From an uncultured Alphaproteobacteria bacterium (lineage in GTDB: Bacteria > Pseudomonadota > Alphaproteobacteria > Rhizobiales > Xanthobacteraceae): DNA of 64,000 nucleotides. How positions within the stretch are numbered: the stretch's first letter is position 1; every line of letters starts with the position of its first letter. Positions 1-64,000 of the stretch are shown piece by piece. Location: NCBI GenBank assembly GCA_963742975.1, contig CAVUNZ010000025.1:20230-84229 (forward strand), written 5' to 3'. Under the pieces are notes generated by a model. It was not told where the DNA came from and made no database searches. It saw only the letters and a program-made list of their open reading frames with translations. The translations under genes were made by a program, and so were the position numbers.

Positions 1-293
1 GTGCCGGCGTGCCCGGCGCGCCCGCAGCATCCGACACTGGTGCTGCTGCCGCCCACGTCGGCTTCTTCCATCGTATCGGCCAATGGTTCAAAAATCTGTT
101 CGGCCTCGGCCGCTCGCGCGGTCAGACGTTGACGACATCGCAGCAGATCGCGCGCAATGTGGCGCGCGCGGTGGTCGCCGGCGTCGCCACGCAAGTCGCT
201 TCGGAGTTCGCCAAATCGACCGGCGGCAAGACCGCGGGAAACGTCGGCAAAGCAGTCGTGCGCGGCGCGCTCGGCGGCGTTTTGCGACGGTGA
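1..293 (+). CDS. 3' end of a gene entering from upstream; Gly/Arg-rich tail resembles HerA-like/DUF853 ATPase C-termini
   Basis: Frame is open from the window edge to the stop at 291-293. Only about 97 codons are visible, and the family guess rests on the tail ...VVRGALGGVLRR only. Confidence 0.3.
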   Translation, partial: AGVPGAPAASDTGAAAAHVGFFHRIGQWFKNLFGLGRSRGQTLTTSQQIARNVARAVVAGVATQVASEFAKSTGGKTAGNVGKAVVRGALGGVLRR

Positions 294-315
294 CGGGTTT
301 TAAAACGGTGACAGT

Positions 316-1728
316 ATGACAATGCAAGCTCTGCCCGCGGTTCTCGACCGCATCGATCGCGATCTCGACGCAAGCCTCGATCGCTTGTTCTCGCTGCTGC
401 GTATCCAATCGGTGTCGACCGATCCGGCCTATGCGCCGCAATGCCGCAAGGCGGCGGAATTCGTCGCCGCCGACCTTTCTGGCCTCGGCTTCGAGGCCAG
501 TGTGCGCCCGACCGAAGGGCATCCCGTCGTCATCGCCAAAAGCACGGAGAAAAGCGGCAACGGTGCTGGTAACGGCAAGGCGCCGCGCATCCTGTTCTAC
601 GGACACTACGACGTGCAGCCGGTCGATCCGCTCGATCTGTGGAAGTCGCCGCCGTTCGAGCCGAAGATCGAAACGCTCGAAGGCGGCCGCAAGATCATCG
701 TCGCACGCGGCGCCTGTGACGACAAAGGCCAGGCGATGACCTTCGTCGAGGCCTGCCGCGCTTTCAAGGCGGTGACCGGCAAGATCCCGCTCGACATTAC
801 GATGATGATCGAGGGCGAGGAGGAGTGCGGCTCCAAGCATCTGTTCGGTTTCGTGCGCGACAATGCGCAAGAGCTCAAGCGCGACCTGGCGCTGGTTTGC
901 GACACCGGCATGTGGGACGCGCAGACGCCGTCGATCACGACGTCGCTGCGCGGCCTCGTCTATGAGGAGATCAGGCTCACTTGTGCCGACCGCGATCTGC
1001 ATTCCGGTCTGTTCGGCGGTGCCGCGCGCAATCCGATTCATGTGCTCGCCGATATTCTCTCGGCGCTGCACAACCCGGATGGCTCGGTTGCCATCCCGGG
1101 TTTCTACGAGGGCGTTCATGAATTGCCGGACGACATCAAGGCCGATCTCTCGGGCCTCGGGCTGACGCCGGAAAAATTTCTCAATCCTGTCGGCTTGAAG
1201 ATTCCGGCCGGCGAGAAGGGCCGCATGCTGATCGAGCAAATCTCGACACGGCCGACCGCAGAGGTCAACGGCATTATCGGTGGCTATACCGGGGAGGGCG
1301 CCAAGACCGTCATCCCCGGCAAAGCGAGCGCGAAGGTCTCGTTCCGCCTCGTTGGCGCGCAGGACCCGGAAAAGATCCGCGCCGCGTTCCGCGAATTCGT
1401 TCGCGCGCGGCTGCCGGGCGATTGCAGCGTCGAATTCGGCAATTTCGGCTGCAACCCGGCTTTCGAGGTCGGCTTCGACAATCCGGCACTCAATAAGGCG
1501 CGTAACGCGCTCGCCGATGAGTGGGGCAAGAAGGCTGTGACTGTCGGCGCCGGGGGATCAATTCCCATCGTCGGCGATTTCAAGACCGTGCTCGGCATGG
1601 ACACGCTGATGGTCGGCTTCGCGCTCGACGACGATCGCGTGCACTCGCCGAATGAAAAGTTCGATCTGCGGTGTTTTCACAAAGGCATCCGCAGCTGGGC
1701 CCGCATTCTCGCGGCGCTCGCGGGGTGA
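316..1728 (+). CDS. M20/M25/M40 family metallopeptidase (dipeptidase / ArgE-DapE-like)
   Basis: 470-aa ORF with an ATG start. Carries the M20 metal-binding and catalytic motifs HYDVQP, GACDDKGQ and EGEEECGS. Confidence 0.85.
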   Translation: MTMQALPAVLDRIDRDLDASLDRLFSLLRIQSVSTDPAYAPQCRKAAEFVAADLSGLGFEASVRPTEGHPVVIAKSTEKSGNGAGNGKAPRILFYGHYDVQPVDPLDLWKSPPFEPKIETLEGGRKIIVARGACDDKGQAMTFVEACRAFKAVTGKIPLDITMMIEGEEECGSKHLFGFVRDNAQELKRDLALVCDTGMWDAQTPSITTSLRGLVYEEIRLTCADRDLHSGLFGGAARNPIHVLADILSALHNPDGSVAIPGFYEGVHELPDDIKADLSGLGLTPEKFLNPVGLKIPAGEKGRMLIEQISTRPTAEVNGIIGGYTGEGAKTVIPGKASAKVSFRLVGAQDPEKIRAAFREFVRARLPGDCSVEFGNFGCNPAFEVGFDNPALNKARNALADEWGKKAVTVGAGGSIPIVGDFKTVLGMDTLMVGFALDDDRVHSPNEKFDLRCFHKGIRSWARILAALAG

Positions 1729-1750
1729 ACGACTTTCAGCCGCGCGGTTT

Positions 1751-2275
1751 CTATTCCGTCGCTTCGGCCAGCAGGCGCGGCGTCACGAAGCGCTCGATAC
1801 GGCCGGCGCGCGGATGCAATTGCGACCAGTCATCGATCGGCAGATCGATGACGACAAGCCCCGAGGTCGGCAAGCCTTCACCGAGCTGTTCGCGCAGATT
1901 CACGTCGCCCGCGGCAATCAATTGCACCGCGAGCTCGTGAAAGCTCGGATTGTGACCGACGAGGAGCAGCGCTTTTGCTGACTTGGTCTCGCTAATGACC
2001 TCGGCGAGCTGGCGGGTCGCGGCGTTATAGATGCGGTCGTCGGTCACCATTCGCGGCGCCTTGGCGAAGCAGGGGGCGATCAGCGCCCAGGTCTCCTGCG
2101 TGCGGGTAGCCGGCGAGACGAGTGCCAGGTCGGGAACGAGGCCATGATGCGCCATATAGGCGCCGATCGCGGGCGCGTCGTTGCGGCCGCGTTTCATGAG
2201 CTTGCGGTCGCGGTCGCGCTGGCCGGTCTCGGCGCGTTCGGTCTTGGCATGGCGTAACAGCATTAATCGGCGCAT
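1751..2275 (-). CDS. histidine phosphatase family protein (SixA-like)
   Basis: 174 aa. N-terminal LLRHAKTE (RH catalytic motif) plus LLVGHNP. Confidence 0.7.
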   Translation of the reverse strand: MRRLMLLRHAKTERAETGQRDRDRKLMKRGRNDAPAIGAYMAHHGLVPDLALVSPATRTQETWALIAPCFAKAPRMVTDDRIYNAATRQLAEVISETKSAKALLLVGHNPSFHELAVQLIAAGDVNLREQLGEGLPTSGLVVIDLPIDDWSQLHPRAGRIERFVTPRLLAEATE

Positions 2276-2316
2276 TTCGCTAATGTCGCTTCCCGGACCC
2301 AGGGTGTCTAGCGCGC

Positions 2317-2409
2317 AATTGTTTCAGATTGATCGTTGCTCGCTCTAGGATTTTGATCGCGCATGATCTTTTCGGAAAACCGGGCTCCACTTTTCCCGAT
2401 CATGCTCTG
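2317..2409 (+). repeat. MITE/REP-like palindromic intergenic element, full-length copy 1
   Basis: TTGTTTCAGATTGA..TCGCTCTAGGATTTTGAT + GCATGATCTTTTCGGAAAACCGG..CCACTTTTCCCGATCATGCTC. Alignable to the copies at 24462 and 51637. Confidence 0.85.
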
Positions 2410-2445
2410 GTACGCCTGCCTGAAAGTTCGTAGATAGCGGCGGCT

Positions 2446-3993
2446 ATGCCGGCAACTCGGCGGCCACAGTCGGATACCGTCTTGATGAGCGACGACAGCC
2501 TGATCGCGGCTTACGGCAACAGTTGGTATGCCGCGACCAAGATCGACGCGCCTTTGCGCCCGCAATTGTCATCCGACCTCGATGTCGATGTCTGCGTCAT
2601 CGGCGGCGGGCTCGCGGGGCTCACGGTCGCGCGCGAAGTGGCGAGGAACGGCTGGTCGGTCGTGCTGCTCGAAGCCGGCCGCCTGGCCGGCAGTGCATCG
2701 GGCCGCAATACCGGCTTCGTGCTGCCGGGTTTCGGCGCCGACGCCGAAAAGCTCGTGGCGCGGGTCGGCTTCGAGCGCACCAAGGATCTTTGGGCGCTGG
2801 CCCAGGCCGGACTTGATTATGTGCGCAACGCCGTCGCCGCCAACGGCGTCTCCGGCATCGATCCGGAAAACGGCTGGCTCTATGTCTCCAAGGAAGACAA
2901 TAGCGACGCCTTCGTCGCTGAAGTCCAGTTGCTCGGCGAATTGGGTTGCGAGATCGAAGGCTGGCAGACCGATCGGGTGCGCAGCGTGCTGCGCAGCGAG
3001 CGCTATTTCTACGCCATCAATCATCTGCGCGCCTTGACGATCCATCCGCTGAATTACGCGCTCAAGCTCGCCGCTGCCGCCGAACGCGACGGCGCACGCA
3101 TCTTCGAGCTCACCCAGGCTTTGTCGATCGATCCGACCGGCGTGCGCAAGCGCATCGTCACGCCCGGCGCGCGGCTGCGCGCCAGTCACGTCGTGCTCTG
3201 CGGCAATGTGCAACTCGGCGCCTTGCTGCCCCGGGTGGCGTCGACGCTCGTGCCGATGACGACTTACGTGATCACCACCGCGCCGCTTGGCGACGCGCTG
3301 ACTCAAGCCATCGGCTATCGCGGCGGCATCAGCGACAGCGATCATGCCGACAACCACTATCGCATTGTCGGCGGCGACCGCCTGATGCTGTCCGGCCGTT
3401 CGACGGCATGGACGCGCGACCCCAAACGCTACGTCAAGGCGCTGACCGGCGACGTCAAGAAAACTTATCCGCAGCTCGGTGACGTCGCGGTCGATTACGC
3501 CTGGCGCGGCACGCTCGGCCTGACCATCCATCGCATGCCGCAGCTCGGCGAGCTCGGTCCCGGCGTCTGGCTCGCCTCCGGCTTCGGCGGACACGGGCTG
3601 AACACCACGGCCATGGCCGGCAATCTCATCGCCCGCGCGATCATCGATGGCGATGAAACCTGGCGGCAATTCACGCCGTTCGAACTGGTCTGGGCGGGCG
3701 GGATGATGGGACGCGCGGCGGGGCAAACGCGCAGTTGGATCAAGCGCCTGCGCGCTGCGATCGGCGAGCGCCGCGCCAAAGCGCGCGAATTGGCGCGCGA
3801 ACGCGCGCGTCAGCAAGAACACGAAGAGGCGGAGCGCGCGCAACTGCAAGACGGCACAGCGGCCGAAAGTGCCGAGGCGCAGCACGATGCGGTTGCCGGT
3901 TCCATCGTTCCGCCTGCTGACAGCGCGGCGACTACGGCGCAAGCGCCACTGGAAACGGCGGCGGACGCTGAAAAGCCCGGTCGAAACGCGTAA
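2446..3993 (+). CDS. FAD-dependent oxidoreductase (DAO family, gamma-glutamylputrescine-oxidase-like) with low-complexity C-terminal tail
   Basis: Dinucleotide-binding motif VCVIGGGLAGLTVA. 515-aa ORF; the start could instead be ATG 2485. Confidence 0.75.
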   Translation: MPATRRPQSDTVLMSDDSLIAAYGNSWYAATKIDAPLRPQLSSDLDVDVCVIGGGLAGLTVAREVARNGWSVVLLEAGRLAGSASGRNTGFVLPGFGADAEKLVARVGFERTKDLWALAQAGLDYVRNAVAANGVSGIDPENGWLYVSKEDNSDAFVAEVQLLGELGCEIEGWQTDRVRSVLRSERYFYAINHLRALTIHPLNYALKLAAAAERDGARIFELTQALSIDPTGVRKRIVTPGARLRASHVVLCGNVQLGALLPRVASTLVPMTTYVITTAPLGDALTQAIGYRGGISDSDHADNHYRIVGGDRLMLSGRSTAWTRDPKRYVKALTGDVKKTYPQLGDVAVDYAWRGTLGLTIHRMPQLGELGPGVWLASGFGGHGLNTTAMAGNLIARAIIDGDETWRQFTPFELVWAGGMMGRAAGQTRSWIKRLRAAIGERRAKARELARERARQQEHEEAERAQLQDGTAAESAEAQHDAVAGSIVPPADSAATTAQAPLETAADAEKPGRNA

Positions 3994-4128
3994 ATTTCCG
4001 GCCTCCGGCAAATCGGCAACAGGTGCCGGCGAAAATCGCCGCTATCGACCGAACCGTTCGCGCGCCAATCGCTCATCCTGTATGGTTGAGTCCGACTTGA
4101 GACAATCCGGGCGGCTGGAGTGGTGGGA

Positions 4129-5007
4129 ATGGCGCCTGACTGGCGAGCGTGGATTGCTGCGTTTGGCGTTATTGTTCTGGTTTCCACTGCTTCCGATCCC
4201 GCTGCGGCTGCCGATCTGCCACAGCCGGGATCGTTGCCGAATCCTGTGGCCTATGCACCGCCGGTCCCTGATTGGATCGTGACCATCGGTGCGGAGTTCC
4301 GCGCCGTTCCGGCTTGGCCCGGTGCCCCGGACAGCAAGATCGCCCTTGCCGGGTTGCCGCTGTTCAGCGTGCGCCATGCCGGCGAGCCACCGCCTTATTT
4401 CGGGCCGCGCGACAGTTTCGGCTTCACCGTCATCGACCTCGGCCAATTCAAGTTCGGACCTGCCATCAATTATGTCGGCGAGCGCAAGGCTGCCGACTAC
4501 GCGGCCACCGTTGGCTTGGGCAATGTCGCTCTCACGGTACAGGCGGGTGCGTTTGCCGAATATTGGCCGTTCGAATGGCTGCGGCTGCGCACTGAAGTAC
4601 GCCAAGGATTTGGCGGCGAGGGCGGTGTCACCAACGACACATTTCTGGATGCAGTGGTTCCGCTCGGGCAGTTTCGCTGGTCGGCCGGGCCACGCGTAAC
4701 CTTCGCATCGGCACCGGCGGTCAATCCGTATTACGGCATTACGCTTGCGCAATCGATCAACTCGGTCGGCGCCGGTCTGCCGCAATTGCCAGTCTATCAC
4801 GCCAGCGGCGGCCTCTATTCCTATGGTGCCGGAACGCAGCTGCAATATTTCATCAACGATCAGTGGGAAACCCACGGCTTTGTCGAATATCAGCGGCTTG
4901 CCAACTCGGTCGCCGATTCACCGCTGGTGACGCAGCGCGGTTCGGCCAATCAATGGACCTATGGTCTCGGCGCGACTTATTCGTTCTCGATGCACCCGCT
5001 GTGGTGA
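4129..5007 (+). CDS. MipA/OmpV family outer-membrane protein
   Basis: Signal peptide, amphipathic beta-strand pattern, aromatic C-terminus ..YGLGATYSFSMHPLW. ATG 4129 is preceded by GGAG. Confidence 0.6.
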   Translation: MAPDWRAWIAAFGVIVLVSTASDPAAAADLPQPGSLPNPVAYAPPVPDWIVTIGAEFRAVPAWPGAPDSKIALAGLPLFSVRHAGEPPPYFGPRDSFGFTVIDLGQFKFGPAINYVGERKAADYAATVGLGNVALTVQAGAFAEYWPFEWLRLRTEVRQGFGGEGGVTNDTFLDAVVPLGQFRWSAGPRVTFASAPAVNPYYGITLAQSINSVGAGLPQLPVYHASGGLYSYGAGTQLQYFINDQWETHGFVEYQRLANSVADSPLVTQRGSANQWTYGLGATYSFSMHPLW

Positions 5008-5032
5008 ACGCGTAGCGGCGGCGCAACGATTT

Positions 5033-5884
5033 TTAGCGGCCTTCGCGCCGCGCCATGAAGGCGAGCCGTTCGAACAGATGCACGTCCTGCTCGTTCTTGA
5101 TCAGCGCGCCGTGCAGCGGCGGGATCAGCCGCTTGGGGTCGCGCTCGCGCAGGGTTTCGGCCGAGACATCTTCAACCATCAGAAGCTTCAGCCAGTCTAA
5201 CAGCTCGGACGTCGACGGCTTCTTCTTCATGCCGGGCACGTCGCGGATCTCATAAAACAGCTTGAGCGCTTCGGCGACCAGGCGTTGTTTGATGCCCGGG
5301 AAATGCACGTCGACGATGGCGCGCATCGTGTCGGGATCGGGGAAACGGATGTAGTGGAAGAAGCAGCGGCGCAGAAAGGCGTCCGGCAATTCCTTTTCAT
5401 TGTTCGAGGTGATGACGACGATCGGGCGGCGGCGGGCACGCACCATCTCGCCGGTCTCATAGACGAAGAATTCCATGCGATCGAGCTCTTGCAAGAGATC
5501 GTTGGGGAATTCGATATCGGCCTTGTCGATCTCGTCGATGAGCAGAACGGGACGCTCGTCGGCGACGAAGCCTTCCCATAATTTGCCGCGCTTGATGTAG
5601 TTGCGGATGTCCTTTACGCGCGCGTCGCCCAATTGGCTGTCACGCAGCCGTGTCACTGCGTCATATTCATAAAGCCCTTGCTGCGCCTTGGTGGTCGACT
5701 TGATGTGCCATTCGATCAGCGGCGCCGACAGAGCCTTGGCGATCTCGATGGCCAGCACGGTCTTGCCGGTGCCGGGCTCGCCTTTGACGAGCAGCGGCCG
5801 CTCGAGCGCGATCGCGGCATTGACCGCGACTTTGAGGTCGTCGGTGGCGACATAGGCGCTGGTGCCTTCAAAGCGCATAGACAT
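5033..5884 (-). CDS. MoxR/CbbQ-NorQ-like AAA+ ATPase
   Basis: Walker A GEPGTGKT and Walker B LLIDEIDKA; 283 aa. Confidence 0.8.
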   Translation of the reverse strand: MSMRFEGTSAYVATDDLKVAVNAAIALERPLLVKGEPGTGKTVLAIEIAKALSAPLIEWHIKSTTKAQQGLYEYDAVTRLRDSQLGDARVKDIRNYIKRGKLWEGFVADERPVLLIDEIDKADIEFPNDLLQELDRMEFFVYETGEMVRARRRPIVVITSNNEKELPDAFLRRCFFHYIRFPDPDTMRAIVDVHFPGIKQRLVAEALKLFYEIRDVPGMKKKPSTSELLDWLKLLMVEDVSAETLRERDPKRLIPPLHGALIKNEQDVHLFERLAFMARREGR

Positions 5885-6063
5885 TCTTTCTTTCTGGTGT
5901 GACGCCCGATTGCGGCGCGTGCTGCGTTTAGATCATGACGCATCCGGTTGGAAGGCAAAAAGCCGCGTGCATCTCGGCAAATTTTGCCGCAAGCCCGGCA
6001 TATCTGGCCTTAGCGGAGCCTCGCGCGTCTCCGTAAGCATCTGAAATAATTTATCTAATTGAG

Positions 6064-6078
6064 TGGCACGCAGCTTGC
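6064..6078 (+). promoter_or_regulatory. sigma-54 (-24/-12) promoter of flgE
   Basis: TGGCAC-GCAGC-TTGC is a perfect match to TGGCAC-N5-TTGC, about 85 nt upstream of the flgE ATG. Confidence 0.75.
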
Positions 6079-6163
6079 TGCAAGCTGTCCGGGTATGCGG
6101 CTGCCTTGGCGTCGTTGTGATTTCTCAGCCGCCGTCGTGTTGAGATCGAGTTGGAGACAAGTC

Positions 6164-8176
6164 ATGGGTATCTTCGATGCTTTGACCACCGCAGTGGCTG
6201 GTCTTCAGGCACAATCGTTCGCGCTGCAAAACATTTCCGGCAACATCGCCAACTCCCAGACCACCGGATACAAAGAAACCAACACCGCCTTTCAGGATCT
6301 GGTCAATCAAGCCGCGGTCAACTTGCAGACGCCCGACGGCGTTACCGCAAGCTCCATCGCCACCAATACGGTGCAAGGCTCAATCACAAGCACGTCGGTC
6401 GCGACCGATATGGCCATCAACGGCGATGGCTTTTTCGTCGTCTCCAAGCCGACGGGCTTTGTCGATAATCAGCCGACCTTCTCCGGCATCAACGACTATA
6501 CGCGTGCCGGCGATTTCACGATGAACAACAACGGCAACCTGGTCAACAGCGCCGGCTATTATCTGATGGGTATCCCGGTCGATCCGACCACCGGCAATCC
6601 CTTGGGCAGCGTTCCCGAGGTCTTGCAATTCAACAACAATTTCATTCCGGCGGTGGCGACGACATCCGTCAGCTATCAGGCCAACCTGCCGGCGACGCCC
6701 AAGTCGGGCGTCATCAACCCGAATAACTTTGAGGCCAATCCGTTGGCCGGCGCGCCCGTCGCCGCGGAGATCACCGGCAGCGGCGCGACGCTCCAACCGG
6801 ACGCCGCAGCCGTAGGCACCGGCACAGCGACCGGCCTCACCGGCGCTACGACGCTGGCGAGTCTCGGCATCAATGTGAACGATGTTATTTCGGTCAGCGA
6901 CGGCACCAATACGACGTCCTACACTGTGGGTGCAGGTGACACGATCAACACTCTGATGACCGCGATCAACGGCGGCACAGCGGCCGTCACCGCGTCGCTG
7001 TCGGGCGGCAACCTCGTTTTGACCGGAAATAACGATCTCGCCAGCGTCACGGTGTCCGGGACCAGCAACGACGCCACCGATCTCGGCTTCGGCGCTGGAA
7101 ACAACTCGTTTACACCGACCAATCTGCTGACCCAGAGCGCTGTGGCGCAGGGGCAGACCTTTGCCGTCGACGTTATACCTTCCGGCAGCACGGTCGGCAC
7201 GACGGAAACGCTCACCTTCGGCACCGGCGTCGGCCAGGTCGCCACACTGGCCCAATTGCAGACCACGCTGGTCGGCTTGGGCACCAGCAGCGGACTCTTC
7301 AGCGCGACGGTGAATACGGCCAACGGCGATGTGTCGTTGACTGCGACCAACCCGAGCGACAGCATGCAGCTCGTCGGCACCGCTTCGGCCACAAAATTCG
7401 GCATCGAGAATCTTACCGCACTGCCGGCCAGCGGCACCGTGGCTGGCGCCGATAACTCCACGTTCGACTCTGAATCGGTCGACGGCGGCTCCATCACCGC
7501 CTATGACGCAGTCGGCAATCCGGTCAATGTGCAGTTCCGCTGGGCGCAAGTGACGAGCTCGGCGAGCGGCAGCACATGGCAATTGTTCTATCAGAACAAT
7601 TCCTCGGCAACCGGCAGCACGGCGGCCTGGACCAATGTCGGGACCACCTTCACGTTCAACTCGAACGGCGAAATGTCGCCGCAGATCACGTCTCTGACGA
7701 TACCGGGCCTGTCGGTGAACGGCGACGATCTCGGCAACGTGCAGCTGCAGATCGGTACCGACGGCCTGACGCAGTTCGCCAGCACCAGCGGCACGGTGCA
7801 GGTCAATAATCTGCAGCAGAACGGTTATGCGGCGGGGTCGCTGCAATCGGTCTCGGTCGACAGCCAGAACCGCGTGGTCGGCAATTTCACCAACGGTCAG
7901 ACCATTCCGCTTGCCGAGGTCACCTTGGCGTCGTTCAATGGTACCGACTCCCTGCAGGCGCTCAATGGCGGCGCCTATGCCGCGACGCCGGAATCCGGCC
8001 CGCCGAATTACTCCGCGACCGGTAGCATCGAGGGCAGTTCGCTGGAATCCTCGAACGTCGATATCGCCACCCAGTTCAGCCAGCTCATCGTCGCGCAGCA
8101 GGCTTATTCGGCGAATGCTCGCGTCATGACGACCGCCAACCAGATGATTCAGAGCCTGCTCACGGTCATCCAATAG
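6164..8176 (+). CDS. flgE: flagellar hook protein FlgE (670 aa, large central insert)
   Basis: N-terminus MGIFDALTTAVAGLQAQ..NIANSQTTGYK and C-terminus ..QLIVAQQAYSANARVMTTANQM. ATG 6164 follows GGAGA. The longer TTG-started ORF from 6059 was rejected. Confidence 0.9.
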   Translation: MGIFDALTTAVAGLQAQSFALQNISGNIANSQTTGYKETNTAFQDLVNQAAVNLQTPDGVTASSIATNTVQGSITSTSVATDMAINGDGFFVVSKPTGFVDNQPTFSGINDYTRAGDFTMNNNGNLVNSAGYYLMGIPVDPTTGNPLGSVPEVLQFNNNFIPAVATTSVSYQANLPATPKSGVINPNNFEANPLAGAPVAAEITGSGATLQPDAAAVGTGTATGLTGATTLASLGINVNDVISVSDGTNTTSYTVGAGDTINTLMTAINGGTAAVTASLSGGNLVLTGNNDLASVTVSGTSNDATDLGFGAGNNSFTPTNLLTQSAVAQGQTFAVDVIPSGSTVGTTETLTFGTGVGQVATLAQLQTTLVGLGTSSGLFSATVNTANGDVSLTATNPSDSMQLVGTASATKFGIENLTALPASGTVAGADNSTFDSESVDGGSITAYDAVGNPVNVQFRWAQVTSSASGSTWQLFYQNNSSATGSTAAWTNVGTTFTFNSNGEMSPQITSLTIPGLSVNGDDLGNVQLQIGTDGLTQFASTSGTVQVNNLQQNGYAAGSLQSVSVDSQNRVVGNFTNGQTIPLAEVTLASFNGTDSLQALNGGAYAATPESGPPNYSATGSIEGSSLESSNVDIATQFSQLIVAQQAYSANARVMTTANQMIQSLLTVIQ

Positions 8177-8267
8177 CGATGCGGCTATCGCTTCAGCGGC
8201 AAGCCGCATGATCGGCCGCAACGCAATCGGCTGTAACCCAATCGGTTGTAACCCATGGCGCTAATCG

Positions 8268-10142
8268 ATGGGCATTAATCAGGCGCTGTCCGCCGCATTG
8301 TCCGGCATCGCGGTCACCCAGCAGGCCATTTCGGTCATCGCTGGCAACGTCTCCAATTCAAATACGGCCGGCTATGTCGATGAAAGCGTCAGGCAGTCCG
8401 AGCTCGGCACCGCCGGCAAGTCCGGGAGCAGTGTCGAAAGCGACGGCATCAATCGCAATCTCAATACGTTACTGCAGAGCCAGTTGTGGACTGAGACATC
8501 AGGCGGCTCTTATGCCGACACCGTGGCGCAGTTCTATCAGCAACTTCAGGATGTTTACGGCACGCCTGGATCGTCGACCTCGTTCGACGCGATGTTCAAT
8601 AATTTCACGACCGCGCTGCAGTCGCTGTCGACGAGCCCGAGCTCATATTCCAGCCAGTCCGAAGTCTTGAGCGCGGCGCAGTCGCTCGCGCAAAATCTCA
8701 ACTCCATGACGACCAGCGTCCAGGAGCTGCGCACGCAGACGGAAGCCGGGATTGCCACCGACGTGCAGAGCGCCAACGGTCTGTTGCAGAATATCGCGGA
8801 GATCAACACCAAGCTCGAGGGCACCGGTTCCAACCCCGACAGCACCGCGGCGGCGCTCGAGGATCAGCGCGACCAGGACATCACGCAGCTCGCCCAGCTG
8901 ATGAATGTCAACGTGATGCCGGGCTCCAATAATCAAGTCGCGGTCTATACCGGGACCGGGCTGCAGTTGGTGAGTGCGGGCCAGGTCTCGCAGCTGACGT
9001 TCGACAATGCCGGCACGCTGTCGGCGACGTCATTGTGGAGCGATGATCCGAGTCAGGACGGCGCCGGCACCATCACGCTCACCGCGCCGGGCGGCTCCAC
9101 CACTGATTTGATTTCAGACGGCGCCTTTCAATCGGGCCAGATCGGCGCCTATCTGCAGATGCGCGACACTATTCTGCCGCAAGCGCAGGCGCAGCTCGAC
9201 GATTTCGCCAATCAAATGTCGCAGGCTCTGTCGAACCAGACCGTCAATGGAACGGCGGCGAGCTCCGGCGGCCTGAATGGTTTTAGCGTCGACGTCGGCA
9301 GCCTGGTGGCGGGCAATACGGCCCAGTTCACTTATACCGACAGCAGCAACGTGCAGCACACGATCACGGTGGTCGATACGCCGCCGGGGACCTCGCTGCC
9401 GCAGCAGGCGTCGGCGTCGAATCCCAATAACACGACGATAGGTATCGATTTTTCCGCCGGCATAGGCTCGGTCGTCTCGCAGCTGAATTTCGCGTTCGGG
9501 TCGAAGCTGCAATTCTCCAATCCGTCGGGCACGATGCTGCAGGTGGTCAATGCCAACGGCAGCGGCAATGTCGTCAATTCATTGTCAGCGACGTCGACCG
9601 TCACGTCGCTGACCAGCGGCAGTCCGTCAGTGCAGTTGTTCGTCGACGGTATCCAGCCGATCACCGGCGCTTTGACGTCCACCGGCGGCACGCAAACGAC
9701 GGGCCTCGCCGGCCGCATCAGCGTGAATTCGGCGCTCCTCAATTCGCCTGGCAACCTGGTGGCTTATTCTGCGAGTACGACGGCCGGCGACGCGACCCGG
9801 CCGAGTTTCCTGCTGAATCAGATGACCACGGCGTCGCTGACTTATGCTGCGAGCACGGGGATCGGCACAGCGCAAGCGCCGTATAGCGGCACGCTGTCCC
9901 AGTATCTCAGCCAGGTCGTCAGCGTCCAATCGCAGGCGGCGAACGCCGCAACCAACCTGCAGCAGGGTCAGGACACGGTTCTGACCGCTCTGCAGCAGCG
10001 GTTTAACAGCCAGTCCGGAGTCAATATCGACACCGAAATGTCTAACCTCATCGCTCTGCAGAACGCCTACGCCGCCAATGCGCGGGTGATGTCCACCATT
10101 CAGAGCATGATGCAAACATTGCTGCACATAGGCGGCGGATAG
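8268..10142 (+). CDS. flgK: flagellar hook-associated protein 1 FlgK
   Basis: N-terminus ..GNVSNSNTAGY and C-terminus ..EMSNLIALQNAYAANARVMSTIQSM; 624 aa. Confidence 0.9.
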   Translation: MGINQALSAALSGIAVTQQAISVIAGNVSNSNTAGYVDESVRQSELGTAGKSGSSVESDGINRNLNTLLQSQLWTETSGGSYADTVAQFYQQLQDVYGTPGSSTSFDAMFNNFTTALQSLSTSPSSYSSQSEVLSAAQSLAQNLNSMTTSVQELRTQTEAGIATDVQSANGLLQNIAEINTKLEGTGSNPDSTAAALEDQRDQDITQLAQLMNVNVMPGSNNQVAVYTGTGLQLVSAGQVSQLTFDNAGTLSATSLWSDDPSQDGAGTITLTAPGGSTTDLISDGAFQSGQIGAYLQMRDTILPQAQAQLDDFANQMSQALSNQTVNGTAASSGGLNGFSVDVGSLVAGNTAQFTYTDSSNVQHTITVVDTPPGTSLPQQASASNPNNTTIGIDFSAGIGSVVSQLNFAFGSKLQFSNPSGTMLQVVNANGSGNVVNSLSATSTVTSLTSGSPSVQLFVDGIQPITGALTSTGGTQTTGLAGRISVNSALLNSPGNLVAYSASTTAGDATRPSFLLNQMTTASLTYAASTGIGTAQAPYSGTLSQYLSQVVSVQSQAANAATNLQQGQDTVLTALQQRFNSQSGVNIDTEMSNLIALQNAYAANARVMSTIQSMMQTLLHIGGG

Positions 10143-10152
10143 TAGGTTCAAC

Positions 10153-11661
10153 ATGAGTATTACCGGACCAGGCTCGGTGACTGCGGCCACTGTCATAGCG
10201 CAGAACAACATGATGACTGAGCTCGACTCGCTCGCTCAGGAACTCGGCACCGGTCAGGCGGCGCAAACCTATTCCGGGCTGCAATCGCAGGCCGGCATGG
10301 TGCTGTCGCTGAATGCCCAGCTCGCGGCGATCAATGGCTATAGCAACACGGCATCGACCGTGAGCACGACGCTGGATATTGCGCAATCCTCGTTGACCGA
10401 GCTCGGCACGCTCGGGACGACAATCCAGCAAGAGGTCACCGATCAGCCGACCTTCAATCTCGACAGCAACGGCCAGACCACGGTCCAGGTTGCCGCGGCA
10501 AGTCAGCTCGACGAGATGCTCTCGTTGCTCAACACCCAGGTCGGCACCAATTACATCTTCTCGGGCAGTGCGCTGAACCAGCCGGCCGTGGCCAGCACCA
10601 GTCAAATTCTCAACGGCACCGGCGCACAGGCCGGGCTGACGCAGATCGTCAACGAGCGCCAGCAGGCCGATCTCGGCGCCACCGGCATGGGCCGGCTCAG
10701 CGTCGCGACATCAGGCAGCACGGTGACGCTGAGTCAGGACGGTACGCCGTTCGGATTTCAGCTCACGGGCGTGAGCCCAAGCCTGACCGGCGCGACGGTC
10801 ACCGGGCCGTCCGGCTCGCCGCCGACGATCTCGATGGCGCTCGGCTCGAATCCGAATGACGGCGACACAATTTCGTTTCAACTCACGCTGCCCGACGGCT
10901 CGACCCAGACCATTTCGCTGCAGGCGACATCGTCCGCCACGCCGGGAAACGGTCAATTCAGCATCGGCGCAACGACCGGGGCCACCGCCACCAATCTGCA
11001 GAATGCGCTCACCAGCGCCATCACCAATCTGGCGCAGACCGCGCTGCCGGCGGCATCGGCGATGGAGGCGGGCAACAACTTCTTCTCATACCCGCCGCAG
11101 ATCGTCGTTCCCGGCGCCGGCAACAATTATCAGACAGCTACGTCCTTAACTAACGGCACCGCGGCCAATACCGTGATCTGGTACACCGGCGAAAACGGCG
11201 CAACCCCGTCGCGACAGACCCAATCCGCGGTGGTCGCTCCGTCGACGACCATCGATTACGGCATGCGCGCCAACGAACCGGCGATCACCAATCTGATCAA
11301 GAATGCCGCGGTGCTCGCGGCGACGACCTATTCGCCGACCAATACCAACGCGCAAGCGGTCTATCAGACGCTGTGCCGGGCGGTCGAGGGCAATCTCAGT
11401 CCGCCGTCGGGCACGCAGACGATCGCCGATATCGAATCCGATGTCGCCAATGCACAGACCACGGTGGCCAATGCCACGAAGCTCAATACGCAGACCCAGA
11501 CCACGCTGAGCGACATTCTGAACAATGTCGACGGCGTCAACCAGACTCAGGTCGGCGAGCAGATCCTGACATTGCAGAACAGCCTTTCGGCTTCGATGTC
11601 GGTCACGGCGCGGCTCGCGCAGCTCAGCCTGACCAATTACCTCGCGCCGGTTTCGGGATAG
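10153..11661 (+). CDS. flgL: flagellar hook-associated protein 3 FlgL (flagellin-like junction protein)
   Basis: Lies immediately after flgK. Flagellin-like helical N and C termini (..LQNSLSASMSVTARLAQLSLTNYL); 502 aa. Confidence 0.8.
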   Translation: MSITGPGSVTAATVIAQNNMMTELDSLAQELGTGQAAQTYSGLQSQAGMVLSLNAQLAAINGYSNTASTVSTTLDIAQSSLTELGTLGTTIQQEVTDQPTFNLDSNGQTTVQVAAASQLDEMLSLLNTQVGTNYIFSGSALNQPAVASTSQILNGTGAQAGLTQIVNERQQADLGATGMGRLSVATSGSTVTLSQDGTPFGFQLTGVSPSLTGATVTGPSGSPPTISMALGSNPNDGDTISFQLTLPDGSTQTISLQATSSATPGNGQFSIGATTGATATNLQNALTSAITNLAQTALPAASAMEAGNNFFSYPPQIVVPGAGNNYQTATSLTNGTAANTVIWYTGENGATPSRQTQSAVVAPSTTIDYGMRANEPAITNLIKNAAVLAATTYSPTNTNAQAVYQTLCRAVEGNLSPPSGTQTIADIESDVANAQTTVANATKLNTQTQTTLSDILNNVDGVNQTQVGEQILTLQNSLSASMSVTARLAQLSLTNYLAPVSG

Positions 11662-11713
11662 GCTGACGCCCAATAATGGAAGGCAACTTGCGCGCCAGGC
11701 GGGCACGCAGGCG

Positions 11714-12640
11714 CTATTCGCTGTTGTCCGTCCGGACGAAGATCGAGTCGGCGGCGCAGGTCGCGTTGCGGCCGAAATTGTCGGTAAATCGCGTATCGAC
11801 GAGGTAGCGGCCGGGATGGGCGGTAAGAAATGCGCGAAGCGCCTCGCGTTTGACGTCGCTGTCCTCGACCACGAGATAGTCTCCTAGCGTAAGATAAGAA
11901 TGCATGTGCGCGATCACCGCCGCCACATTATGGTGCGCGTCCTCGACCACGAGCCAGGGATGCGGCGCAGACTGCAGCAATTCGGCTGCAAACAAAGTCT
12001 GCGGCGCCGCGCAATCGCCCTGATAGAAGCTGACATGCGGATATTCCGCGTCGACCTTAACCCGGTCGACTGAATGGACATGGCCGTCGACGCCGTTCAT
12101 CGCCAAATGATCGGCGAACCAGACCGCGCTCGCGCCGAGGCCCGAGCCGATTTCGAATACCGTGCGCGGGCGGAGCTCTGCGATCAGCGTCGGATACATG
12201 GCGAAATCGAAGACGTTCTTCATCAGCGGCACACCGCGCCAGCGCATCAGCGAAGGCGCGCCCTGGCAGGTCAGCAGCACGTCGGCGCCGAATTCGGTGC
12301 CAAATCGCGGGTGGTAATGCGCGCCGGACTGCTCACGCCGGGAAAACTCGACAAAGCGGCCCTGCCGGTGGCGGTCGAGAAACAGCCGCAACCGTTGCAA
12401 ATCCCAAAGCAGGCCCTGGAATCGCGCGGGTTCGCGCGCGGCATTTTCGCGGACGCTGTCCTCCCAGGCGCGCGCCGGGTCGAAGCTGACGAGCTGGGTG
12501 AGGACGCGGGTGAACCAGCTGTCGAAAATGCTGTGCAGGCCGTGCTGCTCGCGCGCGACTTTCTCCCGCATTTCGCCGGTGAAGCGCAGCGCGGCGGCCT
12601 TCAGCTCGTCGCCGGAAATCAGTTCGAGCGCGTCGGTCAT
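11714..12640 (-). CDS. CmcI-family (cephalosporin hydroxylase / sugar O-methyltransferase-like) class I SAM methyltransferase
   Basis: WRGVPLMKNVFDFAMYPTLIAELRPRTVFEIGSGLGASAVWFADHL ... VVEDAHHN ... YLVVEDS matches the CmcI signature as I remember it. Confidence 0.7.
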   Translation of the reverse strand: MTDALELISGDELKAAALRFTGEMREKVAREQHGLHSIFDSWFTRVLTQLVSFDPARAWEDSVRENAAREPARFQGLLWDLQRLRLFLDRHRQGRFVEFSRREQSGAHYHPRFGTEFGADVLLTCQGAPSLMRWRGVPLMKNVFDFAMYPTLIAELRPRTVFEIGSGLGASAVWFADHLAMNGVDGHVHSVDRVKVDAEYPHVSFYQGDCAAPQTLFAAELLQSAPHPWLVVEDAHHNVAAVIAHMHSYLTLGDYLVVEDSDVKREALRAFLTAHPGRYLVDTRFTDNFGRNATCAADSIFVRTDNSE

Positions 12641-12777
12641 GACGCCGCCGACCCTAGAAAGTCATGGTAAACAAAATGCTTACGCAGCGCCCGCCGCAAA
12701 CGAACCGTTAACCATAGCGATCTACGTTGGTTTTCAACGGTTTGGGGCCAGAATCTGGACGGCTTTTGGGGGGCGAT

Positions 12778-14355
12778 ATGTGCGGCATTGCGGTAGCCAT
12801 CGATTGGGATGGCGCTGAGACGGCGGTTCAACACCTGATCGCGGGCATGCTGCATCGCGGCGACGTCACCGATCCCCCGATCACGATCAGCAAGGGCACC
12901 GCGATGTGCACGCGCCGCCTGCGCATCGTCGATGCGCAGAACGGGATGCAGCCGAAGGCGTCTTTCGACGACCGCTTCCTCGTCGCCTTCAACGGCGAAA
13001 TCTACAATCACGTCGAGTTGCGGCGTGAACTCGAAGCGCGCGGCGTTAAGTTTCACAGCGGCTGCGACACCGAAGTGGTCGCCAATGTGCTGCGGGTCTT
13101 CGGCCCCACCGGGATCAAGCGGCTTTCCGGCATGTTTGCCTTTGTCGCACTCGACGTGATGACCGGTGAATTCCTCGCCGCGCGCGATCCGTTCGGCGTC
13201 AAGCCGCTCTATCTGATCCAGACGCCCGAAGCTCAGGCGCGCAAGGGCTTCTTGTTCTGCTCCGAGATCAAGCCGCTGTTGCAGGCGACCGAAAGCGGTG
13301 ACGTCATGTTGCTGCCGCCGGGCCATGCGCTGACGGGCAATTTTTTTGGGCGCTATTACAATCTGCCGTCCCCGGCACCGGCGAGCGTAGCTTGGGGCGC
13401 GGCTGTGCCGCAGGATCTGGACCGCATCCTTGCCGAAGCCGTGCGCGTGCGCGTGCCGCCGGATCTGCCGGCCGCAGCGCTGTTCAGCGGCGGCATCAAC
13501 TCGACCCTCATCATGCATTACGCGCGGCGCTTCTGCCCCGATATGCCCGGCTATATCGCCGTCGGCCGCGGCTCGCCCGATTATCTCTTCGCGCGGCATT
13601 ATGCCGAGGAGACCAGTCTCGATCTGCGCGAGGTCGCAATCGATACCCATGACGCAAAGACGCTGCCGCTCATCGCCACGGTGGTCGAGACCGTGGAGAC
13701 TTTCGAGCCGGCGGTGGTTCGGCCGAGCTTCCACACTTATCTGCTGTCGCAGCGCATTCATCAGGACGGTTTCCGCGTCGCCTTGTGCGGCGAGGGCGCC
13801 GATGAATTATTCGCCGGCTATTCGCCGCTCGAGCTTGCCTTTTCGCAGGCGAACGGTCAGGGCCGCTATCTGCAGGCGCAATGTCTGGGCATGATGCATC
13901 GCGCTAATCTGCAGCGGGTCGATCGCTGTTCGATGCATTTCCAGCTCGAAATCCGCGAACCGTTTCTCGATCAGGCCGTCGTCAACTATGCGGCAGGCCT
14001 TGATAAATCGGCTCTGGTGAAGCGTTCCGGCAATGCCGTCCCGGTCGGCAAGGCGCCGTTGCGCGCGATCTACGACCTTTATCCTTCGCAGCTGCCGATC
14101 AGCATCAGAGACCGCGACAAAATGCTGTTCAACGAAGGCGCCGACGGCGATGTGGAACGATCGGGCTGGCTCGATCTGTTCGAACAGGCGGTGTCGGACG
14201 CCGATTTCCGCGACGGCCAACGTCAATTCGCAGCCTTCGGCGTCACCACCAAAGAAGAGCTGTTCTATATTCGCGCGCTTGCCGCCAGGATGGATGTGAA
14301 CCGTATTCCGCATCTGCGCGGGCGGCTCCGCTTGGACATGCCGCGGGCCGCCTGA
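12778..14355 (+). CDS. asparagine synthase (glutamine-hydrolysing)-family amidotransferase
   Basis: Starts MCGI (Ntn Cys2), with NGEIYN and CDTEV in the GATase domain and a SGGINS PP-loop. ATG 12778 sits behind a G-rich RBS. Confidence 0.85.
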   Translation: MCGIAVAIDWDGAETAVQHLIAGMLHRGDVTDPPITISKGTAMCTRRLRIVDAQNGMQPKASFDDRFLVAFNGEIYNHVELRRELEARGVKFHSGCDTEVVANVLRVFGPTGIKRLSGMFAFVALDVMTGEFLAARDPFGVKPLYLIQTPEAQARKGFLFCSEIKPLLQATESGDVMLLPPGHALTGNFFGRYYNLPSPAPASVAWGAAVPQDLDRILAEAVRVRVPPDLPAAALFSGGINSTLIMHYARRFCPDMPGYIAVGRGSPDYLFARHYAEETSLDLREVAIDTHDAKTLPLIATVVETVETFEPAVVRPSFHTYLLSQRIHQDGFRVALCGEGADELFAGYSPLELAFSQANGQGRYLQAQCLGMMHRANLQRVDRCSMHFQLEIREPFLDQAVVNYAAGLDKSALVKRSGNAVPVGKAPLRAIYDLYPSQLPISIRDRDKMLFNEGADGDVERSGWLDLFEQAVSDADFRDGQRQFAAFGVTTKEELFYIRALAARMDVNRIPHLRGRLRLDMPRAA

Positions 14356-14516
14356 ACGTTAGCGGCGCTTAAAACCGGATACAGAGACGCGCCCGGCCTA
14401 CGGACGTCCTGCGTGATCAGGCGCTCGCGCAATGGCGCAACCGCGGCTCCAGGACAAAACCCCAAGACAAAGATATAAAATGCGGATTGGTGTGGCTTCG
14501 GTGCGCGGGGCTGCGT

Positions 14517-14882
14517 TTAGCGCTTGTCGCGCAGGCCGGCGGCAAGGCCGCGATTGATCTTGATGATCGATTTCAGATGGTCCGGCTTCGGCTTGGTCAT
14601 CATCGAGAAAGTCTCGGCCATGACATAGACGCCGAGCCGTCTGATGTTATCGCGAACCTGCTTCGGCAGCCTGTTGGTTTCGTTTGTCACTGCGTCGAGA
14701 AACACCGTCCACAGCCGGCGATTATAGAGCAGTGCTTCGTCGAGGCCGCGCGGCTTGTCAGACCAGGAATCGTGAACGGCCTGCAATTTCGCAGCGGCTT
14801 GCAGCAGCAAATTGGCCTCGAGCTCACGCGGCGACGCCGTCTCAACATTGGTCTTGGCATAGGCGTTGACGGCGTGACGCAT
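14517..14882 (-). CDS. flaF: FlaF flagellar regulator, if translated from the internal ATG
   Basis: Internal ATG 14882 is preceded by AAGGAA. 121 aa, FlaF-like N-terminus AYAKT..ASPRELEA. Confidence 0.6.
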   Translation of the reverse strand: MRHAVNAYAKTNVETASPRELEANLLLQAAAKLQAVHDSWSDKPRGLDEALLYNRRLWTVFLDAVTNETNRLPKQVRDNIRRLGVYVMAETFSMMTKPKPDHLKSIIKINRGLAAGLRDKR

Positions 14883-15257
14883 CTTCAGATGTTCCTTTTC
14901 GTAGGCAATAAGCTTGCGCGCTTCCTTTAAAGCTTTATACGGATCGCCTGTTAAGATTAGGTTGTTGATGCTTTCGATAAAGGGTTCGGCGCTCGGCGCG
15001 GCCTTGAGGAATTCGTCCGCCAGCCGGAAATAGAGCGCGTGGTGCTCTTTCGGGTTCTTGGCCGTGTAAATGAACTGGACAGCGAGATAAATGAGCTTCG
15101 CCAGGCTGTCGGCGCGGCCCAGCGTCATGATGTCCTTTTCGCGCAGGATACGAACCTGGCCTTCGATCTTCAGGCGCGTGCGGGAGCCGGCGTTGGTGAC
15201 AACGCAGTCGCCGAGCAGGATCCGCTCGTTCGGCTTGAGTTCGATTTTTAGGGCCAC
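14517..15257 (-). CDS. flbT: continuous ORF encoding FlbT (flagellin translational regulator) fused in frame to FlaF
   Basis: GTG 15257 lies behind AAGGA. (V)ALKIELKPNERILLGDCVVTN..ILREKDIMT..AKLIYLAVQ is the FlbT part. There is no stop before MRHAVNAYAKT..PRELEANLLL (the FlaF part). Confidence 0.7.
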   Translation of the reverse strand: MALKIELKPNERILLGDCVVTNAGSRTRLKIEGQVRILREKDIMTLGRADSLAKLIYLAVQFIYTAKNPKEHHALYFRLADEFLKAAPSAEPFIESINNLILTGDPYKALKEARKLIAYEKEHLKMRHAVNAYAKTNVETASPRELEANLLLQAAAKLQAVHDSWSDKPRGLDEALLYNRRLWTVFLDAVTNETNRLPKQVRDNIRRLGVYVMAETFSMMTKPKPDHLKSIIKINRGLAAGLRDKR

Positions 15258-15313
15258 GGGACAAATTCCTTGTTGCGAATCCTCGCCGCGCATCAGCATC
15301 GTTGCGCATCGTG

Positions 15314-15330
15314 GTTAACGGATTTCTAAC
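15314..15330 (-). promoter_or_regulatory. CtrA-box-like site (TTAG-N7-TTAAC) upstream of flbT/flaF
   Basis: Minus-strand sequence is GTTAGAAATCCGTTAAC, about 60 nt upstream of GTG 15257. One mismatch to TTAA-N7-TTAAC. Confidence 0.35.
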
Positions 15331-15410
15331 TTGCCCGCCGCGGATGGATCGTCCGATGCGCCGGTCTAGGCCGATCGCCGGGCGGCCGCATTCCCACCCC
15401 GGCGAAGCGC

Positions 15411-15444
15411 TCAAAAGAAAACGGCGGGGTTTTGCCCCGCCGCC
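15411..15444 (-). terminator. rho-independent terminator of flagellin gene 1
   Basis: Stem CGGCGGGG / CCCCGCCG followed on the minus strand by a T-rich run (TTTTCTTTTG). Confidence 0.7.
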
Positions 15445-15470
15445 TTGTTCGAAGCCTATATCGGGCGAGA

Positions 15471-16631
15471 TTAGCCGAACAGTTTGAGCACCGACTGGTT
15501 CGCCTGGTTGGCGATGGACAGTGCCGAGATTTCGAGCTGCTGCTGGGTCTGTTCGGTGAGCAGGTTGGCGCTCTCCTGGTTCTGGTCGGCGACGACCAGA
15601 TTGGTGGCGCCGGTCTGCAGCGTGTTGATCAGCGCCGTCTCGAAGGTCTGCCGGGTCGAGATGGTCGAGGCATTGGTGCCGAACGTCTCGGTCTGGCTCT
15701 GCACCGTCGCCAGCGCGGCATTGATGTTCGCCACCACGGTTGCGAGCTGATTGTCAGACTGGAAGGATGTCCCGCCCGAGCCGGCGATCGCCGACAGGCC
15801 GAGCCCTGCGGCATTGAAGGTTACGCCGGTGATGGTCAGCGAACTGGTGCCGGTCGGATTGAAATCGATGGTCAAGCTGTCGCCCTGCAACAGGTTGACG
15901 CCGTTATAGCCGGAGTCGGCGGCGAGCTGACTGATCTGCGTCAGGAGGCCGTTGTAGTTGCTCTGCAGCGTGCCGCGCGTCGAGCTCGAGCCGATGGCGA
16001 CAGTGTTGGTGGTGGAGTTGGTCGCCACACCCAGCGCCGCCGAAGTGGCACTGCCCACAACGGTGAAGCCGATCGGCGGCTCATTGGAGTTCAGGACCAG
16101 GTGACCCGAGCCGTCGTCGGTCGCGGTCACGATGCCGTTGCTGCCGAGCCCGGTCGTGCCGTTGATGTCGGCCTCGACTTCGCTCAGCGTCGCGCTGGCG
16201 GCGATCGTGACGTTGTAGGTCGACGAACCGACATCGATGCTGAGCGTGCCGGCGGCGAGGCTGACGTTGGCGGTGGTGAGGCCCAAGCTGGTCCCGGTGC
16301 CGGTCGTCGTGGCTGCTACGGTCCAGCTCGCGGACTGCGCTTGTTGCACTGTCGACAGCGCCTGCTGCAAGAGACTGGTCAGGCTGGTGAGGCCGTTGGT
16401 GGCTTGTTGGATGGTTGACGAGCCTTGACCGATCTGGTCGAGCAGCGCGCTCAATGAATTGGCGGTCTGCGTCAAGCTCTGCGAGGTGAAATAGGAGCTT
16501 GGATTGTCGGCGGCGGAGTTGACCTTCTTGCCGGTCGCCAAGGCTTCCTGGGTGGTCGTTAGATCGTTCGACGTCTGCTGCAATGACAGCAGATTCTGCC
16601 GAATGCCGGTAGTGAGAGTAATATCAGACAT
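15471..16631 (-). CDS. flagellin (386 aa)
   Basis: N-terminus MSDITLTTGIRQNLLSLQ..ALATGKKVNSAADNPSSYF and C-terminus ..LSIANQANQSVLKLFG. Confidence 0.95.
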   Translation of the reverse strand: MSDITLTTGIRQNLLSLQQTSNDLTTTQEALATGKKVNSAADNPSSYFTSQSLTQTANSLSALLDQIGQGSSTIQQATNGLTSLTSLLQQALSTVQQAQSASWTVAATTTGTGTSLGLTTANVSLAAGTLSIDVGSSTYNVTIAASATLSEVEADINGTTGLGSNGIVTATDDGSGHLVLNSNEPPIGFTVVGSATSAALGVATNSTTNTVAIGSSSTRGTLQSNYNGLLTQISQLAADSGYNGVNLLQGDSLTIDFNPTGTSSLTITGVTFNAAGLGLSAIAGSGGTSFQSDNQLATVVANINAALATVQSQTETFGTNASTISTRQTFETALINTLQTGATNLVVADQNQESANLLTEQTQQQLEISALSIANQANQSVLKLFG

Positions 16632-16886
16632 CGTTCCACCTTCGGGTTACAGGCCGTGCTGACTGCAAAGCACCAAACGTTCATTCGGTTCGAGTTCGAG
16701 CTCCGAGAGCACGGGCGAATCCTTGCCGCGGCCAACATGGTTACCGATTATAGTTAACGGAGAACTAATCAGACCGTACGGAATGGAACCGTCGGGCTAA
16801 AGGCTTGTCCTGAAAAGAAAAAAACGGAGCTTTCGCCCCGTTCGCAAACAGCAAAAAATACAGTTTGGCCGTCCCGACCGGCACGG

Positions 16887-16922
16887 CAAAAAGAAAAGCG
16901 GCGGGGCTTTGGCCCCGCCGCC
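16887..16922 (-). terminator. rho-independent terminator of flagellin gene 2
   Basis: Stem GCGGCGGGGC / GCCCCGCCGC followed on the minus strand by TTTTCTTTTT. Confidence 0.7.
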
Positions 16923-16950
16923 GTTACGTAAAGGCCTGTACCAGACTGCT

Positions 16951-18108
16951 TTAGCCGAACAGCTTGAGCACCGACTGGTTGGCTTGGTTGGCGATCGACA
17001 GCGCCGAGATTTCCAGCTGCTGCTGGGTCTGCTCGGTGAGCAAGTTGGCGCTTTCCACGTTCTGGTCGGCGACGACCAGGTTGGCGGCGCCGGTCTGCAG
17101 GGTGTTGATCACCGCGTTTTCGAAGCCCTGCCGGGTGCTGATGGTCGACGCGTTGGTGCCGAAGGTTTCGGCCTGCGTCTGCACGGTCGAGAGCGCCGCG
17201 TTGATGCTGGTGACCAGGCTCGAGAGCGTGCTGTCCGACTGGAACGACGTCGCGCCGGAGCCGGAGGTCGCCGACAGGCCGAGACCGGCGGCATTGAAGG
17301 TCACGCCGCTGATGGTCAGTGCGCTGGTGCCGGTCGGGTTGAAGTCGATGGTCAAGCTGTCGCCCTGCAACAGATTGACGCCGTTATAACCGGCGTCGGA
17401 CGCGAGCTGACTGACCTGCGTGAGCAGCGTGTTGAAGTTGCTCTGCAGCGTGCTGCGGGTCGAGCTGGAACCGATCGCGACGTTGTTGGTGGTCGAGTTG
17501 GTCGCCACGCCCAGCGCCGCCGAAGTGGCATTGCCCACAACGGTGAAGCCGATCGGCGCGTTGTTGGAGGTCAGGACCAGGTGACCCGAGCCGTCGTCGG
17601 TCGCGGTCACCGAGCCCGTGCTGCCGAGCCCGGTCGTGCCGTTGATGTCGGCCTCGACTTCGCTCAGCGTCGCGCTGGCGGCGATCGTGACGTTGTAGGT
17701 CGACGAACCGACATCGATGCTGAGCGTGCCGGCGGCGAGGCTGACGTTGGCGGTGGTGAGGCCCAAGCTGGTCCCGCTGGTCGTCGTGGCGGCGGTGGTC
17801 CAGTTCGAGGACTGCGCCTGTTGCACCGTCGACAAAGTCTGCTGCAGCAGGCTGGTGAGGCTGGTGAGGCCGTCGGTGGCCGCGTTGATGGTTTGCGAGC
17901 CCTGGCCAATCTGGTCGAGCAGCGAGCTCAGATTGTTGGCGCTCTGGGTCAAATTCTGCGAGGTGAAGTAGGAGCTCGGATTGTCGGCAGCGGAGTTGAC
18001 CTTCTTGCCGGTCGCCAGCGCTTCCTGAGTGGTGGTCAGGTCGTTGGACGTTTGCGTGAGGGCAAGCAGGTTGGACCGGATGCCCGAGGTTAAGGTGACG
18101 TCAGACAT
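16951..18108 (-). CDS. flagellin paralogue (385 aa)
   Basis: Collinear with the 15471-16631 protein and shares its N and C termini. Confidence 0.95.
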   Translation of the reverse strand: MSDVTLTSGIRSNLLALTQTSNDLTTTQEALATGKKVNSAADNPSSYFTSQNLTQSANNLSSLLDQIGQGSQTINAATDGLTSLTSLLQQTLSTVQQAQSSNWTTAATTTSGTSLGLTTANVSLAAGTLSIDVGSSTYNVTIAASATLSEVEADINGTTGLGSTGSVTATDDGSGHLVLTSNNAPIGFTVVGNATSAALGVATNSTTNNVAIGSSSTRSTLQSNFNTLLTQVSQLASDAGYNGVNLLQGDSLTIDFNPTGTSALTISGVTFNAAGLGLSATSGSGATSFQSDSTLSSLVTSINAALSTVQTQAETFGTNASTISTRQGFENAVINTLQTGAANLVVADQNVESANLLTEQTQQQLEISALSIANQANQSVLKLFG

Positions 18109-18370
18109 AGTTACTACCCTTCTGGTTACAGGCCGTACTGGCGCGCACCGGCGTTGCTACTTCTGTAGGCGCGAGTGCGTTGTCCGATCAGACTGATCGG
18201 TGGCCAAAGGTTTGCCGCATTTCATTTAAGGACGGGTAAAGCCGGGCAGTTTTTGCTCGTAGGCAAATTGTGCAGCGCATCCAAAGCACTTAACCCGCGC
18301 TAGGCCAATGCCGCGCGAAGCCGCGCCACTGCGGAGTTTTTCACGCATGAGGCGGCGCGCGCGTTAAATG

Positions 18371-18385
18371 TTAACCGGCCATTAT
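18371..18385 (+). promoter_or_regulatory. CtrA-box-like site (TTAA-N7-TTAT)
   Basis: TTAACCGGCCATTAT lies about 100 nt upstream of ATG 18485. TTAATCAT follows at 18406-18413. Confidence 0.3.
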
Positions 18386-18484
18386 CCATTTTTGTTCGTA
18401 ATCGATTAATCATAAACCGAAAGCGCCGCGCCGATCGTTCGACGCCGCTGGCAACCGGCGGACCGAGCAGAAAGCGGGCAGGGG

Positions 18485-19309
18485 ATGTTGAAAATGCCAA
18501 CAACAGATGCCGGTGCTGCGCAATTGTCCGGCGTGGGATTTTCCGCGCCGCTCCAGCCGACGCCGCCGAGCGTCAATCTTGTCGTCGCCACCCCGTGTTT
18601 CGGTGGGCAAATCTCGGTCGTCTATGCGGCATCGCTGATGAAGCTGCAGAAACTGGTCCGCTCCTACCGCGACTTCGGCATCAAAACGCTGTTCAAGGAC
18701 GGTGACGCGCTTATCACCCGCGCTCGGGCGAGCCTGGTCGCGCAATTTCTCGACGATCCGAGCGCGACGCATCTTCTCTTCATCGACGCTGATATCGGCT
18801 TTGAGCCGCAGCAGGTGCTGCGCCTCATCGAATGCGGCGCCGACATGTGCGCTGCAGTCTATCCGATCAAGCGGATCGACTGGGACAAGGTCAAGGACAC
18901 GCTCGCAGCCGGCCGGCCCAATCCGGCGGCGGCGGCGCTGCAATATGTATTCGAAGTCGATGATCCCAATGCCGTGACCGAGAAGGCCGGATTCATCAAA
19001 GTCCGCTACGCCGGCACCGGGCTCCTGATGATCCGGCGCGAGGCGTTAGAACGTATGTGCGCGCATTATCCGGAGCTGCGCTTCAAGCACGACCACTCGC
19101 TCGATGCCGCGACCGCAAGCGACAACCGCTTCGCTTTGTTCGACACCATGATCGACGACGCGGGAATGTATCTGAGCGAGGATTTTGCTTTTTGCAGGCG
19201 CTGGACCGCCATGGGCGGCGAGATCTGGGCCGATCTCGACAGCAAGCTCCAGCATACCGGTCCGATGACGTTCAACGGCGATCTGTCATCGCAATTCATC
19301 GCAGCCTAG
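18485..19309 (+). CDS. putative GT-A-type glycosyltransferase (family not identified)
   Basis: 274 aa. The pattern ATPCFGG..ITRARASLVAQFL..THLLFIDADIGF (a DxD-like DAD after a beta strand) is typical of GT-A folds. The call comes from that pattern only. Confidence 0.4.
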   Translation: MLKMPTTDAGAAQLSGVGFSAPLQPTPPSVNLVVATPCFGGQISVVYAASLMKLQKLVRSYRDFGIKTLFKDGDALITRARASLVAQFLDDPSATHLLFIDADIGFEPQQVLRLIECGADMCAAVYPIKRIDWDKVKDTLAAGRPNPAAAALQYVFEVDDPNAVTEKAGFIKVRYAGTGLLMIRREALERMCAHYPELRFKHDHSLDAATASDNRFALFDTMIDDAGMYLSEDFAFCRRWTAMGGEIWADLDSKLQHTGPMTFNGDLSSQFIAA

Positions 19310-19324
19310 CTGCGGCGAAGCCGA

Positions 19325-20110
19325 TCAGGCGATCAGATTGACCAGGCTGCCGCTGGCGCCGGAAGACGCCAGAAGCGACGCGGCGCTGGTGGCATTGTGT
19401 GTAAAGGTGCTCTCCAGGCCCGCGGTACTGCTCTTCGTCGAGGTCGAACTCGTGCTCGAACTGCTTGTGGTCGACGATGCGGTCGAAGCTGCGGGCTTGC
19501 TGGCCGGGGTGGGCTTGAAAGTCTGATTGCCGACAGCAAAGCCGATATTACTGGCATAGACGCCGTTGACGCTGATCTGATCGTTGGTGTTTTTGCTGGT
19601 AAGGACGATATTGCCCTTGCTGTTGAGCGTGGCGCTCACTTGGGCGTTGTCCGGCAGGTTGGTATTGATCGTGCTGAGCAGATTGCCGACCGTATCGCTG
19701 CCGGTCGAGGTAAAGGCCGTGGTTTTGCCGTTGGCGCTGACATAGACCGAGCCGCCTTGCGGTATGCCAAGCGTCGAGAGCGGCGTGCTCACCGAAACCG
19801 ACACCTTTCCGGTGCCGACCGCCGGCTTGGCCTTTGTCGCTGCTGCGGAGCTGGAGTTCGTGGAGGACGTCGTCGTTCCGGTTCCGCCGGTGAGGATGCT
19901 CTGAATTTCGGCAGTGATCTGGTTATTGGTGCGCGTCAGCGCTTTGCCGTTGGCAATCGACGCAAGGCCTTTGCCGAGATTGGTTTCGGCGGCGCCCATG
20001 GCGCTGATAAGGGAGTCCGTCGCCGCTAAGGACGAGCTCCAGCGTCCGGTGACCGAACCCCAGGAACTCGCGGCCGACTGCAAAAGCGCACCGATATTGC
20101 TGACGCTCAT
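19325..20110 (-). CDS. Ser/Thr-rich protein of unknown function carrying a flagellin/hook-type variable-domain module
   Basis: 261-aa ORF with no signal peptide. Long S/T tracts flank ..GKTTAFTSTGSDTVGNLLSTINTNLPDNAQVSATLNSKGNIVLTSKN.., which aligns with the flagellin central domain. Confidence 0.6.
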   Translation of the reverse strand: MSVSNIGALLQSAASSWGSVTGRWSSSLAATDSLISAMGAAETNLGKGLASIANGKALTRTNNQITAEIQSILTGGTGTTTSSTNSSSAAATKAKPAVGTGKVSVSVSTPLSTLGIPQGGSVYVSANGKTTAFTSTGSDTVGNLLSTINTNLPDNAQVSATLNSKGNIVLTSKNTNDQISVNGVYASNIGFAVGNQTFKPTPASKPAASTASSTTSSSSTSSTSTKSSTAGLESTFTHNATSAASLLASSGASGSLVNLIA

Positions 20111-20204
20111 TCCAACAATTACCTAGCCGGACCCACTGCCGCCCTGAAGCTTCATGCGCCTGGTTCGGTTAATATCCGGTATCGCCGCGTCTGGTTACCT
20201 TTGA

Positions 20205-20212
20205 TTAACCAT
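20205..20212 (+). promoter_or_regulatory. CtrA half-site TTAACCAT upstream of TPR-glycosyltransferase 1
   Basis: Exact 8-mer about 118 nt upstream of ATG 20330, in the spacer shared with the divergent Ser/Thr-rich gene. Confidence 0.35.
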
Positions 20213-20329
20213 CTTGGCCGACGCTGTTCCGGCGCGATAACGGCTGGCGGTTCGACGACAATAAGCTGCCGCGAAGGCCGGGGTCGCGCGCGTGCGATTT
20301 TGCCCGCCTGCCTTCCGGTGACGCCAGCC

Positions 20330-22846
20330 ATGAACGATCCCGCAAAGATGCGCCGCCCGCAGACGGTGCGCTCCATTCAAGAGGCGCTGGCGCTGCATCG
20401 GCAGGGCCGTCTCGAGGAAGCAGGGCGGATCTACGACTCGGTTCTTGCCGCCGATCCCAACGACTTCGACGCCTTGCATCTGGGCGGCGTGCTGCGTCAT
20501 CAGCAGGGCCGCTCGGCTGAAGCCCTGCGCCTGGTTGGCGCCGCGCTCAAGGCGCAGCCCGGATCGGCCGACGCGCTGGCGAATTACGGGGTCATTCTCG
20601 ACGCGCTCGAACGCCACGAGGAGGCGCTTGCGGCCTTCGAGAAACTGCTGGCCGTACGCGCCAAGGACGCAACCGCCCACTACAATCGCGGCAATGCGCT
20701 GAAGAAACTCGGCCGCTATGCCGAGGCGCTGGCAAGCTACGAGGAGGCGCTTGCGCTGGCGCCCGGCAATGTCGATGCGCTCTACAATCACGGTAACGCG
20801 CTCTCGGCGCTGGAACGGCACGCGAAGGCGCTTGCCGACTACGACAAAGTGCTGACACAGCGGCCGCGCCACGTGCAGGCGCATAATCGCCGCGCCAATA
20901 CGCTCGCGGCGCTCGGCCGGAACGAAGAGGCCCTCGCCGCCTATGACGCCGCTCTCGCCATCGAGCCAGCTCATGCCGAGGTGCTCAGCAACCGCAGCGT
21001 CACGCTTCTGAAACTCGACCGCGCGGATGCGGCGCTGGAAAGCTGCGAAAGCGCGCTGAAGGCGCGGCCGAATTATGCCGACGCGCTTTACAATCGCGGC
21101 AATGCTCTGCTCGCACAGATGCGGCTTGAGGAAGCGAGCCAGAGCTACGAAGCGGCGCTGACAGTCGAACCGCGCCGCCTCGATGCCTGGAACAATCTCG
21201 GCCTGGTTCTGTTTGCGCAAAAGAAACATGCCGAGGCGATCGCGAGTTACGATCGCGCGCTCGCGCTCGATCCGAACCACCTGCAAGCCCTGCACAACCG
21301 TGCCAATGCGCTGATCGGGCTGAAGTCCTTCGACGAGGCGCTCGCGGCCTGCGACCAGGTCCTCGCGCGCGAAGCGGACCATGTCGACGCGCTCAATAGC
21401 CGTGGCGTCGTCCTCGGCAAGCTCAAGCGTTATCAGGAAGCGCTCGAGACCTATGATCGGGCGCTGGCACTCAAGCCGAACCGTCTCGACATCGAGATCA
21501 ATCGCGGTGGCGCGCTGCTTGAGCTTGATCGTTTTGACGAGGCGCTGGCGAGCTTCGAATCCATCCTGATCCGCGATCCCGACCATGCCGGCGCCTGGAC
21601 CAATAGCGGCACGGTTCTGATCAAACTCAAACGGCCCCAAGAGGCGCTGGCGAAATACGACAAGGCGTTGGAGATCAGTCCCAACTACGCCCATGCCTTG
21701 ACCGTGCGCGGCGCTGCGCTGACGCTCTTGGACCGTAACGAGGAGGCGCTGCGCTGCCATGAACAGGCGCTTGCGCTCGAGCCGGACATGATCGCCGGAC
21801 ACATCAATCTCGGCAATACGCTCGGGATGATGGAACATATGGAGGAGGCGCTCGCCAGCTATGATAAGGCGCTTGCGCTCGAGCCGGAACATGCCGAGGC
21901 CAATTTCAACGCCGCCGTCACGCGGCTTTGCATGGGAGATTTTGAGAACGGCTGGAAGCAGTACGAATATCGCTGGAAGAAGAAGGGCATTGCGTGGCAG
22001 CCGTGGGAGTTCAAGCAGCCGGTGTGGCGCGGCAAGGAGGATCTGCACGGCAAGACGGTGTTGCTGCTCGCCGAACAAGGCCTGGGCGATACGCTCAACT
22101 TCATCCGCTACGCGCCGCTGGTCGCCGACCGCGGCGCAAAGGTTATTGTCGGCGTGCAGAAGCCGCTGAAGGAGCTTGCCGCCACCGTGCCCGGCGTCTC
22201 GGGTGTGCTGACCGACGGCGAGCCGCTGCCCGATTTTGACCTGCATTGCCCGATGCTCGGCCTGCCGGGTGCCTTTGCCACCGACCTTGCGACGATCCCC
22301 GCCAACATTCCTTATTTGCGGCCCTATCGCGACCGGATCGAGAAATGGCATCCGAGGCTGCCGCAAAACGGCCGGATGCGCATCGGCATCGTCTGGGCGG
22401 GCAACGGTTCGCATTTGAACGATCATCACCGTTCGATTGCGCTTGAGCGTTTTGCGCCACTGTTGTCGGTGCCGGGCATCGATTTCATCAGCCTGCAAAA
22501 GGATGTGAACGACGCGCAGGCAGTGATCCTCGACCGGCACGGCGTTCTGAACCTCGGCCGGCAATTCGACGACTTTGCCGATACCGCGGCGGTTCTCGCG
22601 ATGCTCGACCTTCTCATTGCGGTTGACACGTCAGTTGCTCATCTCGCCGGCGCCATGGGCAAGGCGGTCGCGCTCTTGATCCCGTTCGCGCCGGATTGGC
22701 GCTGGCTCCTTCATCGCACCGATACGCCCTGGTATCCGACCATGCGGCTGTTCCGGCAAAGTGCGGTCGGTGATTGGGACAGTCCGCTAGAGCAATTGCG
22801 CCAAGAGCTCAGCGATGCGGCGAACCGTCCCTCGAGGCGGGGATGA
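20330..22846 (+). CDS. TPR-repeat protein with C-terminal GT9/heptosyltransferase-like GT-B domain (FlmG-like architecture), paralogue 1
   Basis: About 17 TPR-like repeats, then EQGLGDTLNFIRYAPL, IPANIPYLRP, RIGIVWAGNGSHLNDHHRS and VDTSVAHLAGAMGKAVALLIP..PWYPTMRLFRQ. Confidence 0.8.
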   Translation: MNDPAKMRRPQTVRSIQEALALHRQGRLEEAGRIYDSVLAADPNDFDALHLGGVLRHQQGRSAEALRLVGAALKAQPGSADALANYGVILDALERHEEALAAFEKLLAVRAKDATAHYNRGNALKKLGRYAEALASYEEALALAPGNVDALYNHGNALSALERHAKALADYDKVLTQRPRHVQAHNRRANTLAALGRNEEALAAYDAALAIEPAHAEVLSNRSVTLLKLDRADAALESCESALKARPNYADALYNRGNALLAQMRLEEASQSYEAALTVEPRRLDAWNNLGLVLFAQKKHAEAIASYDRALALDPNHLQALHNRANALIGLKSFDEALAACDQVLAREADHVDALNSRGVVLGKLKRYQEALETYDRALALKPNRLDIEINRGGALLELDRFDEALASFESILIRDPDHAGAWTNSGTVLIKLKRPQEALAKYDKALEISPNYAHALTVRGAALTLLDRNEEALRCHEQALALEPDMIAGHINLGNTLGMMEHMEEALASYDKALALEPEHAEANFNAAVTRLCMGDFENGWKQYEYRWKKKGIAWQPWEFKQPVWRGKEDLHGKTVLLLAEQGLGDTLNFIRYAPLVADRGAKVIVGVQKPLKELAATVPGVSGVLTDGEPLPDFDLHCPMLGLPGAFATDLATIPANIPYLRPYRDRIEKWHPRLPQNGRMRIGIVWAGNGSHLNDHHRSIALERFAPLLSVPGIDFISLQKDVNDAQAVILDRHGVLNLGRQFDDFADTAAVLAMLDLLIAVDTSVAHLAGAMGKAVALLIPFAPDWRWLLHRTDTPWYPTMRLFRQSAVGDWDSPLEQLRQELSDAANRPSRRG

Positions 22847-24456
22847 GGACGGCGCAGGCGGAAGCAGAGCCGCCGCTGCCCAAGTCAAGCAACATTGCAC
22901 CTAACATCACGCAAGCTTTTGCGCATTATCAGCAAGGCCGGCTTGCGGACGCCGAGACGATCTGCAACGCGATCCTTGCCGCCGAGCCCGAACAGTTCGA
23001 CGCCCTGCATCTGCTTGGTCTGCTGCGCCATGCGCAGAAGCGTAACGCGGAGGCGCTGCAACTCGTCGGTGCAGTGCTCAAACGTGCGCCGCGATCCGCG
23101 GAAGTGCTGAGCAATTACGGACTCGTCCTTGCCGCGCTGAGCCGCCACGAGGAGGCATTGGCATGTTTCGACGAGGCGGTTCGCCACAGCGGGGACTATC
23201 TCAATGCACTGCGGAACCGCGCCGCCGCACTCAAATCTCTCGCGCGCGATGAAGAAGCGCTCGTCGCCTTCGAGGCGATCCTGGCAACGAAGGGCGACGA
23301 TATCGACGCGCTGAACGAATGCGGCGGCCTTCATATGCAACTCGGACAGCCCGATGCCGCGGTTGCCTGCTATGACAGAGCGCTGGCCGCGGCGCCGCGG
23401 GTGGTGGAGCTTCACGTCAACAAGGGCAGCGCACTCGCCACCGTGAACCGCTTTGCCGAAGCTTTGCAAAGTTTTACCGCCGCGATGACGATAGATCGGC
23501 AATGCGCCGACGCCCATCATCGGGCAAGCCTTATCCGCTTGCGGTCCGGCGACTTCAAGCGCGGCTGGCGTGACTACGAGTGGCGCTGGCGCACTCAGCG
23601 CACCGTGAAACGGCGAGAGGTCGCCGCGCCGTTGTGGCTGGGCGATCAGCCGATCCAAGGCAAAACCATATTGCTGCTCGCCGAGCAGGGCTTTGGCGAC
23701 ACCATCCATTTCGCCCGTTATGCGCCGCTCTTAGCCGCGCTCGGCGCGACTGTAATCCTCGATGTGCCATCGCCACTCAAGGAGATCGCGGCGAGCGTTC
23801 CCGGCGTGTCATGGGTGCTGGGTGATGGCGAACGGGCGCCGCCGATCGATTTTTATTGTCCGCTGATGAGCCTACCGCTCGCCTTCCAGACCGAGACCGC
23901 GACCATACCGGCGAACATTCCCTATATCCGCCCATCTGCGGAGCGCCTCGCGAAGTGGCGCGCCAGATTGCCGCGAAACGGCCGTCTGCGGATCGGCTTG
24001 TGCTGGGCCGGCAGCGCCACGCATCTGAACGATCATAATCGCTCCATCGCACTTGAGCGCCTTGCCGGGATTTTATCGCTGCCCAATCTCGACTTCATCA
24101 GCGTGCAAAAGGACGTCAGCGAGCCACAGGCCGCTTTCCTGCAGAGCTATAGTGTCGCTCAACTTGGCCAGAGTTTTGAGAATTTTGCCGACACGGCCGC
24201 AGCTCTTGCCGAGCTCGATCTTCTCGTTTCGGTCGACACGTCGGTCGCCCACCTGGCCGGCGCCATGGGCAAGGCGGTCGCGCTCTTACTGCCGTTGCCG
24301 GCGGAATGGCGGTGGCTGCTCGATCGCAGCGACAGTCCTTGGTATCCGAGCATGCGGTTGTTTCGGCAGATCGCGATCGGCGACTGGGATGGCCCGCTCG
24401 AGCAGCTCTATCGCGAGCTCAGCGCCGTCGCTGCGCGGCGTCCGGCAGCGTCCTAG
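22843..24456 (+). CDS. TPR + GT9-like glycosyltransferase, paralogue 2
   Basis: Its ATG overlaps the stop of paralogue 1 (ATGA at 22843-22846). It has the same C-terminal motifs (EQGFGDTIHFARYAPL, IPANIPYIRP, VDTSVAHLAGAMGKAVALLLP). Confidence 0.8.
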   Translation: MRTAQAEAEPPLPKSSNIAPNITQAFAHYQQGRLADAETICNAILAAEPEQFDALHLLGLLRHAQKRNAEALQLVGAVLKRAPRSAEVLSNYGLVLAALSRHEEALACFDEAVRHSGDYLNALRNRAAALKSLARDEEALVAFEAILATKGDDIDALNECGGLHMQLGQPDAAVACYDRALAAAPRVVELHVNKGSALATVNRFAEALQSFTAAMTIDRQCADAHHRASLIRLRSGDFKRGWRDYEWRWRTQRTVKRREVAAPLWLGDQPIQGKTILLLAEQGFGDTIHFARYAPLLAALGATVILDVPSPLKEIAASVPGVSWVLGDGERAPPIDFYCPLMSLPLAFQTETATIPANIPYIRPSAERLAKWRARLPRNGRLRIGLCWAGSATHLNDHNRSIALERLAGILSLPNLDFISVQKDVSEPQAAFLQSYSVAQLGQSFENFADTAAALAELDLLVSVDTSVAHLAGAMGKAVALLLPLPAEWRWLLDRSDSPWYPSMRLFRQIAIGDWDGPLEQLYRELSAVAARRPAAS

Positions 24457-24461
24457 ATCGT

Positions 24462-24580
24462 ATTGTTTCAGATTAAATTATTTGTCGCTCTAGGATTTCG
24501 ATTGAGCATGACTCTTTCGGAAAGCCGGTTTCCACCCTCGGATCGAGTCCGAGGGCAGGCTTTTTCCGGATCATGCTCTA
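24462..24580 (+). repeat. MITE/REP-like element, full-length copy 2 (with extra internal hairpin)
   Basis: Same left arm TTGTTTCAGATT..GTCGCTCTAGGATTT and same right inverted repeat GAGCATGA..GGATCATGCTCTA. The terminal CTA is the flbY-like stop codon on the other strand. Confidence 0.85.
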
Positions 24581-25030
24581 AAGCGAACGGCTGACCGCGA
24601 GCGGGCGGGCCTGTCTGGGATTGGGCGCGGCGGCGCGTCCGCTCGCGCCATAAACCTGCGGCGCGGCTTTGCGCGCCAGGTCGCTCGACAGCCGGCGCAT
24701 GATGCCTTCGGACACCGAGTGCGCCGTCGCCAGGACCACCATGTTTTTCTTCAGCATGGCACTGAAACCGTCCTGCAGCTTGACCAGCGCGGCACAGTGC
24801 GCGGGCGCAGCCTTACGCAGGAAGACGGCATTGGCCCGCAGCCGTTCGCCCGCGACATAGATCCGCCCGGCGAGCTCGGCCTTGGCCTGCGTCAGGGCCG
24901 AAGCGCCGCGCAGGTGTCCCGCGCGCACCAGCGCGGTTTCCTGCTCGATCATGCCCGACAGCTTCTCGATGAGCGCGGCCAGGTCGGCAAGCATCTTTTC
25001 CGCTTCGGCTGGTGTGGTTACGGGCGTCAT
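24578..25030 (-). CDS. small helical flagellar-operon protein (FlbY / FlgN-like position)
   Basis: 150 aa. Its start overlaps the flgJ stop, and it is the third gene of a flgI-cheL-X operon, as in Caulobacter flgI-cheL-flbY. The assignment is by synteny only. Confidence 0.45.
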   Translation of the reverse strand: MTPVTTPAEAEKMLADLAALIEKLSGMIEQETALVRAGHLRGASALTQAKAELAGRIYVAGERLRANAVFLRKAAPAHCAALVKLQDGFSAMLKKNMVVLATAHSVSEGIMRRLSSDLARKAAPQVYGASGRAAAPNPRQARPLAVSRSL

Positions 25031-25359
25031 GATGCAGAAAGCCCCTGTTCCTTGAGCAGCGTTTGATAGATCTTCGGCGCAAGCCCGATGCCACCGGCTT
25101 TGGCGAAGGCTTTGGCATATTGATCGGTCATGAAGGAGCGCCAGATTTTCAAGGCGCCGGAGCCGCCGAACGGCCCGTCGCCGTCGACACTGGTGAGCAT
25201 CTGGTTGAACATGTTGGACAGGAACATCGACTCGAAATTCTGTGCCGCTTCCTTGGCCTTGCCTTTGACTTTCAGCGCGGCCTGCGCGTGCGCGTTGCCG
25301 GCGGCGCCGACGGCACTGAGCGAGCCGGCGAAATCGACAGGAGTAAGGTTGCTCATCAC
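25027..25359 (-). CDS. flgJ: rod-binding protein (FlgJ N-terminal domain / CheL-like)
   Basis: Rod-binding motif ..AAQNFESMFLSNMFNQML..; 110 aa; overlaps the flgI stop. Confidence 0.8.
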   Translation of the reverse strand: MMSNLTPVDFAGSLSAVGAAGNAHAQAALKVKGKAKEAAQNFESMFLSNMFNQMLTSVDGDGPFGGSGALKIWRSFMTDQYAKAFAKAGGIGLAPKIYQTLLKEQGLSAS

Positions 25360-26465
25360 ATCACCTCGATGTCGGCTTGGATGGCGCCGGCGGCCTTGAT
25401 CGCTTGCAGGATGATAATGAGGTCGCGCGGGCCGATGCCGAGCGCGTTGAGCCCGTCGACCACCTGCTGCAGCGACACGCCTTCGTGCACCAGCGCGAGC
25501 CCTTTGCCTTCTTCCTGCACGCCGACCGATGTGCGCGGCACAACGACGGTGCGGCCGCGCGAGAACGGCGCCGGTTGACTGACCTGCGGGGTCTCCGAGA
25601 TCGTCACCGTGAGATTGCCTTGCGCCACCGCCACGGTAGAGACGCGCACGTCGCGGCCGATGACGATGACGCCCGATCGTTCGTCGATGACGATTTTCGC
25701 CGCTTCGTCGGGCTCGACCTGGAGCTGCTCGATCTCGGTCAGCATGGCGACGACGTTCTGCGGAAACTTCTTCGGCAGGGTGAGCTGCACGGTCGAGGGA
25801 TCGAGCGGTTCGGCGACCGGCGCGCCGATATAATCATTCACCGCGATCGCTATGCGCTTGGCCGTCGTGAAGTCGGCGTTGCGCAAAGCCAGCCGCAATT
25901 GCCCGACGCTGTTGAGCGCAAATTCGATCTCGCGTTCGATGATGGCGCCGTTGGGCAGCCGTCCGACCGTCGGCACGCCGCGCGTGATGCTCGCGGCCTG
26001 GCCCTGCGCGACGAAGCCACCAACCGACAACGAGCCCTGCGCCACCGCATAGACATTGCCGTCGGCGCCAAGGAGCGGGGTGACCAGAAGCGTGCCGCCT
26101 TCAAGGCTTTTGGAATCGCCCATGGCGGAAGCGGTCACGTCGATGCGGGTGCCTTGGGTGGCGAACGGCGGCAAATTCGCCGTCACCATCACGGCGGCGA
26201 CATTGCCGGTGCGGATGGTCTGGCCGCGGATGTTCACGCCAAGCCGTTCCAGCATGGCCTGCAGGGATTGCTTGGTGAAAGGGGTATTGTTGAGTGTATC
26301 GCCGGTGCCGTTGAGACCAACGACCAGGCCATAACCGATCAACTGGTTCTGCCGCACGCCCTCGATACTGGCGAGGTCCTTAATACGCGACGTGGCCGCC
26401 GCCGGTGACACGGCGCAGCCAAAAGCTACCAGCGCAGCGAGCGCTGTACGAAACGTCCTTCTCAT
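25356..26465 (-). CDS. flgI: flagellar P-ring protein FlgI
   Basis: Signal peptide, then RIKDLASIEGVRQNQLIGYGLVVGLNGTGD. Confidence 0.95.
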   Translation of the reverse strand: MRRTFRTALAALVAFGCAVSPAAATSRIKDLASIEGVRQNQLIGYGLVVGLNGTGDTLNNTPFTKQSLQAMLERLGVNIRGQTIRTGNVAAVMVTANLPPFATQGTRIDVTASAMGDSKSLEGGTLLVTPLLGADGNVYAVAQGSLSVGGFVAQGQAASITRGVPTVGRLPNGAIIEREIEFALNSVGQLRLALRNADFTTAKRIAIAVNDYIGAPVAEPLDPSTVQLTLPKKFPQNVVAMLTEIEQLQVEPDEAAKIVIDERSGVIVIGRDVRVSTVAVAQGNLTVTISETPQVSQPAPFSRGRTVVVPRTSVGVQEEGKGLALVHEGVSLQQVVDGLNALGIGPRDLIIILQAIKAAGAIQADIEVM

Positions 26466-26515
26466 CTCTTGCTCCCCAAGAGGTCAGACGCTCTTGCTCC
26501 CCAAGAGGCCGGACG
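26466..26515 (-). repeat. 25-nt tandem duplication of the flgI leader/RBS
   Basis: CTCTTGCTCCCCAAGAGGTCAGACG / CTCTTGCTCCCCAAGAGGCCGGACG (23/25 identical), abutting the flgI ATG. Confidence 0.85.
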
Positions 26516-26526
26516 CGCTTAACAAT

Positions 26527-26541
26527 GCGAGGAGCGTGCCA
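26527..26541 (-). promoter_or_regulatory. sigma-54-type promoter of flgI operon
   Basis: The minus strand reads TGGCAC-GCTCC-TCGC, about 60 nt upstream of ATG 26465. Confidence 0.5.
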
Positions 26542-26663
26542 CCGGAGCGGCGCGAGCAAGCCATTGAAATAAGTCAGATATTTTCCGCGGTCGCGGCACG
26601 CGCGAGGAGCAGGGCCAGCATCCCTTGCCGGTATGCGGCAATTCTTGCCGCCTTTACCGGGCG

Positions 26664-26671
26664 TTAACCAT
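26664..26671 (+). promoter_or_regulatory. CtrA half-site TTAACCAT upstream of fliX
   Basis: Exact 8-mer only 20 nt upstream of the fliX ATG. Confidence 0.35.
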
Positions 26672-26690
26672 AACCGGCACACTTTATATT

Positions 26691-27101
26691 ATGCGCGTCT
26701 CCGCACCGAACCGCACCACGCTCACGACCGGTACCAATGCGGCCCGGCCGTCGTCCGGCGGCACTTTCTCGCTCGGGGGAACGCAGGCGCCGCAAGCCCA
26801 GTCCGCGGCTTTGGCGTTGCGGACCTTGGGCGGGATCGATGCGCTGATCGCGCTTCAGGGCGTCGAAGATCCGACGGAACGGCGCCGCCGTGCGGTCAAA
26901 TATGGCCGCCGGGCACTGGATGCACTCGATGAACTGAAACTCGGCCTGCTCGCCGGCACCCTCGATCACGCCACCATGCTGCGGCTCAAATCGGTAGCCG
27001 GCGACCTCCAGGAGCCGACCGGCGACGCGCACCTGGACCAGGTCATGGCCGAGATTGACCTGCGGGTCTCCGTCGAACTGGCCAAAGCCGGCATTTCCTG
27101 A
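26691..27101 (+). CDS. fliX: flagellar assembly regulator FliX
   Basis: 136 aa and divergent from flgI, as in Caulobacter. G/S/T-rich N-terminus followed by a helical region ..RRRRAVKYGRRALDALDELKLGLL. Confidence 0.7.
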   Translation: MRVSAPNRTTLTTGTNAARPSSGGTFSLGGTQAPQAQSAALALRTLGGIDALIALQGVEDPTERRRRAVKYGRRALDALDELKLGLLAGTLDHATMLRLKSVAGDLQEPTGDAHLDQVMAEIDLRVSVELAKAGIS

Positions 27102-27360
27102 CGCTGGGTCAGCCTGAGCGCCGCCTCAATTCAAGTCATTTTGCTGATTCTCAGCGGCGGGCAGGGCGCCACAGGGCGGGTCCTCCCGCGTCTGGAGCGC
27201 CACATTCGTGCCATCGCGGAATCGCCGTAACCGGCTCTAATCGGGGCAGAAATCCGGGTTCCCTCAGCCTTCATGATCGTTGTTGTCTCTGTCACGGAGC
27301 TTAGATATAAGCCGCCGCGCGAGGGTAACCTCGTAGGCGTGGGGGTGGGAGTAGACGCAG

Positions 27361-27861
27361 ATGCAATTGCTTAAGAGCATGCTTAAGGGCAAGAACGGTC
27401 GGACTGCCGATACGCCACTAAAGAACGGTAGGGCCGACGCGCTGAACGGTCAGGCTGACGACAAGACATATCGGCCGAGCGACAAGGAGCCGTTCATGAA
27501 TGACCGCCAGCGGGACTATTTTCGCCAGAAACTGCTCGACTGGCGGGAAGACATCCTGAAGGAGGCCAAGGAGACGCTGCAGCATCTCCAGGACGAAAAT
27601 CAGAACCATCCCGATATCGCCGATCGCGCGTCGTCGGAAACCGACCGGGCCATCGAGCTGCGCGCCCGGGACCGCCAGCGCAAGCTGATCGCCAAGATCG
27701 ACGCGGCATTGCAGCGTATCGAAGACGGCACTTACGGCTATTGCGAGGAAACCGGCGAGCCGATCACGCTGAAGCGGCTCGAAGCCCGGCCGATCGCAAC
27801 TTTGTCGATCGAGGCGCAGGAACGCCACGAGCGGCGCGAGCGCGTTTATCGCGACGAATAG
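27361..27861 (+). CDS. dksA: RNA polymerase-binding transcription factor DksA (single-Cys, non-zinc-finger type)
   Basis: YRPSDKEPFMNDRQRDYFRQKLL..DIADRAS..GTYGYCEETGEPI..RLEARPIATLSIEAQE. The start could instead be ATG 27379. Confidence 0.85.
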   Translation: MQLLKSMLKGKNGRTADTPLKNGRADALNGQADDKTYRPSDKEPFMNDRQRDYFRQKLLDWREDILKEAKETLQHLQDENQNHPDIADRASSETDRAIELRARDRQRKLIAKIDAALQRIEDGTYGYCEETGEPITLKRLEARPIATLSIEAQERHERRERVYRDE

Positions 27862-27949
27862 GCTTTGCTGCTTCCGCTGTGGTGAACGCCGGCGAGGCGT
27901 GTGAAGAATTGGCGCGGGAAGAATTCGTGCACGAGCCCTGTCGCTACCC

Positions 27950-27965
27950 TTAAGGTTTTGTTTAC
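27950..27965 (+). promoter_or_regulatory. CtrA-box-like site (TTAA-N7-TTTAC) upstream of TPR-glycosyltransferase 3
   Basis: TTAAGGTTTTGTTTAC lies about 70-85 nt upstream of 28035. One mismatch to the consensus. Confidence 0.3.
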
Positions 27966-28034
27966 CAAACATCTTTACCGACCGTTAAGGAACCGGGCGG
28001 CGTCACGTGCTGCGCCGGCAAGCTGGTCGCGGTC

Positions 28035-29651
28035 ATGGCAAGCGGCTCGTCACCGCACTTTTCTTCTTCGCGCAATCTGTCGCGGATGCTGCGGCGCGCG
28101 CTGCAGGCCCATGAGGCCGGCGATGGCGCCAAGGCGAGCCGGCTCTATGCCGAAATACTGCAATACGAACCGGACAATTTTGACGCGCTGCATGGCCTCG
28201 GCAAGCTGCACTGCGACTGCGGCCGTTTTGATACCGCGCTCGCTCTCATTCAGCGGGCGCTGACGATCGATCCGCGCCGCGCCGACGGATTTTCAAGTCT
28301 CGGCCTCACTTTCTATTATCTGCGCCGCCTCAACGACGCGCTGACAAGTTTTAACGAGGGCCTGCGTCTTGACCCGGATAATGCCGAACTGTTGAACCAG
28401 CGCGGCGTGGCGCTGCTCGAGCTTGGCCGTTCCCACGAGGCGCTCGCAAGTTTCGAGCAGGCGCTGGCCGCCGAGCCCAGGTCTCTCGATGCGCTCGGCA
28501 ATTACGGCAATGCGCTGCTGAAACTCAATCGTCCGTCCGATGCGATTGCCGCTTACGATCGGGCGCTGGCGATTGCCCCGCATAATGCCGGGCTTCTTAC
28601 CAATCGCGCCATCGCGCTGCGCAAGCTCGATCGGCCGCACGAAGCGCTGATGAGCGTCACGCGCGCGCTCGCAAACAAGCCGGATTTTGCCCAGGCGCGG
28701 TTCGTCGACAGCCTGGTGCGATTGACCCTGGGCGATTTTCGCGCCGGATGGCGCGCCTATGAATCGCGCTGGCAGGGCAGAAATCTTGCCGCGCAACGCC
28801 GCGATTTTACAGCGCCGTTATGGCTGGGTGGAAGCTCGCTCGAGGGCAAAACCATTCTGCTCCATGCCGAGCAGGGTTTTGGCGACACTCTCCAATTCGT
28901 GCGCTACGCGCCGCTTGTGGCGGGGCATGGCGCCAAGGTCGTTCTTGAAGTGCAGCGCGAACTGGTTCGCCTGTTGTCGGGCCTCGACGGCATCGACGCC
29001 GTGATCGGCCGCGGCGAGACCTTGCCGTCTTTCGACGCGCATTGTCCGCTGCTGAGCCTGCCGCTCGCCTTCGGCACCGAACCGGCAACGGTTCCGGCGC
29101 CCGTGCCGTACGTCGCGGCGGTCGGCGACGATATTCGGCTTTGGCGTGAACTCCTTCCGCAAAGGCCGCGGCCGCGCGTCGGCGTGGTGTGGTCCGGCGA
29201 TCCTAGTCATGACAACGACATCAACCGGTCGATGCGCCTTAAGGCGATAGCGCCGGTATTCGACGTGCCGGACGTCGATTTCGTCAGTCTGCAATACAAG
29301 ATTCGCGACGAGGACGTCGCAGTGCTGCGGGATTTCCCGAACCTGTTTCGGCTCGAGCGCAGCTTCCGCGATTTTTCAGACACCGCGGCCGTTGTTGCAA
29401 GCTTGGATGCGGTAATCTCGGTCGATAGCGCGGTGGCGCATCTCGCCGGCGCGATGGGCAAGGAGCTGTTCGTGCTACTGCCGCTCGGCGCCGATTTCCG
29501 CTGGCTGCGCGAGCGCGCCGACAGCCCGTGGTATCCGACGGCGCGATTGCTGCGGCAAACGCAATTCGGCGATTGGGGCAGCGTGATTGAATCGCTCGCA
29601 GCGGAGCTGCGCGCGCGGTTTAGTCCGGCGGCCCGCAAGTTGTCGGCGTGA
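28035..29651 (+). CDS. TPR + GT9-like glycosyltransferase, paralogue 3
   Basis: N-terminal ..PDNFDALHGLGKL and TPRs, then EQGFGDTLQFVRYAPL, VPAPVPYV and VDSAVAHLAGAMGKELFVLLP..PWYPTARLLRQ. The start could instead be ATG 28086. Confidence 0.8.
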   Translation: MASGSSPHFSSSRNLSRMLRRALQAHEAGDGAKASRLYAEILQYEPDNFDALHGLGKLHCDCGRFDTALALIQRALTIDPRRADGFSSLGLTFYYLRRLNDALTSFNEGLRLDPDNAELLNQRGVALLELGRSHEALASFEQALAAEPRSLDALGNYGNALLKLNRPSDAIAAYDRALAIAPHNAGLLTNRAIALRKLDRPHEALMSVTRALANKPDFAQARFVDSLVRLTLGDFRAGWRAYESRWQGRNLAAQRRDFTAPLWLGGSSLEGKTILLHAEQGFGDTLQFVRYAPLVAGHGAKVVLEVQRELVRLLSGLDGIDAVIGRGETLPSFDAHCPLLSLPLAFGTEPATVPAPVPYVAAVGDDIRLWRELLPQRPRPRVGVVWSGDPSHDNDINRSMRLKAIAPVFDVPDVDFVSLQYKIRDEDVAVLRDFPNLFRLERSFRDFSDTAAVVASLDAVISVDSAVAHLAGAMGKELFVLLPLGADFRWLRERADSPWYPTARLLRQTQFGDWGSVIESLAAELRARFSPAARKLSA

Positions 29652-29679
29652 CGCTTCGCTAAGACGGCGCAAAACGATT

Positions 29680-29710
29680 GCGGCCTCCGGCGGGAGCTGC
29701 CGGAGGCCGC
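29680..29710. terminator. bidirectional hairpin terminator between the TPR-GT3 gene and flgH
   Basis: Perfect 12-bp stem GCGGCCTCCGGC / GCCGGAGGCCGC with a 7-nt loop. A T-rich tract (AATCGTTTTG) follows it on the minus strand. Confidence 0.6.
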
Positions 29711-29792
29711 GTCGTTCAGGATCCGCGTTGCGCCGCGCTGACCCTGGGGAGCTCGTTTTTTGTTTAAGCGGACTCTCGCTTGCGAACCCGCT

Positions 29793-30539
29793 CTAGAACG
29801 GCAACAGAACACTGAGCGCCTGGTTGCCCCAAGGCGGCGGTTGAATTGTCGTGAGCGTGCCCTTGCCGCCATAAGCGACGCGGGCTTCGGCGATCTTCGG
29901 CAGGTCGATGGTATTGTCGCTTTCGATATCTTCGGGCCGCACCACGCCGGCGACGATCAGCACGCGCATTTCCGTATTGAGCCGGACTTCCTGCTTGCCT
30001 TCGATCACCATATTGCCGTTGGGCAGAAGCTGGGTGACGACCGCGGCGACGTTGGTGACCAATTGGTCGGTGCGGTTGATCGAGCCGTTGGCGTTGCTCT
30101 GTGTGTTGCTCTCGGCGGTGATGAGCGCGCCTGGCAGGACCGCCTTGGCCGGATTGTTGATCCTGTTGGCGCCGAGGAAGTTGGTGATTTCGTTGTCTTC
30201 GGTGGCGGTGCGCGTGACCTGGGTCTGATCCTGGAATTGCGCGGTGTCGTTGATGTTGACCTTTACGGTTAGAATGTCGCCGATCTGATGCGCGCGTTGA
30301 TCCTTGAAGAAGGCGCGCGAGCCGTTGCGCCACAGCGAATTGGGATTGAAAGTGACAGGCTGCGGGACCGGCATCGGCATCTGCACAGGCTTGTAGGCGG
30401 GCTGTGTCGTCGGATTTTCGATCGGCGAAAGCGGCGGGTCCTGGCCGATCAAGGCCAGTTTGTCGATTGCGGAACAGTTCGAGTTGAAGATCGCGACCGA
30501 CGACAACAAAGCACAACGCAGCAAAACGCTCTTCGACAT
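29793..30539 (-). CDS. flgH: flagellar L-ring lipoprotein FlgH
   Basis: Signal/lipobox region ..IFNSNC, then SLWRNGSRAFFKDQRAHQIGDILTVKVNINDTA. Confidence 0.9.
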   Translation of the reverse strand: MSKSVLLRCALLSSVAIFNSNCSAIDKLALIGQDPPLSPIENPTTQPAYKPVQMPMPVPQPVTFNPNSLWRNGSRAFFKDQRAHQIGDILTVKVNINDTAQFQDQTQVTRTATEDNEITNFLGANRINNPAKAVLPGALITAESNTQSNANGSINRTDQLVTNVAAVVTQLLPNGNMVIEGKQEVRLNTEMRVLIVAGVVRPEDIESDNTIDLPKIAEARVAYGGKGTLTTIQPPPWGNQALSVLLPF

Positions 30540-30570
30540 CGTACTAACCTCTCACTTTCGCAACTGACAT

Positions 30571-30690
30571 ATTCGCTACTGAGATGTTCGCTACGGACCT
30601 ATTTGCTACTGACCTGCCGGCAACGGACTTGTTTGCGGCAAACTTGTCGGCGCTACGCCTATTGGCGGCAGATTTGTTACGCACTTGCGC
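30571..30690. repeat. eight degenerate 15-nt tandem repeats in the flgA-flgH spacer
   Basis: ATTCGCTACTGAGAT GTTCGCTACGGACCT ATTTGCTACTGACCT GCCGGCAACGGACTT GTTTGCGGCAAACTT GTCGGCGCTACGCCT ATTGGCGGCAGATTT GTTACGCACTTGCGC. Confidence 0.85.
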
Positions 30691-30706
30691 ATCTCGCCTG
30701 CACAAC

Positions 30707-31705
30707 TCACTGCGACCGCATCACCATATTGTCGACCACGCGTGTCGTGATGGCGCCGACATTGATGCGATCCGGCGCCGTCACGACTCCCGAAACGACG
30801 CGCTTGGATTCGATATTGAGCACGCTGACCGTGTCGCCGAGCGCGCCGGCCTCCTGCGCCTGGCCGCGCAGCGTCAGCGTGACGCCGGGGACCTCATAAA
30901 CGATGGTCACCGAATCGCCGCGCTGCACGATTTCCGGCTTCATCAGATCGGCGGTGTTGAGCGGCTGGCTCGGCAAGAGCGGATGCCGCGCTTGCATGCC
31001 GACCACGAGATTGGTGTCGGTCACGACATTGCTGTCGACCCGCGGCCGCCGCAGCACCGTGACGTCGGACGCTTTGATGATCTGACCGCGCTCGATCGGA
31101 TGATCGACCGTCAGCGCATCGACGGTGGCAATCGCTGTGCCGATATAATGGGTATTCTGCTTGCGCAGCTCCGCGCTCGACGGCAGGCCGAGCGTGACGT
31201 CAAAGCGGGTGCTGCGCGGGTCATAGGCGACGCTCAGCACCTGCAATTCGCCGGCGGCGTTCGGTTCGACTTGCAGCGTGCGCACGTCGTGGTCGAAAGT
31301 GACGAGAATATTGTGAGCATCGCCGAAACCGAATTGACCGGAGAGCGCTTGCGCGATGCGGCTGGAAATTTCCTGCGCCGAGATGGTGCGGCTGGCGCGC
31401 GTGACCAGGACTTCGGACAGGCCGCGGGTGTTGATGCCGATCAGCTCGTGCGGCCGGATCGCTTCGACGATGCGATCGATGGCAACGGCGCCGGTGGTGC
31501 CGAGATCGGGCGAACGGAAGATCGGGATATTGGCGACCGGCCCGGCATTTTCGACGAGATCGCCGATGCGCACCACGTCGCTGGTCACCGTGACGCTCGA
31601 TTTCAGCGCGGGCGGCGGCGGCGCGCTTTGCGCGAGCGCCGTGCCGCCGAGTGCGAGAAGCACGGGGAGGGTGGTCGCGGTCCGGCGGATCATCTCAATG
31701 ATCAT
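30707..31705 (-). CDS. flgA: flagellar basal-body P-ring formation chaperone FlgA
   Basis: Signal peptide, a SAF-like region, and C-terminal ..GDSVTIVYEVPGVTLTLRGQAQEAGALGDTVSVLN. Lies between flgG and flgH. Confidence 0.8.
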   Translation of the reverse strand: MIIEMIRRTATTLPVLLALGGTALAQSAPPPPALKSSVTVTSDVVRIGDLVENAGPVANIPIFRSPDLGTTGAVAIDRIVEAIRPHELIGINTRGLSEVLVTRASRTISAQEISSRIAQALSGQFGFGDAHNILVTFDHDVRTLQVEPNAAGELQVLSVAYDPRSTRFDVTLGLPSSAELRKQNTHYIGTAIATVDALTVDHPIERGQIIKASDVTVLRRPRVDSNVVTDTNLVVGMQARHPLLPSQPLNTADLMKPEIVQRGDSVTIVYEVPGVTLTLRGQAQEAGALGDTVSVLNIESKRVVSGVVTAPDRINVGAITTRVVDNMVMRSQ

Positions 31706-31719
31706 GGCGTCGATCCTTC

Positions 31720-32508
31720 TCAGCGCATCAGTTGCGCGGTCGTTTGCAGCATTTCGTCGGCCGCGGTGATGACCTTGGAATTCATTTCATAGGCGCGTTG
31801 GGCCTGGATCAGATTGGAAATCTCGGTCACCGCCTGCACATTGGATTGCTCGAGGAAGCCCTGCTGCAGGGTGCCGGCGCCGTCGGTTCCGGCCAGCGTG
31901 TCCTGCGGCGTGCCCGAGGCCGGCGTCGCCGTGAACAAGTTGCTGCCTTGTCCTTGCAGGCCGGCATTGTTGGTGAAACGCGTGATCGTGAACTGACCGA
32001 GGATCGACGAGTTCGTCGAGCCCGGCAGCGTTACCGAGACCTGGCCCTGAGTGTTGATGGTGAGACCCATCGCATTCTGCGGAATGGTGATGGTCGGCTG
32101 AACGACATTGCCTTCGGCGGTGACGATGCGGCCCTGCGAGTCCTGCTGGAACGAGCCGTCGCGGGTGTAGCTGAAGGTGCCGTCCGGCATCTGAATCTTG
32201 AACCAGCCGTCGCCCTGGATGGCGACGTCGAGCTGGTTGCCGGTCTGCGCCAGCGCGCCTTGGGTCATCAGGCGCGGCGTGCCCACCGTCTTGACGCCCG
32301 AGCCGAGCTCGATGCCGACCGGCAGGATATTGCCTTGCTCGGACGCCTGCGCGCCGATGCGCTGCACGTGCTCGTAGATCAGATCCTGGAATTCGGCGCG
32401 CTGGCTCTTGAAGCCGGTCGTGCTCATATTGGCGATATTGCCGGCGATGACCTGGACCTGGAGGTCCATGGCTGCCATGCCGGTCGCTGCGGTATCAAGC
32501 GCACGCAT
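31720..32508 (-). CDS. flgG: flagellar distal rod protein FlgG
   Basis: MRALDTAATGM..NIANMSTTGFK .. C-terminus LIQAQRAYEMNSKVI. Confidence 0.95.
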   Translation of the reverse strand: MRALDTAATGMAAMDLQVQVIAGNIANMSTTGFKSQRAEFQDLIYEHVQRIGAQASEQGNILPVGIELGSGVKTVGTPRLMTQGALAQTGNQLDVAIQGDGWFKIQMPDGTFSYTRDGSFQQDSQGRIVTAEGNVVQPTITIPQNAMGLTINTQGQVSVTLPGSTNSSILGQFTITRFTNNAGLQGQGSNLFTATPASGTPQDTLAGTDGAGTLQQGFLEQSNVQAVTEISNLIQAQRAYEMNSKVITAADEMLQTTAQLMR

Positions 32509-32570
32509 TTTTTACATTCCCCCGAAACTCAAAGCCCCAAAACTCACACGCCAAGCCGAACTGCACCGAG

Positions 32571-33344
32571 CTACGAAGTGGTCGGCGTCTGCGACAACTG
32601 CGCCAGCGCGTTTTTGCGCAGGTCGCCTTCTTGCGACAGGATATTGGCGATGTCGCTATAGCTGCGGGTGATCTCGATCATCCGCGCCATTTCGGCGACG
32701 CCGTTCACGTTCGATTTCTCGATCTCGCCTTGCACCACGTTGGTGTTGGCCGGAGCCGGGTTGGGCGTGACATTGTTGGGCGCCATGAAGCTGGAGGCGC
32801 CGTCCTTTTGCAGAACCTGCGGATTGGCGAAGCTGGCGAGCTGCAGCGTGCCGCGCTGCGCATCGATGGTGCTGTTGCCCTCTTGCACCGTGATGATGCC
32901 GCTGAGGCTGATATTAATGTCGTGGTCGGTGTTCTGGAATGTGATCGGCCCGCTTTGGCCCAGCACCGCGTCACCGTTGCTGTTCACGAGCTGGCCGGCG
33001 CCATTGATCTGAAACGCGCCGTTGCGGGTGTAGCGCTGGCCGCGCGCGGTCTGCACCACGAAATAGGCATTGCCGTCGATGGCGACGTCGAGCGGGCTGC
33101 CGGTGCGCTCAATGGCGCCCGGCGCCATGTCGATATAGCCGGTGCGGTCATCGACGAAGTCGACTTGGCGGTCCCGGCCACTGAAATTCTCGTCGCTGGC
33201 GTGCGACTGCAGATATTGGCCGAACACGTTTTTGTCGGCTTTGAATCCGGTGGTGTCGATATTAGCGATATTGTTGGCGATGGTATCGAGCTGGTGCCCG
33301 AGCACGACTTGCCGTGACAGGCCGATAAGAAGGGCATTCTCCAT
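32571..33344 (-). CDS. flgF: flagellar proximal rod protein FlgF
   Basis: ATG 33344 is preceded by GGGAGAA. MENALLIGLSRQ..NIANIDTTGFK .. MIEITRSY. Confidence 0.9.
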   Translation of the reverse strand: MENALLIGLSRQVVLGHQLDTIANNIANIDTTGFKADKNVFGQYLQSHASDENFSGRDRQVDFVDDRTGYIDMAPGAIERTGSPLDVAIDGNAYFVVQTARGQRYTRNGAFQINGAGQLVNSNGDAVLGQSGPITFQNTDHDINISLSGIITVQEGNSTIDAQRGTLQLASFANPQVLQKDGASSFMAPNNVTPNPAPANTNVVQGEIEKSNVNGVAEMARMIEITRSYSDIANILSQEGDLRKNALAQLSQTPTTS

Positions 33345-33430
33345 CGGAAAGATTCTCCCTTTTGCGCCGAAAGCGCCGCCGTCCGGCACCTTCCGTTGCG
33401 CCCCGCACACTCTCCCAAGCTGCAGGGCGT

Positions 33431-33438
33431 ATGGTTAA
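33431..33438 (-). promoter_or_regulatory. CtrA half-site TTAACCAT (minus strand) in flgF-fliL spacer
   Basis: The plus strand reads ATGGTTAA. It is paired with the plus-strand copy at 33596-33603. Confidence 0.3.
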
Positions 33439-33440
33439 TT

Positions 33441-33455
33441 GCAGAAGCCGTGCCA
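33441..33455 (-). promoter_or_regulatory. sigma-54-type promoter of flgFGAH operon
   Basis: The minus strand reads TGGCAC-GGCTT-CTGC, about 100 nt upstream of ATG 33344. Confidence 0.5.
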
Positions 33456-33595
33456 AGGCCTGATCGGCAGCAAAAATAAAGCCTTATCAATGTGTTAGTA
33501 TTAACGGACGGGGTCGCCAGGGCGGCAGAAAAGGCCTTGTTACGGGCTCATACCCGGCAAAAAATTCCGACTGTTAGAGCGGTGGCAAGTATCCG

Positions 33596-33603
33596 TTAAC
33601 CAT
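33596..33603 (+). promoter_or_regulatory. CtrA half-site TTAACCAT upstream of fliL
   Basis: Exact 8-mer about 120 nt upstream of the fliL ATG. Confidence 0.4.
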
Positions 33604-33720
33604 TCCTGCCTAGCTTCAATGCAGCGGCGTCGCTTCCTCCGGCGCCGAGATAGCGCCCGCAACTTTGTATTGCGTCGATTCGGCCGGCTGCGTGCGCTCG
33701 CCACGTAAGCGGGAGCGGTA

Positions 33721-34245
33721 ATGGCGACCAAAGAAGCTCAATCTGAAACCGAAGTCGACGACGACGACGACGACGACGACAAGGCACCAGCCGAAAAGCG
33801 CAAGCTTCCGCTCAAGCTGATCGCCATGGCGGTTGGCGGGCTCGTCGTTCTCGGCGGCGTCGGCTGGGGCACCTACCACTTCCTGTTCGCCGGCAGGAGC
33901 GACATGGCGGCGGCGGCCCCGGCGCAGATCAAGCCGCCGGCCTTCCTCGACATGCCGGAAGTCCTGGTCAATCTGTCGACCGCCGGCGGCAACGAGCGCA
34001 CCCAATATCTGAAGGTGAAGGTGGTCCTCGAATTGCCGGACCAGGAAATGTCGGCGCAGATCCAGCCGGTCATGCCGCGGCTGATGGATACGTTTCAGAC
34101 CTATCTGCGCGAATTGCGTCCCACCGATCTTGACGGCTCCGCCGGGCTCTACCGGCTCAAGGAGGAATTGACGCGTCGCGTCAACGCCGCCATCGCGCCG
34201 AGCCACATCAACGCCGTTCTGTTCAAGGAAATCGTCGTTCAGTGA
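33721..34245 (+). CDS. fliL: flagellar basal body-associated protein FliL
   Basis: Acidic N-terminus, a single TM segment, then ..FLDMPEVLVNLS..YLKVKVVLEL.. Confidence 0.85.
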   Translation: MATKEAQSETEVDDDDDDDDKAPAEKRKLPLKLIAMAVGGLVVLGGVGWGTYHFLFAGRSDMAAAAPAQIKPPAFLDMPEVLVNLSTAGGNERTQYLKVKVVLELPDQEMSAQIQPVMPRLMDTFQTYLRELRPTDLDGSAGLYRLKEELTRRVNAAIAPSHINAVLFKEIVVQ

Positions 34246-34286
34246 CGGACAGAGTTTGCGAATTCAAGTCTTGAGAATTTACGCCA

Positions 34287-35504
34287 ATGGCTGAGAAGGA
34301 CCAGATCGACCACGATGCGCTCGCCGCCGAGTGGGGCGTGGCGCTTGAGGCCGAACAGAACCCCGCGGACGCAAACGAGGGCAGGGCGGAGACGGCGACC
34401 GCTACCACCGCGGATGAAGTAGCCTCGCAATGGGGCGCGGCGATGTCCGCCGAAGACAGCCACTTCATGCAGGCTAGTAAAGGCGGCGCCGAACGTGTTC
34501 TGACACAAGAAGAAATCAACTCGCTGCTCGGTTTCAGCCTGACCGATATTTCGCTCAACGATAATTCCGGCATCCGCGCGATCATCAACTCGGCGATGGT
34601 CTCTTACGAGCGCCTGCCGATGCTGGAAATCGTGTTCGACCGGCTGGTCCGGTTGATGACGACCAGCCTGCGCAATTTCACGTCCGACAACGTCGAAGTC
34701 TCGCTCGACCGCATCACCTCGGTGCGGTTCGGCGATTATCTCAATTCGATCCCGCTGCCGGCGATCCTCGCGGTGTTCAAGGCGGAGGAGTGGGAGAATT
34801 TCGGCCTTGCCACCGTCAATTCGAGCCTGATCTATTCGATCATCGATGTGCTGCTCGGCGGCCGCCGAGGCCAGACCACGATCCGCATCGAGGGCCGGCC
34901 GTACACCACGATCGAGACCAATCTCGTCAAGCGCATGATCGAGGTCGTGCTGGCTGATGCCGAGCTCGCGTTCCGGCCGTTGTCGCCGGTCAAATTCAAC
35001 ATCGACCGGCTCGAGACCAATCCGCGCTTTGCCGCCATTTCGCGGCCGGCCAATGCCGCGATCCTGGTGCGCTTGCGTATCGACATGGAAGATCGCGGCG
35101 GCACGATCGAGCTCTTGCTGCCTTACGCCACCATCGAACCGATCCGCGACGTGCTGTTGCAGATGTTCATGGGCGAGAAGTTCGGCCGCGATGCGACCTG
35201 GGAAGGCCATCTGGCGACCGAACTGGCGCAGGCCGAAATCTCAGTTGACGCAGTGCTTTACGAGGCGAAATTGCCGCTCCACCAGATTATGAAGCTCGAT
35301 GTCGGCGACACGCTGATGCTCGAATTGAAATCGGACGCGCCGGTGATCGTGCGCTGCGGCGATGTCACCTTGACCGAAGGACGCATGGGGCGGGTCGGCG
35401 ACCGCGTCGCCGTGCGCGTCAACCGACCCCTGCGCAAGCCCAACATGACCTTCGCCATGTTCGAGGCATCAGGCGGGTCGAGCAGCCGGATGGAGACACC
35501 ATGA
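34287..35504 (+). CDS. fliM: flagellar motor switch protein FliM
   Basis: LTQEEINSLLGF N-terminal CheY-P binding-type motif and a SpoA-like C-terminus; 405 aa. Confidence 0.9.
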   Translation: MAEKDQIDHDALAAEWGVALEAEQNPADANEGRAETATATTADEVASQWGAAMSAEDSHFMQASKGGAERVLTQEEINSLLGFSLTDISLNDNSGIRAIINSAMVSYERLPMLEIVFDRLVRLMTTSLRNFTSDNVEVSLDRITSVRFGDYLNSIPLPAILAVFKAEEWENFGLATVNSSLIYSIIDVLLGGRRGQTTIRIEGRPYTTIETNLVKRMIEVVLADAELAFRPLSPVKFNIDRLETNPRFAAISRPANAAILVRLRIDMEDRGGTIELLLPYATIEPIRDVLLQMFMGEKFGRDATWEGHLATELAQAEISVDAVLYEAKLPLHQIMKLDVGDTLMLELKSDAPVIVRCGDVTLTEGRMGRVGDRVAVRVNRPLRKPNMTFAMFEASGGSSSRMETP

Positions 35505-36022
35505 ACCAAAGTATCGGAATGATCATCGATTGCGTGGTCGCGATCCTGCTCGTGATGACAATCGGTTATTGCATGATGCTCAACCGCAGGCTCAAGCTGC
35601 TCAAGGCCGACGAGCAGTCATTGCGCGCGACGATTTCCGAGCTTGTGACGGCGACCGAAATCGCCGAGCGCGCCATCGGCGGATTGAAGATCACCGTCCA
35701 TGAATGCGACATGGGATTGGGCGAGCGGCTGCGCAAAGCCGAGCGCCTCGCCGGCGATATCGACCGCGCCATGGTGTCCGGCAAGGACCTGATCAGCCGG
35801 CTGTCGCAAATCGTCAGCGCAGGCCGGCGCGCCGATGAGCTGGCGCTTGCCGAGACGCGCGACGCCGCGAAATTCACGGCCAAGAGTGAAACCAAGACCG
35901 AGAGCAAGACAGCCGCCAGCGAAGTCAGGACCGGTCTGAAGATCGATCCGAGAGCCGTGGCCGCTGCGGCGGAAGCCTTTGCCGAGCGGTTGCGCATGAA
36001 GGTCCATGGTCTCGCGGCATGA
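35501..36022 (+). CDS. small membrane-anchored coiled-coil protein (DUF6468-like), flagellar operon member
   Basis: ATGA overlaps with the fliM stop and with the next gene. N-terminal TM segment IIDCVVAILLVMTIGYCMML, then a helical region. Confidence 0.5.
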   Translation: MNQSIGMIIDCVVAILLVMTIGYCMMLNRRLKLLKADEQSLRATISELVTATEIAERAIGGLKITVHECDMGLGERLRKAERLAGDIDRAMVSGKDLISRLSQIVSAGRRADELALAETRDAAKFTAKSETKTESKTAASEVRTGLKIDPRAVAAAAEAFAERLRMKVHGLAA

Positions 36023-36930
36023 TGCGGTTCGTTCGCGATCTGCGGCTTATTCCAATTGCGCTGATCGCGAGTGCCTGTCTGCTCGCGCTCAAGACGGCTG
36101 ACCTCGTTCTCGACAGCGGCTATTTCTTTGCCGCCGACAATATCAATTTCGATGGTGGCGACGCCCAGTTGGTCCGCAGGGGCTCGGGCACGATAGGACC
36201 GCCTGACTCCTGGGCCAAGCAGATGTTCAATTTCCCCGACGGGAAGGGCACTGCTGTGCCGCAGGGCCTGCCGCAGATCATGCCGCGGCGTGCCAACAAC
36301 GCGGTCGTCATCGACAGAGACAATCCGGATATTACCGGCTCCGTTACCGCGCCGCCGGCGAACGGCGCTAAGCCCGACGCCGCGGGTGCCAAGGATGCCA
36401 AGGCAGAGCCCAGCGATCCGCCTCCCGCGCCGCCAGGCCGCATCATTCCGACCGAAGGACCGGTCCCCACCGGCGCCGAGCGCGCCATTCTCGAACGCCT
36501 GCAGCAGCGCCGCGAGGAGATCGACACCCGCGCCCGCGAGCTCGATCTGCGCGAAAGCCTTATTCAAAACGCCGAGAAGCGGATGGATTCGCGGATCGAC
36601 GAACTCAAAGGCGTCGAGTCCCGCATCAAAACCGAAACCGAGCAGAAGAGCGAGACGCAGGATGCGCGCCTCAAGAGCCTCATCACGATCTATGAGAACA
36701 TGAAGCCGCGCGACGCCGCAAAAATCTTCAATGGTCTCGAAGACAGCGTCCTCATCGAAGTCGCCGCCAAGATCAATCCGCGCACCATGGCCGAAATTCT
36801 GGCGCTGATGCAGGCCGATGTCGCCCAGCGCCTGACCGTGGAGCTTGCGAGCAAAGCGCAGCAGGCGCCGCAACCCGGCGGCGGCCCGGGCGATCTGCCG
36901 AAGATCGACGGCCAGCCGACGGCGAAATAG
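36019..36930 (+). CDS. motE: MotE-like / MgtE-N (FlbB) domain periplasmic flagellar protein
   Basis: Signal anchor, a Pro-rich linker, a coiled coil, then ..YENMKPRDAAKIFNGLEDSVLIEVAAKINPRTMAEILALM. Confidence 0.6.
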   Translation: MMRFVRDLRLIPIALIASACLLALKTADLVLDSGYFFAADNINFDGGDAQLVRRGSGTIGPPDSWAKQMFNFPDGKGTAVPQGLPQIMPRRANNAVVIDRDNPDITGSVTAPPANGAKPDAAGAKDAKAEPSDPPPAPPGRIIPTEGPVPTGAERAILERLQQRREEIDTRARELDLRESLIQNAEKRMDSRIDELKGVESRIKTETEQKSETQDARLKSLITIYENMKPRDAAKIFNGLEDSVLIEVAAKINPRTMAEILALMQADVAQRLTVELASKAQQAPQPGGGPGDLPKIDGQPTAK

Positions 36931-36951
36931 CGGCCGGATCTGAGTCCGCTT

Positions 36952-37896
36952 TTAAATCCAATCTTTCCACTTGAACCAGAGCAGCGGCAACAATGCCGTG
37001 ATCAAGATCATCGCCAGGGCGTAGGGATAGCCCCACGACCAGTCGTATTCGGGCATGTATTTGAAATTCATGCCGTAGATGCCGACCACCAGAACCGGTG
37101 GGATGCCGACCACCGACGCGATAGTCAGCACCTTCATCACGTCGTTCTGGTCGATATTGATGATGCCGGTCGCCGCGTCCTGCAAGAGCTGCACCCGGCT
37201 GACCAGACCTTCGGCGAATTGCACCAGCGAAGCGATGTCGGACGACACCGCTTGGAGATCGGCGCAAAGATTATGCGCGATCCAGTCGCGGCCGCGCTCC
37301 TGGGAGAATTTGGCCATGCGGTCGAGACAGACCAACGTGTAATGGATGCGCGCCATCCGCTCGCTGGTGCGGCCGGTGCGGATCATGAGCTGGCGCAGCA
37401 TCGCGGTCTCGTGCGAAAGCTTGGCGCGCTTGCCAGGCCGGAAGATGACATGCGAGGCGTCATCGAGATCGACGCCGCTGCCTTCCAGGAGATCGGCGGC
37501 GTGATCGACCAGTTCTTCGAGAATGCGGACGAAAGCGAGCGCCGGCTCGAAGGTTTCATGGCCGCTGATCTCCTTGACCACGCTGTCGAAGAACGGCGAC
37601 GGCACATAGCGCACGGTCAACAGAACGTGTTTGGCGAGCACGAAACCCGCCGGTGTCGGGATCCAAACCTCGTTGGCTTGGGAGAGGATCAGCGGCGCCG
37701 TCATATAGAGCGTGCCGTCCTCGACTTGCAGTCGGCTTGAAGCCTCGATCTCGCCGAGATCTTCGCGCGTCGGCACGCGCAGCCCGAAGGTCTTTGCCAC
37801 CCGCGCGCGTTCTTCCTCGCTCGGATCGACGAGGTCGATCCAGGTGCATTGCGACATCGCGCTCTCGGCGTGATGGACTGGGAAAGTGCGGAGCAT
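36952..37896 (-). CDS. corA: CorA family magnesium/cobalt transporter
   Basis: YGMNF (GMN motif) followed by two C-terminal TM segments; 314 aa. Confidence 0.9.
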   Translation of the reverse strand: MLRTFPVHHAESAMSQCTWIDLVDPSEEERARVAKTFGLRVPTREDLGEIEASSRLQVEDGTLYMTAPLILSQANEVWIPTPAGFVLAKHVLLTVRYVPSPFFDSVVKEISGHETFEPALAFVRILEELVDHAADLLEGSGVDLDDASHVIFRPGKRAKLSHETAMLRQLMIRTGRTSERMARIHYTLVCLDRMAKFSQERGRDWIAHNLCADLQAVSSDIASLVQFAEGLVSRVQLLQDAATGIINIDQNDVMKVLTIASVVGIPPVLVVGIYGMNFKYMPEYDWSWGYPYALAMILITALLPLLWFKWKDWI

Positions 37897-37937
37897 GAAA
37901 CCTCGTTGCGGGTTGGCGCTGCGGTCGATTTCTCATT

Positions 37938-37988
37938 GTGCATGATCGTTTCCCAAAGCCGGCTGCGACTGTTTGGGATCATGCTCAG
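37938..37988. repeat. short copy of the palindromic MITE/REP core
   Basis: GTGCATGATCGTTTCCCAAAGCCGG..GTTTGGGATCATGCTCAG. Confidence 0.7.
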
Positions 37989-38133
37989 GGCATCGCCATA
38001 GCACGGCGCAGGGACCTGAACGACGCTTCGGCTTCGCACCCGTTAGGCGGGCTTTGAACCCCAATTTACGGGCGTTGGACGCAGCCATTCCAGTGGCCGC
38101 AAAGTGGAACTGTAAGCGTTTGAATTGATTGGA

Positions 38134-38148
38134 TTAAGGCGCCATTAA
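38134..38148 (+). promoter_or_regulatory. perfect CtrA box TTAA-N7-TTAA upstream of the 1354-aa gene
   Basis: TTAAGGCGCCATTAA. A third CCATTAAG follows at 38166-38173. The box is about 120 nt upstream of ATG 38268. Confidence 0.5.
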
Positions 38149-38267
38149 GCACGACTGCTAAGCCGCCATTAAGTACGCCCGCCTATCGTGGACAGCGGGC
38201 TGACGTCGGGGCGGCGCTATGGCCGCGTGGCGTCGTTGTGTTGTGTCGAGTGAGTTCCGAGTCCTGT

Positions 38268-41200
38268 ATGGCGTGCGGTCGCACCATCACGAATGTTGGC
38301 CTTCGCCTGTCATCGTATTTTTGGCGTTGCATCAGGTCGGCTGCCGCTTTCGCGCTTTTGACCGCTATCGCGGTGGCGCCTGCGGCAGCGGCGCCGCCGA
38401 AGGCGCCGGTGAAGGCCACGCTCGCCGTTACAGTGAGCGACGGCTATGCGCGCCTCGTCTTCACCGCCGGCGAATATATCGAGGCCACGACCAAAGTCGC
38501 CGGCCATGTGCTGATCATCACCTTTAAGCAGCCGATCGATGTGGCCGTGGATCGCGTGCCCGAGCTTGCTTCCGATTATGTCGGCGCGGCGCGGCGCGAC
38601 CCCGACGGTACGGCGATCCGCATGGCGCTGTCGCAAGAAGTTACCGTGAACCCGATGGACGCCGGCGAAAAGCTGTTCGTCGATCTTTTGCCGTCGTCGT
38701 GGACCGGACCGCCGCCGGGGCTGCCGCAGGACGTCGTTACCGAGCTCGCCCGCCGCGCCCGTGAAGCCGAGCGGCAATTGCAGCGCCAGCGCGAGCTGAC
38801 GCAGGCGAAATATGTGGCGCCGATCCGCGTTCATGTCGCGAGCCTGCCGACTTTCACCCGATACGTCTTCGACGTGACCGGCGAGACCGCGGTGGCCGCC
38901 GATCGCTCCAAGGATCGCCTGGTCCTGAATTTCGACGCGCCCTTGACCTTCGATCTCGCCGACGCTCAAGCGGCGCTGCCGAACGGCGTGCAGGCGATCG
39001 ACGGCGAAATCGATAAGGACTCCTCGCTGGTGCGCTTTGTGTTCAGTGCGAGTCTCGACCTGCGCACGTTCCGCGACGAGAACGGCTATGTGGTCGATGT
39101 CGTAAAGTCAGACGATGCAGCGGCGCGTGGTGCGGCGCCGGCGCCGAAATCGGCAAATGGCGGCCCGCCAAGTCCGGAAGCCGCGGCCGCGGCCGTCAAT
39201 GCCGCAGCGGCCGGCCAGAAGCCCGCGCAGCCGGTGGAGCCACCGTCGCCACGTCGCGCCGGCCAGTCGAGCGCTTTACCTAATCCGGCGGCATTTGCAT
39301 TGGCGCAAGGCATCGTCATGCCGTCGGCGCAACCTGTGCCGACGCCCGCGCCGCCTATGCCCGCAGCTCCTCCCGTTGCGCAATCGGCGCCGATAGTGCC
39401 GCCTGCGCCGCGACAACCGGCATCACCTGTCGCGCAATCAGCGTCCCCTGTGCTGCCGTCGGCGGGGCAGGTCGCCGCCGCGCCAATGCCGCAACCGGCC
39501 GCACAAGCTGCGCCCGTTCCGGCTCAGCAAGCTGCCGCACCGCAAGTTGCAGCACCGGCCGCAGCAGAAGCTGCATCGCAGCCCGCGTCTGCACCGCCGC
39601 AAACAACCGCGCCGCCGCCTCTCGCGCCATCGACGCCGCCACCTGTCGCGACAGCGCCACCTGCGCCGCCATCCGGCGCATCGGCCGCTGCCCTTGCCGC
39701 TGCCGACGCGGTCGCCAATAAACCGGCGGAGGCTCCGGCGCCGCAAGCTGCGACTGCGCCGCGCAACATTGCGCCCGGTGCCATCGGCGTCGAGCTTGGG
39801 CGCGACGGCGCCAACCTGAAGGTGTCGTTTCCGTTCAAGACCGCCGTTCCGGTCGCGGTCTTCCATCGCGCCGACATGCTCTGGATCGTATTCGATTCCA
39901 AGGCCAATATGGATTTGACCGCGCTTGACAACGAGCCGACGCGGACAATTCGCAGCTACACCTTCACCCACGCCGGTGACGCCGATGTCGTGCGGTTGAA
40001 GCTTGACCGTCCGCACCTCTCCAGCGCCAGCGCCGACGGCGCGGTATGGACCCTGGAGATCGGCGATTCCGTTCTCGAGCCGCCGCACGCCCTCGAAGTC
40101 ACCCGCAACATCATCGTGCCCAACAGGTCAAGTGCCTCGATCGGCTTCGAGGAGCCGCAACATGTGCACCGGCTCACCGATCCGGAGCTCGGCGACAAGC
40201 TTCTCGTCGTCACCGGCTTTGCGCCCGAGCGCGGCTTCATCAATACGCAGGAATTCATCGAATTCCGCGCGCTTGCCTCCACGCAAGGCGTTGTCATCGA
40301 GCCGCTTGCCGACGACATCGAGGTCAATCTGTCGCTCGACAAGATCGTGGTCGAACGTCCGTCCGGTCTGACACTGTCGCCGGGGCTGCAGACCCTGTTG
40401 CACGGCCGCAATGGACGGCCGTTGACATTCGATTCCCAGATCTGGGGTTCCGATCGCGAAGGGTCCTATGTCAATCGGCAAGCAAGCCTGATCAATGCCG
40501 CGGCCCAGGCGCCGGAAAGCAAACGCATGACGCCGCGGCTCAATCTGGCGCGCTTTTATCTTGCCCGCGACATGTATCCGGAGGCCAAGGGCGTGCTCGA
40601 CGTCGCGCTCACCGCCGATAAACAGGCCTCCGAGAACGCCTCAGCCATCGTGCTGCGCGCCATCGCCGAAGTAATGATGAACCGCCCCGACGACGCGCTG
40701 CACGACCTGTCCAATACCTCGGTCGGCGAACAGCACGACGCGCCGTTGTGGCGCGCGCTCGCTTTTTCGGAGCAAGGTCAATGGGCGAGGGCGCGTCAAG
40801 GATTCAAGAGCGTGGAAGCGGCGGTCGCGACTTTGCCGGTCGAATTGCAGCGCATCGCGCTGTTGGACGAGATGCGCTCGGCGATCGAGGTGGGCGATTT
40901 CGACGGCGCCGCGGCCGACCTCAACGATTTTCAGACCATCGGGGTGCCGCACGACCTGCAGCCGATGCTTGCCGTGCTGATGGGTCGGCTCGACGAGGGC
41001 ATGGGGCGTAGCGAGGACGCGCTCTCGGCCTATCGCGCGGCGGCGGATTCCTGGGACCGCCCGTCCGCGGCGCAGGGGCGGCTGCGCGAAACGCTATTGC
41101 GGTTCACGCAAGGCGACATGAAGCGCGACGAGGTGATTTCCACGCTCGAATCGCTCACCACCATCTGGCGCGGCGACGAGACCGAGATCGAGGCGCTGAA

Positions 41201-42332
41201 AGTGCTGGCTCACTGCTATACCGAGGAGGGCCGCTATCGCGACGCCTTCTACGTGATGCGCAGCGCCATGGCGTCGCACCCCAATTCGGCGATGACGCGG
41301 CAGATTCAGGACGAGGCGGCGGCGACCTTCGACTCGCTGTTCCTCGCCGGCAAGGGCGATTCCATGCCGCCGATCGACGCGCTGGCGCTGTTCTACGACT
41401 TCCGCGAATTGACGCCGGTCGGCAGCCGCGGCGACGAGATGATCCGGCGGCTCGCCGACCGTCTCGCTGCGGTCGACCTGCTCGATCAGGCGTCCGATCT
41501 TCTGCAATATCAGGTCGATCACCGCCTGCAGGGCGCCGCGCGCGCTCAGGTCGCGACGCGGCTGGCGGTGGTCTATCTTATGAACAAGAAGCCCGACCGG
41601 GCGCTGGCAGTGCTGCGCGGCACGCGCGCGGCCAATGTATCCGACGAGTTGCGCAATCAGCGCCTGCTGCTCGAGGGCCGCGCACTGTCCGACACCGGCC
41701 GGCCCGATCTCGCGCTCGAAGTGATCGCCAATCTCGACGGCCGCGAGGTGACGCGGCTGCGCGCCGATATTCTGTGGTCGGCGAAGCGCTGGGACGAATT
41801 GGCCGAGCAGATCGAGCTGATGTATGGCGATCGCTACAAGGATTTCACGCCGCTCTCCGACGTCGAGCAGCAGGACATATTGCGCGCCGAAATCGGCTAT
41901 GCGCTGTCGAGCGACGCTTTGGGTCTCGCCCGCTTCCGCGAAAAATACGCAGCTAAAATGGCGGCGACCCCGGATGCGAAAGTGTTCGAGGTCGTCTCGG
42001 CGCCGCTCGGCTCGAGCGGCGACCAGTTCGGCGTGATTGCCAAAGCGGCGACCTCGATCGACACGCTCGACGGCTTCCTGCGCGATATGAAGGCGCGCTA
42101 TCCCGAATCAAGCACGGCGGCATCCGAAGTGTCCGCGCCTGCAGTTGCGGCGCCCGCAGTTTCCGCACCCAGAACTTCGGCTCCCACGGCCACCGTGCCG
42201 GGCACCGCGCCGCCGACGAAGCCCAGGGGGAGCAGCGCGCAGAATACGAAAGTCCCGGCCGCGAAGAAAATTGCGCGCGCTCCGTTAGCGCAGCGTTTCA
42301 ACACTGCGGCGCTCGACAATCACGTCCCGTAG
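38268..42332 (+). CDS. large secreted multi-domain protein: repeated beta domains (AMIN-like?), about 220-aa Pro/Ala-rich linker, C-terminal TPR-like helical repeats
   Basis: Signal peptide ..AAFALLTAIAVAPAAAAP. One uninterrupted 1354-codon frame. Its 3' end overlaps the fliP 3' end by 13 nt. Confidence 0.7.
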   Translation: MACGRTITNVGLRLSSYFWRCIRSAAAFALLTAIAVAPAAAAPPKAPVKATLAVTVSDGYARLVFTAGEYIEATTKVAGHVLIITFKQPIDVAVDRVPELASDYVGAARRDPDGTAIRMALSQEVTVNPMDAGEKLFVDLLPSSWTGPPPGLPQDVVTELARRAREAERQLQRQRELTQAKYVAPIRVHVASLPTFTRYVFDVTGETAVAADRSKDRLVLNFDAPLTFDLADAQAALPNGVQAIDGEIDKDSSLVRFVFSASLDLRTFRDENGYVVDVVKSDDAAARGAAPAPKSANGGPPSPEAAAAAVNAAAAGQKPAQPVEPPSPRRAGQSSALPNPAAFALAQGIVMPSAQPVPTPAPPMPAAPPVAQSAPIVPPAPRQPASPVAQSASPVLPSAGQVAAAPMPQPAAQAAPVPAQQAAAPQVAAPAAAEAASQPASAPPQTTAPPPLAPSTPPPVATAPPAPPSGASAAALAAADAVANKPAEAPAPQAATAPRNIAPGAIGVELGRDGANLKVSFPFKTAVPVAVFHRADMLWIVFDSKANMDLTALDNEPTRTIRSYTFTHAGDADVVRLKLDRPHLSSASADGAVWTLEIGDSVLEPPHALEVTRNIIVPNRSSASIGFEEPQHVHRLTDPELGDKLLVVTGFAPERGFINTQEFIEFRALASTQGVVIEPLADDIEVNLSLDKIVVERPSGLTLSPGLQTLLHGRNGRPLTFDSQIWGSDREGSYVNRQASLINAAAQAPESKRMTPRLNLARFYLARDMYPEAKGVLDVALTADKQASENASAIVLRAIAEVMMNRPDDALHDLSNTSVGEQHDAPLWRALAFSEQGQWARARQGFKSVEAAVATLPVELQRIALLDEMRSAIEVGDFDGAAADLNDFQTIGVPHDLQPMLAVLMGRLDEGMGRSEDALSAYRAAADSWDRPSAAQGRLRETLLRFTQGDMKRDEVISTLESLTTIWRGDETEIEALKVLAHCYTEEGRYRDAFYVMRSAMASHPNSAMTRQIQDEAAATFDSLFLAGKGDSMPPIDALALFYDFRELTPVGSRGDEMIRRLADRLAAVDLLDQASDLLQYQVDHRLQGAARAQVATRLAVVYLMNKKPDRALAVLRGTRAANVSDELRNQRLLLEGRALSDTGRPDLALEVIANLDGREVTRLRADILWSAKRWDELAEQIELMYGDRYKDFTPLSDVEQQDILRAEIGYALSSDALGLARFREKYAAKMAATPDAKVFEVVSAPLGSSGDQFGVIAKAATSIDTLDGFLRDMKARYPESSTAASEVSAPAVAAPAVSAPRTSAPTATVPGTAPPTKPRGSSAQNTKVPAAKKIARAPLAQRFNTAALDNHVP

Positions 42333-43090
42333 CTTTGGATCAGCGAGCCGGCGACCAAGGTCCAGCCGTCCACCAGGACGAAAAAGATCAGCTTGAACGG
42401 CAGTGACACCACGACCGGCGGCAACATCATCATGCCCATCGACATCAGGACCGAGGCGACGACCAGGTCGATGATGAGGAACGGCAGGAACAGCAGGAAG
42501 CCGATCTCGAAGGCGCGCCGCAATTCGGAAATCATGAAGGCCGGGATGAGAATGCGCATGGACATATCTTCCGGCTTGTCCGGCGTCTTTTCGCCGGACA
42601 TGTCCATGAACAATTGCAGATCCTTCTCGCGGACGTTCTTCTCCATGAAGCCGCGCAGCGGCACGCTGGCGCGATCGAAGGCCTCGTTGACGGTGATCTG
42701 GTTGTTGACGAGCGGCTGGATGCCGACGTCATAGACCTTGGTCAGGACCGGTCCCATCACGAAGGCGGTCAGAAACAAAGCAAGCGAGATGACGACCGAG
42801 TTCGGCGGCGCCGTCGCCGTGCCGAGCGCGGTGCGCAGCAGCGACAGCACGACGACGATCCGCGTGAACGACGTCATCATGATGAGGATGGACGGCGCCA
42901 GCGACAGCACTGTCAGCAGCGCGATCAGTTGAATGACGCGCTCGTTCAGTCCACCGCCGCCGGCGGTGCCCTGGCCGAAATTGATGCTGATATCCTGCGC
43001 GGCGAGCGGCGTCGCCGAGAACAAAAGAACCGCTACAGAGGCCGCTACGGTTATGAACCGAACGCGGCGGCCTCCTAACGCGAGCGTCAA
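42320..43090 (-). CDS. fliP: flagellar type III export pore protein FliP
   Basis: Signal peptide plus ..LTVLSLAPSILIMMTSFTRIVVVLSLLR..PNSV... The TTG start overlaps the fliO stop. Confidence 0.95.
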   Translation of the reverse strand: MTLALGGRRVRFITVAASVAVLLFSATPLAAQDISINFGQGTAGGGGLNERVIQLIALLTVLSLAPSILIMMTSFTRIVVVLSLLRTALGTATAPPNSVVISLALFLTAFVMGPVLTKVYDVGIQPLVNNQITVNEAFDRASVPLRGFMEKNVREKDLQLFMDMSGEKTPDKPEDMSMRILIPAFMISELRRAFEIGFLLFLPFLIIDLVVASVLMSMGMMMLPPVVVSLPFKLIFFVLVDGWTLVAGSLIQSYGT

Positions 43091-44145
43091 GTCTTGGTCG
43101 GACGGCCCAACAAACTCGCCATCTCCTGTTCGAGGCTGTCATAAAGGGCGGTCTTGTTGCCCTGGTTTGGCTTTGCCTCTGGCCGCTGCGGCCGAACCTC
43201 AGACTTAGCCTCAGGTCTGGGCTCGGTCTGACGAGGCGCGCGGGGTGGCATTGGCGACAAAGTATCGGCCGGATGAGCGGCCTCGGACGCCGGCGCCGGA
43301 CGCTGCGGCGGCGCCATCGGGCGACGCGGTTCGGGCGGAGCGTTCGGCTTGCGCAACGCGGCCTCGAGACGGCTCGCCATGTCGGCGAGGCTTTGATCGG
43401 CTTGGTTTGGATCGGCTTCCGCTGCGGCGGGAGCACCAAAGGGCGGAGCAGGGGGCGGCGCCGGCGGTGCGACAACGACCGGCGCTGCCGGCGGCGGCTC
43501 GATCGGCTCGTCGTCCGGCATCTCGATATGCGGCTCTGCCTTGGCTTCGACGCGCGGCTCTGTCGATTGCGGCCGAGCAAATGGGGAGCGGCGCGGCGGT
43601 GGCGGGCGCGAACCGAGTTCGTCGGCGAGAGCCGCGAGCGTATCGCGTTGCGGACGTGGCGGCGGTTCGGCGACGGGCTGCGGCATCCGCGGCGGCAATT
43701 CGTCCGGCAAAGGTTCAGGGCGCGGCGGGCGCAAAGTGGCGCCGGCCGGCTCCGGCTGCAATGGCCATGAGCCGCCGTTCTCTGGAATCGGAATAGCGCG
43801 TGGCAGAGCTTCGATCCCGGCGGCGGGACGCGCTCCCGGCACATCGCGCGGCGACCCAACCGCGCGCACAATGTTGGGCTCGACGACGACGTCGGTCGGT
43901 CCGCCGATCATCAAGAGATGTTCGACATTGTCGCGCCGGACCAGAATAAGCCGCCGGCGGCCGTCGACGCTGGCATGATCGATCACCGCGAGCCGCGGCT
44001 GGCGACCGCGCGCATTGTCGCGGAAACGTCCGGCGCCGAATCGCCGCAACGCCCACGCGATCGCGCCGATCAGGCCCAGCACAATAAGGAATGCCAGAAA
44101 GAAGCGTACGGCGAGCGGCATCTCCGCTCCCAACAGACTGTCCAT
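43087..44145 (-). CDS. fliO: FliO-like export protein with about 230-aa Pro-rich C-terminal extension
   Basis: ATG 44145 follows GGGGAG. TM segment VRFFLAFLIVLGLIGAIAWAL, then RLAVIDHASVDGRRRLILVRRDNVEHLLMIGG (the FliO core), then a P/A/R-rich tail. Confidence 0.65.
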   Translation of the reverse strand: MDSLLGAEMPLAVRFFLAFLIVLGLIGAIAWALRRFGAGRFRDNARGRQPRLAVIDHASVDGRRRLILVRRDNVEHLLMIGGPTDVVVEPNIVRAVGSPRDVPGARPAAGIEALPRAIPIPENGGSWPLQPEPAGATLRPPRPEPLPDELPPRMPQPVAEPPPRPQRDTLAALADELGSRPPPPRRSPFARPQSTEPRVEAKAEPHIEMPDDEPIEPPPAAPVVVAPPAPPPAPPFGAPAAAEADPNQADQSLADMASRLEAALRKPNAPPEPRRPMAPPQRPAPASEAAHPADTLSPMPPRAPRQTEPRPEAKSEVRPQRPEAKPNQGNKTALYDSLEQEMASLLGRPTKT

Positions 44146-44333
44146 CCGCACTACTCCCCGTTTCGCCTCGGCGCTCTTGTCGGTCCCCAAAAGTTAACAG
44201 CGCCGGAAATACTTGCCGCCGTGATTACTAACAAACAATTAAAAATCATAGCCGAATTTCGTGACAAAGCCGATGGATGAAGCTTTTTCATGGTAAACGG
44301 CAGATTAATGGCAAAACCGCTTTGAAACCGCCT

Positions 44334-44349
44334 TTAACCTGCCATTAAC
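44334..44349 (+). promoter_or_regulatory. perfect CtrA box TTAA-N7-TTAAC between divergent fliOP and flgBC-fliE-fliQR-flhB
   Basis: TTAACCTGCCATTAAC, whose second half extends to TTAACCAT. It is about 76 nt upstream of the flgB ATG. Confidence 0.55.
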
Positions 44350-44424
44350 CATACGCCCGGCAAAGTCTGCCCAGTGCCAAACCGCGTTTCTCCTGCACGT
44401 CTTGGCCGATTGGGGACGCCGCCG

Positions 44425-44826
44425 ATGCCGATTTCCGACATTCCGATTCTGTCGATGCTGCGTAGTCGCATGCAGTGGGGCCAGACGCGGCAGGAGGTCT
44501 TGGCCGAAAACGTCGCCAATGCCGACACGCCCAATTATCGGGCGCGCGACATCGCGGCGCCGGACTTCAGCCGGGCATTGTCCCTGGTCTCATCCGTGGG
44601 GCTCGATCGCACCGACCCGAATCACATTGCCGGCCAGTCCGGCGGCGGCGACTCGTCCTTCGCCACCGATAAGAGCGCCCGCTACGAAATCCGGCCGCGC
44701 GGCAACTCGGTCAGCCACGAAGACGAGATGATGAAAGTGGCGGCAAACCAGATGGACTACGAGGCCGTGACGTCGATGTACACGCACAGTCTCGGCCTCA
44801 TCAAAATCGCGATCGACAGGAGCTAA
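44425..44826 (+). CDS. flgB: flagellar rod protein FlgB
   Basis: ..RQEVLAENVANADTPNYRARDI..; the ATG follows GGGGA. Confidence 0.9.
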   Translation: MPISDIPILSMLRSRMQWGQTRQEVLAENVANADTPNYRARDIAAPDFSRALSLVSSVGLDRTDPNHIAGQSGGGDSSFATDKSARYEIRPRGNSVSHEDEMMKVAANQMDYEAVTSMYTHSLGLIKIAIDRS

Positions 44827-44827
44827 C

Positions 44828-44873
44828 GCGTGATCGCGAAAGTGGACGCCGGTTTTCGGCAAAGATCATGCGC
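44828..44873. repeat. short MITE/REP copy inserted between flgB and flgC
   Basis: GCGTGATCGCGAAAGTGGACGCCGGTTTTCGGCAAAGATCATGCGC. Begins 2 nt after the flgB stop. Confidence 0.75.
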
Positions 44874-44925
44874 AAATGATTCTCGGCCGGGCGAGGCTCG
44901 CGGAAAAACTAAAGAGAACTGACCC

Positions 44926-45336
44926 ATGGACTTCATCAAATCGCTGTCCGTCGCCGCCACCGGCCTGCGCGCCCAGATGGGCCGCATGCGCGTGATCTCG
45001 GAAAACATCGCCAATGCCGATTCGGTGTCGCAAACCGCCGGCGGCGATCCGTACCGGCGCCGCATTGTCACCTTCAATTCCGTGCTCGACCGCGAGCTCG
45101 GCGCCCATGTTGTCGAGCTTGGATCGATCCAGACCGACAGTTCCGATTTTTTGCTGCGGCACGAACCGGGCAATCCGGCGGCCAATGCCGCCGGCGACGT
45201 CAAATACCCGAACGTGAATACGCTGATCGAGATGACCGACCTGCGCGACGCGCAGCGGTCCTATGAGGCCAATCTTAACGTGATCACGGCGACGCGCCGG
45301 ATGCTCCAGCGCACCATCGACATGATCAAGACCTAG
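44926..45336 (+). CDS. flgC: flagellar rod protein FlgC
   Basis: ..ISENIANADS.. and EMTDLRDAQRSYEANLNVI. Confidence 0.95.
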   Translation: MDFIKSLSVAATGLRAQMGRMRVISENIANADSVSQTAGGDPYRRRIVTFNSVLDRELGAHVVELGSIQTDSSDFLLRHEPGNPAANAAGDVKYPNVNTLIEMTDLRDAQRSYEANLNVITATRRMLQRTIDMIKT

Positions 45337-45355
45337 AGCCAGCTGAGAACCCAAC

Positions 45356-45679
45356 ATGCCGATACCGACAGCCGCCGCCGCTAATGCCTATGCCGCGCTT
45401 TCGCGGATGGGCGCGGATACCGCAAATATCGCCAGCGGGCTTGGGGCGCCGCAGGGCTCGGGGCCGAATTTCAGCGCCGTCCTCAAAACCGTCATCGATA
45501 GTGTTTCGCAAGCCGCGCAGAAATCGGATGCGCAGGCGCAGGCCGTCGCCAATGGCAAGGCCAACATGGTCGACGTCGTCACCGCCGTGGCCGAAACCGA
45601 AACCGCGGTGCAGACGCTGGTCTCGGTGCGCGACAAGGTGATCGCGGCTTATGAAGACATTCTGAAGATGCAGATCTGA
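45356..45679 (+). CDS. fliE: flagellar hook-basal body protein FliE
   Basis: 107 aa with C-terminus ..VVTAVAETETAVQTLVSVRDKVIAAYEDILKMQI. Confidence 0.85.
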   Translation: MPIPTAAAANAYAALSRMGADTANIASGLGAPQGSGPNFSAVLKTVIDSVSQAAQKSDAQAQAVANGKANMVDVVTAVAETETAVQTLVSVRDKVIAAYEDILKMQI

Positions 45680-45757
45680 AATCGCTGGCGCGGGGTGCCT
45701 GCGGGGGAACTTGGAGCAGCGTCACGGTGGCGTGACAGGGTAGGGGAAAGAATAACA

Positions 45758-46024
45758 ATGATGACGGGACCCGAAGTGCTGGATATCGCACGTGATGCGA
45801 TCGTGACGCTGCTCCTTGTTTCCGCGCCGATGATGCTGGTCGGTCTCGTTGTCGGCGTCATCATCTCGCTGCTGCAGGCGCTGACGCAGATTCAGGAAAC
45901 CACGCTGGTTTTCGTGCCGAAGATCATTGCGATCTTCCTGTCGATGCTGATCGCGCTGCCGTTCATGGCGGACAAGCTGCACGCCAATTTCGTCCGTCTC
46001 ACGGCGCATATCGTCAACGGCTGA
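45758..46024 (+). CDS. fliQ: flagellar export protein FliQ
   Basis: 88 aa with two TM segments. ATG 45758 follows AGGGGAAAG. Confidence 0.9.
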   Translation: MMTGPEVLDIARDAIVTLLLVSAPMMLVGLVVGVIISLLQALTQIQETTLVFVPKIIAIFLSMLIALPFMADKLHANFVRLTAHIVNG

Positions 46025-46036
46025 GCGGGTTGAACC

Positions 46037-46807
46037 GTGCATATCGACGTGTCGTTTCTGCCGGCGCTCGGAGCGACCTTCCTCCTGATCTTCGCACGCG
46101 CGGGAACGATGATCATGCTGCTGCCCGGCGTCGGCGAGCAGGGGATTTCGCCGCGGATGCGGTTGACAATCGCGCTCATTCTCGCCGCCGTGCTGGTGCC
46201 GCTGCATCGCGCCGATTACCACCTCGTCGGCGGTGCGCTCGGACCCGCCCTCGTCATGGTGTTCGAGGAGATCATGATCGGCGCCGTGCTCGGCTTGACC
46301 GCGAGGCTGACGATTTCGGCGCTCGAAGTCGCGGGCTCGGTGATCGCCCAGCAGCTCGGCCTCGGTTTCGTCACCGCCGTCGATCCGAGCCAGGGCGAGC
46401 AGAGCATGATTGTCAGCAACTTTCTCACCATGCTCGCGATCACGCTGTTCTTCGCCACTGACATGCATCACCTGGTGCTCGCCGCGCTCAACGACAGCTT
46501 CACTTTGTTTGCGCCGGGCGAGGTGCCCTCGACCGGCGACGCCGCAGCCCTGGTGACCAAGACCGTGTCCGGCGCTTTCCGCATCGGCGTTCAATTGTCC
46601 GCGCCGTTTCTGGTGTTCGGTCTTCTCTTCAATCTCGGGCTTGGCGTGCTGTCGCGGCTGATGCCGGCGATGCAGGTCTATTTCCTGGCGCTGCCGGCCT
46701 CGATCATGATCGGTTTTCTGTTCCTGGTGCTCGTGCTCGGCGCGATGATGGGAATATTTCTCGAATATGTGACCGGCGTGCTCCACGAGATCGCGCCTCA
46801 CGCGTGA
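46037..46807 (+). CDS. fliR: flagellar export protein FliR
   Basis: 256-aa polytopic membrane protein with a GTG start, positioned between fliQ and flhB. Confidence 0.9.
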   Translation: MHIDVSFLPALGATFLLIFARAGTMIMLLPGVGEQGISPRMRLTIALILAAVLVPLHRADYHLVGGALGPALVMVFEEIMIGAVLGLTARLTISALEVAGSVIAQQLGLGFVTAVDPSQGEQSMIVSNFLTMLAITLFFATDMHHLVLAALNDSFTLFAPGEVPSTGDAAALVTKTVSGAFRIGVQLSAPFLVFGLLFNLGLGVLSRLMPAMQVYFLALPASIMIGFLFLVLVLGAMMGIFLEYVTGVLHEIAPHA

Positions 46808-46836
46808 GTAAGTTGGAAACGGGTTGCTAGCCGCCG

Positions 46837-47907
46837 ATGGCCGAAGAACAAGACGACGCAGAACAAACAGAAGACCCGACCCCGCGACGCCTTGAACAGG
46901 CGATCGAGCGCGGCGATGTCGTCAAAAGCGTCGAGGTTTCGACCTGGTTCATGATCGGCGGCGCGACGCTGTCGCTGATGATCTTTTCCGGCCCCACGGC
47001 GATGAGCTTGCAAACGGCGATGCGTGGCCTGCTCGCGCATTCCTTCGAAATTCCGACGGATGGCGCTGCTCTCGTCGATCTGACCCGGTCGCTCGCTCGA
47101 ATGCTGTTGGTGTCGCTCGGCGTACCGCTGCTTCTCCTGACCGTGTCGGCCTTTGCCGGCACCATCATTCAGCACCGCATCGTCTTCTCGTTCGAGCCGC
47201 TGATGCCGGATTTGTCGAAAATCTCGCCGATTGCCGGCTTCAAGCGGCTGTTTTCCATGGTGGCTTTGGCCAATTTCGCCAAAGGTTTCGCCAAGCTCGC
47301 GCTATTCGGCACCGTGATTGGCGCGCTGCTCTGGCCGCAGCGCCGCATCATGATCGGGCTCATCGATGTCGATCCCGCGCTGATCCTGCCGGTTGCGCGC
47401 GCGCTTGCGGTAAAGCTCCTCGGGACCGTCGTTGCGATTCTGGCGATCGTCGCTGCGGCCGATTACCTGTTCCAATACCGGCAATGGTTCGACCGGCATA
47501 AAATGTCGTTGCGGGAAATGAAGCAGGAATTCCGCCAGACCGAAGGCGATCCTGCGATCAAAGGCAAAATCAGGCAGTTGCGCCAATCCCGCGCCAAGAA
47601 GCGCATGATGGCCCAGGTGCCCAAAGCGTCGGTGGTCATCACCAACCCGACCCACTTTGCGGTGGCGCTGCAATACGAGCGCGGCATGAACGCCCCGGTC
47701 TGTGTCGCCAAGGGCGCCGATCTGATCGCGCGCAAGATCCGCGAGGTCGCCGAGGCCCATGACATCCCGATCATGGAGAATCCACCCTTGGCCCGCGCGT
47801 TGCATGCCACGGTCGAGATCGACCAGGAGATACCGCAGGAACACTATCGCGCCGTTGCCGAAATCATCGGCTATGTCATGCGGCTGCGTGGAGCCTTCCG
47901 CCGATGA
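46837..47907 (+). CDS. flhB: flagellar export switch protein FlhB
   Basis: ..EQTEDPTPRRLEQAIERGDV.. and the NPTH autocleavage motif (VVITNPTHFAVAL). Confidence 0.95.
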   Translation: MAEEQDDAEQTEDPTPRRLEQAIERGDVVKSVEVSTWFMIGGATLSLMIFSGPTAMSLQTAMRGLLAHSFEIPTDGAALVDLTRSLARMLLVSLGVPLLLLTVSAFAGTIIQHRIVFSFEPLMPDLSKISPIAGFKRLFSMVALANFAKGFAKLALFGTVIGALLWPQRRIMIGLIDVDPALILPVARALAVKLLGTVVAILAIVAAADYLFQYRQWFDRHKMSLREMKQEFRQTEGDPAIKGKIRQLRQSRAKKRMMAQVPKASVVITNPTHFAVALQYERGMNAPVCVAKGADLIARKIREVAEAHDIPIMENPPLARALHATVEIDQEIPQEHYRAVAEIIGYVMRLRGAFRR

Positions 47908-48045
47908 CGCTTGAGCCGGGCACCCTCGCGCTGAGCAAATGATGCGGGATTTTGCTCCATTTCGCCAAAATCCCTTGCGCGATTCAGCGACGCAAGGCAC
48001 TGAAAAAGGCAATAAACGAGGCGCTGAAAACGGGGCATATCGACA

Positions 48046-50683
48046 ATGACGGCGTCCGGCAGTGCCGAATCGAAGGCTGTTGGGTCCCTGATCGAGGCTC
48101 CCGCCATCGCGGCGTCGCGGCCCTCGGTCGATCGCAGCGCCAGTAATGCCGCGCGCGGCGGCAGCATCGTGCTTGTGCTGCTGGTCGCCGTGCTGCTGGT
48201 CGCCGCCGCGATCGGAATCGTTATGATGGGCGGCAGCAATGCCGAGCCGTATATCCTGGGATTCCTGGCGGTGCTGGCGACGATCGGCGTATTCTCGCTG
48301 TTTGCGCTCGCCTGCGGCATCTTGCGGGTATCGGCGGCGGACTCCAGCCATCCGATGATCAAGTCGGTGGTGGACAACGCCTTCGACGGCATCGTCGTCA
48401 CCGGCAGCGACGGTCAGGTGGTCTATGCCAATGCCGCCTATCTCGATCTGACCAACGCTTCGGATCCCAATGACATGCGGCCTGTCGAGCGCGCCTTCAT
48501 CGGCGACGCCGAGGCCTCCGAGGCGATCTATCGGCTGTTGAAAGCAGCAAGAGATGGCAAGCGCCTGCAGGAAGAGGTCCGCGTCGCGGGCGCCAAGGGC
48601 CGGCCGGCGCGCTGGCTGCGGTTTCGCATCCGGCCGCTCGGTGCGAGCCGGCGCGAGAACGGACTCACCGTCTGGTCGCTGTCGGACGTGACACGCGAGC
48701 GCGCGCATCAGGAAAATGTGTTCCAGGAATTGCAGCACGCCATCGACTATCTTGATCACGCGCCGGCCGGGTTTTTCTCGGTCGATGACAAAGGCGACAT
48801 CGTCTATCTCAACGCCACGCTTGCCAATTGGCTCGATCAGGATCTGGCCCAGGTCGGCTCCGGCGGCTTGAAAATCGCCGATCTGGTCGCCGGCGACGGT
48901 GCCGCTTTGCTGACGACGCTGCGGTCGCCGCCGGGCGAGGTCAAGACCGAGGTGCTCGACCTCGATCTGCGCACCCGCAGCGGACGCACGCTGCCGGTGC
49001 GGGTGTTTCACAAGCTCGCTTTTGGCGCGGACGGCACGCCCGGCGCTTCGCGCACGCTCGTGCTCAACCGCGCCCGCGACGACGGCAGGGATCCGCAGCG
49101 CGCCGCCGACATCCGCTTCATGCGGTTCTTCCATCACACGCCGATGGCGATCGCGACCATCGACAAGCACGGCGGCGTGGTGCGCACCAATCCGCTGTTC
49201 GCGCGGCTGTTCCACGGCGCAAGAGTTTATGGCGCAAGAGTGAGCAACGAAGCCGGCGAAGACGACAGCGCTGACCGTTCGATCCTCGCCACCGTGGTCG
49301 AACGCGACCGTGACGCGCTCAAGGCCGCAATCACGCTCGCCGCGCAAGGCGAGAGCGATATCGCGCCCGTCGACGCGATGCTCTCAGGCAGCAGCGAGCG
49401 CTTCGGGCGCTTTTACGTCACCGCGGTCGAGGAAGAAGAACGCGACCAGGAAGCCGCCATCGTCTATGCGCTCGAGACCACGGCGCAGCGCGAGCTCGAA
49501 AGCAAGGTCACGCAGCAGCAGAAGATGGACTCGATCGGTCAGCTGGCCGGCGGCATGGCCCATGATTTCAACAATGTGCTTGGCGCCATCATGATGGCGA
49601 CCGATTTTCTGCTCAGCGCGCACAAGCCGACCGACCCGTCCTTCGCCGATATCATGCAGATCAAGCAGAACGCCAACCGGGCCGCGAGCCTGGTCCGGCA
49701 TCTGCTCGCGTTCTCGCGCAAGCAGACGCTGCGTCCGCAAGTGCTCGACATCGGCGAGGTGCTAAGCGACCTTCGGATGCTGCTGCAGCGGTTGATCGGC
49801 GAAAAGGTCACGCTCACCGTGGTGCACGGCCGCGATCTGTGGCCGGTCAAAGTCGACATTTCGCAGTTCGAACAGGTGATCGTAAATCTCGCGGTCAATG
49901 CGCGCGACGCCATGCCGAGCGGCGGGCGATTGCAAGTGCGCACCAGCAACGTGACCAAAGAAGACAGCGAGCGTTACCGCGGCAGAGGTATGCCGGCGGC
50001 GGACTATGTGCTGGTCGAAGTCGCGGATAGCGGCACTGGGATTCCGGCCAAAATCCTCGACAAGATTTTCGAACCGTTCTTCTCGACCAAAGAGGTGGGC
50101 AAGGGCACTGGTCTCGGCCTCTCGACCGTCTATGGCATCATCAAACAGACCGGCGGCTTCGTCTATGTCGACTCGGTCGAGCAGCAGGGCGCCACGTTCC
50201 GTATCTTCCTGCCGCGCCATATCGCGAGCGCGCAGGAGAGTGCGGCCGAGCGCGCCGCGGCGACGGATCTGGCAGCCGAGTTCGAGCAAGCGCGCGGCGA
50301 GCGCGGATCTGACGGGCGAGGGCACCATCCTTTTGGTCGAAGACGAGGAGGGCTTGCGCCAGCTCAATGCCAGGGGGCTCGCCTCGCGCGGCTATACGGT
50401 TCTTGAAGCCGGCAACGGCGTCGAAGCCATCGACGTGCTCGAAAAGTCCACAGGCCAGATCGATCTCGTCGTATCGGACGTGGTGATGCCGGAAATGGAC
50501 GGGCCGACGCTGCTGCGCGAATTACGCACGCGCAATCCGGATCTCAAGATCATCTTTGTGTCGGGTTATGCCGAAGATGCCTTCCAAAAGCATCTGCCGG
50601 CGGACGGTCAGTTTGCCTTCTTGGCCAAGCCGTTCACGCTCAAGCAGCTTGTCAATGCCGTAAAGGAAACGATGGCCGCGTGA
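48046..50683 (+). pseudogene. cckA: CckA-like hybrid histidine kinase (TM-PAS-HisKA-HATPase-REC) with an apparent 1-nt frame disruption before the receiver domain
   Basis: Frame 1 (48046-50406) carries the TM segments, PAS domains, H-box GGMAHDFNNVLG and ATPase G-boxes. The receiver ..DLTGEGTILLVEDEE..DLVVSDVVMPEMDG..KPF continues only in the +1 frame to 50683. The total span is 3n+1 nt. Confidence 0.7.
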
Positions 50684-50983
50684 ATGCAGGTGGGCCGCGC
50701 GGGGCTCGGCTGTCGAAGCGCAGGTGACGGCCAAGCAGCGTGAAACAGGTGACGTGATGCAGGGTGACGCGAAACAGGCGAAGCCGGAGCGCCTTGCAGA
50801 ACCGGTCTGCGCTAAACCGGCTTTGCGTCCGGCGCGTATAAGACCGTAAGGTGCGACACGAGCGCGTGCGACGCTTTGCGGCAGATCGGTGAGCTTGGTG
50901 TTAGGCGTAGAAACAGCCTGCGGGCGCGATTGCTCCATCATCGGCATCCAGGCGTAAATCCGCATAAACAAAGGCGACAACAC

Positions 50984-51631
50984 GTGAATCGTTTCGTTTG
51001 CAACTATGCCATTGCCGCAGCCTCCACGCCGTCAATTCGGCCGACCTGGTTCCGGTCATTGGCAATGTTGATCGCGCTGACGATGAGCCTGTTGATCTCG
51101 GCGGAAGGGGCTGACGCGCGGCTGAAGAGCGAGTGGAAATTCGGCGGCAGCTTGGCGCGATTCATGTCGTTGCCATTCAGCGCAACGGTTCTCGGCAATG
51201 ACATGATCGGCGAGAGCTTTTCCGGTAATAGCGGAATCGGCGATGTGGCTGACACCGGCAACGCCTTGTTGCCGCAGGTTGCGCAGCCGACCGGTGGCTC
51301 GCTGGGCGGATTGTTCAGCCGCCCCGGTTTGGTCGGCGGCTTCTCCGCGGGGTTCCTCGGCGCCGGTGTGTTGGGACTCGTATTCGGTCACGGCATGACC
51401 AGCGAACTGACCGGTGTTGCGTCGTTCATGGGCCTCATCTTTCAGATCACGCTGATTCTGATGCTGGCGCGGCTGTTCTGGACGTGGTGGCGCATCGATC
51501 GGTCCGCCGCTTTTGCCGACATGTCGCCGCGGCAACTCGCCGACGCTTATGGCCGGCTGCGCAACGAGGCGCTGCCCGATATCGATGCCGCCGAAGCCGA
51601 GCTGAGTGAGGCGAAAACCGGCAAAGACTAG
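50984..51631 (+). CDS. hypothetical Gly-rich membrane protein
   Basis: Signal-like MLIALTMSLLISAEGADA and Gly-rich TM segments GLVGGFSAGFLGAGVLGLVFG. The start is uncertain (GTG 50984 or ATG 51065). Confidence 0.4.
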   Translation: MNRFVCNYAIAAASTPSIRPTWFRSLAMLIALTMSLLISAEGADARLKSEWKFGGSLARFMSLPFSATVLGNDMIGESFSGNSGIGDVADTGNALLPQVAQPTGGSLGGLFSRPGLVGGFSAGFLGAGVLGLVFGHGMTSELTGVASFMGLIFQITLILMLARLFWTWWRIDRSAAFADMSPRQLADAYGRLRNEALPDIDAAEAELSEAKTGKD

Positions 51632-51636
51632 AACGA

Positions 51637-51729
51637 AGTTGTTTCAGATTGAATCAGTTGTCGCTCTAGCATTTTGATGGAGCATGATCTTTTCGGAAAA
51701 CCGGCTTCCACTTTTCCGGATCATGCTGT
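51637..51729 (+). repeat. MITE/REP-like element, full-length copy 3
   Basis: Nearly collinear with copy 1: TTGTTTCAGATTGAATCAGTTGTCGCTCTAGCATTTTGATGGAGCATGATCTTTTCGGAAAACCGGCTTCCACTTTTCCGGATCATGCTG. Confidence 0.85.
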
Positions 51730-51737
51730 AGTGCGGC

Positions 51738-53342
51738 TCACGGCATTTCAGACGACGGATCGGGATCGTCTTGCGCGGGGCCGAAAATAAGCGCGAGCAG
51801 GTCGCCGAACGTCCAACCCGATGTTTGATTTCCGTTATCGCCGCTGAGCTTCGGTAGCGTCGCCGCGGCGGTCTGGCTCTGCACCGGCTTGCCGCTGCCG
51901 ATGTCTTCATCAATGCGTTCGATCATATACGGGAAGAACGGATTGGAAGACGCACGGAGCAATGAGTCCAGGCTTGCGATCAGTACGTTGCGCTCGCCGC
52001 GCGGCGCCAAGGCGCCGAGATTGATGCCGAAACTTTCATTCGGATCCGGTGTCAGCCCGTAAAGGGAATCGCTCATCGGAAATGGCAGGGCGACGTGCGA
52101 GAGCGAATACAGGCCCGCCGGATAATACACGCCCAAAGCACGATCATGCTCGCTCGTCTCGCCCGCCGCGATGGTGCGCTCGACTTCCTCGCCGCTTGGC
52201 ACGCCGGCATTGGTGATGACTGTCGTGCGATAATTTCGTGCGCGTTGCGGCAGCAACTGGGCCAGTTTGGTGTCCGCGCTCGGGCGTAGCAGCGCGCCGA
52301 ATTTGACCGTCCGGTTCACGTCGAACAGGACGAGTTCGCTGCCGTTTTCGGGAAGACGATCGTACAATGCCGAAACAATCGCGCTTGTGCTGACCGTGAA
52401 GTCCATGACGGATTGGAAGGTGATGATCGGTGGCAGCCGCGCCAGTTCGCTGCTGCGGCTATATTGCGCGACTTCCTGCTGCAGGACTTGCGTCAGCCGG
52501 TAGGATTGAACGGCGCCGTTGACCGGAAACGAGTTGTATTTGAACGGATTGAACTCCGGCACCACGCTGAGCCAAGCCGCTTTGGCGAAGGGCGGAAACA
52601 AAGCCGGCAGACTGGCGAGCCCGGCAAAGCGCGCGAAGCGGGTGATGCCGATCATCGGCGAGATCAGAACAAGACGATCCGGCGGAGCGAGCTTTGGATC
52701 GGCAATCGCGTCCAGTGCATATTTGAGCGCGAGCGCGCCACCATTGGAAAATCCGACCAGATGCAACGGCGCCGAGGGCGCGATCCGCCGCCGTGCTTCG
52801 CGCACGGCAAGCCGCGTCGCCGCCATCCAGTCCTGCCAATCGACCTCGGCCAATCCGGCCGGCACCGTGCCGTGACCGGGAAGCCTGATCACGATCGCAA
52901 CAAAGCCGTGGTCGCGATAGCTTTCCGCAATATGACGCTGGCTATAAGGCGAGTCGGTCAGGCCGTGCAGCAAGACGACTGCCCCGACCGGAGTGCCGTT
53001 CGGTTCGAGCACATAGGAACGATTGAAGTCTTGCGAAAAATGGCCCGGGTAAACCGGGCTGCCGGCGAAATACCGGTTCATCGGCGCGCGATCTTGCGGG
53101 TCGAGCTTGTCCGTCACCTCGGCGCGGACGGCGGCAAAAATCTTGGCTTCCTCGGTCAGATACCGGTTCCAGTCGGCGGCATCGAGTTCCGCGACGCTCA
53201 GTTCATGCGGAACATAAGTGTGCCACCGCGACAGCGCGGGGCCGCGCTGCGAGACATAGATCCGGATAGCAAAAAACCCGATCGCTACGACCGCGAGCAG
53301 GAGCACCATCCGCCTTATCGCCCTGACGATCTTGGTCCGCAT
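51738..53342 (-). CDS. membrane-anchored alpha/beta hydrolase
   Basis: N-terminal TM segment, LLHGLTDSP, and the nucleophile elbow GFSNGG; 534 aa. Confidence 0.7.
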   Translation of the reverse strand: MRTKIVRAIRRMVLLLAVVAIGFFAIRIYVSQRGPALSRWHTYVPHELSVAELDAADWNRYLTEEAKIFAAVRAEVTDKLDPQDRAPMNRYFAGSPVYPGHFSQDFNRSYVLEPNGTPVGAVVLLHGLTDSPYSQRHIAESYRDHGFVAIVIRLPGHGTVPAGLAEVDWQDWMAATRLAVREARRRIAPSAPLHLVGFSNGGALALKYALDAIADPKLAPPDRLVLISPMIGITRFARFAGLASLPALFPPFAKAAWLSVVPEFNPFKYNSFPVNGAVQSYRLTQVLQQEVAQYSRSSELARLPPIITFQSVMDFTVSTSAIVSALYDRLPENGSELVLFDVNRTVKFGALLRPSADTKLAQLLPQRARNYRTTVITNAGVPSGEEVERTIAAGETSEHDRALGVYYPAGLYSLSHVALPFPMSDSLYGLTPDPNESFGINLGALAPRGERNVLIASLDSLLRASSNPFFPYMIERIDEDIGSGKPVQSQTAAATLPKLSGDNGNQTSGWTFGDLLALIFGPAQDDPDPSSEMP

Positions 53343-53353
53343 GGAAGCTGCGC

Positions 53354-53554
53354 CTATTGTGGCGCCGGACCGTCATGGCAGGCGCGCGGCGCCGACCAAT
53401 TTGGCACGTCGCATTTCGAGCAGGCGCTGAGCGCGAGACCAAGGCTCATGACGACACAGATCATCGCGACGCCGCGCAAACCGCGTTGCGCCACGATCCG
53501 CTGGCCGCGGCGAAACAAAACGCCGCCGTGGGACGTTCTTCCCGACTTCAACAT
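53354..53554 (-). CDS. possible small lipoprotein
   Basis: Positively charged N-region, hydrophobic core and lipobox LALSAC. Short ORF; weak call. Confidence 0.3.
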   Translation of the reverse strand: MLKSGRTSHGGVLFRRGQRIVAQRGLRGVAMICVVMSLGLALSACSKCDVPNWSAPRACHDGPAPQ

Positions 53555-53758
53555 CGACCGGTGATCCGTTCGCCGACGTGTCGCCCGCTTAGGCTATGTT
53601 ATCGCGTCTGGCGGCAAACCGCGAGCCATGCACAACGCTGCCGAATGAGCGAGTATGGCTACGGAATTTCCACTATCTTACCGGCGGCGACCGTCTAGAC
53701 GCATGACCTTCTCGGGATCATGCGCGCATCCGCAAAAGCTCGATCAGGAGGAAACGAC

Positions 53759-54163
53759 ATGGACATTCACGCATGCGGCTCGCGGCCCTCGCGCCGCGGC
53801 CCGGCCGACAGTTTCACCGGCATCGTTTGGCAGGAGCCGATCATCGAAGCGCCCGCTCCGGCGCTGCTGCGCTCGGGCCTGGTGCGTTTCGAGCCGGGCG
53901 CGCGCACGGCCTGGCATACTCATCCGCTCGGCCAAACATTATTTGTCGTCTCCGGCAAGGGCCGGGTGCAGACCTGGGGCGGCAAAGTGCGCGAGATCCG
54001 TGCCGGCGATGTGGTCTGGATTCCGCCGCACGAGAAGCATTGGCACGGTGCAGCACCGGAAACCAACATGGTTCACGTCGCGATGCAGGAAGCCCTCGAC
54101 GGCAAACATGTCGAATGGCTGGAGCATGTCACCGACGAGCAATACAAAATGCCCGTGGGCTAG
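53759..54163 (+). CDS. cupin domain protein
   Basis: ATG follows AGGAGG. Cupin motifs ..WHTHPLGQTLFVVSG.. and GDVVWIPPHEKHWHGA. Confidence 0.7.
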   Translation: MDIHACGSRPSRRGPADSFTGIVWQEPIIEAPAPALLRSGLVRFEPGARTAWHTHPLGQTLFVVSGKGRVQTWGGKVREIRAGDVVWIPPHEKHWHGAAPETNMVHVAMQEALDGKHVEWLEHVTDEQYKMPVG

Positions 54164-54165
54164 CC

Positions 54166-54882
54166 ATGCGCTACGAACTTTATTATTGGCCGAGCATCCA
54201 GGGTCGCGGCGAGTTCATCCGCCTCGCGCTCGAAGAGGCCGGCGCCGACTATGTCGACGTTGCGCGCGGCAAGGGCAAAAGCGGCCCGGCGGCGATGCAG
54301 AAAATCATCGACGGCAAAGGCGTCAAATATCCGCCTTACGCGCCGCCATTCCTCAAAGTCGGCAAGCTCGTCATCGCGCAGACCGCCGAGATCCTGTTCT
54401 ATCTCGGACCGCGGCTTAATCTCGCGCCGCGCGACGAGGCCGGGCGGCTGTGGGCGCATCAATTGCAGCTCACGATCACCGATCTCGTTGTGCGCATCCA
54501 CGACACCCATCATCCGGTGTCGGGCTGGCTCTATTACGAGGAGCAGAAGCCGGCGGCGCTCAAGCGCACCCAGGATTTCTGGCGCTACCAGGTGCCGAAA
54601 ATGCTCGGCTATTTCGAGCGCGCGCTGGCGAAGAACGGCGGCAAATATAGTGTCGGCGGCAGGCTCAGCTATGTCGACCTGTCGCTGTTCCAGATCGTCG
54701 AAGGTCTGCGCTATGCCTTTCCCAAGCGGATGAAGCGCTTCGAAAAGAAAATTCCGGGCCTCGTCGCGCTGCACGACCGGGTGGCACAGCGTCCACGCAT
54801 CAAGGCCTATCTCGCCTCAGAGCGCCGTATCCCGTTCAGCCAGTGGGGCATCTATCGCTACTTCAAAGAGCTTGACGCCTGA
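54166..54882 (+). CDS. glutathione S-transferase family protein
   Basis: 238 aa. N-terminal thioredoxin-like region MRYELYYWPSIQGRGEFIRLALE and a helical C-domain. Confidence 0.6.
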   Translation: MRYELYYWPSIQGRGEFIRLALEEAGADYVDVARGKGKSGPAAMQKIIDGKGVKYPPYAPPFLKVGKLVIAQTAEILFYLGPRLNLAPRDEAGRLWAHQLQLTITDLVVRIHDTHHPVSGWLYYEEQKPAALKRTQDFWRYQVPKMLGYFERALAKNGGKYSVGGRLSYVDLSLFQIVEGLRYAFPKRMKRFEKKIPGLVALHDRVAQRPRIKAYLASERRIPFSQWGIYRYFKELDA

Positions 54883-54972
54883 ATGCGATGGGCAGCGCAG
54901 CCTGCCGGAAATAGCAATCCAAGAGGCGGTAGGCTAAGCTTGCCGAAACAGGAGAGGGGACTAAGGGGGACA

Positions 54973-55368
54973 ATGTCGTACCTGGTACAGAATTTTGACC
55001 TCACCAACGAATTCAACATTCTGCGGCTGATCTGCGGGCTGTTCTTTATTCCGCATATCTACGCCAAATTTTTCGTGCCCGAGGCGCTCGGCTTCTTTAA
55101 AGCGGCCAAGCTTAATCCGCCGGCGGTATGGATGTATACGGCTTGCGTGATCGAGACCTTTCTCGCCATCGGCCTGATTTTCGCGATCCTGCCGTTCTAT
55201 GCCGGCGTCATCGGCTGCTTTCATCTGCTCTTCGCCGGCTATCAGGTGCACAAAGTGACCGAGGGCAAGTGGCTGTGGAATATCGGCGGCTGCGAATATT
55301 GCCTGTTCTGGGCGATCTGCTGCCTGATCGTGGCGATGCATTACCGCAGCGATATCGTGTTCTGGTGA
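54973..55368 (+). CDS. DoxX-like small membrane protein
   Basis: 131 aa with four predicted TM segments. The ATG follows AAGGGGGA. Confidence 0.45.
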   Translation: MSYLVQNFDLTNEFNILRLICGLFFIPHIYAKFFVPEALGFFKAAKLNPPAVWMYTACVIETFLAIGLIFAILPFYAGVIGCFHLLFAGYQVHKVTEGKWLWNIGGCEYCLFWAICCLIVAMHYRSDIVFW

Positions 55369-55400
55369 TCGCCGCCGGCGTTTGAAGGGAGCTTTCGCGT

Positions 55401-56423
55401 ATGATCAATGCAGCCATTGTCGGTCTCGGCTGGTGGGGCAAGACGCTGGTCGAGGCGGCCGAGAAGAGCGATGTCATCCGCTTCATCTCGGGCACTACGC
55501 GCACCGTGACGCCGGACACGGAAGCCTTCGCCAAGAAATACGGGTTCAAGCTCGCGGCGAACTACGAGGCGGTGCTCGCCGATCCTGACATCGATGCCGT
55601 CGTTCTGGCGACGCCGCATTCCATGCACGGCGCGCAAGTGATCGCGGCCGCGGCGGCGAAGAAGCATATTTATTGCGAGAAGCCGTTCACGCTGACCAAG
55701 ACAGAGGCCGAAGACGCGGTCGCCGCCGTGAAGCACGCGGGCGTGACGCTCGCGCTCGGCTATAACCGCCGCATCCATCCGGAAATGATCAAGCTGCGCG
55801 AGATGGTCCGCAACGGCGATCTTGGCACCATCCTGCACATCGAAGCTACGATGACGTTTCCCAACGTGCTGTTCATCAATCCGGGCCATTGGCGCGCCGA
55901 CCCGCACGAGACGCCCTGCGGCGGGCTGATGCCGATGGGCGTGCATGCGGTCGACGGCATGATCGATCTGTGCGGGCCGATCGATCATGTCTTCACGCAA
56001 AGCTTCCGCCGCGCGGCGGCGATCGACGCTGACGACACGACTTCGATCCTGTTCCGCATGAAAGAGGGCATGTCGGGCTATCTCGGCACCATGACTACGA
56101 CCGGGCCGGGCTTCTCGTTCCAGGTCTTTGGCTCCAAAGGCTGGCTCCGCCTCGAAGGCGTCACCCATGTCGCGGGCGCCTCGTCGGACGAGCGCCGCAC
56201 CCGGCTGTTCGGCGCCTGCAAATTCCAGCCGGTCAAGGGCGAGCCCAAGACCTGGCAGGCCGAGACCATGGATATTTCGCGCGCCGCGCTCGAAGCCTTC
56301 GCCAAGGCGGCAGAAGGCGGCCCGGCTTATCCCATTCCCTACGATCAGATGATCCACGGCGTTGCCGTGACCGAAGCCATCATCCGCTCGGCGGGGTCGG
56401 AGAAAGTCGAACATATTAAGTGA
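55401..56423 (+). CDS. Gfo/Idh/MocA family oxidoreductase
   Basis: N-terminal Rossmann motif INAAIVGLGWWG.. and the ..EKP motif (YCEKPFTL). Confidence 0.85.
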   Translation: MINAAIVGLGWWGKTLVEAAEKSDVIRFISGTTRTVTPDTEAFAKKYGFKLAANYEAVLADPDIDAVVLATPHSMHGAQVIAAAAAKKHIYCEKPFTLTKTEAEDAVAAVKHAGVTLALGYNRRIHPEMIKLREMVRNGDLGTILHIEATMTFPNVLFINPGHWRADPHETPCGGLMPMGVHAVDGMIDLCGPIDHVFTQSFRRAAAIDADDTTSILFRMKEGMSGYLGTMTTTGPGFSFQVFGSKGWLRLEGVTHVAGASSDERRTRLFGACKFQPVKGEPKTWQAETMDISRAALEAFAKAAEGGPAYPIPYDQMIHGVAVTEAIIRSAGSEKVEHIK

Positions 56424-56607
56424 CAAGCACGCCGTCATCTTGATCGGGAGGGGGATCATTTTGCTGTGACGCGCGACACAGCTCTTCCAAGTTAGTCCGA
56501 TGTATCAGGGTGTTGTTGCGACTGGAGCGATGCGTTCCGTCGCGAAAGACCGGCACTATTGATTCGATCAATGACTTTCGTCGCGTGCGTCATTGGATGA
56601 AACGCCC

Positions 56608-57726
56608 ATGCTGCTGCAGCCAATCATGCAGGACGATTCCCGCTCGACCGCACTCGATCCCGATCTGCTCACCGCAGAAATCAGTCTATTGTTGGATTAT
56701 TTGTCAGGCCTGCCCGAACGGGTCCTGACCGGTCGGCCGCTCGGCCATCTGCCGGCGGGCAGTGCGACCTACGATGAGGCGCTGTCGCGCTATTTCCCGA
56801 TCGACGACAAAGTGCGCCGCGGCGAAAGCCTGCTGCCGGCCGATCTTCAGTTCTTGCTTGAGCTGCGTGATTTCCTCAACGGCCGGGCCGAGCCCGCCAC
56901 CGGAGCTTCGGTCGCATTCACCACGCTGGTGACCCGCAAATCGCCGGAAGCGCGCAAAGGCAAGGCGGACGCCGAGCGGGCTTATCCGGAGTGGGTGCCG
57001 ATGGCGCGTGCACTCAGCCGCACCATGATGGGGCTGTTGTGCCTGGCGGTTGTCATCACTTTGGCGATCGCAGCCCTCGCCGCCTACATCTATGTCGGCA
57101 ACGCCAAGCTCGCCAATCTCGCCGACATCAACGCGCAAATCAAAGCGCTCGACGAGGAGATATTTCGCGAACAGGCCGCGGTTCCAGCGAACAATGCCGT
57201 TTTGTACTACTGCGCCGATGTCGAGTCGGTGCCCAATCCAAGTAATCCCACGGAGATGGTGGAGCGTTTCCACACCGTCGCTCAGCTGCAACTTTGCGCC
57301 AGGTTGAACGATCTGCGCCGTAAGGAGGACTTGGCTTACGCCGGTCTGTCGCCCTGGTTCCCGAAAGACGATCGCGCTTTGCCCGCCGAGCTCGCTGTCG
57401 TCAGCGGCTATGCGCTGCCGGTGCTCATGGGACTTCTCGGCTCGATGACTTATGTGCTGCGGCGCTATTTGCGCAGCATCGGCGAGCGTCTCCTGACGCC
57501 CCGGGATTTGCGCGAATACATCGTGCGTCTCGTCCTCGGCACGGTCTTCGGCGTCGCGATCGGCTTTTTCACCAGCGCCAGCGGACAGACTTCCGAGCAG
57601 ATCGTCGTCGCTCCGGTCAGCGCGCTCGGCGCGCCGGCCCTCGCGTTCCTCGCGGGCTATGGTGTCGAAGCCGTGTTTCGATTGCTCGATGGGCTGGCGG
57701 ACCAGTTCTCGGCGGCGCGCAAGTGA
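56608..57726 (+). CDS. hypothetical membrane protein (N-terminal soluble region, TM, coiled coil, C-terminal TM bundle)
   Basis: Long clean ORF with no family recognised. The start could be TTG 56593 or ATG 56608. Confidence 0.5.
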   Translation: MLLQPIMQDDSRSTALDPDLLTAEISLLLDYLSGLPERVLTGRPLGHLPAGSATYDEALSRYFPIDDKVRRGESLLPADLQFLLELRDFLNGRAEPATGASVAFTTLVTRKSPEARKGKADAERAYPEWVPMARALSRTMMGLLCLAVVITLAIAALAAYIYVGNAKLANLADINAQIKALDEEIFREQAAVPANNAVLYYCADVESVPNPSNPTEMVERFHTVAQLQLCARLNDLRRKEDLAYAGLSPWFPKDDRALPAELAVVSGYALPVLMGLLGSMTYVLRRYLRSIGERLLTPRDLREYIVRLVLGTVFGVAIGFFTSASGQTSEQIVVAPVSALGAPALAFLAGYGVEAVFRLLDGLADQFSAARK

Positions 57727-58015
57727 CCCGCTAATGCTGAGCGAGGGTCGCGGCCTCGGCTAGCACCTTATGCGCTAGAGCGGATCGTATCCCGGCTTTT
57801 TGTAGATCGTGTCGGGCTTGCCGAGAATATCCGGCTTGTAGGACGCCCCTTTCAGCGCCGCATGCGGCTCCCTGCGCCCTATCGAGGGGCAGAAGAGCAA
57901 AGCCTTTCGCTGCCGGCGAAACTTGGCTATCCAGGTTGCCGACAACCGGCGCCGACGGCCGGGGTTGGGCCTCGCTTGTGGCCGGGGCATTAGAAACGGA
58001 ATCAGGAAACGCGAT

Positions 58016-59212
58016 ATGGATCTCGGTAACGGGCTTGGCCATCTGACCTATTCGACGCTGGTGCATCCGGCCGACAACTGGGAACAGCTTTACAATTCGC
58101 TCGTCACCTATCTGCCGAAAGTGAAGGCGCGGATCGCCGGCAACAAGGCGTTCGGCGTGTGCATCCGGCTGTCTGCAAGCTCGGCTGAAACGCTCGCCAA
58201 CAGCCCGGCGGAGCGTGCCAAGCTGAGAAAATTTCTCGATGACAACGATATGTACATCTACACAGCCAACGCCTTTGTCTACGGGCATTTCAAGGGTGAT
58301 AAGGTGAAGGAGCAGGTCTACGAGCCGGATTGGCGCGGCGAGGAGCGCACGCGATACACCATTAATGTCGCCAACGTGCTCGCCGACGTCTGCCCGGCCG
58401 GCATTGCGCCGTCGATCCAGAGTGCGCCGCTTGGTTTCAAACCGCGCGTGACCGGCGACGACGTGATCGCAAGCTATACCGAACACGTGCTGCGCGTGGT
58501 TGCGCATCTCATCGCGCTCGAAGACAAGACCGGACGCAGCGTGCAGCTCGCGCTCGAGCCGGAGCCGTATTGCTTTCTCGAGACCACCGACGAGACCGTC
58601 GCCTATTTTCGCGATCATCTTTATTCAGGTGCATCGGTCGAAAAGCTCGCCAAGCTCGCGCATGTACCGATCGCCGAAGCGAATGCAGCGCTGCGCCGCC
58701 ATGTCGGCATCGTGTACGACATCTGCCACCAAGCGGTCGAATACGAGAATATTTCGGAATCCTTGCAGAAGCTCGTGGACGGCGGCGTTCCGATCTTCAA
58801 GTTCCAGGAGGCCGCCGCGCTGCACATACCGGAAGTGACGCAGGACGTCGTCAATACGCTCAAGCGCTATGCCAAGACCATTTATCTGACGCAGACGATC
58901 CAGAAGAAGGACGGCAAGCTGACGAAGTTTCTCAACGTTGACGACGCCATCGCCGCGTTTGAGAAGGAGCCGGGGCCGCGGGAATGGCGTACCCACATCC
59001 ACGTGCCGGTGTTCCTCGACGATCTCGGGCAGTTCCGCACCACGCGCTTTGCCATCGAGGATGGCTTGCGTTTCCACAAGCAAAATCCGTTGTCGCGGCA
59101 TCTGGAGGTCGAGACCTATACCTGGGACGTGTTGCCCGAGAACCTCAAGAAGGGTGACATTGTCGATAACGTGTGCCGCGAACTCGAATGGGTGAAGGGG
59201 CAGCTGAGCTGA
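58016..59212 (+). CDS. xylose-isomerase-like TIM-barrel protein (EboE-like sugar phosphate isomerase/epimerase)
   Basis: ATG follows AGGAAA; 398 aa. N-terminal GHLTYSTLVHPADNW resembles the EboE family from memory. Confidence 0.45.
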   Translation: MDLGNGLGHLTYSTLVHPADNWEQLYNSLVTYLPKVKARIAGNKAFGVCIRLSASSAETLANSPAERAKLRKFLDDNDMYIYTANAFVYGHFKGDKVKEQVYEPDWRGEERTRYTINVANVLADVCPAGIAPSIQSAPLGFKPRVTGDDVIASYTEHVLRVVAHLIALEDKTGRSVQLALEPEPYCFLETTDETVAYFRDHLYSGASVEKLAKLAHVPIAEANAALRRHVGIVYDICHQAVEYENISESLQKLVDGGVPIFKFQEAAALHIPEVTQDVVNTLKRYAKTIYLTQTIQKKDGKLTKFLNVDDAIAAFEKEPGPREWRTHIHVPVFLDDLGQFRTTRFAIEDGLRFHKQNPLSRHLEVETYTWDVLPENLKKGDIVDNVCRELEWVKGQLS

Positions 59213-59245
59213 CAGCGTTCCAGCTGCGTCTGACAGGAGACACGC

Positions 59246-60128
59246 ATGAAAGTCGGATTCATCGGGCTGGGCCGCATGGGCTCGGCCATGGCGCGCCGCT
59301 TGATCGAGGCCGGTCACGAGGTCGGCGCTTACAACCGCACCGCCGAGAGATTGAAGAGTGTGATCGAACTCGGCGCCAAGCCGCTCGAACTCGATCAAGG
59401 CCGCGGCCAACTACGGCGAAGGGGTTTTCACGATGCTCGCCGACGACGCCGCGGTGACTGAGGTCGTGAACCAGGCCGGCGGCCTTTTAGCGTCGCTGCC
59501 CAAGGGCGGCATTCACATCTGCGCCGGCACGCACAGCGTCGCTTGCATCGGGGCGCTGAAGAAATTGCACGCCGATGCCGGGCAGATTTTGATCGCAACC
59601 CCGATGCTCGGCCGGCCGGAAGTCGTCGCTTCGGCGCAGGCCGGCATGGTGCTCGGCGGCGACAAGCCGAGTGTCGACCGCTGCCGGCCGCTGTTTGCCG
59701 CCATCGCGCGGCGCACCTTCGAGGCCGGCTCGGATCCGGTCGCCGCGGCGGCGATCAAGATCGCCAATAATTTCGTGCTCGGCTGCGCCATCGAGGCGAT
59801 GGGCGAGGGCTTTGCGCTCACACGCAAATATGATGTCGTCCCAGACGTATTCTATGACGTGATGACCGACGGGCTGTTCGCCTGTTCGGCCTATAAGATC
59901 TACGGCAAGCTGATCGCCGAGGAACGCTATCTTCCGGCGGGCCAGCGCGCGATTTTAGGATTGAAGGACGCCAATCTCGCGCTTGAAGCCGGCTGTGCGG
60001 TCGGCGTGCCGCTGCCTAGCGGCAATGTCTGGCGCGACCGGCTGGTCGGCGCGGTCGCGCATGGCGAGGCCGAGCACGACTGGGCGGTGATGGCCAAGGA
60101 TCAGGCGCGCGCGAGCGGATTGGCGTGA
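59246..60128 (+). pseudogene. 3-hydroxyisobutyrate/6-phosphogluconate dehydrogenase-family NAD(P) oxidoreductase, frame broken near 59385-59392
   Basis: MKVGFIGLGRMGSAMARRL..GAKPLE is in one frame, and SIKAAANYGEGVFTMLADDAAV... to the stop at 60128 is in the next. The span is 3n+1 nt. Confidence 0.7.
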
Positions 60129-60189
60129 CGCCTTAAGTGTGGCGCTGCCACCTTCCGCTCGCCCCCCGTGTGAGCGGGACCTATGCTGG

Positions 60190-60209
60190 ATTCCCGTTTT
60201 CGCGGGAAT
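60190..60209. repeat. GGATTCCCG...CGGGAATGA-type REP hairpin
   Basis: ATTCCCG-TTTTCG-CGGGAAT is the core of a repeat widespread in proteobacterial intergenic regions (recognised from memory). Confidence 0.5.
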
Positions 60210-60347
60210 GAACGCCTGAATGCGGTGTTCTAGCCGGGGCGTTGCAGCTCTCCCGTCACTAGGCTGGACCGGCAACGGTGACGGAACGACCAATATCCAA
60301 GACGCTTTGGCTGTCTTTCTACGCTTTCCGCCAATTTGGAGAACAGC

Positions 60348-61175
60348 ATGACCGACACCTCAACGTTGGCGGGTCACACTGGCTCGGACGCTCCCCAGCC
60401 CACGGAAGGCGGGAAGCTGCCGCCGTTCCTGTCGGCGGGCGGTCATGCGGGGCAGGTCGTCGAACGCGATTTTCGCCTCGGTCGCGTTCTTGCCCAGACT
60501 CTTTCGATCCTGCGGCGCCACGCGGCGCCGTTCTTGCTGCTCTACGTCATTGCCGCCTTGCTGCTCAATGTCCCGGTGACGTTCACGAACGACGATTCGT
60601 CCGCTGCGGACGTCGCCCTGGCCATGGGCATCTCGCAGGCCTTGTACATTGTGTTTAACGCTTTCGCCGGCGCCGCGGTGGTTGATGTCGTGATCGACGA
60701 CATGCGCGGCCGCCCAGTCGATATGAGCAAGGCCTTGCGTGTCGCGCTACGCCGGTTCTTTCCGGCTCTGGGCGCCACCATAGCCGTGGTCGGTCTGGCC
60801 ATTCTCGGCTTCGCCTTGATAATTGTCCCGGCTGCCATCTTCATTTCGATGTTCTTTGTCGTGGTGCCGGCTTGCGTGGTCGAAGGTCTTGGCCCGGTGC
60901 AAAGCATGCGGCGCAGCGCCGAGCTCACCAAGGGCTCTCGCTGGCGGATTTTCGCCCTTTGGTTTGCGATCTTGATGGCGGAAATCATTGTGCAAATGGA
61001 GCTTGACCAAGCGCTCAGGCCATTCGGCTATTTTGCTTTGATATTGGCTCCGCAGGTGCTCTGGGACATGGTGGTCGGCGCCTTCGCGGTGGTCGCGACA
61101 GCCGTGGCCTATCGTGATCTGCGCGTCGCCAAGGAAGGCGTCGACACCGATCAGGTCGCGACCGTGTTCGACTAG
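60348..61175 (+). CDS. polytopic membrane protein, paralogue A (C-terminal AYRDLRVAKEGVDTDQVATVFD)
   Basis: 275 aa with ATG behind TTGGAGAA. Collinear with the 61405-62160 protein. Confidence 0.55.
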   Translation: MTDTSTLAGHTGSDAPQPTEGGKLPPFLSAGGHAGQVVERDFRLGRVLAQTLSILRRHAAPFLLLYVIAALLLNVPVTFTNDDSSAADVALAMGISQALYIVFNAFAGAAVVDVVIDDMRGRPVDMSKALRVALRRFFPALGATIAVVGLAILGFALIIVPAAIFISMFFVVVPACVVEGLGPVQSMRRSAELTKGSRWRIFALWFAILMAEIIVQMELDQALRPFGYFALILAPQVLWDMVVGAFAVVATAVAYRDLRVAKEGVDTDQVATVFD

Positions 61176-61222
61176 AGCATGATCCGACAAGTGGGAACCG
61201 GTTTTCGGAAAAGATCGTGCTC
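61172..61222. repeat. short MITE/REP copy (inverted orientation) abutting stop codon of paralogue A
   Basis: CTAGAGCATGATCCGACAAGTGGGAACCGGTTTTCGGAAAAGATCGTGCTC. The TAG stop lies inside the element terminus. Confidence 0.75.
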
Positions 61223-61404
61223 GAGCCAAGATCTAGATAGGGCGGTCGCCGGGGCGCCACCCTGTGTTTTGATTGAAACAGCCGCGCCGGTGCATTGGTG
61301 CGGCTGTCATATGACGTTGCGCCGCGCATGATATTGATCCGCGATTGCGTGCTGCTAAGCTTGTGGCCTGACGGTTGTGCGCGTTGAGCCATTTGGAAAT
61401 AATC

Positions 61405-62160
61405 ATGACTGATCAATTTTTGCCGGCGGGGCGTTTCGCCGAACGTGATTTTAGTGCTGGAGACGTGTTCAATCGGACCGTCTCGATATTCTCGCGGAAC
61501 CTGCTGCCGTTCGGCATTATCTCGGCGATTGCCTACTTTCCAAGTGCGCTGGCGCTCTCGCAGGGCTCCAAGACCGCCGCTTTAGCGGCGAGCGGGAACG
61601 GCGGCTGGATCGCCGTTGGGTTCATCGCCACGCTGGTGCTGAACGTGCTCAGCCAGGCCATCGTGCTCTACGGCGCATTCGAGGACATGCGCGGCCTGCC
61701 GGTCAATTTGGGCGAGTCGATCAAGGTTGGATTGCGCCGATTTTTTCCGGTCCTCGGCGTGGCGATCTGCATGCCTTTGCTCGCGGGCCTCGCCGCCATC
61801 CTGCTCCTGTTCCCGGGCTTGATGGTGATGACGATGCTGTTCGTCTCCGTGCCGGCTTGTGTCGTCGAGCGTCTTGGCCCGTTTAAGAGCATGGGACGCA
61901 GCGCTTGGCTGACCAAAGGACACCGCTGGAAAATCTTCGGCATCTGGATTGCGGTATTGTTCGTCGGCGGCACCGCACAGTCCATCCTGAACGGAGTGGC
62001 GAGGGCGGCCGGCGGCGTGGTGATCGGCCTTGTCGTGTCGGTGCTGTGCGGCGCGATCTTGGGCGCTTTCAACGCCATCCTGGCGGTGGTGGCATATCAC
62101 GATTTGCGGGTCGCCAAGGAAGGCGTCGACACCGATCAGATTGCCGCGGTGTTTGACTAG
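61405..62160 (+). CDS. polytopic membrane protein, paralogue B (C-terminal AYHDLRVAKEGVDTDQIAAVFD)
   Basis: 251 aa with ATG behind TTGGAAAT. Same topology and motifs as paralogue A (..ERDF..G.V..R..SI..R...PF.., LTKGxRWxIF). Confidence 0.55.
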   Translation: MTDQFLPAGRFAERDFSAGDVFNRTVSIFSRNLLPFGIISAIAYFPSALALSQGSKTAALAASGNGGWIAVGFIATLVLNVLSQAIVLYGAFEDMRGLPVNLGESIKVGLRRFFPVLGVAICMPLLAGLAAILLLFPGLMVMTMLFVSVPACVVERLGPFKSMGRSAWLTKGHRWKIFGIWIAVLFVGGTAQSILNGVARAAGGVVIGLVVSVLCGAILGAFNAILAVVAYHDLRVAKEGVDTDQIAAVFD

Positions 62161-62236
62161 CGCATGATCCCGAAAAAGCCTGCTCTCAGACTTTGATCCG
62201 AGGGTTGGAGCCGGTTTTCGGAGAAGATCATGCGCA
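62157..62236. repeat. MITE/REP copy (inverted orientation, with internal hairpin) abutting stop codon of paralogue B
   Basis: CTAGCGCATGATCCCGAAAAAGCC..GATCCGAGGG..GCCGGTTTTCGGAGAAGATCATGCGCAG. Confidence 0.75.
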
Positions 62237-62252
62237 GACTAAACTACCCAGC

Positions 62253-63170
62253 TCATGTCTTCGGCGCGTGTTCGTACTTGTCCGCGCGTGCTTTGCCGTA
62301 AAGCTGCTCGCGTTCGAGGAACGCGCGCTCGGCGGTATAGAAGTCGCGCAGGAACACGACCACATCGCCGCGCGGTACGGGGCCGGTCCAGCCGATCTTG
62401 CGGCAGATTTTGTCGCAGACGTCGCCGAGAACTTGCGCGCCTTCCTTGCTTTGCGGACGCCGCAACAGCTCTTCGAGCACTTGCAGTTCGAAGGCGCCGT
62501 AAGCCTGCAATTGCGCGGGCGTGAACGTGAATTTCAGCGTGCGTTCGACAAGGTCGCTGAGCAGCGCCACTTTGGGCAGCGAGATCACGACAGTGCCGGC
62601 AATCAAGTCGCCGCCGCGCATGCGGTCCTTGTTGAGCGCGGGAATGGCAAGACAAACCATGACCCAGGCGGCGATGGCGAGTTGTTCCCAGTCGACACCG
62701 TTGCCGGCATGCAACAAGACGCCGAGCGGAATGAACATCTCGACTTCGCGCGTCAGGTTGCGCGCGATCACCGCCGACGCGACCAGCGGCCCGCCATTAT
62801 GGTCGATGACGCGCAGCCCGACGATGCGCTTGCCGGGCGTCGCGCCGCGCCAGGCCAGTTCGAAATAGATGAAATAGAGATTGCGGACGAGAAAGCCGAT
62901 GAACAGCGCAATCGAGACGGCGATCAGGCTGCCGCCGGTCCTGCCCATCAACGCGAGAATGGGAACGTAAATGGCCAGCGTCAGCAGGAACCAGATCGTC
63001 AGATCGATCACGAAGGCGGTGAGGCGCGCGCCGTAATTGGCGATCTCGATCGGCACCGGCACGCCTTCGGGCGTAATGATCTGCCGCCTGAGCTTTTTGC
63101 CGCCTTCGAGAAATTGCGTCGTCCGCTCGTGCGCCAGGACCGGCGCGTCTAAATCCTGCGCGGCACTCAT
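62253..63170 (-). CDS. RDD family membrane protein
   Basis: ATG 63170 overlaps the upstream stop (ATGA). ..YGARLTAFVIDLTIWFLL.. and GATPGKRIVGLRVID. Confidence 0.65.
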   Translation of the reverse strand: MSAAQDLDAPVLAHERTTQFLEGGKKLRRQIITPEGVPVPIEIANYGARLTAFVIDLTIWFLLTLAIYVPILALMGRTGGSLIAVSIALFIGFLVRNLYFIYFELAWRGATPGKRIVGLRVIDHNGGPLVASAVIARNLTREVEMFIPLGVLLHAGNGVDWEQLAIAAWVMVCLAIPALNKDRMRGGDLIAGTVVISLPKVALLSDLVERTLKFTFTPAQLQAYGAFELQVLEELLRRPQSKEGAQVLGDVCDKICRKIGWTGPVPRGDVVVFLRDFYTAERAFLEREQLYGKARADKYEHAPKT

Positions 63171-64000
63171 TGGCGCTTGCTCCGGCCGCAAAGGCTGTAA
63201 TAGGCAATCCACAGCGCGCCGATCGTAAGCCCGACGGCAAACCGCAACGGCGTGCTTTGGATGAGCTGGCGGAAGCCGCCCTCGAGAATGCCGGCAACGA
63301 ACAGCATCAGGATGCCGCCGATAGCCATTTGCGCCGCTTGGCGTCCATGCAAAGCGAGATTTTCGATCCGCGAATAACGGCCGGGAAACAGGATCTTGTC
63401 GGCGATCACCAGCCCGCCGGCGGCGAGAAGAATAAGCGCGCCTAATTCGGAAGTGCCGTGGATCGACAGCCAGCCGAGGCATTCCACCGTCAGGCCGCGA
63501 TCGTAATGCAGCGCGATAAAGGAACCGAGGCTCAATCCCTGATAGGCGACGAGCATCAGCGTCGGGATGCCGGCGGCCAGGCCGAGACCGAAGCACAATA
63601 GGCCGACCGCGGTATTATGGCTGAACAGCACATTGGCGAATATGCCGAACGCCTCGACCGGCCCCGGCCATGGCGCGAACAATTCCTTGTCACGCAGTTG
63701 CGCGGCCGTCGACGCCGGCCCACGGCCGCCTGCCATATCCGCGGGCATGAACGAGCTGAACCAGCTCTCGTCCTGAACGGTCAGAATGAAGCCTGCGGCG
63801 ACGCCGGCGACCAGCGCGAGCGTGACGATCAGAATATGCCAGCGCGCCGCGCGCACTGCTGCCGGCAGGTCGTGAGCGAAGAATTTGCGCAGTCCCTCGA
63901 TCGGATCGAAGCTCGGTCCATAGACGGCGAGGTAGGCGCGCAATGCCAGGTTTTCGAGGTAGAGCAGGAGATTACGATCGAGCGCGATGGTGCGCGCGAC
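63167..64000 (-). CDS. SpoIIM-like (DUF95) membrane protein, 5' end outside the window
   Basis: The frame stays open to the window edge. ..FSHNTAVGLLCFGLGLAAGIPTL..YQGLSLG.. and HGTSELGALILLAAGG. Confidence 0.65.
   Translation of the reverse strand, partial: VARTIALDRNLLLYLENLALRAYLAVYGPSFDPIEGLRKFFAHDLPAAVRAARWHILIVTLALVAGVAAGFILTVQDESWFSSFMPADMAGGRGPASTAAQLRDKELFAPWPGPVEAFGIFANVLFSHNTAVGLLCFGLGLAAGIPTLMLVAYQGLSLGSFIALHYDRGLTVECLGWLSIHGTSELGALILLAAGGLVIADKILFPGRYSRIENLALHGRQAAQMAIGGILMLFVAGILEGGFRQLIQSTPLRFAVGLTIGALWIAYYSLCGRSKRQ

Follow-up and report, generated by a model that had tools for sequence, protein, structure and literature searches.

A CmcI-type methyltransferase and an asparagine synthetase-like amidotransferase as candidate tailoring enzymes in an alphaproteobacterial flagellar gene cluster

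The glycosylation of flagellins is well described for the nonulosonic-acid systems (Maf, FlmG) and for a few other sugars. In Caulobacter, the flagellin pathway needs six pseudaminic-acid enzymes, and the paper describing FlmG lists no methyltransferase or amidotransferase (PMC7591256). Enzymes of both kinds are encoded in the protein O-glycosylation cluster of Tannerella forsythia, which carries asnB plus three methyltransferase genes, mtfJ, mtfO and mtfY, whose products methylate the glycan (PMC6120980). Sugars can also be the substrates of AsnB-like proteins, since WbpS, WbqG and PGN_1234 make uronamide sugars, the last of these acting on the sugar that links the cargo proteins of the T9SS (PMC7468200). 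A literature search for a link between flagellin glycosylation and either CmcI or asparagine synthase/synthetase gave no relevant report. Here, we describe an alphaproteobacterial locus in which relatives of these two enzymes are encoded side by side among flagellar genes.

The locus lies in a 64,000-nt stretch of DNA, analysed as a whole and hereafter called the window. The flgL gene (hook-associated protein 3; 10153-11661, plus strand) is located 3' of flgE and flgK and is convergent with a methyltransferase gene (11714-12640, minus strand). The latter encodes a 308-aa protein of the CmcI family (PF04989), a SAM-dependent and probably Mg2+-dependent O-methyltransferase. Across a 137-bp spacer (12641-12777), the AsnB-like gene (12778-14355, plus strand) encodes 525 aa, i.e., a class-II (Ntn) glutamine amidotransferase fused to a PP-loop adenylating synthetase. 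The ORF listing of the window places both enzyme ORFs at these positions; the AsnB-like ORF was first listed as 12727-14355(+), and its start was set to the ATG at 12778 (MCGIAV...) because 105 of 120 homologues begin with MCGIA. Next come a fused flbT-flaF ORF (14517-15299, minus strand; Pfam FlbT over residues 17-137 and FlaF over residues 145-256) and, upstream of it on the same strand, two flagellin genes (15471-16631 and 16951-18108), which begin about 1.1 kb from the enzyme pair. They are followed by orf18485 (18485-19309, plus strand), which encodes a conserved 274-aa protein with a GT-A fold. The initial annotation had described two divergently transcribed enzyme genes between flgL and flbT/flaF, and this arrangement is indeed the one that we observe. 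Both genes are under purifying selection (dN/dS 0.11-0.20), as is flgL to a similar degree, and these candidate tailoring genes adjoin both flagellin genes and TPR-glycosyltransferase/GT-A genes, as in a flagellin glycosylation island. Our main reading, to which we give a probability of about one half, is that the two genes encode accessory enzymes that tailor the flagellar surface as part of a modification module, which would also comprise three FlmG-like TPR-glycosyltransferases and the GT-A-fold enzyme. The methyltransferase would be the stable member of this module and the AsnB-like enzyme a facultative add-on.

The methyltransferase ORF contains EIGSGLGASAVWFADHL and VVEDAHHN, the motifs from which a CmcI-type enzyme had been proposed, and profile searches agree with this assignment (PF04989, E=1.7e-15, 57.8 bits vs a cut-off of 23.2, over residues 132-265). 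Residues 1-130 form a helical N-terminal domain that is specific to the subfamily, and residues 132-303 the Rossmann methyltransferase core. CmcI (2BR3) is the best match in the PDB both by sequence (E=5e-17) and by fold (E=3e-13). The AF2 model of the protein has a pLDDT of 90.2, and its top 16 Foldseek matches are all CmcI chains (E down to 3e-13, target TM 0.64-0.71), with the metal-dependent sugar O-methyltransferases MycE and SpnK also found among the fold matches. The segments EIGSGLGAS, VVEDAHHN and VVEDS align with ELGVYNGGS, IDDAHAN and IIEDM of CmcI, so that D234, E259 and D260 correspond to D160, E186 and D187 of the CmcI metal site. The metal role of D160 is read from PDB titles ('cmcI-D160 Mg' vs 'CmcI-N160'), and those of E186 and D187 follow the published structure. 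These three residues, together with E163, G165, G167 and G169, are invariant among 17 diverse members of the subfamily. The gene is single-copy in the genome. With SAM as methyl donor and a bound divalent metal, a CmcI-family enzyme would O-methylate a hydroxyl that has a second oxygen ligand next to it. Here, this hydroxyl would most likely be that of a sugar, either within the flagellin/hook glycan or as an activated precursor of it.

The association of the methyltransferase with flagella is not limited to this genome. We compared 94 related methyltransferase loci, all from uncultured Xanthobacteraceae-like MAGs, and the gene lies in a flagellar cluster in 81 of them, which answers the question of synteny raised with the initial annotation. 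The convergent 3' neighbour is flgL in 57/94 loci, and in 40/94 the co-directional 5' neighbour is flbT/flaF, with the methyltransferase directly downstream. It often lies at most ~100 bp from the end of flaF. The AsnB-like gene behaves differently: only 44 of the 81 flagellar clusters have it, its position varies and the other 37 lack it, a distribution that takes at least 8 changes when mapped onto the methyltransferase tree. The two genes are thus not a conserved pair, and this uncoupling counts against a joint tailoring function. The idea that both genes had been inserted holds for one of them only. The methyltransferase gene points the same way as flbT-flaF and the flagellin genes and sits directly 3' of flaF in most relatives, which leaves the AsnB-like gene as the sole apparent insertion. 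The flagellar copies of the AsnB-like gene group in one clade (support 100), with non-flagellar relatives from Alphaproteobacteria around it, and such a single nested clade with a patchy presence suggests that the gene was captured once by the flagellar cluster and afterwards lost repeatedly.

The spacer contains two conserved elements. One is CCGTTAACC (12705-12713), conserved among relatives, and the other is TTTGTTTACCAT (12664-12675, minus strand), which precedes the methyltransferase ATG by about 25 nt; the blocks GGTTAAC and TTT.TTTACC are invariant in a ten-locus alignment of the spacer. The 12-mer TTTGTTTACCAT has a second copy, with one mismatch, at 27957-27968, ahead of the third TPR-glycosyltransferase gene, but two occurrences in the window are not significant, as 26 of 100 shuffled sequences reach this number. 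A spacer element might be likened to a CtrA half-site. Scanning 11500-14700 for sigma-70 promoters and terminators returned no signal beyond that of shuffled sequences, and in most relatives the methyltransferase is probably transcribed together with flbT-flaF. These features bear on whether one or both genes could be mere passengers, devoid of flagellar function, at a permissive insertion site between operons. Several observations would fit such an origin: what lies between the methyltransferase and flgL varies among relatives, the inserts being TPR-glycosyltransferase genes, a 2OG oxygenase gene, IS elements or small ORFs, with no new tailoring enzyme among them; the AsnB-like gene is often missing and its non-flagellar relatives sit in unrelated contexts; and non-flagellar methyltransferase copies are nested inside flagellar clades. 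We nevertheless consider it very improbable, because lineages as far apart as ~60% identity still have the methyltransferase in the flagellar cluster after many rearrangements, often close to flaF, under purifying selection and with a conserved upstream element.

The glycosylation context of the pair, as far as it had been predicted, holds up. Three TPR proteins have weak GT9-like C-termini, and the GT-A fold of orf18485 was confirmed by Foldseek. This protein has no match in Pfam or NCBIfam and a profile search against PDB sequences returned nothing, so that only the fold search placed it; its best matches are the glycosyltransferase domain of LH3, STIV A197 and COLGALT1 (E about 1e-6, TM 0.40-0.46), from a model of moderate confidence (pLDDT 69) and for a fold whose top matches can be generic. 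The gene is present in 66 of the 81 flagellar loci, and in 14 relatives it immediately precedes the methyltransferase gene in the same orientation. We also considered that orf18485 might be a hidden oxygenase related to the AhpC-2OG enzymes described below, and rejected this since BLASTP shows no similarity. The potential acceptors, flagellins and hook proteins, contain 24-31% Ser+Thr, and the external flagellar proteins are Asn-rich (7.4-8.8%). No sugar-nucleotide pathway gene lies within the 64-kb window, and tblastn with E. coli queries detected no NeuB, NeuA or NeuC homologue in the genome (the KdsB control matched at 43% identity). The flagellar sugar is therefore probably other than a nonulosonic acid. 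It also follows that no carboxylated sugar donor was identified, which weighs against glycan tailoring.

Outside the flagellar clusters, the partners of the methyltransferase are of another kind. A fusion of AhpC/TSA and 2OG-Fe(II) oxygenase adjoins the methyltransferase in 13/13 non-flagellar loci and also in 8 flagellar clusters; three of the loci (L098, L099 and L101) show the order flgEKL-2OG-GT-A-methyltransferase, and the earliest branches of the 90-member methyltransferase clade all carry this oxygenase. More distant relatives (38-48% identity) have mixed contexts that are mostly uninformative, except for members beside a Cupin_8/JmjC oxygenase (L232) or a CmlA-type diiron beta-hydroxylase (L206), and for two Planctomycetota MAGs in which a CmcI-subfamily gene is near two GT4 genes plus an AsnB-like gene. 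Relatives of the methyltransferase repeatedly adjoin hydroxylases of three classes, an association that is new here and that echoes the CmcJ/CmcI pair. Because of this pairing, outside flagellar clusters, with hydroxylases rather than glycosyltransferases, which detracts from a glycan-tailoring role, the target of the methyltransferase could be a hydroxyl made by a hydroxylase rather than a sugar hydroxyl. The enzyme would then supply the methylation step of a hydroxylase/O-methyltransferase pair, in a methoxylation like that of CmcJ/CmcI, and the hydroxyl installed by the oxygenase would be borne by an amino-acid residue in a flagellar protein or by a small-molecule precursor. The fold matches of the neighboring GT-A protein to LH3 and COLGALT1, which are hydroxylysine glycosyltransferases, would be in keeping with this, within the limits of that model. 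On the other hand, the cluster of the window has no oxygenase, 73 of the 81 flagellar clusters have no AhpC-2OG oxygenase within 8 kb, and the two AhpC-2OG copies of the genome lie away from the flagellar cluster, where they adjoin a diaminobutyrate-decarboxylase-like gene, a TPR gene and a large putative outer-membrane receptor ORF. We thus regard this possibility as rather unlikely.

The AsnB-like protein is, as had been annotated, a full asparagine-synthase-type amidotransferase, with the MCGI start and matches to PF13537 (GATase_7, E=1.9e-34) and PF00733 (Asn_synthase, E=9.7e-39). Its best solved structure is 1CT9 (E. coli AsnB), and the NF006949 match covers residues 1-502, i.e., the E. 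coli-type architecture at full length. It nonetheless falls below the NCBIfam cut-offs for AsnB, narrowly for TIGR01536 (260.1 vs 267.1 bits) and widely for NF006949 (273 vs 499). The analogy with PseA that had been drawn is a loose one. The protein is built like the AsnB of E. coli, Ntn glutaminase domain included, and none of its 9 NCBIfam matches at E<=0.01 is an N-acetyl-sugar amidotransferase model of the PseA/WbpG type, a family presumably represented in NCBIfam. The score against the WbpS-type model TIGR03108 (eps_aminotran_1) is far below the cut-off (174.8 vs 816.9 bits), with residues 1-171 only as best stretch, and this position outside the WbpS family speaks against sugar amidation. 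A long branch (1.2 substitutions per site) separates the protein from other AsnB-like proteins.

The catalytic residues are for the most part retained. The Cys at position 2 is present, and the glutamine-site residues R49, N74, G75, E76 and D98, as well as the synthetase-site residues E348, D351, E352, R387, K429 and K449, are conserved in 105/105 family members. The roles of the synthetase-site residues have been described for ASNS, in which the acidic cluster E348/D351/E352 binds the alpha-amino group of aspartyl-AMP (PMC6748925). A clear loss of the aspartate-binding residues was looked for and rejected. Since the acidic cluster is kept, the acceptor may be aspartate-like, another point against the tailoring of a glycan. 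Other positions have changed. The motif ETYD(V/I)TT(I/V)R reads ETFEPAVVR in the window, and T321/T322 are A/V-V/I across the clade (V at position 322 in 97/105 members); D384 is N in 103/105, and S346 is C across the clade. By our own numbering, we take the first Thr of the motif to be the position of T336 in human ASNS. At this Thr, conserved across kingdoms, the substitution T336I nearly abolishes ASNS activity (PMC6748925). Finally, the PP-loop (13486-13503) reads SGGINS in the window (Asn codon AAC at 13498-13500), with Asn at D238, whereas 103/105 relatives have Asp and all eight close loci checked have SGG(I/V/L)DS. An independent protein cluster at 89% identity (P0122) also has Asn at this position. 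The activity of the window's copy may be weakened, which again tempers its role as a tailoring enzyme in this genome. The enzyme would hydrolyse glutamine at Cys2 and adenylate a carboxylate at the PP-loop site to produce an amide; the carboxyl would probably belong to the same glycan or precursor, rather than to free aspartate for protein synthesis.

The initial annotation had named a housekeeping AsnB as the finding that would overturn a flagellar role. Such a role is unlikely judging from the gene content: the sole AsnS-like match in the genome (99.5% complete) is AspRS, with no AsnRS detected, so that free Asn cannot be charged onto tRNA, and we infer that GatCAB supplies Asn-tRNA in its stead. 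The genome also encodes two other AsnB paralogues, a 640-aa protein that scores better on TIGR01536 (492 bits) and an NAGGN amidotransferase. A genuine asparagine synthetase, housekeeping or Asn-supplying, which would merely reside in the flagellar cluster, would explain the full-length architecture, the near miss of the TIGR01536 cut-off (exceeded at 284-295 bits by the non-flagellar orthologues of Rhodopila globiformis and L103) and the conserved glutaminase and synthetase residues, and it would suit Asn-rich external proteins. The gene content, the altered Thr-Thr motif, D384 and PP-loop, and the maintenance of the flagellar copies as a single clade within a rearranging flagellar cluster make it a distinctly unlikely explanation.

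A bolder scheme would combine several of these elements, in these soil Xanthobacteraceae, in a non-nonulosonic modification of flagellin or hook: an oxygenase (in cis in some lineages) would install a hydroxyl, FlmG-like enzymes and a GT-A enzyme similar to hydroxylysine glycosyltransferases would glycosylate, a CmcI-type enzyme would cap a hydroxyl with a methyl group and, in one large clade, the E. coli-type AsnB derivative would amidate an amino-acid-like carboxylate. It would follow, by analogy, the logic of collagen, Skp1 and cephamycin methoxylation. We see it as a long shot, which would represent a new class of flagellar post-translational chemistry if true. More generally, this large and abundant uncultured soil clade of alphaproteobacteria has FlmG-like enzymes without a detectable NeuB-type synthase, together with a conserved set of unusual partners: a CmcI-type methyltransferase, a family-less GT-A and an optional AsnB derivative or 2OG oxygenase. 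Should these enzymes decorate the filament, they would bring a new flagellar glycan chemistry, with a possible bearing on phage recognition, on sensing by plants or protists and on filament stability in soil, and two orphan enzyme subfamilies would gain a testable function. The pairing of the CmcI subfamily with three kinds of hydroxylases is by itself a lead for annotation.

Set against the known systems, the methyltransferase is closest to CmcI of Streptomyces clavuligerus (2BR3/2BR4/2BM8), which works with CmcJ in the 7-alpha-methoxylation of cephamycin. They share the Rossmann SAM core, the Gly-rich motif and the equivalents of D160/E186/D187, and many relatives adjoin an oxygenase, as in CmcI/CmcJ. 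They differ by an identity of only ~25%, by ~130 residues ahead of the aligned core vs 55 in CmcI, by a locus that is flagellar and without beta-lactam genes, and by oxygenases from other families (AhpC-2OG fusion, Cupin_8, CmlA-type). The mycobacterial rhamnosyl O-methyltransferase (NF045824), the other named PF04989 member, is not an equivalog of the window protein (53.4 bits vs a cut-off of 400) but is a precedent for sugar O-methylation. The AsnB-like protein has the two-domain architecture, the length class, the glutaminase residues and most synthetase residues of E. coli AsnB (1CT9) and human ASNS (6GQ3), from which it is set apart by its scores, by the changes at D238, T321/T322, D384 and S346, and by a genome without AsnRS. 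With the Caulobacter FlmG system, the locus has in common TPR-glycosyltransferase genes beside alpha-type flagellin, flbT and flaF genes, but no NeuB/A/C homologue was detected here. The Tannerella cluster is that of a Bacteroidota, modifies the S-layer and other general targets, relies on a Pse pathway and has an AsnB of 605 aa with a putative role and methyltransferases not reported to be CmcI-type. PseA of Campylobacter is a PP-loop enzyme not known to carry an Ntn glutaminase domain, and what it shares with the window is the idea of a tailoring enzyme in a flagellar locus. As for WbpS, WbqG and PGN_1234, the WbpS family (TIGR03108) is longer (~630 aa vs 525 aa), the match is confined to the glutaminase domain and no uronic-acid pathway was identified here, but these proteins are AsnB-like, are encoded in glycan clusters and convert a sugar carboxylate into an amide, which is the chemistry that we propose for the enzyme of the window.

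The CmcI-like methyltransferase gene (11714-12640, minus strand, 308 aa) and the AsnB-like amidotransferase gene (12778-14355, plus strand, 525 aa) diverge from a 137-bp spacer and probably belong to a known kind of locus, the flagellar modification island. The window, which lies on contig C25 of a 5.3-Mb assembly that is 99.5% complete, carries an alpha-proteobacterial flagellar cluster in which flgE (6059-8176), flgK (8268-10142) and flgL (10153-11661), all on the plus strand, are followed by these two genes and then, on the minus strand, by a fused flbT-flaF ORF (14517-15299) and two flagellin genes (15471-16631 and 16951-18108). Further on come orf18485, a family-less ORF of 274 aa (18485-19309, plus strand), a Ser/Thr-rich ORF (19325-20110, minus strand), three TPR proteins with weak GT9-like C-termini (20201-22846, 22774-24456 and 28035-29651) and, last, flgI, the rod genes, fliM, fliP and flhB. 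Both enzyme ORFs of the initial annotation are real, and the motifs quoted for them were found. FlbT and FlaF form a single 260-aa ORF in the window and its closest relatives, whereas many of the other loci have a gene for each; another contig of the genome carries a second, stand-alone FlaF-like gene (C3:116113-116475, 64% identity).

The flagellar linkage of the methyltransferase is well supported by synteny. Pattern scans, in which each species was represented by a single genome, yielded 94 distinct loci that carry a methyltransferase of at least 59% identity. All lie in uncultured Xanthobacteraceae-like MAGs; their content was scored by tblastn with the neighbours from the window, and 81 of them are flagellar. 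The immediate neighbour of the methyltransferase is a convergent flgL in 57 of the 94 loci, a co-directional flbT/flaF in 40, a divergent AsnB-like gene in 21 and a co-directional orf18485 in 14. Thus, the usual order on one strand is flagellins, flbT/flaF and methyltransferase, facing flgL, and in the clade of the window flaF and the methyltransferase are separated by the AsnB-like gene, an insertion on the other strand. The slot between methyltransferase and flgL varies between MAGs and holds TPR-GT genes, a 2OG oxygenase, small ORFs or ORFs judged IS-like by their N-terminal sequence only (e.g., L086:4353-10700).

The two enzyme genes do not form a unit: among the 81 flagellar loci, the AsnB-like gene is present in 44, the orf18485 protein in 66, and a fusion of an AhpC/TSA redoxin with a 2OG-Fe(II) oxygenase (AhpC-2OG) in eight. 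This oxygenase directly adjoins the methyltransferase in all 13 non-flagellar loci, and in none of the 94 did tblastn find it together with the AsnB-like gene. A maximum-likelihood tree unites the 90 alphaproteobacterial methyltransferases in a single clade (support 100/100), the earliest branches of which all come with the oxygenase; the non-flagellar copies are nested inside the flagellar ones, and the presence of the AsnB-like gene changes at least eight times. The AsnB-like proteins from flagellar clusters form a single clade (25/25, support 100) within a long-branched group of alphaproteobacterial proteins; the rest of this group, including those of Rhodopila globiformis, Roseiarcus, Pseudolabrys and Rhizomicrobium (54-64% identity), are non-flagellar. 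This points to a single capture of the gene by the flagellar cluster, with later losses or relocations. Both genes are under purifying selection, with dN/dS of 0.11-0.20 against 0.15-0.25 for flgL.

The assignment of the methyltransferase to the CmcI family holds, with a match to PF04989 over residues 132-265 (57.8 bits for a cut-off of 23.2) and CmcI as the sole solved relative by sequence (E=5e-17). Its EIGSGLGAS, VVEDAHHN and VVEDS motifs align with the SAM loop and with D160, E186 and D187 of CmcI, and E163, G165, G167, G169, D192, D234, E259 and D260 are invariant in an alignment of 17 sequences that reaches relatives of 29% identity. Unlike CmcI, however, it has a conserved N-terminal region in which Q32, R95 and R102 are invariant and D40 nearly so; in the AlphaFold model (pLDDT 90.2), a five-helix N-terminal bundle precedes the Rossmann core. 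With this model, Foldseek ranked CmcI chains first. Most of the subsequent hits are metal-dependent O-methyltransferases, among them COMT and two that act on sugars, MycE and SpnK; SAM methyltransferases of other kinds (e.g., EgtD and TrmR) are interspersed. A rhamnosyl O-methyltransferase equivalog was also considered and rejected, as the protein scores far under its cut-off. The gene is single-copy in the genome, and 186 proteins match it at E<=1e-30 among 1.84 billion cluster representatives, many of them full-length at ~40-46% identity, so that it represents a distinct subfamily of ~300 aa.

A serious alternative to glycan tailoring is that the methyltransferase is the methylating half of a hydroxylase/O-methyltransferase pair. 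Among subfamily members at 38-48% identity, a Cupin_8/JmjC oxygenase lies directly beside the gene in a gammaproteobacterial MAG (L232:7871-8881) and a CmlA-type diiron beta-hydroxylase in a Cytophagales MAG (L206:5309-6958); in two Planctomycetota MAGs, the neighbours are two GT4 glycosyltransferases and an AsnB-like gene. With AhpC-2OG, three unrelated hydroxylase classes thus adjoin the subfamily, which echoes the adjacency of CmcJ and CmcI and suggests that its members generally cap enzymatically installed hydroxyls. Outside the flagellar genes, no partner of the methyltransferase is as constant as the AhpC-2OG fusion (~380-400 aa; 2OG-Fe(II)_Oxy_3), which lies next to it at loci L020, L024, L051, L054, L057, L058, L060, L084 and L094-L101. 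The genome of the window has two copies (C4:290197-291411 and C19:9956-11200) in a near-identical duplicated segment, a duplication that may be an artefact of the assembly or of haplotypes; they lie away from flagellar genes and adjoin a diaminobutyrate-decarboxylase-like gene, a TPR gene and a large putative outer-membrane receptor ORF.

Concerning the amidotransferase, the start is the ATG at 12778, since 105 of 120 homologues begin with MCGIA, and the GATase_7 and Asn_synthase domains bear out its AsnB-type assignment. An alignment with the E. coli-type AsnB model spans the whole protein, which scores 273 against a cut-off of 499 and reaches 260.1 on TIGR01536 (cut-off 267.1). A comparison with 1CT9 and 104 members of the family shows no variation in the glutaminase residues R49, N74, G75, E76 and D98 or in the synthetase residues E348, D351, E352, R387, K429 and K449; the clade-wide changes are S346 to C, T321/T322 to A/V-V/I and D384 to N. 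In human ASNS, the pocket that takes the alpha-amino group of aspartyl-AMP consists of E364, D367 and D400 (E348, D351 and D384 in E. coli), and T336, conserved across kingdoms, nearly abolishes activity when changed to Ile (PMC6748925); by our own numbering, T336 would be the Thr of the altered Thr-Thr motif. The scaffold thus appears competent for catalysis, and its acceptor site seems altered yet still amino-acid-site-like; the substrate is not readable from sequence. The PP-loop reads SGGINS, with the Asn codon at 13498-13500, whereas 103 of 105 relatives and all eight close loci checked have SGGxDS. This D-to-N change is probably real, as an independent protein cluster at 89% identity (P0122) shares the Asn, and it may weaken adenylation and leave the copy of the window impaired.

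A housekeeping or Asn-supplying role could be envisaged for this gene, as the external flagellar proteins contain 7.4-8.8% Asn. However, tblastn with E. coli AsnS found no AsnRS in the genome, its one weak match, on C16, being an AspRS (826 bits for a cut-off of 443); Asn-tRNA is thus probably made by transamidation and free asparagine could not be charged onto tRNA, which argues against both roles. The genome also holds two further full-length AsnB-family genes, one of 640 aa (492 bits on TIGR01536) and one N-acetylglutaminylglutamine amidotransferase (961 bits).

As for the neighbours, orf18485 has no match in Pfam, NCBIfam or PDB sequences. Its relatives number more than 5,000, and of the 120 listed, all that bear a name are annotated as hypothetical. 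Its model, of moderate pLDDT (69), has a GT-A fold, and the best structural matches are STIV A197 and two hydroxylysine glycosyltransferases, the glycosyltransferase domain of the lysyl hydroxylase LH3 and COLGALT1. The Caulobacter FlmG system uses a Pse/Leg-type donor (PMC7591256). Such a donor is probably absent here, as tblastn with the E. coli proteins found no NeuB, NeuA or NeuC homologue in the genome while the KdsB control was found (43% identity), and the FlmG-like enzymes of this genome probably do not use nonulosonic acid. In the divergent spacer, two blocks, GGTTAAC and TTTTGTTTACCAT, are conserved among ten loci. The 12-mer TTTGTTTACCA(T/A) lies upstream of the methyltransferase (12664-12675) and recurs with one mismatch, at a level that is statistically not significant, upstream of the third TPR-GT gene (27957-27968). 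GGTTAAC-type elements occur in the spacer (12705-12713) and upstream of orf18485 (~18364-18376). Together, as a pattern without statistical support, these elements may mark a shared regulator, perhaps a CtrA-like one, given what we read as a resemblance to CtrA half-sites.

Glycan tailoring by the two genes is a reasonable interpretation: the link of the methyltransferase to the flagellum has good support from synteny, and the proposal is tempered by the possible impairment of this AsnB-like copy and by the hydroxylase-coupled alternative. The parallel drawn with PseA is weak. Precedents exist: in Tannerella, a cluster for protein O-glycosylation has asnB alongside three methyltransferases whose methylation of the glycan has been demonstrated (PMC6120980), and the AsnB-like WbpS, WbqG and PGN_1234 turn uronic acids into uronamides, also within a protein-linking sugar (PMC7468200). 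The amidotransferase of the window falls outside the WbpS family, so that it would resemble these enzymes in function and not by membership.

Follow-up and report, generated by a model that had tools for sequence, protein, structure and literature searches.

Within the 64,000-nt stretch of DNA analysed here (the window), a single minus-strand open reading frame, 14517..15299, contains both FlbT and FlaF as full Pfam domains, in agreement with the uninterrupted frame that the preliminary description had claimed. Translation of this frame gives 260 residues from an ATG at 15299 and 246 residues from a GTG at 15257. The orthologues begin at a V, M or L codon just before the motif ALKIELK, and the true product is therefore the 246-aa form. 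The fused gene, designated flbT::flaF, occupies 14517..15257 of the minus strand and comprises 246 codons, starting with the GTG at 15257, and a TAA stop at 14517-14519 (minus strand). An AAGGAA SD-like motif, read from the sequence, is located at 15266..15271 (minus strand), 8 nt upstream of the GTG. The gene lies within a flagellar cluster, where it adjoins two flagellin genes (15471-16631 and 16951-18108), and its neighbours in the window are intact.

The region upstream of flbT::flaF contains two further elements. An intrinsic-terminator-like hairpin, GGCGGGG-CAAAA-CCCCGCC followed by GTTTTCTTTT, is found at 15412-15442 (minus strand) after the stop of the flagellin gene at 15471-16631, and its position suggests that transcription of flbT::flaF begins at a separate promoter, within some 150 nt before the GTG at 15257. 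This hairpin was seen by eye; a promoter and terminator scan of 14200-15700 overlooked it and returned nothing relevant on the minus strand. In addition, the sequence TTAG-N7-TTAA is present at 15315-15329 (minus strand), about 58 nt upstream of the GTG, and differs by one mismatch from the CtrA-box consensus TTAA-N7-TTAA.

The FlbT and FlaF domains are both complete and abut each other, seven residues apart by their Pfam limits. In the 260-aa form, PF07378 (FlbT) covers residues 17-137 (E 4.7e-35; profile positions 1-124 of 125) with 120.8 bits against a cut-off of 27, and PF07309 (FlaF) covers residues 145-256 (E 2.7e-29; profile positions 3-113 of 113) with 101.9 bits against a cut-off of 23.6, each being a full-length family match above the curated cut-off. 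With the NCBIfam model of FlaF, NF009435, the score is 103.9 bits (cut-off 91), whereas the FlbT equivalog NF009432, at 146.9 bits, falls slightly below its whole-protein cut-off of 153. In the 246-aa product, the FlbT domain (residues 1-122; 14892..15257, minus strand) is made of five beta-strands followed by four helices, and the FlaF domain (residues 126-246; 14520..14882, minus strand) is a helical bundle. The two are connected by three linker codons for His-Leu-Lys (14883..14891, minus strand), the site of a net 1-nt loss as compared with separate-gene relatives. The flaF start codon is retained as a now internal ATG at 14880..14882 (minus strand), and a second AAGGAA SD-like motif at 14892..14897 (minus strand), 9 nt upstream of this ATG, also encodes the C-terminal Lys-Glu of FlbT. 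The translated junction reads ...ARKLIAYEKEHLK-M-RHAVNAYAKT..., and the stretch of the fusion protein that spans it is ...YEKEHLKMRHAVNAYAK... The details previously noted at this junction, namely the ATG at 14882-14880, the AAGGAA at 14897-14892, the A4 run at 14899-14896 and the out-of-frame AAC ATC TGA AG ATG, are present exactly as claimed. The mass of the fusion is roughly 27 kDa, and that of free FlaF made from the internal start would be about 13.6 kDa.

An AlphaFold2 model built on an 84-row alignment (mean pLDDT 83.4, pTM 0.53) predicts two well-folded domains joined by a flexible tether. Residues 1-122 adopt the five strands and four helices with pLDDT values of 84-95, residues 143-243 form the helical bundle at about 80-92, and residues 127-141 fall below 50. 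No confident inter-domain packing is seen in the model, and hence no sign of cooperation in cis. The top Foldseek PDB matches of the FlaF half are the FliS chains 6lea, 3iqc, 6gow and 1ory (TMt 0.62-0.69), with weak E-values of 0.05-0.8, and designed helical bundles score similarly to these chains. A sequence search of the PDB gave no match.

The fused frame recurs widely among relatives. A six-frame search of 40 relatives revealed a full-length match without stops in seven other genomes of the same genus, at 66-87% identity. A scan at one genome per species provided 80 loci, and frame analysis over loci L001-L101 identified one frame through both domains in 35 loci, corresponding to 31 distinct sequences that are 57-98% identical and all share the same in-frame junction. 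These loci come from uncultured Xanthobacteraceae or Hyphomicrobiales MAGs from bog, peat and soil (bog_931, SPRUCE, SMAG and MFD), assembled from Illumina short reads (k141, k127 and SPAdes-type) as well as from long reads. The best 120 matches in a protein database search, each standing for one cluster (90% identity, about 246 aa) from JGI, ENA, NCBI or Logan, all contain both PF07309 and PF07378. The exact window protein is itself present in public collections; JGI, NCBI, ENA and Logan together contribute 13 members to its 90% cluster, within which one sequence recurs on 12 contigs. Two apparent exceptions or additions were set aside. P0129, a 121-aa 'separate' FlaF and the sole split entry in the 90% cluster of the window protein, is an assembly artefact: the long-read contig that carries it also has its flagellin and AsnB genes in fragments. 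P0142, at first sight a fusion of 274 aa, has the appearance of a read-through after a frameshift and was left out of the counts.

Both the FlbT and FlaF halves are under purifying selection. For 25 gap-free fused genes, NG86 yields median dN/dS values of 0.215 (FlbT half) and 0.208 (FlaF half) and a median dS of about 1; at about 0.21 per half and dS near 1, both halves have therefore long been kept functional while fused. As far as the sampled genomes indicate, the fusion is fixed in one clade of uncultured Xanthobacteraceae from soil and peat, represented by about 30 species-level genomes.

The separate-gene relatives reveal the arrangement from which the fusion departs. Wherever the locus is otherwise intact, flaF of every scored relative lies in the +1 frame, and the flbT stop falls 17-146 nt inside flaF. 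The +1-frame taxa include Rhodoplanes (with the cultured R. serenus), Pseudolabrys, Methyloligellaceae, Tepidamorphaceae, Rhodobiaceae and other members of the same genus. The distance from the flbT start to the flaF start is exactly 376 nt in the separate-gene relatives versus 375 nt in the fused genes, and 10 nt are present where the fused genes have the 9-nt linker. Typical separate-gene DNA reads ...GAA AAG GAG CTG ATG GAA A ATG..., the last ATG being the flaF start, and a comparison of separate L013 (CTC GAC C ATG) with fused L003 (CTC GAC ATG) shows one nucleotide missing right before the ATG. Since the fused genes have one nucleotide fewer before this ATG, the ordinary state is a pair of overlapping genes, and the fusion represents a net 1-nt loss. 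Rhodoplanes serenus DSM 18633 and the Pseudolabrys MAGs, with overlapping flbT and flaF, resemble the window in gene order and in the position of the flaF start, and the end of their FlbT, ...LIAYEKE..., doubles as the flaF SD, as in the window; they differ in having one more nucleotide before the flaF ATG and a flbT stop 17-146 nt into flaF.

A maximum-likelihood tree built on the two domains in concatenation (65 rows) groups 30 of the 31 fused genes in a single clade (support 88/81). A separate gene nested among them, L016, represents one reversion by a 2-nt loss, and L034, placed inside a starred clade of separate genes, represents one independent fusion. The fused or separate state thus changes three times in total on the tree; the two states therefore interconvert, which is compatible with a near-neutral rather than an advantageous fusion.

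The preliminary description had offered three readings of the locus: a genuine fusion, a slippage-prone switch and a 1-nt insertion error. The comparison of orthologous loci upholds the first and speaks against the other two. If the A4 run were truly A3, or if another indel had been introduced by sequencing or assembly, the genes would really be separate, and indel errors are indeed common in long-read MAG contigs of close relatives: in each of L051, L080, L081 and L102 the 740-nt gene is interrupted by three or four frameshifts, and the neighbouring genes of L102 are broken too, such that gene calls from these long-read assemblies are unreliable for frame-level questions. However, errors disrupt frames randomly and would not yield an identical fusion each time, whereas the same junction is present in 31 distinct orthologues from differing samples, assemblers and sequencing platforms, and the neighbours of the fused gene in the window are intact. 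The A3 version moreover fits no relative. It had been regarded as a very ordinary arrangement, with FlbT ending at the TGA stop, but the relatives have flaF in the +1 frame with one extra nucleotide and with flbT overlapping flaF. The frame that would result from shortening the A4 run was met only in L051, L080 and L081, all of which carry several other frameshifts, and flaF was found in that frame in none of the otherwise intact relatives examined. The close relatives that were scored as separate at frame offset 2 contain 3-4 scattered frameshifts, yet are in frame over the junction. The probability that the fusion is an error of this kind is negligible. A phase-variable or programmed-frameshift site, at which the A4 run toggles between fused and separate FlbT and FlaF, also seems highly improbable. 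Such a site would be in keeping with the order of elements in the window, where AAAA is followed by the out-of-frame TGA and then by ATG, and with the interconversion of the fused and separate states about three times in evolution. By comparison, the A4 position reads GAAAAGG, GAGAAGG, GAAGAGG or GAAGGGG among the fused genes, the out-of-frame TGA is missing from most fused orthologues (for example L002, L004 and L006), and no conserved slippery or homopolymeric tract occurs at the junction among the 31 distinct fused orthologues. A tract of four adenines is also too short for appreciable slipped-strand variation, which counts against slippage, and the changes on the tree are rare between-species events rather than switching within a population.

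We conclude that the locus very probably encodes a genuine, evolutionarily maintained FlbT-FlaF fusion that arose via a net 1-nt loss with the internal flaF start signals kept. In the proposed route, the ancestor would have had adjacent, co-oriented flbT and flaF genes, with flaF in the +1 frame and flbT extending into flaF by anything from a few codons to about 50. A net 1-nt deletion within roughly 10 nt before the flaF ATG would have brought both frames into register, and subsequent loss of the FlbT stop codon would have created the two-domain protein of 246 aa and roughly 27 kDa. The product would consist of the FlbT domain, the three-residue linker with the flexible N-terminus of FlaF, and the putatively FliS-like FlaF bundle. 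The locus may thus serve as a clean example of overlapping genes fused by the loss of a single base with the start signals of the downstream gene kept.

A second family of fusions was found outside this clade. An exhaustive search of the 50%-identity representatives revealed further two-domain proteins, P0165 and P0169, that are 35-39% identical to the window protein, and with P0165 as query at least 35 clusters of 240-265 aa were retrieved, all with both domains and 37-44% identical to P0165. The P0165-type genes sit after fliX-flgI-flgJ-flgN-fliK in flagellar clusters, identical sequences recur in several samples, and the hosts are MAGs annotated as Micavibrio sp. or Alphaproteobacteria. In typical Micavibrio, among them the cultured M. 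aeruginosavorus with its complete genome, flbT and flaF are separate genes, and the Micavibrio-like fusion is for this reason considered independent in origin. Judged by these comparisons, the Micavibrio-like FlbT-FlaF family is an independent and ancient fusion, older than that of the Xanthobacteraceae clade, in a second alphaproteobacterial order. The Micavibrio-like proteins (P0165, P0299 and others; L104-L113) resemble that of the window in the order of FlbT then FlaF, in length (245-265 aa) and in their location in a flagellar cluster. They differ in having, instead of the N-terminal segment of FlaF, a variable linker about 20 residues long with many Pro, Glu and Asn residues, and in that no start codon is left at the junction; covalent FlbT-FlaF can evidently be the sole form. 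In L104-L113, a nearly invariant Met is found in an M-E-A-Q-L-L motif, at a position where stand-alone FlaF has Leu. Even the gene starts in the genomes of the Micavibrio-like fusions show no SD, so that the presence or absence of an SD before their conserved internal Met is not informative. In the representative library, other fusions of these modules were observed in P0173, P0196 and P0246, which comprise tandem FlaF (two copies, 235 aa; three copies, 325 aa) and tandem FlbT (two copies, 287 aa).

Stand-alone copies of FlaF and degenerate copies of FlbT also occur in the fused clade and its relatives. The genome of the window carries a stand-alone FlaF paralogue of 162 aa (G000:C3:116113-116481; locus L021, 1390-1878, minus strand), which is 64% identical to the FlaF half of the fusion and has a C-terminal extension. 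It is not part of a flagellar cluster and has no FlbT beside it; its neighbours are a TctC/Bug-type binding-protein gene on one side and two Hsp20 genes on the other. Another genome of the fused clade (L039, the G012:C5 sequence, at about 5702) has a further stand-alone flaF about 2 kb downstream of the fused gene. An extra stand-alone FlaF was found in 5/8 fused versus 0/3 separate genomes among the 11 usable ones, a difference that serves as a lead only (Fisher one-tailed, about 0.12), and a tree of the FlaF domain alone (120 columns), built to see if the stand-alone copies represent a single old lineage of paralogues, is poorly resolved. Five further loci of the same genus, L009 (G001), L011 (G003), L012 (G021), L014 (G010) and L017 (G019), retain an intact FlaF, with only short and degenerate pieces of FlbT left directly upstream, part of which are in frame. 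Repeated loss of FlbT thus seems to have occurred in this genus.

Signals for internal initiation at flaF are conserved inside the fused frame. At the old flaF start, 26 of the 31 distinct fused genes have ATG and the other 5 have GTG, so that no further codon occurs at this position, and the three linker codons before it encode 6-9 different residues per column. In the C-terminal codons of FlbT (E-K/E/G-E), the charge varies and the purine run GAA-(AAG/GAG/GGG)-GA(A/G) is kept. The mean anti-SD duplex energy over the 31 fused genes is -6.3 kcal/mol at the junction versus -6.2 kcal/mol at the 5' start of the gene; the mean at 268 other in-frame ATG or GTG codons is -3.1 kcal/mol, and 6.7% of these reach the junction mean. 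In L009, L011 and L014, where FlbT has decayed and in-frame FlbT remnants lie upstream, the intact FlaF begins at the same Met. Because the flaF RBS and start codon are conserved inside the fused frame, the locus probably makes both the FlbT-FlaF fusion and free FlaF. In this regard, the earlier suggestion that the internal ATG and its AAGGAA could yield free FlaF is backed at the level of start-codon and SD conservation. Part of the SD conservation could represent a protein-level constraint, since the SD also encodes the conserved FlbT C-terminus YEKE, and ATG-to-GTG is merely the easiest substitution, which counts against the two-product argument.

Two further readings accept the fusion as real and concern what it produces and what it does. 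According to one of them, only the full-length protein is made, the internal ATG and SD are relics or protein-constrained, and free FlaF comes from the orphan paralogue alone. The Micavibrio-like fusions, with a 20-residue linker and no junction start codon, indicate that a fusion-only protein can suffice, and the genome of the window does carry the stand-alone 162-aa FlaF on contig C3. We nevertheless consider this reading unlikely: all 31 fused genes have ATG or GTG as the junction codon, in contrast to the great variability of the three codons before it, exchanges between K, E and G at the SD codon preserve purines and not charge, the junction SD is as strong as that of the real start, and FlaF starts from the same Met in the FlbT-decayed relatives. 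The other reading holds that the fusion is functionally neutral, being tolerated through the flexible FlbT C-terminus and FlaF N-terminus, with no new regulation. This is a substantial possibility, though hardly the expected one. It is favored by the one reversion and one independent gain on the tree, by the AlphaFold2 model, in which no confident interface is formed (pTM 0.53) and the junction is disordered, and by the fact that a 1-nt indel between overlapping genes suffices for fusion. On the other hand, the fusion persists over a clade with saturated synonymous sites, and a second alphaproteobacterial order fixed this architecture on its own, in ancient times. Together, the clade-wide persistence and the second independent fixation suggest that tethering leaves the protein at least fully functional and may even be favored.

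What the tethered, maintained fusion might do can be considered against the known roles of its two halves. FlbT and FlaF constitute an alphaproteobacterial checkpoint that links flagellin translation to secretion, and are described in the literature as functionally coupled and, in Caulobacter, opposing. In Caulobacter, FlbT and the flagellin paralogue FljJ repress translation of the other flagellins, FlaF acts as a flagellin secretion chaperone, and secretion of FljJ after completion of the hook-basal body lifts the repression (PMC7591256, PMC9812332). The signs of FlbT and FlaF are reversed in Brucella as compared with Caulobacter (PMC8781033). Binding of FlbT to flagellin and to the 5' UTR of flagellin mRNA goes back to Caulobacter and Brucella experiments cited in PMC7591256 and PMC8781033. 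In a 2026 preprint, FlaF is tabulated as a flagellin chaperone and an analog of FliS, and an association of FlaF with FlbT is raised only as a co-presence hypothesis for future study (PMC13277936). A full-text literature search revealed no mention of any FlbT-FlaF fusion, either of the window type or of the Micavibrio-like type. The fusion proteins of about 246 aa in public databases are labelled either 'FlbT' or 'FlaF', and a single label conceals half of each protein.

By analogy with Caulobacter, a tethered FlbT-FlaF would hold the repressor and the export chaperone on the same flagellin at a fixed 1:1 ratio. Once this flagellin was delivered to the export gate and left through the completed hook-basal body, the co-regulator would be gone and the repression lifted directly. 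The bulk structural flagellins, whose genes lie just upstream, would be served by free FlaF, supplied both by initiation at the internal start and by the orphan 162-aa paralogue on contig C3. The direction of regulation by FlbT and FlaF in this organism may follow either the Caulobacter or the Brucella pattern, which differ from each other. The fusion has arisen independently in Hyphomicrobiales and in the Micavibrio-like group, in addition to the gain in L034 inside the Xanthobacteraceae genus, and we tentatively propose, as a plausible reading that is somewhat less likely than not, that FlbT and FlaF normally form one complex on a single flagellin, as a counterpart of FliW-flagellin-FliS. 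If this is true, export of the chaperoned flagellin itself would be the derepression step. A natural, selected and repeatedly evolved covalent fusion argues that FlbT and FlaF can share a substrate in one complex, and the fusion would be a ready-made construct for structural work on an FlbT-flagellin-FlaF assembly.

Our comparison with known systems reveals that FlbT and FlaF of Caulobacter crescentus belong to the same families as those of the window, PF07378 and PF07309, at full length. The obvious difference lies in the arrangement: FlbT and FlaF are separate gene products in Caulobacter, Brucella, Agrobacterium, Rhodobacterales and Rhodoplanes, whereas they form one polypeptide in the window. 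The nearest parallel in concept is the FliS/flagellin/FliW heterotrimer of B. subtilis, in which a flagellin export chaperone and a flagellin-sensing post-transcriptional regulator are present on one flagellin and secretion is coupled to translation (PMC6070490). FliS is also the best structural match of the FlaF half, with weak E-values. By comparison, FliW and CsrA are unrelated to FlbT, and the B. subtilis complex is non-covalent, whereas the pair in the window is covalently joined.

Follow-up and report, generated by a model that had tools for sequence, protein, structure and literature searches.

The 261-aa protein encoded in the flagellar gene cluster of an uncultured member of the Alphaproteobacteria is the representative of a new family built on a known domain, and it is a conserved component of that cluster. 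Judged by sequence and profile comparison, its core duplicates the surface-exposed Flagellin_IN-type domain of the hook protein FlgE and, more distantly, of the flagellins, and its termini are novel, not D0/D1 polymerization helices. The gene was analyzed in the context of the window, i.e., the whole stretch of DNA under study with a length of 64,000 nucleotides. The features discussed below are collected in Table 1.

Table 1. Coordinates of the 261-aa gene, the parts of its product, and the neighboring features in the window.
Feature	Position	Strand	Remarks
Hook protein FlgE	6161..8176	+	Pfam rod/hook domains; two tandem modules
Flagellin 2, 386 aa	15471..16631	-	Source of the flagellin segment quoted in the original prediction
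Flagellin 1, 385 aa	16951..18108	-	Flagellin_N and Flagellin_C matches; central module distantly related to the core
GT-A-fold glycosyltransferase-like protein, 274 aa	18485..19309	+	AF2 and Foldseek
Gene of the 261-aa protein	19325..20110	-	ORF call; stop codon 19325-19327
C-terminal tail, residues 237-261	19328..19402	-	Conserved, SAASLLAxSGASGSLVNLIA
Ser/Thr-rich linker 2, residues 202-236	19403..19507	-	55% Ser/Thr; pLDDT <50
Beta-rich folded core, residues 95-201	19508..19828	-	AF2 pLDDT 82-90; Flagellin_IN-type module
Ser/Thr-rich linker 1, residues 75-94	19829..19888	-	58% Ser/Thr; pLDDT <50
N-terminal region, residues 1-74	19889..20110	-	Conserved in alignment A1
CtrA-type box, TTAA-N7-TAAC overlapping TTAACCAT	20194..20212	.	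Shared divergent promoter region
TPR + GT9-like glycosyltransferase	20330..22846	+	TPR matches; ~838 aa from the probable ATG
Second TPR + GT9-like glycosyltransferase	22774..24456	+	TPR matches; Glyco_transf_9 weak, E 0.011

The frame of the 261-aa protein has a GC3 of 0.77, compared with 0.44 in the ORF overlapping it on the opposite strand, and the comparison of the gene with five orthologues gave dN/dS values of 0.28–0.42. From this codon bias and these ratios, we conclude that the gene is a genuine one that evolves under moderate purifying selection. All the peptides quoted in the original prediction were located in its product, namely TGGTGTTTSSTNSSSAAAT at residues 74–92, ASTASSTTSSSSTSSTSTKSST at residues 208–229, and the central segment at residues 119–183.

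A search of 5.8 billion proteins returned at least 391 homologues of 250–280 aa, all of which are unnamed or labelled after their low-complexity content. The labels "adhesin" or "mucin" occur on some of them. When the family profile was searched against 1.84 billion representative proteins, 140 clusters were found in total. For the genome scan, one genome per species was used. It returned 74 loci, 66 with the full-length gene and the other eight with the module inside FlgE; the 66 loci together with two more (L001 and L002) made up the set of 68 full-length loci used for the study of synteny. A cultured carrier was sought and none was found, as all 74 genome loci and all the named homologues are from MAGs. 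The carriers with a family name belong mostly to the Xanthobacteraceae, and most of the others are listed merely as uncultured Alphaproteobacteria. Neither Pfam nor NCBIfam holds a model covering the family. The homologue, profile, and genome searches thus indicate that the family is genuine but restricted to a single uncultured lineage of soil bacteria. The protein had been called an orphan, a description that does not fit at least 391 homologues and a constant synteny.

The alignment of 40 family members (A1) and the AlphaFold (AF2) model agree on a five-part anatomy of the protein (Table 1). Residues 1 to ~30–34 are predicted to be disordered, and a long helix is predicted at residues 25–73 with a pLDDT of 50–64. 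The motif of this N-terminal helix, GKGLAsIANgxALxRtNnQI, is invariant across A1, the invariant residues being G48, I52, A53, N54, A57, L58, and R60. The two Ser/Thr-rich linkers vary in length across the family, from 11 to 42 aa for linker 1 and from 31 to 60 aa for linker 2. In the C-terminal tail, where helices are predicted with low AF2 confidence, the residues A243, A244, L247, S250, G251, G254, S255, L256, and V257 are nearly invariant in A1. The entire protein has no cysteine and 20 charged residues, and Ser and Thr make up 34.5% of it, which, together with the 55–58% in the linkers, bears out its earlier description as Ser/Thr-rich. Its composition resembles that of FlgE, FlgK, FlgL, and flagellin encoded nearby. 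No stretch of the 261-aa protein is sufficiently hydrophobic to be taken for a signal peptide or membrane helix; the N-terminal hydrophobic segment and the Sec-type N-terminus are absent, as had been claimed.

The original prediction also stated that the protein lacks flagellin termini, and the profile searches agree with it. Flagellin_N (PF00669) matched neither the 261-aa protein (E ≤ 1) nor the 40 family members (E ≤ 10), and Flagellin_C (PF00700) gave no match in either. When residues 1–80 and residues 228–261 were compared separately with the flagellin family by hhalign, the probabilities were 0.8% and 0.0%, respectively. Flg_bb_rod and Flg_bbr_C were likewise found neither in the protein nor in the 40 members, and with either terminus, the hhalign probability for the FlgE and FlgK families did not exceed 0.2%. 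The profile–profile comparison of the isolated termini with FlgL, FlgJ, the FlgN-like 150-aa protein, and FlbT–FlaF returned nothing, and neither the N-terminal helix nor the C-terminal tail has a counterpart in Pfam, NCBIfam, or the PDB. The D0/D1 helices are the polymerizing parts of FlgE and flagellin. As its termini are unlike those of flagellin, FlgE, FlgK, and FlgL, the 261-aa protein should be classified neither as a flagellin nor as an axial protein. A likeness of the N-terminal helix to flagellin ND0/ND1 and of the tail to the flagellin C-terminus, seen by eye, was rejected because the profile–profile comparison of the isolated termini was empty. The HMMER alignment of the protein to the related flagellin P0208 is unsupported outside the core.

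The searches for other flagellar families gave a similar picture. FlgD (PF03963, PF13860) and Flg_hook (PF02120) had no match in the 261-aa protein or the 40 members, FliD_N and FliD_C were found with neither Pfam nor NCBIfam, and no FliD was present among the PDB sequences matched by the profile. The rod/hook gate-recognition motif FxxxPhi was considered and rejected: F9 is conserved, whereas half of the family lacks a hydrophobic residue at the fifth position. No export-gate motif, chaperone-binding site, or axial heptad termini could be recognized in the 261-aa protein.

The origin of the core was examined by sequence and profile comparison. With the core as the query, tblastn found a single other match in the window, at positions 6860–7120 inside the FlgE gene (E 8e-8). 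The comparison of the family profile with the FlgE profile by hhalign gave a probability of 99.8% (E 9.5e-28), with matches at FlgE residues 211–322 and 313–438, the second of these tandem modules being the weaker one. The module that had been proposed to be shared with inserts in FlgE is thereby well supported. The closest relative of the core is the first FlgE module, encoded at 6860–7120, with an identity of 38% in the window and of 45–62% in the relatives. When cores were compared with FlgE modules, the identity was 40–62%, which is close to the 50–70% that most orthologues of the 261-aa protein share with each other.

The proposed relation to the center of the flagellins turned out to be weaker but real. 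Against the flagellin family of these loci, the hhalign probability was 78.5% (E 1.7e-5), and the register was the one proposed earlier. The related flagellin P0208, found in the profile search with an E of 1.5e-11 against the whole library, has two modules that are nearly as similar to the core as the FlgE module is. Such flagellins with very similar modules bridge the gap between the core and the center of the window flagellin.

The non-family matches that were checked in the profile search of 1.84 billion proteins are FlgE proteins and flagellins with Flagellin_IN, and Pfam places Flagellin_IN (PF07196) on the module in the related FlgE proteins and flagellins matching the family profile. 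PF07196 also matches 17 of the 40 family members (best E 2.8e-5), with no direct match to the 261-aa protein of the window itself. Flagellin_IN is a motif of ~55 residues around a conserved Ile-Asn that occurs in hook proteins and flagellins. The family has it: N149 of ...STIN... is invariant in A1, and the motif ...TSTGsDTVGdLlsAIN... of the Flagellin_IN domain of FlgE and the flagellins is kept in the core. The module had been likened to DUF1522 (PF07482), which has no match in the 261-aa protein or in flagellin 1 (16951–18108) at E ≤ 1, and which is missing from the 17 families that were listed when the 40 members were searched at E ≤ 10; Flagellin_IN fits instead.

The search of the PDB with the core model by Foldseek gave modest matches. 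Most were to outer domains, namely those of flagellins, of FliD and FlgK, and of the hook of Campylobacter, and outer domains of phage tail sheaths were matched as well. Searched by sequence and profile, the PDB yielded no significant match, the best hits being unrelated viral glycoproteins (E 0.23).

In FlgE and the flagellins, the module is inserted in an axial protein, whereas in the 261-aa protein it is free-standing, flanked by low-complexity linkers and, beyond these, by unrelated termini. An early duplication of the hook insert within the lineage is the simplest history of the core. Concerted evolution of the core and the FlgE module was considered and rejected, as the within-genome identities are not above the between-genome ones and there is no sign of gene conversion.

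The window contains a Caulobacter-type flagellar cluster. It encodes FlgE, FlgK, FlgL, a fused FlbT–FlaF, and the two flagellins and, beyond the 261-aa gene and the two TPR-glycosyltransferases (TPR-GTs) of Table 1, an FlgN-like protein (150 aa, 24578–25030), FlgJ, FlgI, FliX, DksA, and a third TPR-glycosyltransferase. Further parts are FlgH, FlgA, FlgG, FlgF, FliL, FliM, and FliP as well as FlgB, FlgC, FliE, FliQ, FliR, and FlhB. Neighbors of a modification type are also present, namely a CmcI-type methyltransferase and an Asn-synthase-type amidotransferase. Genes for the synthesis of pseudaminic acid were not seen in the window. A 435-aa ORF at 35566–36873 on the minus strand was considered as a possible FliK and discarded, as the translated sequence resembles that of a spurious antisense frame.

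The 261-aa gene lies between the GT-A-fold gene and the TPR-GTs, as the original prediction had placed it. The listed ORF of the first TPR-GT starts at 20201 and its probable ATG is at 20330. The C-terminal domain of the TPR-GTs has more than 8000 relatives, some of which are named heptosyltransferase or GT9. The GT-A-like gene is convergent with the 261-aa gene and divergent from the flagellin genes. Its 274-aa product has no match in Pfam; the AF2 model (pTM 0.72) was matched by Foldseek to GT-A enzymes (E 1.7e-7), and D101-A-D103 (DxD) is invariant in the alignment of this neighbor (A2). The match of the model together with the invariant residues indicates that this protein has a GT-A fold with a DxD motif.

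The order FlgI–FlgJ, TPR-GTs, 261-aa gene, GT-A, flagellins, FlbT/FlaF, and FlgL–FlgK–FlgE is conserved over the 68 loci. The ~840-aa TPR-GT is divergent from the 261-aa gene in every full-length locus with recognizable neighbors, a single locus (L056) being without any. In the rearranged clusters, two pairs are kept: the 261-aa gene with the ~840-aa TPR-GT, and the GT-A gene with the flagellin gene in divergent orientation. One genome (locus L073) carries two tandem copies of the 261-aa gene.

The divergent region between the 261-aa gene and the TPR-GT gene is 219 bp long and contains the CtrA-type box. The sequence TTAA-N7-TAAC has two matches in the window versus 0.07 expected, and TTAACCAT occurs six times versus 0.37 expected; all six copies lie where a flagellar operon starts or a short distance upstream. 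The box is also conserved upstream of the orthologues. No sigma-54-type promoter was found upstream of the 261-aa gene, the only one being upstream of flgE (6064–6079), and the 5'-leader motif common to both flagellin genes is absent from it. Going by these motifs, the 261-aa gene seems to share its regulation with the glycosyltransferase gene and the early operons, not with the flagellins. Since the gene has a CtrA-type box and neither a sigma-54 site nor the flagellin leader, its co-regulation with the late exported substrates is not obvious.

As to the function, we tentatively favor, short of calling it probable, an exported and O-glycosylated accessory protein that works at the surface of the hook or filament. 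Such a protein would be made in the cytoplasm with no Sec signal, and its Ser/Thr-rich segments would be O-glycosylated by the surrounding flagellar glycosylation enzymes, most likely by the TPR-GT that shares the promoter region with its gene. After glycosylation, it would leave the cell by way of the flagellar type III apparatus. Once outside, it may have a decorating or assembly-assisting role, played via the domain that FlgE and flagellin also display, and it would not polymerize as an axial subunit.

Several observations point to flagellar type III export: the composition, the lack of a Sec signal, the disordered N-terminus, the extracellular position of the homologous domains, and the fast evolution. 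The domains homologous to the core are extracellular in FlgE and flagellin, consistent with the Foldseek matches to outer domains, and the 261-aa protein evolves faster than its cytoplasmic neighbors, with ~55% identity where the GT-A protein has ~80%. O-glycosylation is suggested by the Ser/Thr-rich linkers, by the enzymes encoded around the gene, and by its constant pairing with one TPR-GT. Against the favored explanation stand the lack of a recognizable export-gate motif, chaperone-binding site, or axial heptad termini, and the promoter, which has a CtrA-type box like those of the early operons and neither a sigma-54 site nor the flagellin leader. The AF2 confidence is low at both termini, and a rigid structural role fits poorly with the long flexible linkers. 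The evidence agrees with export and glycosylation without telling a decorator from a decoy or a cap.

A different role, which we consider rather unlikely though the best of the alternatives, is that of a cytoplasmic decoy, adaptor, or checkpoint, in which a soluble copy of the module binds the TPR-GT(s) or FlbT–FlaF. The 261-aa protein may then tune or time glycosylation, or its own export may report the completion of the hook–basal body, like the Caulobacter regulatory flagellin FljJ. The divergent pairing with the ~840-aa TPR-GT, the common promoter region, and the CtrA-type box like that of the early genes would suit such a role, and the highly conserved short N-terminal motif suits a specific protein–protein interface. 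The protein is, however, without similarity to flagellin D0/D1, the region which the binding partners of flagellin would be expected to recognize. The absence of the flagellin 5'-leader motif from its gene also speaks against a decoy, and its composition and fast evolution resemble those of an exported surface protein.

Two known systems bear on this alternative, the first of them also on the O-glycosylation in the favored explanation. FlmG-type enzymes recognize their substrates via the TPR domain, and the TPR domain of Caulobacter FlmG binds flagellins (PMC7591256). The neighboring enzymes resemble FlmG by architecture, with TPR and GT-B parts, and the adjacent 261-aa protein is Ser/Thr-rich; unlike the substrates of FlmG, it is no flagellin, and the pseudaminic-acid genes are not seen in the window. 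Among the six flagellins of Caulobacter, one is a regulatory paralogue (PMC7591256). Campylobacter FlaC and Vibrio FlaE/FlaF are known as non-structural relatives of flagellin that the flagellum exports, and Caulobacter FljJ as a regulatory flagellin (PMC8306008, PMC7591256). Like them, the 261-aa protein would be an accessory paralogue that is found in a flagellar gene context and is not filament-forming. However, these proteins keep the flagellin termini, FlaC being without the central domain, and the 261-aa protein is the inverse, with the central surface module and no such termini.

It is improbable, in our estimate, that the protein is a minimal cap or scaffold, i.e., a very reduced functional analogue of FliD (HAP2, the filament cap) or FlgD (the hook cap), with the terminal helices as the legs and the Flagellin_IN domain as the lid. 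To our knowledge, the alphaproteobacterial flagellar systems of the FlaF/FlbT type have no recognizable FliD, and no Pfam match to FliD, FlgD, or FliK was found within the cluster of the window. Many FliD proteins carry the Flagellin_IN motif in their head domains, and FliD is itself a substrate of flagellar type III export. The order of the parts in the 261-aa protein, an N-terminal helix, a beta-rich head of the Flagellin_IN type, and a C-terminal helix, recalls FliD, and several FliD D2–D3 structures are among its weak fold matches by Foldseek (E 0.02–0.2). However, even the smallest FliD is about twice as large as the protein, which has no D1, and in place of rigid connections, flexible Ser/Thr-rich linkers of 20–40 low-complexity residues join the head to both helices, which makes it unfit for a rigid cap. 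The small size as such also counts against a cap, and no FliD_N, FliD_C, or FlgD profile and no PDB sequence was matched. Moreover, the family is confined to one clade, whereas the absence of FliD is far more widespread.

The appeal of a cap comes from other bacteria. FliD is reported to be absent in the Rhizobiaceae (PMC6913195) and in Phaeobacter inhibens (PMC12363192). In P. inhibens without the lineage-specific protein CP1, flagellin is secreted and no filament is formed; CP1 is encoded in the fliC–flaF–flbT–CP1 cluster conserved in related Rhodobacterales, and it went undetected in the exoproteome (PMC12363192). The idea is attractive because FliD is missing in both of these groups and the loss of CP1 blocks assembly. 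CP1 resembles the 261-aa protein by description only: it is a lineage-specific, uncharacterized protein of a flagellar cluster, in its case one with fliC–flaF–flbT in a FliD-less system. Taken furthest, the 261-aa protein might be the missing terminal assembly factor of a FliD-less flagellum, either a heavily glycosylated minimal cap or a protein of the tip or hook surface, made from a reused outer domain of the hook, which we regard as a long shot. If true, fast-evolving lineage-specific proteins would supply the cap or decoration functions in alphaproteobacterial flagella.

Export by another route, for example by a type I system via the C-terminal tail, would make the protein a Ser/Thr-rich adhesin or matrix protein with a loose link to the flagellum. 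The lack of an N-terminal signal and of cysteine, the conserved extreme C-terminus with its hydrophobic ending (LVNLIA, LVDMLA), the weak HCBP_related matches in 20 of the 40 family members, and the "adhesin" and "mucin" source labels of some homologues would all fit it. However, no gene for an ABC transporter, a membrane-fusion protein, or TolC lies nearby, the flagellar synteny is strict, the core is derived from the hook protein, and the source labels reflect merely the low-complexity Ser/Thr content, which leaves this explanation very improbable.

Finally, an open frame arisen by chance or the fragment of a decaying gene might be suspected from the low-complexity, Ser/Thr-rich sequence, the lack of a matching database family, and the long overlapping ORF on the opposite strand, but its probability is negligible, being refuted already by the conservation data: besides the GC3 and dN/dS values given above, there are full-length orthologues (250–270 aa) in more than 70 species-level genomes, invariant residues in three separate regions of the family, and a confidently predicted fold of the core.

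The outer domain of a flagellin or hook protein normally appears only as an insert in the polymerizing subunit; here, such a domain is a separate conserved gene product, and this released outer domain is tied to a glycosyltransferase gene. If the 261-aa protein is exported and glycosylated, it would represent a flagellar surface component of a new kind, occurring in abundant soil bacteria, and a useful small model substrate for the TPR-type protein O-glycosyltransferases. If it is a decoy or an adaptor instead, it would represent a new way of controlling flagellar glycosylation. The family adds to the evidence that the FliD-less flagellar clusters of the Alphaproteobacteria carry essential lineage-specific uncharacterized proteins.

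The hook protein FlgE encoded in the window is unusually large (671 aa) because it carries two tandem modules of the Flagellin_IN type. Two copies of this module were also found in some related flagellins, for example in P0208, a 494-aa flagellin from the profile search. Tandem duplication of the gene for the 261-aa Ser/Thr-rich protein (19325-20110) was seen in one related MAG (L073), where the two copies (6976-7767 and 7908-8711) adjoin the TPR-glycosyltransferase gene.

The top Foldseek matches of the core of the Ser/Thr-rich protein (residues 95-201, window 19508-19828) included the outer domains of phage tail sheaths, namely those of Agrobacterium phage Milano and of cyanophage A-1(L), the latter at 24-26% identity. 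Weak matches to the Pfam family DUF348, which is described as ubiquitin-like, were obtained for 27 of the 40 aligned family members. Taken together, these matches indicate that the core may contain a beta-grasp-like unit that it shares with phage sheaths.

Features located in the window
Feature	Position	Strand	Remarks
Sigma-54-type promoter TGGCACGCAGCTTGCT	6064-6079	+	~97 nt upstream of FlgE start
FlgE	6161-8176	+	modules at residues ~211-322 and ~313-438
FlbT-FlaF fusion	14517-15299	-	one ORF, 260 aa
Leader ACGGCCTGTAACC(A/C)GAAGG	16632-16700 and 18109-18180	-	just 5' of flagellin start codons
Predicted GT-A-fold protein	18485-19309	+	274 aa; structure prediction and DAD motif
Full CtrA-type box	20194-20208	-	
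CtrA half-site TTAACCAT	12708, 20205, 26664, 33431(-), 33596, 44345		
435-aa ORF	35566-36873	-	passed codon filter
367-aa ORF	43087-44190	-	between fliP and flgB

The 274-aa protein, which had no match in Pfam or NCBIfam, is predicted from structure modelling to have a GT-A glycosyltransferase fold, and its DAD motif is invariant. Its family has more than 5000 members, all of them unnamed. Across the loci compared, its gene is always divergent from a flagellin gene. The 367-aa ORF, having a single N-terminal membrane helix followed by a long proline-rich tail, may encode an extended FliO-like protein. The translation of the 435-aa ORF is rich in Arg, Ala and Leu and looks like that of a spurious antisense frame; the real gene may be the overlapping ORF 36019-36930 on the plus strand.

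The search for sigma-54-type promoters in the window gave a single instance, upstream of flgE, which is kept at this place in related MAGs; none was found upstream of the flagellin genes or the gene for the Ser/Thr-rich protein. Both flagellin genes share a leader, absent before the gene for the Ser/Thr-rich protein, that could be the target site of FlbT. While FlbT and FlaF are separate proteins in Caulobacter, both are encoded here by a single fused ORF, as in most related loci (about 245-260 aa).

The CtrA half-site occurs six times in the window versus 0.37 expected, and every copy lies at a flagellar operon start or shortly upstream of it (AsnS/methyltransferase, Ser/Thr-rich protein/TPR-GT, fliX, flgF/fliL and flgB). 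This excess and placement suggest that the early flagellar and glycosylation genes are under direct CtrA control.
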